The notes under the pieces: model-generated
What the model saw: only the letters and a program-made list of their open reading frames with translations
The model's database searches: none
Told to the model about the DNA's origin: nothing
Part shown: positions 1 through 56,158 of the stretch, one piece after another
How the letters are laid out: each line of letters starts with the position of its first letter
Position numbering within the stretch: the stretch's first letter is position 1
Position numbers and translations under genes: made by a program
NCBI GenBank assembly: GCA_002633005.1
Contig: NMRA01000036.1
Coordinates: 1,042,911-1,099,068 of the forward strand
Source: Phoronis australis
Lineage: Eukaryota; Animalia; Phoronida
Direction: 5' to 3'
Length of the DNA: 56,158 nt

Positions 1-250
1 GACGATAAAGCTCTTTGAAAAGGGCTACGCGTTCCGAGTATGATTGTCGTGTCGGGATTTAGATCGCCAGGTAAGATTAACCGCCCAGGGCGGTTGTCTG
101 TCGTAATAAGCGCCCATGTTCGGTTAACCGCCCATCCCCTACTTTAGGTGGATTTTCGATTTAACCGCCCACTGCTCGGTTAACCGCCCTCCCCCGATTT
201 TTTGGATTCGCCAATTTAACCGCCCAGGGCGTTAACCCGAACGATTACGG
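1..250. mobile_element. Right end of a putative Tc1/mariner-pogo-like MITE with repeated internal TTAACCGCCC motifs
   Basis: Several TAACCGCCC copies between 78 and 225. The segment ends ...CGATTACGG followed by TA (251-252), resembling the TACCGTA-type termini of pogo/Tigger-like MITEs. The left end is outside the window. Confidence 0.45.
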
Positions 251-304
251 TAATATATGATTAAAACCGAGCTGAGGAGCTAGAAACCTGGCTCAAGGGT
301 TTAG

Positions 305-372
305 CAGTGTGACCTGGTGGGACTCGAACCCACGACCTCGAGCAAAGAAACGGGCACTTATCAAGCAGGCCT
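305..372 (-). mobile_element. tRNA-like head (degenerate tRNA-derived SINE or tRNA pseudogene fragment)
   Basis: Minus strand reads ...GGTCGTGGGTTCGAGTCCCACCAGGTCA, a T-arm/B-box (GGTTCGAGTCC) with a paired stem, preceded by a degenerate A-box-like segment. No intact cloverleaf. Confidence 0.5.
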
Positions 373-1862
373 CGCTGAGAGGTGTCAAAGTAACCTGCGA
401 AGAAGGTGAGTAAACGATACAGCGACGCCAGTGGTTCTTCAGCAGACTGAGTGCTGCTATGGTGTGGTGTGTTGTTCTCTTTTGTGCGAACTATGAAGCT
501 GCGAGGAAAGCGGGTATATCGTTTTTTCGATTTCCTCAAGAGCTCGAAATGCTTTGGAAGTCAGGTTCACGGCAGTGAAGAATGAAAAGTACACCATTAA
601 TACCAAGTATGATGCTGTAAAACATCTCAATGTCTGTGACCAGCATTTTGTCGACACTGATTTCAGTGGCGAATGCCGGCTTACCAAACAGCTTATGCCA
701 GGGCAGAAAAAGAGACTGATGAGCACTGGCCTCAGATGGGATTGCAAGTTGCCATGTTGACGTTCATTAATTGTGCTTCTGTTACAAAAATGAATTATTC
801 TCACCCTAACCAATGCTTATATAAAACTTGGACAAAGTGTCAAAGTTGATCTTATTAGATATAATTTATAATGCGTTAGGAGTGTTTGTGAATGCAAATG
901 TTTTGAGAAGCCAGCAATGAATAAATCACTGCGTTACTGACTTTAGATGCAATAAAGCTAATTGACTGGGCACCAAAGTTGCGTGAGCGCATGCTAATTC
1001 AGTGTTTGCTGACAGAAAGCTGCTGTGAACCAATAACTTGATTTTATATGCTATGGTGTTAGAGGGAATCATTATTTAGATATACATATTCATTATTCGA
1101 ATAATTGTTACTGTACAACTTTTGCCCTGACAGTTCTGTGGTAGGGGAACCTGACTTCAGGGCCCTCGACGAATAAGTAAATTTGCAGTTTCGCAGCTAA
1201 TTCACCAAAATAATCACGTGCACATTATTTCCTTGGCTCACTAGTATTATAGTCTTTTCGTGACTGGAGGTTTAGTTTCCTCCTTAAGCTCGTGTATGTT
1301 CGTGATATCTTCAGTCCGGCAGCAATGGGTCTTATCAGGTTCCGAGCCACTGGCTGGGATAACAAGTGTTTTGTATGTTTAGAACTAAAAAAAATCGCAA
1401 GCCTAAAATTACAACACACAGCTATGTCCTCCGGTCTGTATTTCACGGAAGAATAATTCAAACTTATCACCAAACAGACCCCAAATTCCCGTGACCGACC
1501 TTGGTATATTGGCCAAACAAACTTTGTAGGCTACAGTATGTTCAAATACCTATAAATCTACAACAGTGAAATAAAACAACACATTTGTTCAAGAGCTTGG
1601 TGCGTTTGTAAAGATTTTACATCAAACTTGGATGATTTATTGGTGCAAAACGATGAATTCAAGTGATAAGCTGACACCAGTAAGTATCTTGTGAACTGCT
1701 GAAAAGACTGTGTTCGAACCTATGACGTCATTGGTTAATTTCAACATCTCCGTCTGCTGTCAGGTGTCAGGTAAAAGAACTGACAGAACTTGATGTTATG
1801 GAGTGGAACTACTCGATCTAAATTGATGCAAAATAGGTTGTTTTTTTGGGTGGAATTCTCCT
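370..1862 (+). mobile_element. Kolobok-like non-autonomous DNA transposon, family A copy 1 (5'-truncated), with a THAP-domain remnant
   Basis: Colinear with copies at 12138-14378 (inverted) and 20522-22174. The 3' terminus GGGTGGAATTCTCCT is followed by TTAA (1863-1866). From ATG 459 it reads MVWCVVLFCANYEAARKAGISFFRFPQE..., then after a frameshift ...KHLNVCDQHFVDTDF...KKRLM, the THAP C-x4-C / FP / C-xx-HF pattern. Confidence 0.7.
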
Positions 1863-2257
1863 TTAACTGCACCCAGGTCTTAAATTTTGTACCAGACAAT
1901 TATTTACAAAAGATTTTGTGATCATATTAAATCAATGTCAACCAAAAATGATATCAAGGACTGCACACAGTCAACTTCCTTATCAGCTGAGCAAAGGTCA
2001 GTGATGACTTAGTATTGAGGGGTGTCTGCATCCTGCTTTCTTATCACAGCCAAACTTGAAACATTGCTGTCAGGTGACAGAGACACTGATATAAAAAGGA
2101 GCCTTATCAGTCCTGTACACCAGTGCAAGTGCGCATGTGCACTCACTTATCAGGTCAAACCAACAACTTGAGAACGGTGGAAAGTCTATGTGGACAGGTC
2201 TACTGTAAGTCTTCATATTTCTCATTCTTTACTTATATTTTTCAAATTGAAAAAGTT

Positions 2258-2288
<31 letters not shown>

Positions 2289-2360
2289 CACACACACAAA
2301 CCACAAACGCACACATACACACAAACACACACACACACACACACAAACACACATACACAC
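2258..2360. repeat. Imperfect (CA)n microsatellite
   Basis: About 100 nt of CA repeats with CAAA/CATA interruptions. It explains the HT-rich ORFs at 2123-2446 and 2190-2399. Confidence 0.95.
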
Positions 2361-4450
2361 CTGAGCACAGAGTACATCAGGAAACTGAACAAATCATGAA
2401 ATTCTACTTATTGATAAATTTCTCTGTAAAACTAAACACCTACTAGCTAATTCTGACCAAGCTTGTTGAAGCTCATTATGGTACATCGCCTTATTTAACA
2501 TTATTTTTCGGTACAAGCACAGATTTTTATGCTCCTTTACTGACCCCTGCTCAATTAGCTTCACAAAGGCTGATGACGAGTAAAGTATACCAGGCTAATG
2601 TCAAAAATCTAATTAGAAAGCATGTTGGGCCAGTCCCCCTTTTCAACATTGTGTTCCAAGCATGAATACGGTGTTTTCTCTATCAGTTCTTACATTAATG
2701 TACGAAGCATTTTTCCCTTAAGAACTTGATGTTCCAATTAACCGAGACAAAACTGGCTAAACGAACTATTAGAGGTGAAAGTCAAGTGTTCGAATTATTA
2801 GAGATAGAGATAGATGATAACAATGAGTGCAACAACGGCCTCCGAGATGGTCGTTTGGCAATGCCAATTATATTACAAGTACCAAATTGTTGTTCCAGGT
2901 GATGAATTTACTTCGAAATATAATACCGGTATTTCAACGCTTTGTCACTTTTATTTTCTTCCCATTTTCACAAACTTCAAGGACCCCACCGACTTCAGTA
3001 CCTCCACTTTCAGCAACGCTGTCTGCCGCACTGTGTTTACGACTGCAGTGTACAACATAGAACATGCATTTCAAAAAATTCAGGCTAGAGAAACATGACA
3101 GTGGTTTTGCAAACCCTCCAAATTCGATTTAGGTGGAAGCTTTCGAATTTTGAAGAATTCCCACAACTCACAGAATTGTGTCAAATTCTCCCTATTTTGA
3201 TGAAAATCCCCCGACTTCGAACTAGCTCTCCCAGTTTTCTCGAAATATTAATTGACGGGTTATTGAGGATGTGTGGCGACCGAAGGGACAGTGTGCCTCA
3301 CTGGTTTAATTTGTTGGCAATACGTTACTGGACGCTTGTCCATCATCTTGAAGTAATAAAAAATTTGACAAGTAAAATTTTGATTTCACTTAATATTTGC
3401 ATCTCAGTCAAAGTGGCATAAGCCCATTTCACCAATGTCGCTACAGGTGGTTCTTTAGAAATACATATTTTGGATAACTATATGCAAAAGCATGCATTTA
3501 CCCAGGGTCAATCAGATCTTGCAGAAAAGGCATGTTATGGGCCCAGGCGTTTAATTGAAATATCTCAAAACTTAAATGGGGCGGTTTGTAGAGCAGTAGA
3601 TGCTTACTGTACTCTAAAGCTAAGAGGAAGCAGGCGCATAGTTTTACGTGAATGCTTTCGGGAATAAGAATTTGAAAAACTGCAATTATTAAGAAATTGA
3701 TGATTTTTATAGGATATCATCTCTACATACCTTTTTGCCACCCAAAATAATTTTATTTCAACATTGGCCAGGTTCAGCTAAACACAAAGTTCTTTCCATT
3801 GGAGTCTGAACAATCTATGACATGCTCGATTGATGAACCTTGGAGTGAAAATTAGAGGTAGTGGGGGGGTATACGAAGAGAGCAATAAAAAGATCGCTTA
3901 ACAGCTCCCTATAGGTATGGAAATCGGCCTAAGGAAGATGGAAACAGAATATTGCGGTTCCGAAAAACATTGGATACGAAAAATATCGTAAAGCACCGGG
4001 TCTTTTATAACTGCAGGGCGTCCACGTTCATTGCCAAACAACCACCTGGGTTGTTTATATATAGCCAAGCCGGTGAATGTAATCATAGATTTAATCCATA
4101 TTGTCACTGGTCGAATCAGCTCTTAAAGATCGCAGGACGGCACAGTACTTACTCTGCAATTTTGCAAATTCATTCGTGAGAGCATTGTTGGCATTTAATG
4201 ATTTGTGTTCTTTTATAGGAATACAAATTGCCATCTAAAAAGTGTGCACGAATTATTTTTTCTGACGCTAATATGTCTATAAAGTTATTTTCACTTGGAC
4301 ACCTACTGGGTAAAATATTTAAGAGAGATGCCATATTTCAAGGGAGGTGTACGGACTATTAGAGTATACAAACTGTTAGAGAAATCACCATAACCCTGCC
4401 TCTAGGCAACCATAGTCATGTAAGCTTGACAAAAGTTTGCTGGTCATTAA

Positions 4451-5734
4451 AGGCGAAAGCAACCTTTTTTCATGTCACTTTTAGCAAAAATAAGGTTTGT
4501 TGATTATCCCAGACACATTTTTCACTTAATTACAGCTTTTCGTAATTTGATTAATTTCTCGTCCTCTACTCCGGAAGTGACATTTTGGGAGGCTAGAGTT
4601 TCGCGCCAATTTCTTTTCATTAGTCTGACTGTGAGAGCTGTCGAGTCAGTCATTGTTCTACCTCGGTTGTGATAAGTTCGGTCGTCGTTTGCTTTTGTTT
4701 ACGCTGTTGCTGCGTGCCGGGATGTACTCATTATCGTCTCACATGCGCTTTGGGTACCATGCATCGCTTTCCGAAGGATGACACACTTCGCCGTACTTGG
4801 CTAGCTCGTTCATGTGAAGGACGCAGCGCTACCCGTCCATGCAACATACAAAGCAGTGGAGGGTTACTTAGTGTGTGGCATTTTCTGCCGTCACATTATG
4901 ACAGATATGTACGCCGAATTGATGAAGGTCCCTGCGAAACAACGCATGAAGAAGGGTACCATACCGTCGCTGTTGATTCCCAGCAGTGCCCCGTCGCCAA
5001 CCCCGAGAAGTGTGTTTTTGAAGCGAGAAGCCTCGCGAGCTGTGGCCACTGTATACAATGACTGGAGGCACTTCATCTACTGTCACCCGTGCCTCCGAAC
5101 GTTCCCCATTCCGTGCGATTTCGGGAACTAGCAGTGATTCGCCCTGTGTTGTTGTCTCTAGCCCAGAGCCTGTAAGCAGCCCTGTAGCGATGTTGAGTAG
5201 TGGGAGTGAATACAGGCCCAGTTTGACACCCAGTGAAGAGGACAGTTTGTCATCCAATGAGCCTAAGTTTGATAAGTTTATTGTGGACTTGTAATGGAGC
5301 TTTTTGAGGAAGGTGCCAGGTGTGTGGCGAGGGAGTCACAAGGCGGGATGTAAGCAGTTTGGGTGGCGAGATAACCCTCCAATGGGAGTGTGTCGTTGGA
5401 CACTCGGGCAAGTGGGACAGTTCTTCTTTGTACGTGAGACGATAATGAGTACACCCCAGTACGCAGCAACATCGTGGAATGTTGACTGACTTGTAAGCAA
5501 AAGCAAACGACGACCGAACTTATCACAACCGAGGTAGAACAATGACTGACTCGACTGCTCTCACAGTCAGACTATATGAAAAGAAATTGGCGCGAAATTC
5601 TTGCCTCCCAAAACGTCACTTCCGGAGTAGACGACAAGTAATTAATTAAATTACGAAGAGCAGTAAATATGTCTGGGATAATCAACGAACCTTATTTTTG
5701 CTGAAAACGACATGAAAAAAGGTTCCCTTCGCCT
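4451..5734 (+). mobile_element. Kolobok-like transposon family B: internally deleted element with long terminal inverted repeats and a THAP/transposase remnant
   Basis: TTAA at 4447-4450 and 5735-5738, with termini AGGCGAA...TTCGCCT. Inverted arms are ~290-300 bp (4451-4743 vs 5433-5734). The frameshifted interior reads CCVPGC...MHRFPKDDTLRRTWL...VC..HF...MKKGTIPSL (THAP), then a Ser-rich linker and a KFIV motif. TTAA target plus RR...YY termini plus THAP fits Kolobok. Confidence 0.75.
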
Positions 5735-6678
5735 TTAAGTTTAAATGAATTCTGTCACCAAGTAAGACTTGTCTTCATGCCATGACCTGTTTACGCTTGA
5801 CCATATAGCTTGTGTCGTACACCCAAATAGGATAAAATAAAGACGTCTGCCACATTGTTAGCAAGAGTATAACGGCTTAGTGTGGAACTTTAAATATTAG
5901 ATAGCTTGAATAATATTCGTCAAGCTTAAATAATCTTGCATACTTTAAAGCTTGAATAATATTACTGAGTACAGATTATTCAAGCTTGATGAATTTAGAA
6001 TTTTATTGTACTTTTGTGACATGCTTTTTATTTGTGTAGTGATATAAGTATTGGACAGTTTGGACTCAAAAATAACAGAATATTACTTAGCATAAGCAAT
6101 TATTATTATAAGTAAGAATTATTAGTCTTCTTACACCCATGCACAATTCTTAACAATTTTTCATAAATCTCAGCAAGATTTTTCAAAAATTTTGTTAAGA
6201 CTTCAAAAATGTTGACATCAAATCTATTGGAAAGATTTTAATTCTTGATAAATCTATTGTAGTCTTGAATTAAAAATGCAGTTTAGATTTTTAGCTGCTC
6301 TGGCATTCCACACGTTGTAGTCTAATTAGTAAAATCTAAATAGTTGGAAATTTCTAACCTAAATTTTTGAAATCCAAATGGCAGTGTACTCGTTTCACCA
6401 GCATATTGGAAACCATTTTGAAAATTTTGTAAAAGCTGGAAGTCAAGAATCTTTTATGGGCAGATACAATGAACAAGTCTAGATGATTCATAAGGCTTTT
6501 AATGTCAGCAACAGGAAAACGATTGCTCGATAAATTTCGAGTTCAACAATGGTTTTATTGTTAGAAATTATTAAATAATATGGAAAAAAGAAATGCTTAT
6601 CACTTTTGAAAGAGGAAAATAAAAATGTAGGTTAAAATATACCCTTTCAGAGCAAAGAAATTCTCCCTACTCACTAGA

Positions 6679-6706
6679 CTAATTTTAATAACTTCATCAT
6701 TTTCAG
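6679..6706 (+). other. Putative branch point and 3' splice acceptor of a 5'-UTR intron of the ADAM10-like gene
   Basis: CTAAT at 6679-6683, then a pyrimidine-rich tract ending TTTTCAG at 6706, 34 nt upstream of the ATG. A short uORF ATG AAA GCC TGA follows at 6710-6721. Confidence 0.5.
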
Positions 6707-6740
6707 AGCATGAAAGCCTGAGGATTAAGTACCAAACAAA

Positions 6741-9194
6741 ATGAAGGTGTTAAATTTTCTAATGATCATAGTTATTGGTCAAGCAGATGGGCAGAGGAAA
6801 CTCAATGATCAAGTATTGCACTATGAAGGTCTATACTACAATACAGAAAAGTTGCACAGGCAACACAGCCGTGTGAGCAGATCAGTAGATTCTCACGTGA
6901 TGTTAGAGTTCGAGTCACATGGACAGACATTCCCAATTAAGCTTAGAAACGACCGTACAACATTTTCGAAAGATCACGATACAATGTACGGAGGTACAAC
7001 AATGGAACATGAAGTTACCTACATGTATGAAGGACATATAATTGATCAACCAGGGAGCAAAGTTCATGGTTCAATTCTCAATGGTCGATTTTCAGGTGTA
7101 ATACACAGCCACAATGACACATTTTACATTGACAAACGAGAATATCATTTTGATGAACCACAAGACTTTCACTCGGTTATATATAAAGACCGAGATATTG
7201 TCCGAGATCCGCATGAACGTCAAGCATGCGGACATGAAATTCATGAAATCCACCAAAAGATGGAGCTAGAGTCAAGCTTAGCCAATCCACGCTTAATGTA
7301 CCATCAGACACATAATATTTATAGCAGGGCAACTAATAGTAAAAGTGGGAAAATTGGCAAAGGACGGACATGTCCCTTATATCTTCAAACAGATACAATG
7401 CTTTGGGAAGAAATGAAGAAAAGGTTCAAGAAGTCAGATGATGTTGCTGTCAAGGAAGAAATTACTGCTTTGTTGGGTATGCACGTACAAGCAGCAAGAA
7501 ACATTTTTGAAGGTACTAATTTCAAATCGGGAATTCGTGGAATCACATTTACCATTAGACGCACTCGCATCAATACAACACTAGATTGCGAAGGAACCAA
7601 AGCAACACACAACCCTTTCTGCAGTAGAAACATTGATGTATCCATGTTTCTGAACTTGAATTCCTACCAAAACCATGATGACTATTGTTTAGCATACATA
7701 TTCACATATCGAGACTTCATGGGTGGAACTCTAGGACTGGCCTGGGTTGGCAATCCAAGTGGGTCTGCAGGAGGCATTTGTGAAAAAAAGCGTACTTTGC
7801 AGGAGGAAGGTGGAGTATTATTAGAGAAAAGTACCAATACTGGCATAGTCACGCTAATCAACTATGGAAAACCTGTCGTGTCCAAAGTGTCTCATTTGAC
7901 ATTCGCCCATGAAATAGGACACAACTTTGGCTCTCCACATGATGCCAAAACACCGCAGTGCCAACCATACAGCGAAAGCAAGAGTCCCGAAGGTAATTAC
8001 ATTATGTTTCCAAGTGCAACATCAGGCAACCGACCAAATAATATCAAATTTTCACCATGTAGCATTGGCAACATGAGCCTTGTTTTGGAAGCGGTTATGA
8101 GTAATAAGCATGGCAAACAGAACTGTTTTGTTGACGAGAAAACAGAGTTCTGCGGTAATGGGATTAAAGAAGGTGATGAAGAATGTGACTGCGGCTTCCA
8201 CGGATACTGTGACGATGAATGTTGCTACGCAAGGGATGATCCACAGCACCCTGACAAAAAGTGCATGCGCAAAGTGGGTGTACAATGCAGCCCATCAGAA
8301 GGTCCATGCTGTACGAAGCAATGCAAGTTCAAAAATGCAACAACATGCTCATACAAAACGGATTGTGCAAAAATATCTTACTGTACAGGGGACAAGGCAT
8401 CTTGCCCAGCTCCACAACCAGAGCCTACCGGCACACCTTGCAATGACAACACACAGATTTGTCAAAATGGGACATGCAGTGGCAGCATTTGTTCCGCAAT
8501 TGATTGGGAGGAATGTTCCATCACCACAGAAAACAAAGCTGAAATGTGTCACTTAGGATGCCGTCCAGCTAACAATGAAACATGCTTCAGCTCCGGTGGT
8601 ACAAATCTACCCGCTAAGATTCAAGAGCTCATGAACAACATAAGCAACAATGAGCCAATTATTTTACAACCTGGAGCACCGTGCAACAACCTGCAGGGCT
8701 ACTGTGACTCTTTAGGCAAGTGTCGAGGTATTGATGCCAACGGACCACTGGCAAGACTTAAAGAGCTACTATTTAATCCAGCCACTTATGATTTGATTAT
8801 TGTGTGGATAACCGAACATTGGTGGGCCGTAGCGTTAATTATTCTAGGAGTTATTTTGCTAATGGGGGGCTTCATTAAAGTTTGTTCTGTGCATACACCC
8901 AGCACAAATCCAAACAAGCCCAAAGCACAGAAAATCAGCCACACTCTACGCCGTGTGTCTGTACAACATTACCGAAATCGAAATCGAGCTCGGCCAGACA
9001 GAAGCATACAACCCAGTGCACATCAAATGGAATCAGGTAACAGACAAGGAGAAAGACCCAAAACACAGGCTCCAACCAGACAGGAACATGCATTCAGGAG
9101 ACCAGTGCCATCAGCACCACCATCTTACAGAGAGACAACAGGACATGATAACAGGTATTTCAGAGAGTACGAGATGAGGAGTCAAAGAATTTAA
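6741..9194 (+). CDS. ADAM10: ADAM10/Kuzbanian-like disintegrin and metalloproteinase, 817 aa, CDS on a single exon
   Basis: Uninterrupted ORF with signal peptide and prodomain (RVSR site at 6870-6881, CG cysteine switch). The reprolysin domain has DDYCLAYIFTYRDF..GTLGLAWVG, zinc motif HEIGHNFGSPHD (7908-7943) and Met-turn GNYIMF. These are followed by disintegrin CGNG...EECDCG and CSPSEGPCC, Cys-rich PGAPCN..QGYCD..DANGPLARLK, and TM WWAVALIILGVILLMGGFIKVCSVHTPS, all characteristic of ADAM10. Confidence 0.96.
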   Translation: MKVLNFLMIIVIGQADGQRKLNDQVLHYEGLYYNTEKLHRQHSRVSRSVDSHVMLEFESHGQTFPIKLRNDRTTFSKDHDTMYGGTTMEHEVTYMYEGHIIDQPGSKVHGSILNGRFSGVIHSHNDTFYIDKREYHFDEPQDFHSVIYKDRDIVRDPHERQACGHEIHEIHQKMELESSLANPRLMYHQTHNIYSRATNSKSGKIGKGRTCPLYLQTDTMLWEEMKKRFKKSDDVAVKEEITALLGMHVQAARNIFEGTNFKSGIRGITFTIRRTRINTTLDCEGTKATHNPFCSRNIDVSMFLNLNSYQNHDDYCLAYIFTYRDFMGGTLGLAWVGNPSGSAGGICEKKRTLQEEGGVLLEKSTNTGIVTLINYGKPVVSKVSHLTFAHEIGHNFGSPHDAKTPQCQPYSESKSPEGNYIMFPSATSGNRPNNIKFSPCSIGNMSLVLEAVMSNKHGKQNCFVDEKTEFCGNGIKEGDEECDCGFHGYCDDECCYARDDPQHPDKKCMRKVGVQCSPSEGPCCTKQCKFKNATTCSYKTDCAKISYCTGDKASCPAPQPEPTGTPCNDNTQICQNGTCSGSICSAIDWEECSITTENKAEMCHLGCRPANNETCFSSGGTNLPAKIQELMNNISNNEPIILQPGAPCNNLQGYCDSLGKCRGIDANGPLARLKELLFNPATYDLIIVWITEHWWAVALIILGVILLMGGFIKVCSVHTPSTNPNKPKAQKISHTLRRVSVQHYRNRNRARPDRSIQPSAHQMESGNRQGERPKTQAPTRQEHAFRRPVPSAPPSYRETTGHDNRYFREYEMRSQRI

Positions 9195-9251
9195 TGTCAT
9201 CAATTTTTGTGATAACTTGTATTTGATTGACAATAAGGACCAAGAAGAAAC

Positions 9252-9367
9252 AATAAACACTACTGTGATAAGATTATTAGTGTGGTGAAAATGTTCCTAA
9301 AGATGCATTTTGTACTGTTTAGCAGTTACAAAAGCGCAAAATGAAATAAATCATTTGTGAGAATAAA
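9252..9367 (+). terminator. Candidate polyadenylation signals of the ADAM10-like gene
   Basis: AATAAA at 9252, 9345 and 9362, 58-170 nt after the stop codon. The region is AT-rich, so chance occurrence is possible. Confidence 0.45.
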
Positions 9368-12137
9368 ACCGATCTCCTAATATTCCTTACAGTGATAAGA
9401 CTTGATTTCCAGGAACAACAAAAATGTCAAAGCTATCAATGACGCCTAGTCGGTGAAAAGAAAATGCTTCCGAATTTATTGGAGTTGGTCACTGAACCCT
9501 AAAATTGCGAATTTGAAAACGCCGCATGTGCATATTGCCTTGTGACTTGAGTTGCTGCCTCACTTGGCTACAATTTCAAGATCAAATGAAGCGCTTTGGT
9601 TAAGAATTCTACACTGACAGCTAAACAGCTGCGAAATGCAGATTTAATTAAGATGCTGAACAAAAATCTGTAGATTCCACAACCTATACTAGACTTCAGT
9701 ATGTATTTTGTTATGCATTATCATACATGAAAAGTTTACCTTGTACAAAAATCCAATTCAATATTTAGTGTTACAAATAGGTGTTCAAAATATTACAACG
9801 CCTCTTTTCTACATATTAGATTGCTTTTGTTCAACGTTCAGTTGCCTCTGTAACACTTAAGTTATGCAGGACCCTATCAACAAGCCAAATATCTGCAAAA
9901 TCATGAACTTTGCCTCATGCCAGTTTGAAAAAAAAATGTTTACCCAAACCGGACCCTACTGTCGGTGAATAGGTAGGGAGGCACAGAGTTTTTCTAAATA
10001 CTTTATAAATCAGTCTTGCCATCATGTCCACCAATGTTCAATACTAAACACCAAGGGCACCAAGCGAGCCTCAATATCAAACCAAAAGGTAGCTGTTTCA
10101 TTTTCGTTCCGGTACGTATTTTGATTCTCTCTTAAATGTGTTCAGGCAATCGTATGCAATGGCCCCGGCCATCTTTCAATCTGTCAAGCATTCCGGAAAT
10201 TTACGCCTATGACATACTGCAACACAAATATGTAATTTGCCTCATATGCAATCAGTTGCAGATTTTTTGACAATTAAAGCTTTCTGTGCTTTCGTGTTTG
10301 TCATTATAGGAAAAAAATTGCAGCAGTGACAATGATTAAAACGAGTCGAACAGTCTTATTGCCTGATGAGATAGCTAGTTCTGTGATATGTTCCGAAATT
10401 GGCCAAATTTGGATATTTTCTAGGGTCCTACATAGCCTTAAAAAAACCATTATCTCTTGTTCACAGTGACTGACACTACAGGTTTCAGTATCACTAACCT
10501 TACTTTGTAAAGAAATAAGTTTGCTGTTAAAATTCTATGTAAAGCGCTAAACCTAACTATTATGTAGTGAGCTATCTTTGATTACGTAGCTAAAAAGAAA
10601 TTTGTCGGTTTTTATTTAATATGAGAATACTCGTGTGCAAATTTCGCTTGGGCAGTTGGAGTAACGTTACTTCGATAAATTTTGTAATGTCCTTGCAACC
10701 TAAAATTTTGAACATACTTACCCTTAATGGCACAATAGCTCTAATTAATATGTGAAGATGTATAATTTTGGATGAATGCATGCCTTAATTCATCACAGAA
10801 GTTTTCAGGGACTCATACTCCAAAAACTTTATCATAAACAAGTAGTAATTTTCATTGAAACCCTGAAAATTGCCCTCAGCTGGTAAACCAATCCAGTTCA
10901 TTTCTTTTTTAATGTACCAAGAGTTAATTGACATAACAAGTATGAATAATTAGTTAATTAATTAATCAACCATTTAGTATGCGAAGAGTCTCATACTTAC
11001 GCTATTGTTGTTTTTACATTTTTGGTAACAGCATTCAGTGATTCATAATGAAAAGATGTTTTTGAAACTTGCACCAGCTTACTGTTAGTCTGGTGAATAA
11101 TGAGGTGCTCTAATACAATACGGTATATAAGTCAATGAGTTAACGTGCCTACTGCCAATACAGAGGAAAACAAGCTGAATAAACAAGATAACAACTGAAT
11201 GAGAAGAACAGCACACCCCATGACCCCCACGATGATTGTAAGTGGATGAAAAGGAAGAAAATGACCACATTGTCAGACAAAATTCAACGAAAATAACATG
11301 CAATGGTTATTTTGTTCACGTCTCTGCAATATTCTGCACATGTTTCACCTCAGACATGTAAGTCATTATTGTGGTTTTGCTTACTAAAATGATGATTAAA
11401 AACAGAACAAGAGCAATGCAGAGCGCTGAAATGTGCCCATGAATGCATCGCAAACAGTGTGCTTTTAGGGTTGTTTATTTGTGTCATAAAAATGGCCGCT
11501 AGATGGCGCAAAAACGTACAATCCATCCGAAAATGGGAACATGTCGTGGCTTCTTTAATAGAAAGCGGAACTTCAGAGAAATGAAGGAACTCAGAATAAA
11601 ATGAAATTGTCACTAGGGGGCACAGTGTTCATTGGATCCGCCTGAAAGTAGTCATTGTCTGTTGTTAGCATCATATAAATACACTTATTGAATTTAATAC
11701 AGATCCAGCAGTGGGTTTAGGAGATACAGTTATGGGTGCACAACAAAACAAAAGTACCATTGGAGACGCCACAGTAGTCAAAGTCGTCGTCGTCAACCGT
11801 ACTCTTCACACACAGAATATAAACGCCAATTTTCAAAACCATCCTTAGAATGATTTGGTTGATAGAAGAGTGGACACCAAAACAGATTCGAAAACAGCAA
11901 AAATGACCACTACGTGGCACAAAATACATTGATTCTATCCAAAAATGGGAGGATAGCGTCATCTCACCAATAGATTTATGAAAATCCGTTGAGGACCCTT
12001 GAAGATAGAGGTAAACGTATAATCTAAAATTGCCACCAGAGGTCACACCAGTAGTCAGATCCGTCCGAAAGTCGTCGTTGTTCTTTGTCAAAATCATATC
12101 TTGTTAGATTTAGTAAAGATTCTGAAAATGGTTTTAA

Positions 12138-14378
12138 GGAGAATGCCACCCAAAACAAAAAAAAAAACTATTTTGTATCAATTTAGATCGAGTAGTTCTA
12201 CTCGATAACGGCACGTTACCTGACATCTGACAGCAGACAGAGGTATTGAAATTACCCAATGATGTAATTAGTTTCACACGCAGTCTGTTCAGGAGTTCAC
12301 AACACAGGTTAGTGGTGTCAGCTTATCGCTTGAATTCATCGTTTAACACCAATAAATCATCAAATTTCAAAGTAAAACCCTTAAAAATACACCGAGTTCC
12401 TATAAAAATGTTTTATTTTGCTGTTACGAATTTACTGGTATTTGGACACACCATAACCTACAAAAGTTCGGCAGGCCAATTCACCAAGGTCGTAGCAGGA
12501 GTTTGGGGTCTGCTCACAGATAAATTCAAAGTATTCTTCCGTGAAATACAGACAGCATATCTTTGTTGTTTATACTTGTGATTTTTTGAGTTCTAAACAC
12601 ACAAAATGCTTCTGGCCACTGGCTCGGAAGCCGATCAGGCCCGTTGCGGCCCGACTGACTCGTTATCCCGGCCAGTGGCTCGGAACCCGATCAGGCCCGT
12701 CGCGGCCGCCGGGACTGGTACGAACATAAACCAGCTTGAGTACTGTTGGAAACTAAACCACCAGTCACGAAAAGACTATAATANCGTATGTCAAAGGGTT
12801 TTGGAGATAAAGCAGCGGACGCCGGACGCCAGACGCCGGACGGACGCCGCCCGGACGGACGGACGGACGGACAGAGATGACGGCATAATGCGTCCACATA
12901 TAAATATGTGGGCGCATAAAAATGTTTTATTTTGCTGTTACGAATTTACTGGTATTTGGACACACCATAACCTACAAAAGTTCGGCAGGCCAATTCACCA
13001 AGGTCGTAGCAGGAGTTTGGGGTCTGTTCACAGATAAATTCAAAGTATTCTTCCGTGAAATACAGACAGCAGATCTTTGTTGTTTATACTTGTGATTTTT
13101 TGAGTTCTAAACACACAAAATGCTTCTGGCCACTGGCTCGGAAGCCGATCAGGCCCGTTGCGGCCCGACTGACTCGTTATCCCGACCAGTGGCTCGGAAC
13201 CCGATCAGGCCCGTCGCGGCCTCCGGGACTGGTACGAACATAAACCAGCTTGAGTACTGTTGGAAACTAAACCACCAGTCATGAAAAGACTATAATAGTG
13301 AGTCAAAGAAATAATGTGCACGTAATTATTTATGTGAATTAGCCACCAAACTGAAAATTTACTTACTCAGTCGGGGGCCGCGAAGTCGGGTTCCCTTTCC
13401 ACAGACCGTCAGGGCAAAGGTTGTACACTAACAATGACTTGAATAATGTATTTGTATTAAAAAAAAATTTCTAAATAAAGATTCCCCAAACATGTGACAA
13501 TAGCATATAAAATCGAATAATTGTTTCACGACAGCTTTCTGTCAGCAAACACTGAATTAGCATGCACTCACACGGCCTCAGTGCCCGATCAATTACCTTT
13601 GTTGCCAGCATCAAAAGCCGGTAACGCATTGGTTCATTCATTGCTTGATTCTCAAAAAATTTGCACTCACGAGCACTCCAAGGCGTTACAAATTGTATCT
13701 AATGAGACAGGCTTTGTTTCAGTTTCATATAAAGCTTTGGTTAGGATCATTTTAGGATGAGAATAATTCACTTTGAAACAGAACGAAGAATAAAACGTCT
13801 ACATGGAAACTCGCCCGGCGCCAATCCAGACTTAGTCAAGAGCTCATTCGACGAAGACTTCACGGGTCGGATCGTTAGGTTTCACAGGCTATCAGTTCGA
13901 TTCCGGAATACACTGATCAAGAAATACTAGAGAGCTGTCGAGAACATGCATAGGCAACGGACGTATGGATAGTTCTTTGGTAAGCCGAAATTCGTCAGAG
14001 AAATGACTGTCGACGAAATGCCGGCCACAGACACCGAGATGTTTCACGGCCTCTTACTTGCTATTAACAGCATACCTTTCATTCTTCACTACCGCGAACC
14101 ACTTCCTAAACATTTCGGGCTCTCGAGGAAGTAAAAAAAAAACGATATATCCGCTTTCTTCACAGCTTCATAGATCGGACAAGCTGAAACTGATGCACCG
14201 CAATATAGCAGCATTCACTCAGCAGACGAACCACTTACGTCGCTACTTCGCTTTTCACCTTCCTCACAGGTTAACATGACACCTCTTGGCAAGGTGAGGT
14301 CGACAGTACATGAGGCGACATGGATGTAAACCGATTAAGATGGTAAAAAAGACTAATTAAATCGGGTGGCTTTCTCCT
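12138..14378 (-). mobile_element. Kolobok-like family A copy 2 (both ends present, inverted); contains a single-N assembly join with a ~380-bp duplication
   Basis: TTAA-GGAGAATGCCACCC at the left and GGGTGGCTTTCTCCT-TTAA (14379-14382) at the right. It is the reverse complement of copies 1 and 3, with a THAP remnant at ~13970-14200 on the minus strand. Bases ~12402-12783 repeat at ~12916-13296. Confidence 0.75.
12785..12917 (+). mobile_element. 3' end of a young family H element
   Basis: GGAC/GACGCC microsatellite then hairpin ATGCGTCCACATATAAATATGTGGGCGCAT, nearly identical to 50080-50199. It begins right after the N at 12784. Confidence 0.7.
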
Positions 14379-17097
14379 TTAAGAGAAACAGCCATGGGCG
14401 CAAAAAAACGAAACTGCCATTAGGATGCACCACAGTAGCTGAAGTCATTGGAAAATCATCGTCAGCTGTCCACTTCAGAGTAAAAACATACACGCCAATT
14501 TTCACAATTATCCTGAAAGCGATTTGGTTGATAGAGGGGTGGACGCCAAAAAACAGACTCAAAAACGGTATAAATGGCCACCAGGTGGCACAAACAAGGC
14601 TGAATCCATCTGAAAACAGAAGCCTGTTCGCCAAATTTTTTGAAAATATGTTGAATACCTTTGAAGATACAGAGGTTAACCAGGGGGCACACCAGTAGTC
14701 AAATCCACTCAAAAGTCGCTGTTGTCAACAACATACAAATGCATTTACTGAATTCAGTAAAGATCCTGCTGACAGTTTAACAGATACAGCCATAGGCACA
14801 GAAAACAAAGCTGCCACTAGGAGGTGCCACAACTGTCAAAATCATTGTCAGCCGTCCTCTTCATTGTAAGTATATACATGCCAATTTCCACAATCATCCT
14901 TAGAGCGGTTTGGTTGACAGAGGGGTGGACACCTAAAAACTGTCTTGAAAACAGTAAAAATGGCCACTAGGTGGCGCAAATTACGTTGAATGTATTTGAA
15001 AATGGGAGAAAAGCATCATCTCACTAATAGATGCATATATGCCAAATTTTATGAAAATATGCCAAAGACCTTTAAAGATATAGAGGTAAGCGTAAAAAAC
15101 TAAAATTGCCACTAGGGGAAACACCTGTAGTCGGATCCCTACAAAAGTTCACACATGCTGTCCCATGAAAGGAACACATGTAAAATTTCCTAAACATACG
15201 TCATACGGTTTTGGAGTTAGAGCAGTGAACACCGGACCGACAAACGCCACTCGCACAGACAGACGAACGGACGTAGATGACAGCATAATGCGTCCACATG
15301 AATATGTGGGTGCATAAAAATTGAATGTTTAGTATTGGCTTTTGTGCACTCTACACGATCCGTCAATGAACAATCTATACTACAATAGAAATCATGAGAG
15401 ATTACTTTAATTGAAAATATTTGACTCTCAAAACCTAGGGCGCAATAGACAATGATTTGCTCAATTAAAAAAATATTGAAGTATTTCAAAATAACTAAAC
15501 CTTGATATTAATGGCACTAATTTGCATATAAAACATCAGTTTGACATTTTTGGCTTGATGACATCAATTTTCAATTTTTCCACCTAATTTAAACTTCATA
15601 TTAATGAAACTGCAGCTGGGGGGAGGGGCATTTTCCAATTGGACTAACATCAACCACAACTATATCCAGAGCATCACTTTCAAACATAATTTTATCCAAA
15701 TCTCTCGTGTACAGGTGCATAGGCCCAATTCTGGATAAAAGTGCAGCTTCGAATAAAACAGCATGGGCCTAAATATGGCCATACATGGTTGGTACACCAG
15801 CTGTTTTTGTCTTATTTTGGAAAGAAAATTAAAAAATTAGTACTAAAAGAATTTGCAATTTTAACTCTTAACAATTTGTTAGCAACAAAATAGAAAGGTT
15901 TTGAACTTAAGAGAATAAAAAGCAGATTAAGGAGTCCAACTTAGTTTGTAACCGTTCACTGTTAACAATGACATGACTTATGTTTGACTTTGTCTCCAAT
16001 CAGTCATTAGGCAAATCTTGCGCTAACGAAATAAGCACTCATTAGGACAAGTGGAAGAGAAAGCGAACTCATCGGCATATCAAAGGCTTGATGGGGCTGT
16101 CATGGATTGAAGGGAGCTCGTCACTATTCATGGGCCTGGCTGAACGTGCTGGATGACAGATAACTACGGTTGTAAACCAACACGCCTGTTTAGCGTACGA
16201 GTTTCAAAGTCAAAAAACGAACAATGAATGAGGCAAAAGACCAGCACGACTATTTTTAGAATTGAAAAGTAAATATTAGATGTCTTTGAACTTTTTAAAA
16301 TGGATGCAATATAAGAGAAATCAGCTAATAGGTTTTCTTCAGCATCGCACCTAGCCACGAGCATCAATTTGTGAATCGATTTGGATGGATTAGTCACAGT
16401 CTGGCTTAGGCTCGCTTAGGCATCAGGGCACCAAAATCCAAAATGTTAGCGTAGGATTTGTCTCATGACGAGTGAGTGAGTCAGTATATAATTAGCATGG
16501 AACACTGTTACAACAAAAGCAGATAGTGAATAATTCTCGCCATCTAACAGGTAGGCTTGGTCTATAGCCAGAGTACAGATCTCATGAGGTTAGCCACACT
16601 TCTGCTGAGTAGAGTTTCAGGACACTAAAAGTTACCCACTGACATTACACTGTTTGCCCAATGTTAGTTGCCATGACAGCAACATGTGTGTGAGGCAAGT
16701 ATGAAGATAAGACCCCACATTCAGTCCTGATGTGCTGCAGTATCTGACTGGTGTTAACAATAAAGGACCATGTACCTAGTATGTTTCATCTGACACCATT
16801 ATCAGCCTCCAGAAATTTATCACACAAAAATGACTGGAGGGTATCTGAATAACTGTTTATAAATTAAAGCAGCTCTACCGCTTCCTTATTTGGTGATAAA
16901 ATGGAGCATTATTTTTTCTCCATGGACACACAACTGTTCAGATGGACAGAAATTGTAAATTTAGTTCAGTGCTCAGTTACATAACACCATCAAGTCAGGC
17001 GCTAAGCTTCAGGTGATAAAGATGATCTGTACATTGTTTCAACATGTCTGATCATTTTTGTAGTTCCTTTAATTAGAAATAATTTAATGGGCCTCGG

Positions 17098-17687
17098 GCG
17101 ATAATTCTCCAAAATCCACTCAGGCTCTAGATCACGGGGGATAACGACTTCGCCATGTAATAATCTATATTTATCATACACAGGTGATGATACGGCCATG
17201 AAATAACTATTATATCACACCATGTGTCAGAAGTAATTTTCCGTATTTTCTCAAGAGAATGTAACCGTTATCATCTCTAGAGAAAATAACCTGGCAAAGC
17301 CGCATTTGGCGAGCTCAGTCTATAAGAATTACAGTAGTTGTTTTAACTCAGGTCTATTCTGTACTGGTGTTATTGTCATAACTGAATCATTGCGATAATT
17401 CTCCAAAATCCACTCGGGCTCTAGATAACGGGAGATAACGACTTCACCATGTAATAATCTATATTTATCATACACAGGTGATGATACGGCCATGAAATAA
17501 TTGTGATATCACACCATGTGTCAGAAGTACTTTTCCGTATTTTCTCAAGAGAATGTAACCGTTATCATCTCTAGAGAAAGTAACCTGGCAAAGCCGCATT
17601 TGGCGAGCTCAGTCTATAAGAATTACAGTAGTAAGTTATTTTAACTCAGGTCTATTCTGTACTGGTGTTATTGTCACAACTGAATCA
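17098..17687. repeat. Tandem direct duplication, 2 x ~294 bp
   Basis: GCGATAATTCTCCAAAATCCACTC starts at both 17098 and 17392. The units are near-identical through ...AACTGAATCA. Confidence 0.9.
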
Positions 17688-18148
17688 AATAGATAGCACA
17701 AATCATAAATATACTGGTTAAATTGAACTTAATGAAAATTAAGGTGAAAACGGTGTTTTAAATACGCAAACACACACAACCTAATGATGCAGCGACCTCA
17801 TTTGGCCAACTAGTCATGAATTAGTCATTGCTAATGGTAAACATATTACTATGCCAAACATAGAAAAACCTCCGGGTCCTAACCTTGTAGAATTTCGTCA
17901 ACATAACACGTATCAAGATATAACAACATACAGGTATCATCATGTACAGTATACAACATATATCTAATGCCAAAAAAAATTATGATGTGACACCATATGA
18001 TTGTATTTTATAATATTTTACCCCATCCCTGTCCTCTGTTGGCAATGATCAAACACTCTATATGACCTGATTTACAACTTTGGTCCTCAGGAGGGTGTTC
18101 CTTAACACACTCGCCAGTTAGGTCAATTCTCATCTTGGATAATCTTAC

Positions 18149-18262
18149 CTTGAATATTTCTATCATGCCTGTGGCAGCTGTGCGTACATCTCTCAGGTAG
18201 CTGTCGTCTTTGGCGCCAATCACAGGACTATCAGCAGAAAGTACGGCAGACTTATTCATCAC
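18149..18262 (-). CDS. TSC2: TSC2 coding exon (114 nt): [38 protein letters not shown]; last TSC2 exon found in the window
   Basis: CCCACAG acceptor, AAG|GTAAG donor, phase 0-0. Matches the tuberin VM..S...L.DV.TA..G segment. Confidence 0.88.
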
Positions 18263-21200
18263 CTGTGGGAGAGCAAATGACAATTAACTGTGCTTGACTG
18301 AGAAATTGCGACAAAATCTGGAGAAAAACATTGTTGGCTTTTGTATTTTCATAAAAAGTAGATTGTTGTGTGGGTCAGTGAACTAACACAAAAAATGGAT
18401 AGCAACAAATGGATTTATTAATTAAAACAAAAGCAATGCAGATCGTTGAAAACCGTCCATGACAGCAGGTACCAGAGTCAACAACACTTGCAAAATTTTA
18501 AAAAGGTCCTTCACAGGAGTAAGGGGATAGAGCGGAGGATGACAAAAAAGAGAAAAATTGCCACCAGGAGACAGTTGTCACATCAACCCACAAATCAATG
18601 CCATCTTCTCAGGGACAACAACGGACTCGAAATAATAAAAATAGCAACTAGGTAGTGCAAACATACATCAAATCCCTATGAAAATGGAAGATTTTAGTCA
18701 TCTCCTTGATAGAAACCTATTTGGCAAATTTTAAGAAAACCCATCAATGAAAATACAGAAGCAAACGTAAAAAACTAAAACTGCCACTAGAGCCCACAGT
18801 GGTAGTTGAATGGGTCTGAAACTTGTAAAAGTATGTTATCAGCTCCATAGTCATTGATTAAAACAGCACGGCAATAGGGGGTGCCAAAAAGCAGTTGAAC
18901 CTGTCCAAACGTCAACCACAGCCTTCTCATCACAAACACATCTGCCAATTTTCTCAACCATCCTTCAAGTACTTTGGCAGATAGGGAGGCGGACTCCAAA
19001 ATGGACTCTGTTAAAAATCCCCACAAGGAGACGCACAATACGAGAAGTCTGTCCAAAAATGGAAAGGCATTGTCGTCACTTTCATAGAAAAATTATAAGC
19101 CACGTTTCATGAAAATCCACAGGAAAATTGTAAAAAACAAAATTGCCGCTAGGGCCAAAGGCTGAAATTAGTCGAGACATCATCTGTCGATACCTCCATA
19201 GGAACACATCTGCCAAATTTCCCTATAAGTTCTTGAAAAAGGGTTAAAGTACATACAGAAAAAAAAAACAAAATCTTCACTACGGGGTGCCAGGATAGTT
19301 GAACACGTCTGAAAATAAACATCAACTTGAATTGCAGCCTCCTCATTAGAGACACAACCATCCTTCATGAAGTTTGGCAGACAGAAAAAGGCAGATGCCA
19401 AAAACGGATTTAAAAACTTTAACTATGGTCACTATGTCAAACAGAATCAACAAATCCATCTGAAAATATATAGATGCCGTAGTCTTCATTATAGAAACAT
19501 ATCTGACAAAATTTCATGAATATCCATCAAAGAATTACAAAGATACAGAGGCAATTCATAAAAGCTAAAATAGCCACTTAGGGACACAGCGGTACTCAGA
19601 TCGGTCTGAAATTTGTCATCATCAATCGTCAGCTTCATGCAAGGCTTTAGTAGATACAGCTATGGACATTGGACGCCCACGCAGAGATGACAGCAATATG
19701 CACCTGCATGTAAATATGTGGGCCAATAAAATCAACAAAAACATCAAGTTCATATATCAACAGAAAAAGCAGTAAAACTAGGCCAAAAGCAGAATGTCTC
19801 TATCAGCCCTTGTCCACAGCACAAGGCATGGTCACAACAGTACTGTCAAACATGTCAACACAATCAGTGCGCAAGTGAGTGAACACAAATGTTTGAGTGG
19901 CAAAAACACTATGCATCAGCAAATGCACCTCCAAACTCTGCTCACACCATAAGTCACGACTGAAACATGGCCAATAAGGTGGGTAGTTGAGAAACTCCAT
20001 CATTAGCAATTGTAACACTAGTCCGTTGTTTCACCACCTTACACATACTACGGAAATTCCTCTGCGTACGCTCATGCTATGAAACAAGCCATTACGTAGC
20101 GCTAAGAGACAACAACAGAACAGCAATCACACAGCAAGTCAATGGTTAATGCTCTCAACCATTCGACTTAATCAAACCTCAAGAACACGCACTTCAAAAA
20201 TCAGTAGAATGTTATAGATCTGCGCGCAAGATCTTATCTCAGATTTAACTCAATATTCCGACTTGACATTAAACCAATCACACTGAATGTACGGAAAAGT
20301 AAGGATCATGCAAACTTTAAACTCCTCGCATTTTGAGTACCGAGATTAGACCCTAGGTCTAGACACCCCAAAACACAATTCTGACACAAAAGTGCTTGGT
20401 TAAGGTTTGCCTTTGTATAGAAGGTTGTTTAGAGGTTCTTTTACTGAAGACACTTGGGGTGGTATATAAAATATTCGTATCCAGTTTGTTCATGCTGATG
20501 TGAAACACATCATGAACTTAAAGTAGAATGCCACCCGATTTAGTCTTTTTTACCGTCTTAATCGGTCTATATCCACATCGCCTCTTATACGGTCGACCTC
20601 ACATTGCCGAGAGGTATCGCATTAACCTGTAAGGAAGGTGAGAAACGATGCAGCGACGTCAGTGGTTCATCTGCACAGTGAAGGCCGCTTTATTGCGATG
20701 CATCGTTCCTGCTTGTCCGAACTATGAAGCTACGAAGAAAGCGGGTACATCGTTATTTCGACTTCCTTGAGAGCCCGAAATGCTTAGGAAGTAGCTCGTG
20801 GTGGTGAAGAATGAAAACTATGTTTACTTATTAATAGCAAGTATGAGGTCGTGAAACATCTCCGTGTTTGTGGCTGGCATTTCGTCGACAGCGATTTCTC
20901 TGACGAATTCCAGCTTACCAAAGAACTATCCATACGTTCCGTTGCCTGTGCATGTTCACGGTGCCTATCTAGTACTTCTTGATCAGTGTATTCCGGTTCG
21001 ACTGAACTGATAGCCTGTGAAACGTAACGATCCGACCAGTGAAGTCTTCGTCGGATGAGCTCGTGACTAAGTTGCCGGAGATTGGCGCCAGGCAAGTTGC
21101 CATGTAGACGTTTATTATTCTGCGTTCTGTTTCAAAATGAATTATTCTCACCCTAACCAATGCTGATATACAACTGACACAAAGTCTGTCTCATTAGATA

Positions 21201-24200
21201 CTAAATTCCTTTGCAGTATTTGTGAGTGCAAATGTTACCAGAAGCCAGCAATGAATAAACCACTGTGTTACCGGCTTTAGATGCAATAAAGGTAATTGAC
21301 CAGGTACCGAGCCCATGTGAGCGCATGCTAATTCAGTGCTTGCTGACAGAAAGCTGTTGTGAAACAATAACTCAATTTTATATGCTATGGTCACATGTTA
21401 GGGGAATCTTTATTTAGATATACAAATACATTATTCAAATCACTGTTACTGTACAACCTGGCCCTGACCGTTCTGTGGAAGAGGAACCTGACTTCGCAGT
21501 CCCCGACAAGTAAGTAGATTTTTAGTTTCGTGGCTAATTCACATAAATAAATACGTGCACATTATTTCTTTGGCTCACTATTATAGTCTTTTCGGGACTA
21601 GAGATTTAGTTTCCAACTTAAGCTGGTTTATGTTTGTGATGCCCAGTCCCAGCAGCTGCAAAGGGCCTGATCCGGTTCCGAGTCACTAGCTGGGAGTAAC
21701 AACTGTTTTGTGTGTTTAGAGCTGAAAAAATTGCAAGTCTAAAAGTATAACACACAGCTATGTTCCCCCCGTCTGTATTTCACAGAAGAATAATTCGAAT
21801 ATATCACCAAACATACCCGAACCATGGTAAATTGACCTACCAAACTCTGTAGGCTATGGTACGTTCAAATACCTATAAATCCGTAACAGTGAAATAAAAC
21901 AACACGTTTGTTCAAGAACTCCATGTATTTGTGAGGGGGTTTATTTTGATGATTTATTGGTGTAAAACAATGAATTCAAGCGATAAGTTGACACCAGTAA
22001 ACGTGTTGTGAACGGCTGAAAAGACTGCGTTCGAACCAAATATGTCATTGGTTACTTTCAACACCTCCGTCTGCCGTTAGGTGTCAGGTAAAACAACTGA
22101 ACTTGCTGTTATCAAACGGACCTACTCGATCTAAATTGAAACAAAACAGGTTGTTTTTTGGTTGGCATTCTCCTTTTTAATGTGGGAGCAACAGGTGATT
22201 CGAAAATACACACTCTAAAATCATTCAATCTATGAACAAGAATAAGGCCAAGCTGAAACTCAAAGAAGAGTGACCCCAAGTGGCCAACATTTTATGATGG
22301 TGGTGACATAACACCAAAAGAGATGATTAACTTTAAGAAAAATTCAACTAAAATGTCCCTTATATTGTTACCATTGAGCTGAAATTGCACCAACAATTAT
22401 TGTTTGCAGAAAACTTAATTTTGTCAAAAGACAATTCACTTTTATATCACAGAATAATTTTACATTCATTTGGCTAATGGTGTTTTTTCCGGAAGTGGAT
22501 AAATCATAAAAAGTTGTGAAAATGTACCAAAGTTTGTTTTCATAATTTAGAAACCTAATGATCGTACAATAATTTCTACAACTTATATTGAGAACTAACT
22601 CAGCTCGAGTTATTAACTAGTAATGGTAAACGTCTTAAATTAGGAAGGGCAATTTCATATGTCAATGCCATTCAGAGCTGATGGTGTTTACAAATAACAA
22701 GGGCAACACACGCCATTGATAGGCACTACAGCGGTCATAGTTACTCACAACGGTCACGCATTTTGAAAATCAGTTTTCTCTACTGAATAACAAGCATCAA
22801 TAACTGGTTCCCAAAATCAGGGACCCCTGTAAGTGACTGTTGCCCCAACAGCAACACAAAACACTGTAATGAAAAAATTGAAAGAAATTGACTGTCTTCT
22901 TTGAACTAATTATTAGGCAAGTGTAATAAACTAACACTAGATATCAGAATAACTTGTAAAGATGAAAGTCATACTATTCTACAGGGGCTGTGCAGATTTA
23001 GAAATCAAAAGGAACTGTGCACTAATCATCATAAACATGCAAAATGTCTTGAGAACCCATCAAGATGTTTTAAAGGGAATGCAATTATATAACAAGAGCA
23101 ACGCAAAGCCCTGAAATGCGCCCACGAATGCACTGCAAACGGTGTGCTGGCTGGAGCATAGAACAGACATTACATCGGACGTTTTGTTTGAGTAGGCTTG
23201 TAAACGTACGATCAGGATTAATTAAGGATTAACTTGAACCAGTCTTCAGTCAATCGTCACACCGAAAGCTATTAGCACCGGTCTGTAACAACCTGCGCCC
23301 ACCCACACACGGGGAAAAATGTGACACCTTCTTTAGGTCCTGGATTACATGTACCAAGTTACCCCGAAAATATTATTTTCAAAGTTTTACACCTTGGAGA
23401 GGGCTCGGAAGGCTTTTAGCTTTGGTGTGAAGCTGTTTACGAAATTAAATACAAAATTTTCCGCCGTGGTGGGTAAAATCGACCGAATAAAATCATCCTT
23501 GAGTAATCTAGATTATTTACCGGCGAGGCAAAATTGGTTTTCTACAATTAGTCTGCTGCTAAAATTGTGGTGTTATCTCTTGCGTCGACTTTTGGCGCAA
23601 TAAAATATTGCGTCACCTATTAGCCAGTTCCTTTTTCCCAGATTCTTCAATCAAACCTTCTCCCTCGAGGTTGCGTAAATGTCGCAACAAGTGATCAGAA
23701 TTAGTTTCACTTCATTATATGTTTTTGGAATTTTGATATCAGTAAACCGAATTTTAGAACAAATTTTGCTGCGATGATGTTATCATCATCTAATGGGAGA
23801 TGTCGAAAAAATTCTGGAAGTAGCGCGTGTCACGAATGTACTCCTTTCAAAATGACGACATACATTTCATTGTTACAAAAGGCAGAGAATTATGCAAGAA
23901 GATGACGTCGGATATTTTTCGCTTAAACGGTCGTAACGGGCAAGGTGAAAGTCAATTGACTCCCAGATTTTGCATGCTCACGTTGATACAAGTTTCATGA
24001 CAAGGTGACGAGTGTAACTATCCAGGCTGTGTGCAGTTTTGAGGTCTATCGGAGCTCAATACACAGTGGCACCTTGCTGTATTTTGACAATAGTCTTCAT
24101 ACAGCTAGCTGGCTAAATAGGAAGGCTCTAGCTTCGAAACAATTTTTTACTCCGAAAGTGACACCAAATTCAGAATGATGATGGATCATGCATGACACTA

Positions 24201-27200
24201 TAAAGGATCACATTCTTCAGTTTTCATGCGCCCGTGATCTTAATATTGGCGATATGTTCAAACCACTGTTTATGTTGTTCCTAAAATAAACTTGGGTTCT
24301 ATTGCTGTACCAACATATTAAGAAATTATACAACTGAAATAAACAATAATTATCTGTGGTAAGGCGCAATATACAGTGTGATGAAGTGATAATCAAGAGC
24401 AATAACGGATGAGCGCAAGTGCGTGCTGCCTGTTGAGCATTCCGCGGCATGAAAACACTTGAGGTCGTAAAACATCAAGCGTTGTTTCATGATTTTTATG
24501 CAATTTTACTGTAAAATTTCAAATTTGTTGCATGTTTTTATGCATAATGTACAGTATAAAAAGTCTCATATTTAGAGTTAGAAATTATGCTTCAGCGATT
24601 ACTTAACGTTTAATTTTACCACGCCGTCATTAATTCAACATAAAGTTTATGTTGGTATAATGTCACGCACTTCATTTTTGTAGGTTGATTCGATTTTACC
24701 TCCTTTCAATAGTTAAACAAAAGTTGATAAACCGATGTCAAGACCGGAGTTGCCACTGGTGAACGAACAGCGAACAGTTCAACGTTTGTTTGGCCAAAGT
24801 TCACCGCTAAGTCATAAAATGGTAATTGCCGACCAAGGACATGCTTAATCCGAATTGGTCGTCTACGCTAGGCGACCACTTTGATGACCCAAGTGCCGAC
24901 CGCAGAGCCGACTCAGCAGACGGCTCCTGGCCGACAATTGTTGGTCAGCTGCTGGTCGGCTAGACGACTGGTCGACCAATTTCCGACAGGGCCGATAAAA
25001 ATTCGCAATGTGTGCTGTAGCTGTATGAAGACTTTAGTCTAAATCCAAATTCGTTTTATCGTGTTCTTGTCAATAAAGTTTGTTCGCTGTACGTCAGGAA
25101 AATATCGACAATACTTCCCGTGGATCCCGTGTTTTGTATTCATACGCGCACTCACAGTGAATGAATGAAAACAATGAAATTAAACAATGTTGTTTTAGAG
25201 CTTGTAATAGCTATAGTAAACTTATTTTGAATATTACAATGCATATGTCATCAAAAACTAAATAATACACCGAGTAGGTCTACATTTATACTGTCCTAAC
25301 TTGGGTCCTATATTTTTCTATTCGTGTGCACCGAGTGAAAGTATTCATGAGTGTTGCTTTTTGCAAAATCTCTCATCCTAGGCCGATTTGAAAAATTCAA
25401 AGTTGTACCATCATTTTTTCACTCCTCTTTTCAAATATACACTCAAAACTACGTAAAACGCTCTCCAGAAAAAGTACGGTCATCTAGGCTAGATTGTAAT
25501 CAGCTGACAGTATACGCATGAGCGAAACCAATTATCCTCGCTCGTGACTCGATGAATAGAGCAGCTAGGCGGGATCCCTTTGATCTTGAGCTGAGCGCGA
25601 CACAGCCAAGGTGGATAAATACGGTCTATTCCAATCTGCCAAACCCCAGTTTTCCCTGATCAGTAGGGTTTGATGTCACCTCATTTCAGTAGTGGGAATG
25701 TTTATGGCATGTCACTCTCTATTGTTGTGAGAATAATTCATCTTGTCAATATTATCACCACGGTAAAATGTCTCTACACCATAACTAGGGATCTGTACTT
25801 TTACTTTACAGATGATATAAAAAAAACTCGATTTCCCCCTAAAAGTAATTGTCAGAAACCCAACACAGAGCCAAACACAACAGCCTATTGTCATTGCCAG
25901 AATGGGCTGATAATTAAATTGAAGAAAACAGGTCAACACACATGCACACATACACGCAAACAAACGAACAGTAAATTTGTGACAGCAAGCTATAGCTCTT
26001 TACTGATGAGGCAAGAATAGATAACTTTTTGTCTAAATAAAAAAGAATGAGAAACACGTTCTTCTTACCCTTTCCAGTATGTCCAGCAGATCGAGACACT
26101 TCTGAGAGGCACAAGACTGTGCCAAGTCCACTATGATCTGAACGGCTGTTGTTCTCACCATTACATCATTGTCATGGTCAATGTGCGTCAACTGAGGCAA
26201 GACAACTAGTTCGATGAGCTCATCCTACAATGATGTTTAACGAGTCAATATACCACCTGGCCCACAACAAATTGCAACAAAAGTTTTTACAGTGGTTTTA
26301 CGCTCTACTGTGTATTCGTATTAACAGGAAAAAGTCTACCATAATCTGACCACCAGAAATGGGTTAATACTGCGTCATTTCCAAGATGGCCACCGTGACG
26401 TTTCAAAATCACCAAAAATATATAAAACTTCTTCAATAATTGCGATCTAGAGACATAATTTTTGCTTCTAGTGTATGGTCTTAAGGGGTGAGCAACTCAC
26501 TGGTGTGCTTGAAATTGAGATATGATTAGTATTTGATATTTAATTCAAGATGACTGCTAAAACTCGGGAGCGAAAAATCACTATTTGTCCTTTAATTCGG
26601 GTGGTCAAAAACAACCGTTCGAATTTTGACTTTCATTTTTTCGAAAAACATTCATTGAAATTGCATAAAATTTTGCACATATGAATATCAATCCATTGTC
26701 AGTACACCATAAAAAACATAATACACTGTGTTTTCGTCCCAGGACAGCAAAGACATGACGGTGTTCTGTCGTTCAGCAACTTCTCCAGACGTGAGGGTGC
26801 TGAACGTGCGATAACATCTGACTCCTTTGTTAACAGCCCAGCTGAGTCGTTTGTCCCATAGGACAACAAGCAGGCCAATTATCTCCCAGGCTTCAAAAGG
26901 TTACTGAAACCTGGCAGAATGGATTGTCTTAATTTCTGTTGTAGTTAGGCGATTTTGGCGATTCGAAGCTAAATATGATCAGCATTTGAGAAGGAATTCA
27001 GAAATGCGATTGGTTTATGTTCAAATACGTTTAACTTAACTTTCATTTTTAGCACCACAGCCCAATCAGGCTAGATACGTTCTGATCGGAGATTAGAGCA
27101 ATTATCGAACAAAAGAGAGCTGGCCCTCCAACCATAAATGTCAGAATGGCGTTAATGAGTCGTGTAAGATATTGGCTACAGGGGTGATCTTCCCAACTTG

Positions 27201-30200
27201 TTATTGGGCTGTAGAATCGAACAAGTTGGGATCAACGGGAAAACGCCGTAATGTACTTTGTAACTCAAAAAGTCAATACCAAATTAGACTACAGCAATAT
27301 ACAAAGTGTCGTCATCAAGGATGGTGACACTTGACAATCAATTTACTCAGATGTATATTTTCAAAGGGTTGTGTCTTGAAAATGTTTTGTCAGTTGGGTG
27401 CTACATTTTGCGAAGTAAAGATGGTGTTTTCAAGTGCTGAGAACGAGTTAATGGGGGTTAATTACAACATGTTTTACGCAAAGTCCTGATTGCAATCGAA
27501 TCCACTAACAAAAAATGTGTACCAAGGTATAGGTTGTACTATGCTCAATAACCTGCAAAACTTCTTTACTTAAANCTAGGGTCAAAGGCTGAAATTAGTC
27601 AAGACATCATCTGTCGATACCTCCATAGGAACACATCTGCCAAATTTCCCTTCAAGTTCTTGAAAAGGGTTAAGTACATACAGAAAAAGAAACAAAATCT
27701 TCACTAGGGGGTGCCAGGGTAGTTGAACACGTCTGAAAATAAACATCAACTTGAATTGGTCATTAGAGACACACCAGTCAATTTTCATAATCATCCTTCA
27801 TGAACTTTGGCAGACAGAAAGGCAGATGCCAAAAACGGATTTAAAAACTTTAAATATGGCCACTATGTCACAGAATCGACAAATCCATCTGAAAATATAC
27901 AGATGTCGTAGTCTTCAAAATAGAAACCTATCTGACAAAATTTCATGAATATCCATCAAAGACTTACGAAGATACAGAGGCAATAATAAAAACTAAAATA
28001 GCCACTTAGGGACACAGCAGTACTCAGATCAGTCTGAAATTCATCACCATCCGTCGTCAGCTTCATGCAAGGGTTTAGTAGATACAGCTATGGACATTGG
28101 ACACCCACAGAGATGACAGCAGTATCCACCCACATATAAATATGTCGGCCAATAAAAATCAACAAAAACATCAAGTCTATATATCAACAGAAAAACCAGT
28201 AAAACTAGGCCAAAAGCAGAATGTCTCTATCAGCCCTTGTCCACAGCACAAGGCATGGTCACAACAGTCCTGTCAAACATGTCAACACAATCAGTGCACA
28301 AGTGAGTGAACACAACTATTTGAGTGGCAAAAATACTACGCATCAACAAATGCACATCCAAACTCTACTCACACCATAAGTCACGACTGAAACATGGCCA
28401 ATAAGGTGGGTAGTTGAGAAACTCCATCATTAGCAATTGTAACACTAGTCCATTGTTTCACCACCTTACACATACTACGGAAATTCCTCCGCGTATATGT
28501 TCATGCTATGAAACAAGCCATTACAACAGAACAGCAATCACACAGCAAGTCAATGGTTAATGCTCTCAACCATTCGACTTAATCAAACCTCAAGAACACG
28601 CACTTCAAAAATCAGTAGAATGTTATAGATCTGAGCGCAAGATCTTATCTCAGATTTCTTGCATGTTTTTATGCATAATGTACAGTACAAAAAGTCTCAT
28701 ATTTAGAGTTAGAAATTATGCTTCAGCGATATTACTTAACGTTTAATTTTACCACGCCGTCATTAATTCAACATAAAGTTTACGTTGGTTTAATGTCACG
28801 CACTTCATTTTTGTAGGTTGATTTGATTTTACCTCCTTTCAATAGTTAAACAAAAGTTGATAAACCGATGTCAAGACCGGAGTTGCCACTAGTGAATGAA
28901 CGGCGAACAGTTAAATGTTTGTTTGCCCAAAGTTCACCGCTAAGTCATAAAATGGCAATTGCCGACCAAGGACACGCTTAATCCGAATTGTTCGTCTACG
29001 CTAGGCGACCGCTTTGACAACCCAAGTGCCGACCGCAGAGCCGACTCAGCAGACGGCTCCTAGCCGACCATTGTTGGTCGGCTGCTGGTCGGCTGGACGA
29101 CCGGTCGACCAATTTACGACAGGGCGGACAAAAATTCGTAATTTGTGCTGATAGCTGTATGAAGACTTTAGTCTAAATCCAAATTCTTTTTATCATGTTC
29201 TTGTCAATAAAGTTTGTTCGCTGTAAGTCAGGAAAATATCAACAATACTTCCCGTGGATCCCGTGTTTTGTATTTATACGCACACTCACAGTGAATGAAT
29301 GAAAACAATGAAATTAAACAATGTTGCTTTAGAGCTTGTAATAGCTATCGTAAACTTATTTTGAATATTACAATGCATATGTCTTCAAAAACTAAATAAT
29401 ACACCAAGTAGGTCTACATTTATACTGTCATAACTTGGGTCCTATATTTTTCTATTCGTGTGCACCGAGTGAAAGTATTCATGAGTGTTGCTTTTTGCAA
29501 AATCTCTCATCCTAGGCCGATTTGAAAAATCCAAAGTTGTACTATCATTTTTTCGCTCCTCTTTTCAAATATTACACTCAAAACTACTTAAAACGCTCTC
29601 CAGAAAAAGTACGGTCATCTTGGCTAGATTGTAATCAGCTCACAGTATACGCATGAGCGAAACCAATTAGCCTGGCTCGTGACTCGATGAATAGAGCAGC
29701 TAAGCGGGATCCCTTTGATCGTGAGCTGAGCATGACAAAGCCAAGGTGGATAAATATGGTCTACTTCAATCTGCCAAACCCCAGTTTTTTCTGATCAGTA
29801 GGGTTTGACGTCGCCTCATTTAGTGGGAATGTTTATGGCATGTCACTCTCTATTGTGAGAATAATTCATCTCGTCAATATTATCAACATGGTAAAATGTC
29901 TCTACACCATAACTAGGGATCTGTACTTTTACTACAGATGATATAAAAAAACTGTTGATTTCCCCCCTAAAAGTAATTGTCAGAAACCCAACACAGAGCC
30001 AAACACAACAGCCTACGGGATCATTGTCATTGCCAGAATGGGCGGATTATTCAATTTAAGAAAACAGGGCAACACACAAGCACGCATGCACACAAACACA
30101 CGAACAGTAAATTTGTGACAGCAAGCTATAGCTCTTTACTGATGAGGCAAGAATAGATAATTTTTTGTCTAAATAAAAAAGAATGAGAAACACATTCTTC

Positions 30201-33200
30201 TTACCCTTTCCAGTATGTCCAGCAGATCGAGACACTTCTGAGAGGCACAAGACTGTGCCAAGTCCACTATGATCTGAACGGCTGTTGTTCTCACCATTAC
30301 ATCATTGTCATGGTCAATGTGCGTCAACTGAGGCAAGACAACTAGTTCGATGAGCTCATCCTACAATGATGTTTAACGAGTCAATATACCACCTGGCCCA
30401 CAACAAATTGCAACAAAAGTTTTTACAGTGGTTTTACGCTCTACTGTGTATTCGTATTAACAGGAAAAAGTCTACCATAATCTGACCACCAGAAATGGGT
30501 TAATACTGCGTCATTTCCAAGATGGCCACCGTGACGTTTCAAAATCACCAAAAATATATAAAACTTCTTCAATAATTGCGATCTAGAGACATAATTTTTG
30601 CTTCTAGTGTATGGTCTTAAGGGGTGAGCAACTCACTGGTGTGCTTGAAATTGAGATATGATTAGTATTTGATATTTAATTCAAGATGACTGCTAAAACT
30701 CGGGAGCGAAAAATCACTATTTGTCCTTTAATTCGGGTGGTCAAAAACAACCGTTCGAATTTTGACTTTCATTTTTTCGAAAAACATTCATTGAAATTGC
30801 ATAAAATTTTGCACATATGAATATCAATCCATTGTCAGTACACCATAAAAAACATAATACACTGTGTTTTCGTCCCAGGACAGCAAAGACATGACGGTGT
30901 TCTGTCGTTCAGCAACTTCTCCAGACGTGAGGGTGCTGAACGTGCGATAACATCTGACTCCTTTGTTAACAGCCCAGCTGAGTCGTTTGTCCCATAGGAC
31001 AACAAGCAGGCCAATTATCTCCCAGGCTTCAAAAGGTTACTGAAACCTGGCAGAATGGATTGTCTTAATTTCTGTTGTAGTTAGGCGATTTTGGCGATTC
31101 GAAGCTAAATATGATCAGCATTTGAGAAGGAATTCAGAAATGCGATTGGTTTATGTTCAAATACGTTTAACTTAACTTTCATTTTTAGCACCACAGCCCA
31201 ATCAGGCTAGATACGTTCTGATCGGAGATTAGAGCAATTATCGAACAAAAGAGAGCTGGCCCTCCAACCATAAATGCCAGAATGGCGTTAATCAGTCGTG
31301 TAAGATATTGGCTACAGGGGTGATCTTCCCAACTTGTTATTGAGCTGTAGAATCGAACAAGTTGGGATCAACGGGAAAACGCCGTAATGTACTTTGTAAC
31401 TCAAAAAGTCAATACCAAATTAGACTACATCATTATACAAAGTGTCATCATCAAGGATTGGGACACTTGACAATCAATTTACTCAGGTGTATATTTTCAA
31501 AGGGTTGTGTCTTGAAAATGTTTTGTCAGTTGGGTGCTACATTTTGCGAAGTAAAGATGGTGTTTTCAAGTGCTGAGAACGAGTTAATGGGGGTTAATTA
31601 CAACATGTTTTACGCAAAGTCCTGATTGCAATCGAATCCACTAACAAAAAATGTGTACCAAGGTATAGGTTGTACTATGCTCAATAACCTGCAAAACTTC
31701 TTTACTTAAAAGACATCTGTCAGTATCAAGATGACTGAACACCAGGTGCCAGTAAAGTATTTATTCGTCAATCTGATGCATGAACAATTAGGTTACATTT
31801 TCATTACACGTACTGCCCCCGTTCAACCCTCGCCAGTGTCTTCAAGTTATTCAGAAACTTGATTTAGTGGACTGTCAGAATATGGCACTAGGCACAATCA
31901 ATACGTAGATGTACATGCAAGCCCATTCAACTGCAACGGGGCGTACTACAAGCTGTGGTAAAGTTGCAGTTTATCATCTTCAGGAGTGTCTGGTGCAGCA
32001 TTCATGGCGGTTATCATGAGTATGAATTGATTGTCTTCTAGTCTCCAGTCCCAGTCTACAGGATCCAGGTCATTTGCCATCCTCAACCAAACAATGACCT
32101 GGCAGTACACTCAAGACAATGGAACCTTGTAAACACATGCCCTGTCCAGCAAACATTGCGACCATCACTTGGCTGCCAAGTTTCTTTATCTCTGAGGGGC
32201 TCACAACTTTCGTGGTGAGTGTGTCTGCGCAACAATGGAGGGCTTGGTCATCTTTCACGAGTTTCTGATAGACTGATTTTTCCGACGCCATATACATGAG
32301 ACGTTGAGTCACATCCTGTGAATAGTAGCTAGCTACAAATGTTAATCCTGAGCACATACTTCATCCAATTTATGTTGTAAACTTTCAGATTGGTTCTTGA
32401 CTGGTTGTCTGATCTTAAAAATTTGTGGTTTCAGTCATAGATTATTGGAGGATAAGCATCAACAGGTCAATGTCCTCGCCTATTACTGTAGTGGAATACA
32501 TATTTTACAGTTTACTACTGTCTTTGCAATGTCCACACCAGCTGCCCCCTTCTGCCTGAACGGCTGTGCATCCCACTTTCTGCAGTTGGTCACTTATAAA
32601 AGCGATCGTTTGTTGCTTGTTACTGCCGGTGGATAGGAATGCATCTCTCTCAACCATCAAATTCCGTTTCTCCAGTGAAGTTCACAATCAGATAGCTACT
32701 GGCCTGTCTCCGTCTCTGCTGAGTGCTATTCTTGATCAAAGTACCTGCACCATAGCCATAAAAGACAACAGTGGCTGCCTCATAGTGCTTTGCCGTGAAG
32801 TCACCATGTGCTTCGGCAATTTTTCCATACGTATCTCCCTTCTTCCATTTGAGCTTGTGAAGCAAAGATTCCCCATCAAGCACATACCTTTCAGTCTGGA
32901 GACGATTTGAAGGTGTGGAGTTTGGAGCTCCATCACGTGGGCCTTGGAACAGCTGTTATAAAAGACATGAGCCAGTTGAGGTTTGTTAGCCTTCCTCAAG
33001 ATCAGGTTATCTTCAAAGAGGGATGGTGGATATGGACTGAGCTTGAAACTCACAACTTCCTGCCAAGAGACAAGTCATCTGAACAGGGTACCACCAGGAA
33101 TCACTGGAAGAGTAAGCTAGGACCAACCTGGACAGCAGCTGCGTTTCCCAGGGTCTTAGCTTCCTCTATCCTCCTAAAAGAGAAAGAAAACACAGGTTGT

Positions 33201-36200
33201 TGAACCATTCTCTCGACGATTTTTTCCCAACACATTCATATCCATGCACGTTGATGAGTACGTTGGCAACATCACAACTGATGACATTGCGTTGTGTAGT
33301 CTGAGGAGAAGGGTGACAATGCAGCCAGCTTTGTGCTTATCTTCACAAGGTCGCATGCATCTCTTTCAATTCTGGCACCAGTTACTTCTTTGTGTTGTTC
33401 GCTTGTTGTGTTCGTGAGGTCATCGAAGTCCAACAAGGTGATGCTCACCTCTGACGTTACGGGTATCGACATTGTCCACAATACTCGCTGCTGCTCTGCC
33501 ATCTTACTGCCATGAGTCAAGCTGCCTGCGCTTTTTACCGATCGCATTTAGTTGTTATTTGTTCAATGGCTAGACCGCAGCTGACGCCTGTCCAAAACTG
33601 GTTTGTTTGCCCAATCACTTGAAAGCCATTTTTGAAACTTCGCATACACATGTGGCTGTTTGCTCTCCCTAACAGCCATTTCTTGTATGTAGAGGTAAGC
33701 ATATTTCAGGTAGTTGTGGTGTCCAGCTGCAGCAAATGTTAGCAAGGCATCACCAACAGCTTGCAAGTGATCATTCCCAGACCGAGTGTGATCTGCCTTG
33801 ATCATTGCCTGAGCAGTATAGAGCATCTTCAGAGCAGTCACACCTGACTTGTTTTGGACTGTGTACTATAGTTCCAGATTGTCGAATTAGCACAATTGCG
33901 GCGGATTGTGGGGCACTTCAGACTGATGTTGACATTTTGCCCTGAGCTTCTAGTTTCCTTGTGTGGATTTTTTTTAAAAAACCAGTGGCAAACAAAATTA
34001 CACTACACAAATAGACAAATAAAAATCTAAATGTTTTAAGATCATTCAATAAGAACCAGTCACATTTAATGATACTTTCGTTATAGGGGATATTAAATAA
34101 TGGACAAATCAGTGATAATTCGTTCTTGAATTTTAGCCACCTTGAATTTCATGTCTACTAATGATCATGTCTTAATTTAACCACACCAGTGAGTTTCTCA
34201 CCCCTTAAAACGATAGACTAGAACCAAAAATTATGTCCATATCACAATTAATAAAGACGTTATATCTATTTTTAATGATTTCGACACGTCGTAGCGGCCA
34301 TCTTGGAAATGACGCAGTTTTAACCCATTTCCGCTGCTCAGATTTTGGTAGACTTTTTTCCTGTTCATAAGTATACCCAGTAGAGGATAAAACCACATTT
34401 AGCAACTTCATATGAAGTCGGCAATTGGTTACTAGTTTAAATTATTACTGACTTGCAGTGTTTATAGAGAACTCCGGGTAGTTTGCACTCAGCCGTTTGT
34501 GCAGAACGGTAACGCAACAATAACGAAAATACCGTAAGCTACGATCTCCCGAAGGGTCTGAAATCTAGCCACGCAGTTTTAAGTTTCCCGTCCGTAGGAG
34601 AGTTAGCTCAACGCAAAACCGGTCTGCCGCATGTGGACACGTTAGCTCAACGTTTATTTACTTAAAGCCGACCTTGAGAGAGTAACAGTAGTTTTTAAAG
34701 ATCTCCGAACTTTGCATTCCTACAGAACGGTAATGCAACAAATCTCTCTTGCAGCTTAAATCAGATCACGCACATCTCCCGTTTGTCGCCTGCACAGAAA
34801 TTAAGAACGTATTAAGAAGCCAACATTTNNNNNNNNNNNNNNNNNNNNNNNNNNNNNNNNNNNNNNNNNNNNNNNNNNNNNNNNNNNNNNNNNNNNNNNN
34901 NNNNNNNNNNNNNNNNNNNNNNNNNNNNNNNNNNNNNNNNNNNNNNNNNNNNNNNNNNNNNNNNNNNNNNNNNNNNNNNNNNNNNNNNNNNNNNNNNNNN
35001 NNNNNNNNNNNNNNNNNNNNNNNNNNNNNNNNNNNNNNNNNNNNNNNNNNNNNNNNNNNNNNNNNNNNNNNNNNNNNNNNNNNNNNNNNNNNNNNNNNNN
35101 NNNNNNNNNNNNNNNNNNNNNNNNNNNNNNNNNNNNNNNNNNNNNNNNNNNNNNNNNNNNNNNNNNNNNNNNNNNNNNNNNNNNNNNNNNNNTTTTCAGA
35201 AGAAAAATGCACCTAATGACCCCATGTTTGCACTAAATGACCTGAAACTTTGGATTCCGATTTGATTTACCTGTGGCAATCAGACCTGTCAATTTGAAGT
35301 GTCTAGCTCAAAATTTTAGTTAGCACCTAATGACCTTTGACCTATTTCACCTGATTGGATGACCCGATTACTTAGAAAAGTAATTTTTTAAATTGTCATG
35401 TTGACTTATACCTGTGCACCGAATTTGAAAAAGATAGCTTTAAAACTGAAGGAGGAGTAGCATTTTGAAAATTATATGACCTTTGCACCAAACGACCTCT
35501 TCCGGTGCAAAATGGAATATGATTAAATAACTAATCAAAATTTATATACTGTCAAAAGTCATATGCTGAATTGAAAGACCGTACCTGCACTCAATTTGGA
35601 TCTATTAAGCCTCAAAGTTGGTCGGAAGAAGAATAAGAATAAGAATAAGAATAACAAGAATAAAATTGAAGAAAACCCAGGAACAACAGTACTCTGCGCT
35701 TACACGCGCAGAGTAATAAGAACATTTGTCAGTGCCACAATGGTTTTAGGTGAACCTCACTGTTCACAATTTAAACATCTCAATGCCTTTATCAGCCAGG
35801 GTTCGACATAACGACCGAGTCAACATAATTCGACCTGAAATTGAACTAAATCAACTTGGCCATCGAGCAGTTTTGGACATGGGAAATGCAGTTGCCTTAC
35901 CATATTGAAATGGTGCAAACTCTCAAGATCAAAAATTGAGTGAAGCGTTTCAAATGGGGCGGTGATATGTCCCGCTTCCCTCACACTTAAACAATAACAA
36001 ACCTGAAGTATTTCTCCATCAGTTGGTACAGATATGCCAACCAGTTCTCCTCTGATGGGTGAATAGACTGAGCCCTGTAGGACACCAGTACCAGCACTGA
36101 TGATTCCTGCCACACAAAACTAAATTTCAAACACATGGCATAAAAAATACAGTTCCTGGTTGTGAAAGGAACAGAATGGCAAAAATCAGTAGTAACAATT

Positions 36201-39200
36201 CAGATATCCAAAGGAATCTTTCAAGCTTTTACCATCAACTTCCAGATTATAAAGCAAGTTTGCAGACGAGAAACCGATCAAAAATGAATTATTAACTGCA
36301 TTATTTTGAAAATTAATATTGTCCTGCCAAATTATGAATACACATTAGGCTAAGAAGGATACTAAACCTGGTTTTGACATGTGAACAGATAACAACTCTC
36401 CACTACGCTTTGTAACCCTCATCAATCCTCGACTGTGTGGAGTAAAATTTGAAAACTTCTTACAAAGTATGTTTCTAGGGATGCTTATAAATTTCATGTG
36501 AGACAAGAAGATACCAGTTTGAGAACAAGAGGTAGCTACAATAGTCATAATTGACAAAAAGTGTAGGTACTTCACTTCTTTAAGCTAACATCAAGAAAAA
36601 AACTGAAACAAATGAACAGTTTCCAACATTTATAACAAAAAACACGAAAAATGTTGTTGAAATGCTCCCAGCACTGCAATGCAAACAGCATTAAGGGGTG
36701 ATTATTACCCGGGGAGGTTCTCTTCAACAATGGGTAGGGGTGTGCCACTGAGATGACAAAATTCAGGCCAACGCAGTAACTCAATTGGCAGACGACAAAT
36801 TATCCAGTGCACATGAAACAATACCAAATGATGAATAACACTAGTCGAGGCAATACCAAGACTAAAATACCTGCCTGAGACAACTTAATGAATACATTTA
36901 AGTGTCAACACTTCTTAACTACGGTTTATGTTGATAAACAACAAGTCGCATGAAGCGCTATTTTCATGTCTGAGGCCCAAGAGCATAGCAGCGGCACAGC
37001 AGAAGTCACCTGCCGCGTAGGGAGAAAACTGCTTGTTATCAAATCGTCAGATTGGAAGATTGGACCATCCATGCTTCAAATGCCCCATCCAACTTCGCAT
37101 CTCCCACTTCCTTGCAAAAAATTCTTGAACAGGTATGATGATGTAACACAGAGTTCCTAATTAGTTTTCAGATGGAAAAGTGTCCTGAGTCATTCTCAGC
37201 TTTTGTGGGTGGGTTCATAGCTGGTTTCTCAAGGATTTATTTTCATGACAAACTTTTGGACAAAACTATTGATCCGAAGATTTCACTCATCTTACCCACA
37301 TGAGATAATACCTGAAAGACAGATACTTACCAGAGACAATACCTCAAGCCAAATTACCTACCCGAGACAATACCAGTCCGGGACAAAATACCCACCCAAG
37401 TTGGCGGCACATCCCTACTCATCCCATCTATGGGAGAACCCCCTGGAATTATTGGTACCATGTCAAATATAAAATAAAAAGTCCACAAGGGGTGTAACAT
37501 TAGTCAAATCCATCTAAAACAAGGGAAATGAAGCTATCTCCTTGACAGAAACATAGTTACTTAGCAAATCCTGTGAACATCACAGAACTTGGTAGATAAA
37601 ACCCTAATTCATACAAGATGAAAGACGGACAACCACCAACATACAACCCATAAAGGAGGCAACTAACTTACTGGTCTTCTGCTAGCACACTTTTCAATGA
37701 TGGAGAAGAACCTTGGCAAGCTTCCATTGTAGTGACCATCTTCATACAGTCTCTCAATGCACGACAGAACAGAGTGGAGGTTATTGGATAACTCGGTCTC
37801 CGCCACTGAACTATTCTGTTTAGAAAAAGAAAAAAATCAATCCTATGATTCAATTCAACAAATCAACTAGAAATTTTGTATGACGCTTTCATTTTATTTC
37901 ATTTTAATTAATATGCAGATATCATATACAACAGTTGCAGTTAATCAGGTTTTATAATTATAGATAGGCTCCAGAATCAGGCAACACTGGGTTTCTGGCT
38001 CAAAAAGAGGTTTCAGTAAAGCAAAAACTCGAATTACTTAACTGGAGGCCAATACCAGACAGCAGAAAACAGCACAAGCCATCATTATTCATAGTTACTT
38101 ACAAAGTTCTTCACAATATCAATAATCATTCCAATTTACTTCTCTTTAACAACTTCAGACGGACATAATTTCATGAAAATTTAAAACTATGCCTAAGTTT
38201 GCAATGCCTCATAATTTTTTCTAATTCATTTTGTAAACCTCCTCTCTTTCAGTGCATCCACCTGTGGAACGTTATTCCTTGTCGTCTAAAAATTGCACAA
38301 AGTTTTCAATCGCTTATACGTGCTGTCAAAAGATATCTGTTGTACGAACTTCATACATCCACACCAACTACTTGTTATTGTATAAAAACTACTATCAGAA
38401 GCAAAGAAACAATAATTTTCTTAATCAATTACGAGCCAGTCTATTCCTTAATTCTCAAAAATTTCAATTTAATTTTCAAGACGTATCAAATGTTTGTGAA
38501 GGTAGCTCCTTTAGTAGTGTCAATCATTTCTTCTCATTTAATAAATTAATGTCCTGTCAATTAAATGGACTGTGTCCATCTCTTCCATGCCCTCGATTCA
38601 AATATTGTTCACACCTTCATTTACCATTGTCACCTTAACTAGCAACCAACATGCTTCATTTTCACTTGATGGTTAGCATCAACTTAACTTAGATCAGAAT
38701 ATTTTTCTAATAAATATAGTATCCATTTTCAATTGTGAGCTGCTCGTTCAACACAGGCTTTCCGTGACTGATCAATAGGGATTCCAAAACATTTAGCCAA
38801 AATATGTCATTTTCAACTTAGCAAATGATGGTGTTGTCTACTATTTCTTGCCTAGTTATTTTTCAGCCATGTTGGTATATAAAATGATCTTGAATGGACC
38901 AAATGTTTACAGTATGTACCTTGTTTTATGCCATAAAACTATACAGAGGAAATGGAGTGCAGACTTCTAGCAAATCTTAGCCGTGATATTTATAGATGTG
39001 AGTTGGCACAAGATTTTACAGTTCTAGGGGAGTTGGAGTTCCTGTTGTCTTGTTTATAGTGGAGACTAATGAACTGATCGTGTACATATCCAGTCTTTAC
39101 AGGCATTTTTTGTGCAATCATAAATTAGTCTTAAGCAAGAAATTCTTTAAAGCAGAACTTGCTTTAGTCTGTGATTGCTCGGCCAAATTAGTTAGAAAAT

Positions 39201-42200
39201 AAACACAACATATAGCGACAATGTGAATATGAAGTAGGTTGAAAATTTCTAAATGTTTTTAAAAACAAGTTTTGTGGTGAAAATAATCCGCTGCAAATCA
39301 CTGAAGTATCCAGTAAGTATAGTGACATGGTGCGAGGGAATAACAATGCATGATGGGGCTATGTGACCCCATTATTAGTGCAAAGGTCACCTATTTGCAG
39401 ATCTTTTTGTTTTCACATTTACAAGTTGTCACTGAATACAACTGCACTTTGTTTAGCGTAGATTATGTTAAAATAGCATTGTTGTTATGCATGATCGTGC
39501 TATACAATAGCATAACTAGGAGCATGCAAATACATCTTTCAGCACAATTCTAACAAGACTAAAAATAACCTCTCAATATCATATCTTGTTCCTTACTATT
39601 AGTGTCCCCTACTACTGCCTCCTCACCATTCATCAAGAATCGGGATGAAATAAATTTTCCAAGAAAGCCAAATTTCAACGTTTTTCTCTACCAACCTCAA
39701 TCATGCATCCAATGGATTATCTTCAACCTGGATATTATTTTTTCTCACAATTCATGTGCAACAACTAAATTTTCAGAGCATCCAGTTTTTTTCAGAACTT
39801 TCAATTGTTTTTTCTTGGAACTAGATGTGAAAATCTTTATGCGATATATACAAATGGTTACAGCTGGAATATACACAAAGGATCTTGGAAAGTGAGGAAC
39901 TATGGACACAGGAATCACTTCAAGTTAGTGATTTAGGATTAGGTTTAGGGGTATGTATATGGTTAGCGTTAGGGTTACGTCAAACAATAAGATCACATCT
40001 GAGTTAGATTAGGTCAAAAGTTAGGGTTCCTGAACCCATACTTGCTTGCAAATTGGCACGAGTTCGTAACTCAACACACGAGGCCTACCTCAAGTTGTAG
40101 TACAATGCATTCGATAATATCCAAGATTTTGTCCCAGACGACAGCCTGCTGGTCCTTGCCATATTTTGTGACGAGTCGGTGAATAATAAGCATTTCCTCG
40201 TTGGACAACGCACTGGTGTTACACAGGAGGGCCTGGGTAAATGGATTTGTACAAGAGCTGTGAAATAGTACATCTATCAAAGGATAAAAATTTATCAGGC
40301 AGGTGAAATTTAAGAGCAAGTTTTCGGCAAGTTACTGTAAAAACTGATTAGCAACTTTTCTTCTTGGCTCATATCAACTAAGCTGATTGTCAGCACATGC
40401 AGGCCTTTTCACCTTAAATTAAATGTTTTTTAACAATTTTTCACACACTCATTCTTTAGACATTCAACTTACGTAATTGAAATGGTGGAAGTTACGTTAC
40501 CACATCAGGAGGCTCACATAAGGCGCGGTAACATTAAAGAATGACTGTGGTGAAACCTCACCAATTTTGAAGAAAATGTATGCAGTCAACATTGATTTTT
40601 TATTTTGCCAAGGCTTCTAACATTGTAATGAATGAACACAACTAGTTAAAATATTGTCTGATGGTAGCTATTGTAAAGAACTCAAGTGATAAAGCATTAT
40701 TAGTAGCCGCCATATTGTGCCCGAAATTGTACAGACTTTACCGTAATTTCACATACAAAACCCAGATGACATAGCCAGCTCTATCAAAACACAGGTTTAA
40801 TACACTGCACCTAAGGTTCTGGACTTTGTTGATAAAAGTTTCAGAAACACCCACCTCAAAGGTCCTGTTGGGGTAGTAAACAGACGAGCATTTTCCAACA
40901 TGGAATCATAAAATTCGAGAACGGACTAAAATTCAGGAAGATACGGTTGAACAGTAAAATATCGAAAATGTGCACAATGGCAATAGGTGAGCATACTTTT
41001 TCAAAGTGTGGTCGAAATCCAACAAGAAATGTAGAAGCAATAGCGTGCAGAAGATTACTTCTGTACGTGGATGCATGAAAACTAAGATCCTAGTCATGAC
41101 ATTACACACCCCATTCCAACACAACAGTAGTTTGAGAATGGCTATCGACAAGAACAGACAAAAAACGTTTACGGGTATGTTGAATTTTTGTCTGCGGGAC
41201 AAAATTCATTCTGTCAGACAGTGCACCTGCCAGATGGATGAAATTATTTTTGCATCTTTACTTCTTGCTAAAAAGATTACCTCTTTAAATGCTGGTAAGA
41301 CTGACGCAGTTGTATGCTTAAGTGATGGGACTCTTTTAGATCCCCACAAAGCCATGCCAATAAAGAAGACTCCACCTCTTAGTAAGGCTGGATCTGATTG
41401 GTTCTGACTGTAAATGAACATGAAAAGGTTAATTATACTGAGGCATGTGAGACAACAACAGAATACGATGGCTTAATTGAGATTTATTATTAAGACTATG
41501 AAATGCACTGATATATTAACTGGTAATAAAAAGATAGAACACGCACCTTTATTTTTTATAATTTAATACAAATCACCAGTGTTCACTTAAACAACACCTG
41601 GTAACGTGGTATACAGATTAGACTTGAGGGACTCACACACCTGCGGAAATGGATATAGACAGTGCGTTCTAATAACAAAAATTCAAAATCTCCAGTATAC
41701 TGTGGAGAATCAACTCTTGAGTTTTGAGTGGTAGTCTCCTCAACTCTAGTAAGCTCAACAAAATTTGGCACAAAACGTAATGGGCTCAAGAAGGTCATGG
41801 GTCACATGAGTCACTCTGTAACTAATTTTTATTTCAATTTCCACTTATCGCTTTCATTTTCCACTCCCGTTGCCAATTGAAATATGTCTGTATTTGATCT
41901 TTGGGCTTCACCCTCAACTGACGAAGAGCTTTAAAAGTTTGAACGCTACAGACTTTTGTCTTTCTTTAATTTTAGAGAGTGAAGGTGTCGAGTATTAAAC
42001 TTGTTGTCAATTTGCCATCTAGAGCCTCAAAAAATTATATTTTCATGCAATAGTGACGTTAATTACTATTTCCTCAGTAAATAATGCATACAGATGAACA
42101 ACAGTGCTGTAGACCAAACTGGGGAGCCTACTCCATATTCCTTTTAAAATCCAAGGAGCCATTTTCAAGAACTCACGGCAAGTTCCTAAGTTCAAATTAA

Positions 42201-45200
42201 GTCGAATTGCCAAAGTCAAGAACAAGAGCAACGCGGAGCGTTGAAATGCACCCACGAATGCATTGCAAATGGTGTGCTTTTAGGGTTATTTATTTGTATC
42301 ATAAAAATGACCACTAGATGCCGCAAAAACATACAATCTATCCAAAAACAGGAACATGCCATATTTCATAAAAATTTGTCAAGGAACTTCAGAGAAACAA
42401 AGGAAAACAGAATAAAATGAAATTGCCACTAGTGGGCACAGTGTCCGTTGGATCCGCCTGAAAGTCGTCGTCTGTTGTTATCTTCATGTAAATACACTTA
42501 CTAAATTTAGTAAAGATCCTGCAGTGGCTTTAAGAGGTTACTGTGGGTGCAAAACAAAACTACCACTAGGCTGCGCCACAGTAGTCAGTCACCATCATCA
42601 AAGGTCGTCTTCACATTGAGAACATATATGCTAATTTTGGTTGATACAGGGGTGGACACCAAAAACAAGATTTGAAAACAGCAAAAATGGCCACATAGGT
42701 GGTCGAAAGTTTCAGCAGACTATCTCTTTTATCATAAATTGTCTGATGACCTTACAGTTATTTTCCCATGCAATGTTTAACTGATCATAGCAAAGTAATG
42801 TAAGTGGCCTAGCAAAAGGCCCCCTTTCTCGTTTAGAACAGCGTTCAGTTCTACTGACTGACACAATCTGTGGCAGTCAGAGTTTGCACGATGTAAGTAA
42901 TGCGCATATGAAAAATACAAGCCATTTTCTCGCCTACTTAACTCTCTTTACAACAGTATTGTATGCAGGACCAGAAGACCAATATTTGACGTTAAAAAGT
43001 CTTGAAGGTAATCGTGGATTTGCCATAATTATAGCTCCAGACTATATTAGGCTCAAACAGCTGACTATTTATATGGGAAAGGAACAACATGAGACCACTT
43101 TTATAACCATGGTGAGTGGTCTAAATTTAAGTCGCATCTTTTGGGCAGAAGGCAGGTTCATGGCAGCTTGAATACAACAAAACAACATCTCATAATTAAA
43201 TTCACCTCTTCAAAAGCAGCGCCGAGCACTGAAATGCACCCATGACTTAAACGCAAACGGTGTGCTCCTAATGGTGTTTTTAGTACTATAAAAATGGCCA
43301 TTAGATGGCGTCCAAAATTGGGAAAGCATTGCGTGTCTCGACTGTCATACTGACCTTGAAACCCCTAACACCTGGCAGGGTCTTGCCCAGCTTTTTATAG
43401 GCTACGGAATAAGCTACTGGATGGCAATGTTACATGCCTACAACATACAGATCATTTCTACAAATGGAAGTCTGTCATTTTTTTAAAGAAGACAGGCAGA
43501 CTTGAATTTTTTTTTCACCAAGAACCTGTTGAACGATAACAGGATACTCGAGTTATAGCTCAGGTGTTTTGTGTAATGGGCCCAACCATGAGGCCTGCAC
43601 ATGTCTGATGTATCGCAAAAGACATCAGACCACCTGCACCCTTTTTTAATCAAGAGCTTTAGCTACAGTGGAAAAAATGCAAAATCACCACTACCGGACA
43701 CCACAGGTGATCGTCCAAAATCAATGTCAGTCAAGGTTTTCTCATTAGGAACATAACTGCTATGATTCCTAATAACTCTTGGAGCAGTTTGGCAGATAGA
43801 CCCAGATGCTAAAAATGAATTCAAAATCATAAAAAGGCCACTAGGTGGTGGAAAATACACTGAATTTGTCCAATAATGGAAGGGCATAGTTATCGTCTTA
43901 ATAGAAACCCAATTTGCCAAATTTCCAAAAAAAAACATCGCCGAACTCCAAAGATACAGAAGCAAAGTTAACTTAAACAACCAAAACTGCCGCTGGGGGG
44001 CACACCTGTAGCCAAACTGGTCAGAAATTTGTTGTCATCTGTTATCATCTCCATGGGAGTATATCAGCCACATTTCATAGAGATCCTCCAAGTAGTTAAG
44101 GAGTTAAATAATGTGGACCCTAACCCGGATCCTTTAGGCTGTTTGGCGGATAGGAATTGCCAGCAGATGGCACAAAAATACATGAAATCTGTCGTAAAAA
44201 AACTAAAATTGCTACTAGGGAGCATACCAGTAGTCTAATTGGTGCAAAACTTGTCGTCGTCTGTCGTCAGCTTTACAGGAACATATCTGACAAACCTCAT
44301 TATGATCCTGCAAGACGTTTAGGAGATACAGCCGTTGAGGCTGGCCACCAACATGCACCCACATATATATGTGTGGGTGTATACAACAATCAGAAGTTGG
44401 AATTCATAATGTGAGAATAATGATGAAAATGTTTTGACAACCATACTTGAAATGAATGTACTATGTCATTTCAATACAGGAACACAATGTGTACTTTTTT
44501 TTTTTTTTTTATTTTCCCAGTTCAACATAAGTAAGGACAAAGGTCTGGGATTCCCTTGCCTTACTTTACAATTCAATGAAAATAAAGTTTACTAAGTTAA
44601 AAATATACGTGAACCGGATTTTGAAATAGATTTAACAAAAGAAAACAAAAACATACAAGACAATATAGTAGTATATGGCTCTGAAAAAAAGGAGGGGGGA
44701 GAGTATTTAACACAATGTGTACTTACTTGTTCTGTAGAATAGTAAGTATTGTGTAAACAGCAGAATGTCCCAGGTGAGTACCAAGTAGCATACGCATCAG
44801 CTGGAAAGAAGACACAGGGATACGCAAAATAAGATTTAATCTTTGGTTAGTATTGCATATAATTTGGCAATCGTTGGGAGTCAGAAAGTTTGCTTCACCC
44901 AGGAGATATTTTACGCAATTAAATAATAGTCTATGTACCAACTAGTGCTACCATCTAGTGTTCGAACTCGGAACCAGTCATCTATCTTTCTGTGCATAAA
45001 ATGACTTGTCATATTATAGAATATGATTCACATATAACAAACACATTACAATCAACCACTCACCAATACAGAGGTTGAAGTTCATTAACTTTCCTACTTA
45101 GTGAATCAATTATTATTGTCGCACAAATGAATGCATTCAGGTTATGCGGAACTCAACCTACTGACAAGTAACAATTTAATAATTAAAGTTTTCTGAAATT

Positions 45201-48200
45201 GCGCCACCTTATGTTCTACAAATCCAGGTAATTCAATTGGAACTAGGAAATGCAGTCCTAAAAAACTCGACAAAAATAAAAAAAAAATAAAAATGCTACG
45301 GAACACAGAATATGTCGAATCCATCCCAGAATGAAACGGTGCCATAGAAACGTGCTTGCCAAATTTCAAGAACAATCGTTGAGGAACTCCGAAGACAGAG
45401 AGGCAAACGCAAAAACTAAAATTGTCACTAGAGCACAGGGCAGTAATCGGATCAGTCCGAAACTTGTCATGTGTACTCTGTTTCATAGGATTATCTTCAC
45501 CAGTGCTTGCTCACAATACTACCAATAACTTTCTGATTACATGTAACCAGAGGTCATGTTACAAGGGAGAATGCAAAAGTACCTTCCAAGTAGCGTGGGT
45601 GAACTTTTCCACATTGACAATCCTACAGAGAGCGCTGACCACATCATGCAGAGAGCACGCCGGTAGACACGAATAGGAAACGATAGTCTCCAGAGTCTTC
45701 AGACAAGACTGGATGTCACCCTCATTTTCAGGCCAGACCGGTTTACACAGGGTGCATATGTTGCTTTAATGAAGTGGACAACCATGTATTAACATTGAGG
45801 GAAACAATTTCTTTACCTCAAATTTTACATACCATAAAATTGAGTTAATCTTTAAAGCCACAACCTTTAAATTCATTGTTTCAGTTCATGTCTTGCTTGG
45901 TTCTAGAATATTCTAACTAGATCATATTACCTTGTTATACCATAAAAATATCTGTTGGTAATCATTTCTTTTACATTTTTATTGTTACAATTGTAATTGT
46001 TTATCTCCCTGCATATAATGTTATCAATTTGCAGGCAGTAATTGTATCACTTTTTGTTCAATTTCTTAAGATCAAATAAACAATTATTAAATAATCCTTG
46101 AATCCAGAGAATTTTATAAGTGGCAAAATTTACTTAATAAGCAAGGCTGATATCATTTTTATGCAACTGTAAAAAGGTACTAGCTGGAGCAAAAAGCTCC
46201 GATTTCTAGTTAATAACTGGTAGAAATCCACCTAAGGGACGTGCGTTTTGTGAACTTTCTGACCATCTGCACTATTGTCATACAAAGACCTTAAATTTGA
46301 ACATTAGAGCTGGTTAAGCAAATTAAAATTTTGATCCTCTTAAGTATACTTACTTCACAAGCCCAGCCACAACTACTGTGTCCAAGTAAGCAGCGTTTCT
46401 CTTGAAAACATTCATTAGCACATCAAGGAAATCAGTGACTTTACCACAAGAGGTGATTTGTGGCATCCATTCAAGTAGAAATTTACCTGAAAAAATGTGT
46501 CTGGTAAAAAAATTCCAAGATGACAAGTACAGCATTTTTACACAATCATATAAAAAGAAGAGGAATGCAGAGAATTGATAAGTGCCCACTGAGTGCATTG
46601 CGCGACAAACAAATAAGGGGTATTCATTTCTTCAAATATTCCCATGCACTGGATATAAACTTGACTCTATGCGCAAGTAATCCAAAAATTGGAGAGTGCA
46701 ATTCTGGTTAATATTTAGATTGCCACAATGAAATTTAAAATGGATAGTTCCAACATCTCAATCAACCTAGCACTACCAACCCATAAAGGCATGGGAAATG
46801 TTACTTCCAAAATGCTGAAAGGAATTTTTGACTTAGTTTGGTTTCTACGATTAATCAACTCACAAAGCGCAAGATATTTTTACAAAAAATAGCAGTCACA
46901 TTCATCTTTGGGACATTACGCAAAAACTGGGACTTCACATCAAAAATCCTAACACTTTTTTGAGGCTGATGAATAAATATCAGAACTCGTGTTCCTAAGT
47001 TCAAATTATGTGGATTCGCCGAAGCCGAAAAAAAAAGCCAATTACGTTGGGACACGTGAAAATTTCAAAGTCGTCGGTTAATAATTCAGTGAAAACCCGT
47101 TTTCGGTCAATATAACTTATACATGTCTTAACAGAGTTCACTATTTCAACATTCACTCAAAATGTCAAGTGAATTTGAAGACCATATTAAGTAACTTAAA
47201 TATCGCCAAAATGTTAATTCTGTTACCATCTCCAATTTAGGCAGGGGGATCAACTGTTGACCTACTTTTAAGTGCTACTCTTCTTCGTGCATCCAAACAT
47301 AGCCAATGAAAGTGATATTTTGGCAGCGACAGATTAACGTATCCTCTTGACGTATTACTAAAAAGCTAAAGAAAGTTTCTCAGCGCTGTTTTTGAAGTGA
47401 AAAATGGCGCTCACAGCTACTTCAAGATGTCATTTTACAGTAAACAAAATCAGTCAGAGATACCTGTTTCTTCTTCAAAGTTCAACAAGTCTTTACCATC
47501 ATCTGTCAGTGTCTTGAACACTTCTAACATTTCAGGTAAATCTTGTGTGATGTTGTGTTGTCGAACAACATTGAAGAAATGTTCTCTCATCAGTTCAAGA
47601 TGATCGTACTAAAAACACAAAACACTGTTATGAAACAAACTGTTCTTGACACGAACAAAACAATTCCAAGCTTTAATATGGTGCACCTCAAATACTAAGT
47701 GCCTAGGGAACGTGATTACTTTCACCTAACAAAATTAAACTTACGATGAAAATTCATAACTTATTTGGCCAAAAATAATTAACTGGTTCTGGTCTAGGCA
47801 GGACTCATTTTAACACCTATGCCTTATTGTAGAAACAAGAGCAAAGCAGAGCATTGAAATGCGCCCACGAATGCATTGCAAATGGTGTGCTTTTAGGGTT
47901 ATTTATCTGTACCATAAAAGTGGCCACTAGAGGCCGCAAAAACATACAATCCATCCAAAAACAGGAACATGCCATAGAAAACAGAATAAAATGAAATTGC
48001 CACTAGTGGGCACAGTGTCCGTTGGATCCGCCTGGAAGTCGTCGTCGTCGTCTGTTGTTATCTTCATATACACTTACTAAATTTAAGAAAGATCCCAGTG
48101 GGTTTAAGACATACAACTATGGGCGCAAAACAAAACTACCACTAGGAGGCACCACAGTAGTCAGTCACCATCATCAAAGGTCGTCTTCACACCGAAAACA

Positions 48201-51200
48201 TATATGCCAATTTTCAAATGATTTGGTTGATACGGGGGTGAAAGCCAAAAACAAGATTTGAAAACAGCAAAAATTGCCACTAGGTGGTGCAAAATACCTC
48301 GATTTCATCTAAAAACAGGAAGATAGCGTCATCACACCAATAGATGCCTATAAGCCAAATTTTATGAAAATTCGATGAGACCTTTGAAGATACAGACTGA
48401 GGTAAACGTGAAAAAAATAAAATTGCCACCAGGTGGCACACCAGTTGCCAGATCTGTCCGAAAGTTGTCGTCGTCTGTTGTTATAAAAACATACTTACTA
48501 AATTTCGTAAAGATCCTGCGAGCGGTTTAGGAGATACAGCCATAGGTGCAAAAGAACGCACCTCAGTAGTCGAAATCATCGGAAAATCAATGTCACCCGT
48601 AATCTTCATAGTAAGAATATACATGCCAATTTTCACAATCCTCCTTTGAGCGGTTTGGTTGATAGAGGGGTGGACTCGAAAACAGTAACAAGAGCAACGC
48701 AGAGCGTTGAAATGCGCCCACAATTGCACCGTATACGGTATCCTTCTAGGGTTGTTTATTGGTACCATAAAGTGGCCAGTAGAGGGCATATATGTAGTAT
48801 GTTGTACTTTGCAAAAATGGAAAGGCATGGTCATTGTCTCCTCAATAGGCTAGGTTTCAAAATGTGAGTGATCTTCATAATACAAGCGCATCCTATGCAT
48901 CAGTTGCTTAAAGCACACAGAAACATAGAATTAAAAACAAATTTACCAACATACGAGATTAGCACAGCATTAAAATGCCAGAAACAAATTTCTACTTGGA
49001 AATTTTCCTTCATAGTCACGAAGTAACACAAAGTATACACCTGAAGACCTATGAAAATACAGAGGTCAATGTGAAATATTTAAATTGCCACTAGAGGCAT
49101 ACCGGTAGTCAGAATCATCCTAAAGTCGTCATCGTCCGTTGTCTACATCACATAAATACACTTGTTAAATTTAGTAAAGATCCTGCAAACGGTTTGGGAG
49201 ATACAGCCATGGGCGCAAAAAAAAACTGCCACTAGGAGGCTCCACAGTAATCAAAGTCATGGGAAATTCAGCGTCAACCGTCCTCTTCATAGTAAGAACA
49301 TACATGCCAATTTTCACAATCATACTTAGAGCGGTTTGGTTGATAGAGGGGTGGACGCCAAAAACAGACTCAAAAACAGTAAAAATGGCCACTGGGTGTC
49401 ACAAACTAGGTCGAATCCATCCGAAAACGGGAGAATAGCGTCATCGCACTAATAGGTGCCTACATACCAAATTTCATGAAAATCCGTTAAGGACTTGTGA
49501 AGATACAGAGGTAAACGTAAAAAAATAAAATTGCCACTAGGGGGCACACTGGTAGGCGGATCCGTCCAAAAGTCGTCATCGTCTGTTGTTAACATCATAT
49601 AAATACACTTATTAAATTTCGTAAAGATCCTGCGAACGGTTTAGGAGATACAGCCATAGGCGCAAAAAAAAAAAAACTGCCACTAGGAGGCGCCACAGTA
49701 GTCGAAATCGTCGGAAAATCATCGTCAACCGTCCTCTACATAGTAAGCATATACATGCCAATTTTCACAATCATCCTTTGAGCGGTTTGGTTGATAGAGG
49801 GGTGGACGCACAAAAACAGACTCGAAAACAGTAAAAATGGCCACTAGGTGGCGCAAACTATGTCGAATCCATCTGAAAACGGGAGGATAGCGTCATCTCA
49901 CTAATAAGTGCCTACATACCAAATTTCATGAAAATCCGTTCAGGACTTTTGAAGATACAAAGGTAAGCGTAAAAAACTAAAATTGCCACTAGGGGGCACA
50001 CCGGTACTCGGATCTGTCCGAAAGTTCGCACATGCCGCCCCATTCATGAATGGAACATATGTGCCAAATTTCCTGAACATATGTCACAGGGTTTTGGAGA
50101 TAGAGCAGCGGACGCCGGACGCCGGACGGACGCCGCCCGTACGGACGGACGGACGGAGATGATGGCATAATGCGTCCACATATAAATACGTGGGCGCATA
50201 AAAACGGCGACTAGGTGGCGCAAACTACGTCAAATCCATCCGAAAAGGGGAGGATAGCGTCATCTCACTAATAGGTGCCTACATACCAAATTTCATGAAA
50301 ATCTGTTGACTTTTGAAGATACAAAGGTAAGCATAAAAAACTAAAATTGCCACTAGGGAGCACACCGGTAGTCGAATCCGTCCGAAAGTTCACTCATGCC
50401 GTCCCATTCATGAATGGAACGTATGTGCCAAAATTCAAAATGTCAAAGGGTTTTGGAGATAGAGCAGCGGATGTCGGACGCCGGATGTATGGACGCCGGA
50501 CGGACGGACGGAGATGACGGCATAAAAAGCAAACGCCCTCATCATTTTTAGCAACATTTTTTACAAAAGTTAGAAATTAATGTAGGATGATTTTTAATAA
50601 AGTGGCTTGGCAACCTCTTTGATGACACTGTTTACGAACAGGTTTCCCATGGCGTAGGGCGTCCATTTGAGTCATGGTCAGCTCTTCCTGTATAAGCGAC
50701 GAAAAAATCCGACAACACTTTCAGATCACATCAGGCCCACTGTCAAAAGGAATGATTTATTTTCACTTCCCCTGCTCGGCCAGCCTACCTCCCTGTTTGA
50801 GGAATTTTGGAAGTATATGTAATGTTATTGTTAAATATGTAATTGTAATGGCGGCCACCCGTGTTCTCCGCCATTTTTCATAGTGACAAGATTTTTCCTC
50901 TTAACCTATGTGGTCACGTGACTTTAGACTGTTATTTCACGAACAGCTCATAGGCAGTGCTCTTGCTGGTGGTCGGCTATTAACTAACCTTAAATCAAGG
51001 TTTTGTTTTTCAGGGCTCGATGCTTAGCACAACGTTAACTCGGCAAATGCAAAATTCCTTAGTCGCCAAATGGGAATTGAGGTAAGCAAACCTTGTTGGC
51101 ATGACATCAAAATGAAACAAACAAGATATCTGTGCAATGACTGAAATCAAAACTGCTCACCAGGACGGCCAAAATCAAGAACATGAAACTGGTGAAAGAA

Positions 51201-52684
51201 GTGATTATTGCCGAGTTGCCAGACCAATTCATTCAAAGAAAACTAGCCTGGGTACGTTCATGTACTTTTCGGAAAAAAATTCGCTACAAATGATTTGGTC
51301 ACTTCTTTAAACAACCATATGTAGGTTTCAACATGAGTCAGGCATAGACCAGAACCAATTATGCTATTTTCTTTGGCCTTACCCTAATTCATTTCATAAA
51401 CAAGCAATGAAAATCCATGCACCAATCAGAACTCCACAACTCACAAACTCACTCCAACAACAGTACTTGCACAGTAACACACTACCTGACCCTTGATCAA
51501 ACATCGCAAGAACCTCAGTGCCGTGTGTCGATCTTCCATGGGGATGCTAGGTCGTAAAAGATCTTTCACTGTTAACCATAGCGTCTCCACAGCCTGCATT
51601 TCCAGCCTTCTATTTTCAACGATGATGCACATCTCTCGAATCGTACGAATTCGGTTATTATGTGGGCTGTCTGGTCCGATTTCCTACTAGGACATAGTGC
51701 ATAGTGAACAGTTGGGGATCGTTTACAGTTCAAATCCAGTTTCCACCAGGTTTTATACTAGTGGTGATTTTCAACTTCACATTTCAGAGTGTACATGAAC
51801 ACTAAGCGACAACACTTCCTAATCAGCCAAAGAGGCAAAGGTCAGTTTAGCCTAGATAGCTCTCAAGCTTAAACAGAGTTTTGTGAAGGTCGTCCACTGT
51901 TTTCAGCATAATAAGGTGCACGTCACAGAGCTTGTAGATGTGACAAGAGATGAAGCAATGTAACAAACCATGCCAATGAATGAAAAGCAGATTCGAAACG
52001 AAACCTCCAACTTTAAGTGCTTAATCACATCAACCATGAAATCAAACAAGAGTGACGATCATTTCCATATTAATTTTTTAGACTGCAAACAGAAAGTTTC
52101 AAAGGAGTACATTTAACGTTTTACTTCATCCCGTTTAGCTGACAAAAGAACGAGAATTGAATTATGCTTTTTATTTTCATCAAATAGGTCTCGTAACTCC
52201 TTACCATGACAGGATTCTATTTCCATAACCAACAAATTCTTCTGAGGTTTATTGCTGTTGACCAACCATAAAATTGAAAATTCGAAAGGTGCATGCACGC
52301 ATTGCCTGTGAGTTGGTAATGAAGATGGAATCCTATCACAATTAGGAATATTGCAAGACCAATTCGATTTTCACTTTTAATTTGATATTGCAACAAAGAA
52401 CCATGTAAAGTGTCTGTGCCTTGTCAGTCCTCTGGACAATCTTGAATGGAATTCATCTCTTAGCGTCAATCAAAATTTTTGGACTCTGAAACAGATTTAC
52501 TGTTTCCACAATATTCCTCTCTTGAAACAAACTCATGAGAACAGGGTCATACCTTCAATAACTCTGGTGTAAACGTAATTTCTTTCGACTGGCTTTTGAA
52601 GGAAGATGCATTTAGACTACCTCCTTGCTTGATCCCAAAGAAATTGCGAAATCTCTTCATCACACTACTCTCGTCCTTAGACAT
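18149..52684 (-). CDS. TSC2: Tuberin (TSC2), multi-exon, 5' part only (N-terminal ~570 aa); the gene continues left of the window
   Basis: Twelve distinct GT-AG exons splice in frame, apart from one missing exon, into a protein colinear with tuberin. Matching motifs include NNRIR, AVETLW...[51 protein letters not shown] and [14 protein letters not shown]. Confidence 0.95.
18426..19727 (+). mobile_element. Family H element, older and diverged copy
   Basis: Head AACAAAAGCAATGCAGATCGTTGAAA, AAATTGCCAC-type subrepeats and a degenerate terminal hairpin ...TATGTGGGCCAAT. The 3' half is repeated at 27576-28153. Confidence 0.6.
20522..22174 (+). mobile_element. Kolobok-like family A copy 3 (both termini present)
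   Basis: TTAA-AGTAGAATGCCACCC ... GGTTGGCATTCTCCT-TTTTAA, with a THAP remnant at ~20690-20930. Colinear with copies 1 and 2. Confidence 0.75.
26069..26224 (-). CDS. TSC2: Second, identical copy of the 156-nt TSC2 exon (probably an allelic duplicate)
   Basis: Same sequence and splice sites as 30205-30360, offset 4136 nt, inside a larger duplicated block joined by a single N at 27575. Confidence 0.6.
30205..30360 (-). CDS. TSC2: TSC2 coding exon (156 nt): [52 protein letters not shown]
   Basis: TTGTAG acceptor, AGG|GTAAG donor, phase 0-0. Matches the tuberin EELI..VV..QL.HI segment. Confidence 0.92.
30379..34453 (-). mobile_element. Decayed Academ-like (XPG/PIN-nuclease-bearing) DNA transposon with ~300-bp imperfect TIRs
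   Basis: 30379-30700 is inverted relative to ~34110-34453 (e.g. CTGCGTCATTTCCAAGATGGCC vs GGCCATCTTGGAAATGACGCAG). Broken minus-strand coding at ~31880-33850 reads HLQAV...[50 protein letters not shown]...LDPVDWDW, and a terminal Cys cluster CN...CSTPRCS. The superfamily call comes from recalled Academ architecture (transposase, XPG, Cys finger). Confidence 0.65.
31880..33850 (-). pseudogene. Frameshifted transposase/XPG-like ORF remnant of the Academ-like element
   Basis: Consecutive minus-strand ORF fragments 33563-33841, 33272-33547, 32736-33053, 32650-32883 and 32070-32357 in shifting frames, with motifs in the expected order. Confidence 0.7.
34829..35192. other. Assembly gap (364 N)
   Basis: Run of N. 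Confidence 1.
35193..35715 (+). mobile_element. 3' part of a second Helentron/DINE-like family
   Basis: TGACCTTTGACC-type subrepeats, an (AAGAAT)n microsatellite at ~35626-35661 and a terminal hairpin TACTCTGCGC-TTACAC-GCGCAGAGTA (35690-35715) followed by ATAA. Confidence 0.6.
36003..36106 (-). CDS. TSC2: TSC2 coding exon 10 (104 nt): [34 protein letters not shown]
   Basis: GCAG acceptor, AG|GTTTG donor, phase 0-2, conserved SYRAQSIHP. Confidence 0.94.
37672..37815 (-). CDS. TSC2: TSC2 coding exon 9 (144 nt): [48 protein letters not shown]
   Basis: Long polypyrimidine tract with ACAG acceptor, GTAAGT donor, phase 0-0. Confidence 0.9.
39938..40030 (+). repeat. Degenerate TTAGG/TTAGGG-like low-complexity patch
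   Basis: TTAGGATTAGGTTTAGGGG...GGTTAGCGTTAGGGTTA...GTTAGATTAGG...GTTAGGGTT. Confidence 0.55.
40089..40232 (-). CDS. TSC2: TSC2 coding exon 8 (144 nt): [48 protein letters not shown]
   Basis: CCCAG acceptor, GAG|GTAGG donor, phase 0-0. Confidence 0.92.
41281..41407 (-). CDS. TSC2: TSC2 coding exon 7 (127 nt): [42 protein letters not shown]
   Basis: TTTACAG acceptor, GAG|GTAAT donor, phase 2-0, conserved LLRG.VFF.GMALWG. Confidence 0.95.
42221..42703 (+). mobile_element. Family H element, 5' part
   Basis: Head AACAAGAGCAACGCGGAGCGTTGAAATGCACCCACGAATGC plus subrepeats. Confidence 0.65.
43670..44382 (+). mobile_element. Diverged family H-related element (its head may be at ~43210-43330)
   Basis: GGCCACTAGGTGG and CCAAATTT subrepeats, and a terminal hairpin ATGCACCCACATATATATGTGTGGGTGTAT. 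Confidence 0.55.
44727..44800 (-). CDS. TSC2: TSC2 coding exon 6 (74 nt): [24 protein letters not shown]
   Basis: TTTCCAG acceptor, GTAAGT donor, highly conserved [10 protein letters not shown] motif. Confidence 0.95.
45583..45763 (-). CDS. TSC2: TSC2 coding exon 5 (181 nt): NICTLCKP...YSCLPACSL...[16 protein letters not shown]
   Basis: AAG acceptor, AAG|GTACT donor, phase 2-0. Matches the tuberin YNCLP...LCRTINV...CWK segment. Confidence 0.88.
46354..46486 (-). CDS. TSC2: TSC2 coding exon 4 (133 nt): [10 protein letters not shown]...[17 protein letters not shown]
   Basis: TTTTTCAG acceptor, GTAAGT donor, phase 1-2. Confidence 0.92.
47464..47608 (-). CDS. TSC2: TSC2 coding exon 3 (145 nt): [18 protein letters not shown]...[21 protein letters not shown]
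   Basis: TTTTTAG acceptor, G|GTA donor, phase 0-1. Matches the tuberin LEVFKALTDNG motif. Confidence 0.92.
47834..50524 (+). mobile_element. Family H element with a second complete family H copy (48687-50199) nested inside it
   Basis: Two heads (47834, 48687) and two GGAC microsatellite tails (~50109-50156, ~50476-50512). The outer copy breaks at AAAACAGTAA and resumes at AAAAACGGCGACTAGGTGGCGC. The inner copy has 5' ATGCGCCCAC inverted to 3' GTGGGCGCAT, which is also one arm of the terminal hairpin (50170-50199). Confidence 0.75.
51486..51683 (-). CDS. TSC2: TSC2 coding exon 2 (198 nt): [19 protein letters not shown]...[11 protein letters not shown]
   Basis: TAG acceptor, CAG|GTAGT donor, phase 0-0, tuberin motifs NNRIR and AVETLW. 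Confidence 0.92.
52553..52684 (-). CDS. TSC2: TSC2 coding exon 1 (132 nt): [44 protein letters not shown]
   Basis: ATG at 52684-52682 and donor AAG|GT at 52552. An upstream acceptor TTTTTTTCAG at 52720 implies an earlier non-coding exon. Resembles the tuberin N-terminus. Confidence 0.85.
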
Positions 52685-52989
52685 ATTCTTCCAATAACAG
52701 CATTAGACGTTTATTTGGTCTGAAAAAAACAACTACATGTAATGACATGGGAAAGAGCACCTGGAGAATCTGTTCTTCATTCCTGAAACACATAAAAGTC
52801 ACAAAAAGAACAATCTAATTAAAACATAAGAATAGCAATGAATGTATCGGAACCAAAAAGCCAATAAAACAATAGCCATTGACCTTCCCTTATTGTGAAC
52901 TTCCGACACCTACAGAATGCCACGAAAGCATGTTATGTTAGACTCACTTAAGTATCGATTTTCCGTTATAGTATCAACATACTGGAACA

Positions 52990-54195
52990 ACAGCAACAAA
53001 GAACATTAAAATGCGCCCGTGAATGCATCGCAAATGCTGTTCTACTGGGGGTGTTTATCTGTATCTCAAAAATGGTCACTAGATGGCGTGGACGCAAAAA
53101 ACAGCTTAGATAACAGCAAAAATGAGAACTAGGTGGCGCAAAATATGTTGAATCCATCCGAAAACGGGAACATGTCATAGCTTTTTAACAGAAAGCTATT
53201 TAATTTCACAAAAATTCATAAAGGAACTTCAGAGAAACAGAGAAAAACAGAAAAAAATGAAATTGCCACCAGGGAGCACAGCATTCGTCAGATCCGTCTG
53301 AAAGTCGTGGTTGTCCAATGTAAACTTCATATGAATACAATTGCTTTAATAAAGATACTGCAAATGGGTTTAGGAGATAAAGCTATGGGCACAAAAAAAC
53401 AAAACTACCACTAGCAGGTGCCACAGCAGTCAAAGTCGTCATCACAAACTGTCCTTTTTATTCTAAGAACAAATATGCCAATTTTCGCAACCATCCTTAG
53501 AATGGTTTGGTTGACAGAGGGGCAGACACCAAAAAATAGATTCGAACACAGCAAAAATTGCCACTAGGTGGTGCAAAATACCTCAAATCCATTCAAAAAC
53601 TGGAGGATAGCATCATCTCACCAATAGATGCCTATATTCCAAATTTTATGAAAATCCGTAGAGGACCTTAACAGTAAAAAACTAAAATTGCCACTACGGG
53701 GCACACACCGATCCTGCATAGTGTTAAGGAAATACAGCCAAAAACTGCCACTAGGAGGCGCTACAGTAGTCAAAGTCAACAGAAAATCGTCGTCAGCCGT
53801 CCTCTTCATATAAAGAACATACATGCCAATTTTCACAACCATCCTTAAGAGTGGTTTGGTTGATGGATGGGCGGATGCCAAAAACAGACTCGAAAACAGT
53901 AAAAATGGTCACTAGGTGGTGCAAAATACTTGAATCCATCCGAAAATAAAAGCATAGCGTCATCTCACTAATAGATACCTATATGCCAAATTTTATGAAA
54001 ATTCAATAAAGACCTTTGAAGATAAAAACTAAATTGCCCACTAGGGGACACTTAACGGAAGTCTGATCCATCTGAAAGTTCGCTCATGCCGTCCCATTAA
54101 TGAAGGGAACACATGTTGAAAATTTCATAAACATGCAAGAAATGGCTTTGGAAATAGAGCAGTGGATGCCGGACGGACAAATGGTGATGGCTGCA
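52990..54195 (+). mobile_element. Family H element in the TSC2 5'-UTR intron or upstream region
   Basis: Degenerate head ...AAATGCGCCCGTGAATGCATCGC, the same subrepeats, and a GGACGGAC tail at ~54171. Confidence 0.65.
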
Positions 54196-55600
54196 TAGTT
54201 GGGGCACAATTTAGAAGCAACAAGCTATTTTTAAAATAACAAACCTTCCCTTGTGATTAGGCAAAGTAGGCGATGATCTGATTAATAGATTTGTTGATAC
54301 ATTAAAGTGGCAATAAACCCATCTTCCAATATATAAACCAACTTTTGATTTAGAAAACTTACCGGTGATTTCAAGGTTACCAAAAAACTGCCAGTTTATT
54401 ATTACTACAGACCAGGCTCAACAAGTTGACTTCTCATGGTGTATTATTTTCCCCTCATACATTGTGTCAAGGAATAATGAGCTTTCTGTTCAACAAGAGC
54501 AATGCCGAGCGTAGACATGTGCCCAATAAGTACATCGCATACAGTGTAGACACAAGGCAATCACCTGGTTTTTAACCCCAGTAATTTGTTATCTGTATTT
54601 TGTTTAATAAAGATGTATCAAAGCCATATACAGTTGAGTTATTGTTTTAGAAATCTTTTTCAATTCAAAACAAGCCTGTTATGTGAAACATAAGATCTAC
54701 TTTAAAGCCTACCTTCAACGGTAACACACCTAAATTTCGTGCCTACAATATTTTAAGAGCATCGCTCCGAGACCACTAGTGCTATAAATTGCGAAATGTA
54801 ACGCACTGTTAGACGTGTTAGCTTGCTTTTGTCTACGTCACCACGAGAATCACCTTTTAATTCAAACAGCTGAGAATAAAACCAACATGCAATGGTGTTC
54901 TATTAAGACCCCTATTCAATACAACCTTTTGTTTGTGCTGGGATCTCGCAGTGAGGCAACATGGTTAGCCTACTACATCTAAGGTAACAAAATTCCATTG
55001 AAATTAGGCTTTAAGATGTGTGGCAAGTGGACCAGGTTTCTCGGCCATGATATACGAGCGATGAACGCATTTTCCACATCAATGACTACACGGTAGTAGC
55101 CCTTCGTTTACACAAACGCCGTAAAGACATGACTAGACTTTTTGTCAGCGAGCTTGATACTGGTACGTTCATAATTTCGGAAGTCTCCTTTCTTCTGGTG
55201 TGCAGGTATGAAGTAAAACACCGAGAGACAAGGCGGCGGGTGAATCTCTGTTTCAGGAAAGACTTCTGTGTGTAGACGGATTAAGTACTTCGGTAAGTGT
55301 GTTTAGGTATAACACGAAGATAGATATTTAGTAGTGAGAATCGTGTTTCTAAGTATCGTACAGAGGACGTGCTATGGCAACAGCATGTTGTGATAGCTTG
55401 TCACACTGAAATCATGACTAGCAGTCAAGAGCAGAGGATTAAAACGGGGCCAAGTTGAATGAACAAAACGATCAATTGTAACGCTGCATCTGAGGAAACT
55501 GAAGCAATTCTGAAAAAAATGCTTTATTCCAACATCACTGATAACAAAGTTGTTGAACACAACGAAATGATATGCATTTGTTCGAGTTGGAAGGAATTAA

Positions 55601-55948
55601 ACACATCAACAAACCTCCTAAGGTGTTCCTCTATGCGCAAAAGGTATTTATAACAACGTAACTTTGATGTTTTAGTCGGTGCGAGGCATAATTCGCCGAA
55701 AAGCTTCCGGCGTATGGAGTGCCTAGCTATACTCGGCTATAGGAGCCCCATCGCCTCTGGTCATGGCCAACACTAGGCAATGACCATCGCCTCTATTGGC
55801 CCGAACCAGAGGCGATGCAGCTCCTATAGGCGCTCCATACGCCGGAAGCTTTTCGGCGAATTATGCCTCGCACCGACTAAACCATCAGTCATGTTGTTAT
55901 AAATACCTTTTGCGCATAGAGGAGCACCTTAGGAGGTTGTCGATGTGT
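55601..55948. mobile_element. Palindromic (foldback) MITE flanked by TTAA
   Basis: TTAA at 55597-55600 and 55949-55952. The arms pair almost end to end, e.g. TAGTCGGTGCGAGGCATAATTCGCCGAAAAGCTTCCGGCGTATGGAG vs CTCCATACGCCGGAAGCTTTTCGGCGAATTATGCCTCGCACCGACTA. Confidence 0.8.
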
Positions 55949-56010
55949 TTAATGGGGCTATTCGGAGAATTCTCCTCGCGGTGTCGCTGCTGTACTAGTG
56001 GTGATTAAAT

Positions 56011-56020
56011 TGCGCATGCG
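56011..56020. promoter_or_regulatory. NRF1-like motif TGCGCATGCG in a CpG-richer region upstream of TSC2
   Basis: Match to the NRF1 core palindrome, with an ETS-like CGGAAGT at 55178. Motif match only. Confidence 0.25.
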
Positions 56021-56158
56021 TGGCTTTCTGCATGTAAACAACTGGTAAAAGATGGAATTTTTATCAAAATACGTCGTCGCGCTAAGCCTTATTACTGCTA
56101 ATTTCCCTGGTGCAAGTCTTCGACAGGTGGCCACAAATTCCCAAAAGACCTAAGGTTA

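What the first reader, a model, noticed from the sequence alone, without database searches (positions are those of the whole stretch)
6741..9194. Intact intronless ADAM10/Kuzbanian gene nested antisense inside a giant TSC2 intron
Seen: a 2454-nt uninterrupted ORF with every ADAM10 domain and an intact zinc motif. It lies on the strand opposite TSC2 and 3' of the last TSC2 exon found (18149), which ends on a clean donor only about a third of the way through tuberin. I found no further TSC2 exon in 1-18148. Known: animal ADAM10 genes are normally intron-rich, and the host TSC2 gene shows this genome keeps ancestral introns. Inference: a retroposed ADAM10 paralog kept under selection inside a >18-kb TSC2 intron, physically linking a Notch sheddase to the mTORC1 repressor.
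Basis: partly seen in the sequence, partly recalled or inferred. Interest (0 to 1): 0.75.

Follow-up and report, generated by a model that had tools for sequence, protein, structure and literature searches.

The report
Furin-less ADAM10 retrocopy inside TSC2 intron
An invertebrate animal carries a second, expressed copy of the cell-surface protease gene ADAM10 with no introns in its coding part and none of the full-length furin activation sites its relatives keep; it likely arose from a reverse-copied mRNA and likely sits backwards inside an intron of the TSC2 gene, a common kind of arrangement.

Summary
The ORF is real: 817 aa, every ADAM10 domain, intact zinc motif. It is transcribed from the + strand in three of four RNA runs, nearly silent in the fourth, and under purifying selection (16 synonymous, 8 non-synonymous differences). 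The gene is not intronless. RNA joins an upstream non-coding exon ending at 2204 to 6707 across a 4.5-kb 5'UTR intron, so it has one coding exon. The same runs hold a second, much diverged ADAM10 transcript, expressed in all four, so this is a paralog; the second gene's introns were not seen. No TSC2 exon after 18149 lies in the window. Nesting is likely but hangs on a single-N scaffold join at 12784 and on TSC2 continuing left of base 1. New here: the prodomain has no R-x-K/R-R furin site, whereas 120 of 120 top homologs have two or more (17 of 95 distant relatives have none). Best reading: an old ADAM10 retrogene that gained an upstream promoter and is likely activated differently. Nothing supports a functional Notch–mTORC1 link. 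Antisense nested retrogenes and intron-poor ADAMs are known kinds.

The parts
2090..2096 (+). TATA-like box (TATAAAA), about 32 nt before an initiator-like CCAGT at 2120-2124; likely promoter
   Evidence: read from the sequence; start site not mapped; TATA/Inr spacing is recalled knowledge
2122..2204 (+). non-coding exon 1; 3' end shown, 5' end inferred; holds two upstream ATGs (23- and 7-codon uORFs in the spliced model)
   Evidence: loose end before 6707 in 15 X2 reads (median 44 nt) and one X1 contig maps once, exactly, to 2175-2204; donor GTAAGT at 2205; uORFs
2205..6706 (+). 4,502-nt GT-AG intron in the 5'UTR
6741..9194 (+). ADAM10-type coding sequence, 817 aa, in one exon that begins at 6707; an in-frame stop upstream in the spliced UTR fixes the start codon
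6870..6881 (+). upstream convertase site reduced to RVSR (aa 44-47); homologs have R-x-K/R-R here
7227..7229 (+). Cys163, aligned with the conserved prodomain Cys (likely cysteine switch); the basic cluster just before it in spiralian homologs is missing
7290..7370 (+). prodomain/catalytic boundary without R-x-K/R-R (shortened against Owenia ADAM10)
   Evidence: 44 of 51 homologs keep the site within 32 aa of the first catalytic Cys
7908..7943 (+). zinc-binding motif HEIGHNFGSPHD (aa 390-401)
8169..8411 (+). disintegrin domain (aa 477-557)
   Evidence: PF00200, 37.2 bits, cut-off 35.1
8541..8726 (+). ADAM10 cysteine-rich domain (aa 601-662)
   Evidence: PF21299, 50.5 bits, cut-off 28
8817..8885 (+). 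predicted transmembrane helix (about aa 693-715), followed by a cytoplasmic tail with a PPxY motif
   Evidence: hydropathy; tail motifs
9195..11137 (+). 3'UTR; AATAAA at 9252, 9345, 9362 and 11178; no genomic poly(A) tract after it (longest A-run in 9195-11300 is 9 nt)
   Evidence: X1 pieces to 11137 and + strand depth; depth drop after about 9180
12402..13308 (.). single-N scaffold join at 12784; 12402-12796 repeats at 12916-13308 (395 bp, 97.7%), inside a repeat element; nesting depends on this join
18149..18262 (-). last TSC2 exon in the window, phase-0 donor, transcribed on the - strand
18149..52684 (-). 5' third of TSC2: 12 coding exons found, one expected exon not found, one exon present twice

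Best explanation
This is an expressed, purifying-selected second ADAM10 gene with one coding exon, one upstream non-coding exon and no full furin site; it likely arose long ago by retroposition of an ADAM10 mRNA, likely into a TSC2 intron on the opposite strand, and likely works as a tissue- or stage-restricted membrane sheddase switched on by something other than routine furin cleavage. Shown: single coding exon, spliced 5' exon 4.5 kb upstream, + strand RNA in some samples only, a second ADAM10 transcript in all four runs, intact catalytic motifs, no R-x-K/R-R site in the prodomain. Inferred: (1) reverse transcription of the parent mRNA removed all coding introns in one step (about 0.75); (2) the copy reached a TATA promoter through a gained 5' exon; (3) it lies inside TSC2 (about 0.75) and was tolerated because its splice and poly(A) signals face away from TSC2; (4) with the second gene covering general shedding such as Notch, this copy lost or weakened its three convertase sites, so it would stay latent until the weak RVSR site or a non-furin protease removes the prodomain. 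The neighbourhood to TSC2 is taken as incidental.
For: Single coding exon, no read joints in the ORF. 5' exon mapped. In mammals most multiexonic retrogenes gained upstream exons (75-93%), and over 80% of ancient human retrogenes are multiexonic (PMC4772013, passages). Second transcript: X1 record 4 (2,641 nt, depth 99) matches only 7672-7750 and 8286-8328, at colinear spacing (611 against 614 nt), with the same loose ends in X2-X4. At 8313 the paralog gives 22 of 40 reads in X2, 8 of 33 in X3 and 47 of 47 in X4. Reads at least 95% alike: 426, 301 and 12 in X2, X3, X4. Selection: 16 synonymous and 8 non-synonymous of 24 differences, pN/pS 0.13, binomial p 1.6e-6. Furin sites: 0 in the query, 2-5 in 120 of 120 top homologs, while the query departs at only 9 of 179 near-invariant columns, fourth-most of 121 rows and tied with three others. 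Human ADAM10 needs its upstream and boundary sites for activity (PMC9863580, passages). Human ADAM10 has 16 exons (PMC5874708, passage); the host TSC2 has an intron about every 40 codons. Join: the other single-N join (27575) shows the same overlap pattern (3,073 bp, 96.4%, identical exon) and lies within the ordered TSC2 exon series; the 97.7% overlap at 12784 exceeds the 69-81% of other copies of that repeat in the window. 71% of nested Drosophila genes are antisense (PMC3814207, passage).
Against: The parent's genomic structure was not seen; only mRNA fragments of it. No poly(A) tract remains, and target-site duplications were not searched. Invertebrate ADAM10 intron counts were not checked; the 16-exon figure is human. 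No downstream TSC2 exon is in hand, and the join at 12784 runs through a repeat with 95-99% alike reads from elsewhere, so a mis-join is possible. 17 of 95 distant ADAM10/17-like representatives also lack a full furin site, so the loss is not unique, and the minimal RVSR may still be cut. pN/pS rests on 24 of 40 shown rows (21 more not shown), without a transition correction. The tree leaves the query on a long branch (1.19) without a resolved place. The tissues of X2-X4 are not given.
Confidence: 0.55

Rival explanations
1. A DNA-level duplicate, or the original locus, lost its coding introns in place by recombination with cDNA; the 5'UTR intron is then an ancestral leftover.
For: A 5'UTR intron survives, as expected if cDNA-driven loss spares 5' introns (recalled knowledge). 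No poly(A) scar. Parent structure unseen.
Against: Every coding intron would have to go while the neighbouring TSC2 keeps an intron about every 40 codons. Position next to or inside an unrelated gene, restricted expression against a broadly expressed paralog and a long branch fit the derived copy.
Confidence: 0.2
2. The gene is a retrocopy but is not nested: the scaffold is mis-joined through the repeat at 12784, or TSC2 is split or truncated here.
For: Single-N join inside a repeat. Fragmented assembly (62 windows with notes on 57 pieces). No downstream TSC2 exon in the window. The implied intron (over 18 kb) exceeds the longest complete one found (11.9 kb as assembled, which includes a 3-kb duplicated stretch).
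Against: The overlap identity fits alleles, and the same join type at 27575 is consistent with TSC2 exon order. TSC2 frames are open and its last exon is transcribed on the - strand.
Confidence: 0.2
3. The protein is never released from its prodomain and acts as a latent decoy or adhesion protein that competes with the second ADAM10 for tetraspanins or substrates.
For: No full furin site; human ADAM10 loses most activity when both sites are replaced (PMC9863580, passage); the prodomain cysteine is kept.
Against: Zinc motif, catalytic Glu and Met-turn are intact and 170 of 179 near-invariant columns are kept; a pure decoy would be free to lose them.
Confidence: 0.1
4. The nesting is functional: convergent transcription couples this sheddase to TSC2 and so to mTORC1 control.
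For: Both are transcribed on opposite strands in X2 and X3; the TSC2 exon bin has depth 1.02, 0.93 and 0.51 in X2, X3, X4.
Against: TSC2 depth is not lower where the ADAM10 copy is on (three samples, low depth). Nearly 10% of Drosophila genes are in nested structures (PMC3814207, start of abstract). No conserved nesting could be checked.
Confidence: 0.04

Closest known systems
ADAM10 / Kuzbanian (human PDB 8ESV, 6BE6; Owenia fusiformis CAH1789926.1)
   Same: Domain order, zinc motif, Met-turn, ADAM10-type Cys-rich domain, one transmembrane helix; 45% identity to Owenia; 524 bits to human ADAM10
   Different: One coding exon (human 16 exons, PMC5874708); no R-x-K/R-R convertase site; off in one of four runs while the second ADAM10 is on
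Amniote group I testicular ADAMs (Adam1, 4, 6, 20, 21, 24-26, 29, 30, 34, 36-39) and opossum Adam9b (PMC4550289, passages)
   Same: [quoted passage not shown]
   Different: Those derive from the Adam9/9-like branch in amniotes; this one is ADAM10-type in an invertebrate. That paper found no retrocopy of other somatic Adams in opossum. Testis expression is unknown here.
Independent ADAM10 duplicates: Drosophila Kuz-like, Xenopus ADAM10-like (PMC3055250, passages)
   Same: Second ADAM10 paralog, about 43% identical to canonical ADAM10, transcribed
   Different: No retroposition, nesting or furin-site loss mentioned in the passages seen; orthology not tested
Antisense nested genes and 5'-exon-gaining retrogenes (PMC3814207; PMC4772013)
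   Same: Opposite strand to the host, narrower expression, faster evolution, gained upstream exon
   Different: Nothing in kind; only the gene pair is new

Membership tests
ADAM10 subfamily | M12B catalytic domain with HExxHxxGxxHD and Met-turn | tested here: met
ADAM10 subfamily | disintegrin plus ADAM10-type Cys-rich domain, transmembrane helix, cytoplasmic tail | tested here: met
   PF00200 and PF21299 above cut-off; hydropathy
ADAM10 subfamily | closer to ADAM10 than to ADAM17 | tested here: met
   524 against at most 159 bits; nearly all named top hits are ADAM10 or unnamed proteins with UniRef ADAM10 labels
ADAM10 subfamily | signal peptide and prodomain with conserved Cys | tested here: inconclusive
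   prodomain aligns from aa 6 and Cys163 is conserved; signal peptide read by eye, no predictor run
canonical furin-activated ADAM10 | R-x-K/R-R upstream and boundary convertase sites | tested here: not met
   0 sites against 2-5 in 120 of 120 homologs; only minimal RVSR remains
canonical furin-activated ADAM10 | sheds Notch and other substrates with a C8 tetraspanin | not testable with these tools
   needs an assay
retrogene | lacks the parent's coding introns | tested here: inconclusive
   no coding intron; parent's introns unseen
retrogene | a parent gene exists in the same species | tested here: met
   second ADAM10 transcript in 4 of 4 runs; that it is the parent is inferred
retrogene | poly(A) tract and target-site duplication | tested here: inconclusive
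   no poly(A) tract, expected for an old event; target-site duplication not searched
retrogene | expressed and under purifying selection | tested here: met
nested gene | host exons on both sides on one molecule | tested here: inconclusive
   host exons on one side only; join at 12784; no genome held

The most novel reading that the evidence does not exclude
An ADAM10 retrogene that shed all three furin sites under selection and became a sheddase armed by a different, tissue-specific trigger, possibly in gonad or gametes: an invertebrate parallel, from the ADAM10 branch, to the intron-poor testicular ADAMs that amniotes built from ADAM9.
Probability: 0.25. Interest if true: 0.55.

Novelty: new variant of a known kind. 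Interest (0 to 1): 0.3.

Why it matters
The gene arrangement is ordinary. The protein is the more useful part: a natural ADAM10 that keeps its catalytic machinery but lacks the convertase sites human ADAM10 needs offers a direct test of whether and how ADAM10 can be activated without furin. It would also add ADAM10 to the ADAMs known to have left retrogenes; my searches returned no paper reporting one, though most subscription journals are not in the library.

Tried and rejected
Whole genome: none held, so no parent locus and no downstream TSC2 exon search. Protein searches for the second ADAM10 or a close relative: best full-length identity 45-48%, fragments up to 64% over short conserved stretches; motif look-ups for the paralog in the 120 and then 268 proteins held at the time gave only one partial match in an unrelated protein; the 120 fragments were not screened. 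The exact protein is not in the collection. IQ-TREE did not finish; FastTree on 51 of the 120 hits leaves the query unplaced, so no lineage or duplication date. Spliced-leader trans-splicing at 6707 considered and rejected: the joined letters map in cis at 2175-2204. Minus-strand intronic reads over the ADAM10 locus as a sign of TSC2 pre-mRNA: depth 0-1.5, not separable from DNA carry-over or strand leak; no verdict. A candidate for the missing TSC2 exon near 34441 rejected as weak (score 40, no fitting splice sites by eye). First exon-boundary guess was off and was corrected. No RNA holder was on record (not evidence); the laid reads are the evidence. The primary paper on the upstream convertase site was not available; its content is taken from PMC9863580. 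No structure or complex prediction was run. Earlier-findings look-ups for this gene pair were empty.

Full report
Observation. The ORF at 6741-9194 (+) encodes 817 aa; the next longest of 11 ATG ORFs of 100 aa or more is 148 aa. Pfam gives reprolysin (aa 208-450), disintegrin (477-557) and ADAM10 Cys-rich (601-662) domains above cut-off. The zinc motif is at aa 390-401, the Met-turn at 422, and one hydrophobic stretch near aa 693-715. It scores 524 bits to human ADAM10 and at most 159 to ADAM17. The best full-length relatives are 45-48% identical, about as far as ADAM10s of different phyla are from each other. A FastTree tree of 51 of the 120 hits puts it on a long branch (1.19; median 0.3) with no resolved place.

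Gene structure from RNA. Four runs of one species label were laid. In X2 and X3 the ORF is covered throughout (16-43x and 5-34x per bin), almost only with first mates on the - strand, which in usual stranded libraries means + strand RNA; the TSC2 exon bin shows the opposite direction. No read-supported joint lies in the ORF. At 6707, just after an AG, 15 reads of X2 and one contig of X1 run on into letters that map once and exactly to 2175-2204 (0 matches in 100 shuffles), followed by a GTAAGT donor. So the gene has a non-coding first exon and a 4,502-nt 5'UTR intron. A TATAAAA at 2090 and an initiator-like word near 2122 fit an exon of about 83 nt, and the median overhang of 44 nt agrees; the start itself is inferred. 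The spliced leader has three upstream ATGs (23, 7 and 3 codons) and an in-frame stop, which fixes 6741 as the start codon. The 3'UTR has poly(A) signals at 9252-9362 and RNA pieces to 11137; there is no genomic poly(A) tract.

A second ADAM10. At 80% likeness a 2,641-nt contig of X1 (depth 99) lies only on 7672-7750 (17 differences in 79) and 8286-8328 (6 in 43), at colinear spacing; the same loose ends appear in raw reads of X2, X3 and X4. Read by hand in the ORF's frame, they continue as ADAM10-like sequence with cysteines in register. At 8313 the paralog supplies 22 of 40, 8 of 33 and 47 of 47 reads in X2, X3, X4. Reads at least 95% alike number 426, 301 and 12 from similar amounts read. 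The window's gene is therefore one of at least two, old enough to have lost most nucleotide likeness, and the restricted one. The second gene's introns were not seen.

Selection. One search showed 40 of 61 difference rows; I dropped 10 that belong to the paralog and 6 in the UTR. Of the other 24, 16 are synonymous and 8 not, against 511 synonymous and 1,940 non-synonymous sites: pN/pS 0.13, binomial p 1.6e-6, no transition correction.

TSC2 and nesting. Two tuberins (Ptychodera P0121, Mytilus P0122) place 12 coding exons from 52684 to 18149 with open frames and canonical splice sites. One expected exon (P0121 about aa 460-487) was not found and may lie in the 364-N gap at 34829-35192. Nothing beyond P0121 aa about 590 hits the window, including the RapGAP region, by tblastn or by an HMM of the two proteins (best i-E 0.43). 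The control recovered 11 of 12 upstream exons well but the last only at i-E 0.69, so one short, diverged exon could be missed; that would move the gene one intron along, not out of TSC2. Nesting then needs two things: TSC2 continuing left of base 1, and the single-N join at 12784 being right. That join has a 395-bp, 97.7% overlap inside a repeat whose other copies in the window are 69-81% alike; the join at 27575 has the same pattern (3,073 bp, 96.4%, with an identical second copy of one exon) and sits within the ordered exon series. I read both as overlapping allelic contig ends and put nesting at about 0.75.

Lost activation sites. Human ADAM10 has an upstream site (RAKR, 48-51) and a boundary site (RKKR), and replacing both cuts activity (PMC9863580, passages). 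The query has no R-x-K/R-R in the 210 residues before the catalytic domain; 120 of 120 top homologs have two to five. The upstream site is reduced to RVSR; the basic cluster before the prodomain Cys and the boundary site fall in short deletions against Owenia. The boundary site alone is also absent in 7 of 51 homologs, among them the named chelicerates. RNA reads confirm the region apart from listed point differences. The rest is well kept: 9 departures at 179 near-invariant columns. Against over-reading: of 146 further representatives, 95 had a zinc motif and a long enough N-terminus, and 17 of those also have no full site; the top-120 set favours canonical proteins; and R-x-x-R may suffice for weak cleavage.

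Mechanism. An ADAM10 mRNA was likely reverse-transcribed and inserted, likely into a TSC2 intron in the antisense direction, where its splice and poly(A) signals would not disturb the host. It likely became expressed by splicing to an upstream exon with a TATA promoter. With the other gene on in every sample, this copy likely specialised: narrower expression and activation no longer by routine furin cleavage. Intact catalytic residues favour an active sheddase over a decoy. Substrates are unknown; Notch is possible but is more likely served by the broadly expressed gene (inference).

Comparison with what is known. Intron-poor ADAMs of likely retroposed origin are known in amniotes from the Adam9 branch (PMC4550289, passages). 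ADAM10 has duplicated independently in Drosophila and Xenopus (PMC3055250, passages). Nearly 10% of Drosophila genes are in nested structures (PMC3814207, start of abstract), 71% antisense (passage). Gained 5' exons are the rule in old mammalian retrogenes (PMC4772013, passages). Human ADAM10 has 16 exons (PMC5874708, passage). Searches for an intronless or retroposed ADAM10, for ADAM10 in lophophorates and for ADAM10 nested in TSC2 returned nothing on point, judged from listings and abstract starts only; no supplements were read, and genome-paper supplements could list this gene.

Verdict. A real, working ADAM10 paralog with one coding exon, likely a retrogene, likely nested. The arrangement is ordinary and no TSC2 coupling is indicated. 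The furin-site loss with restricted expression is the new and testable part. New variant of a known kind; interest 0.3.

Noticed in passing
window 24516-27574 and 28647-31710: 3,073-bp direct duplication (96.4%) around the single N at 27575, giving two identical copies of one TSC2 exon (30360-30205 and 26224-26069); likely an assembly artefact of two alleles, not exon duplication.
   Followed up: partly
window 34829-35192: 364-N gap in the TSC2 intron series where one expected exon is missing; flanking phases (2 and 0) require an exon there.
   Followed up: partly
window 4759-5061 (+): Weak THAP-domain-like ORF (E 0.042, below cut-off) in a repeat inside the ADAM10 5'UTR intron; heavily covered by 90-95% alike reads from other copies.
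   Followed up: partly
window 32073-33865 (-): Run of 90-112 aa open stretches with raised GC inside a TSC2 intron, by eye a broken transposon gene; no convincing Pfam hit for the four stretches scanned.
   Followed up: partly
window 7508-7528: Six differences within 21 nt shared by all covering X2 and X3 reads, three non-synonymous, in the catalytic domain (aa 256-263); a diverged allele tract, unexplained.
   Followed up: no
window 2122-2204 joined to 6707-6740: Three upstream ATGs in a spliced leader of about 117 nt; human ADAM10 also has two uORFs, said not to control translation (PMC5874708, figure legend).
   Followed up: no
P0010, P0013, P0016, P0018, P0019, P0088: Chelicerate-clade ADAM10s also lack R-x-K/R-R within 32 aa of the catalytic domain, though they keep other sites.
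   Followed up: no
window 17098-17687: Tandem pair of about 295 bp, 95% alike.
   Followed up: no
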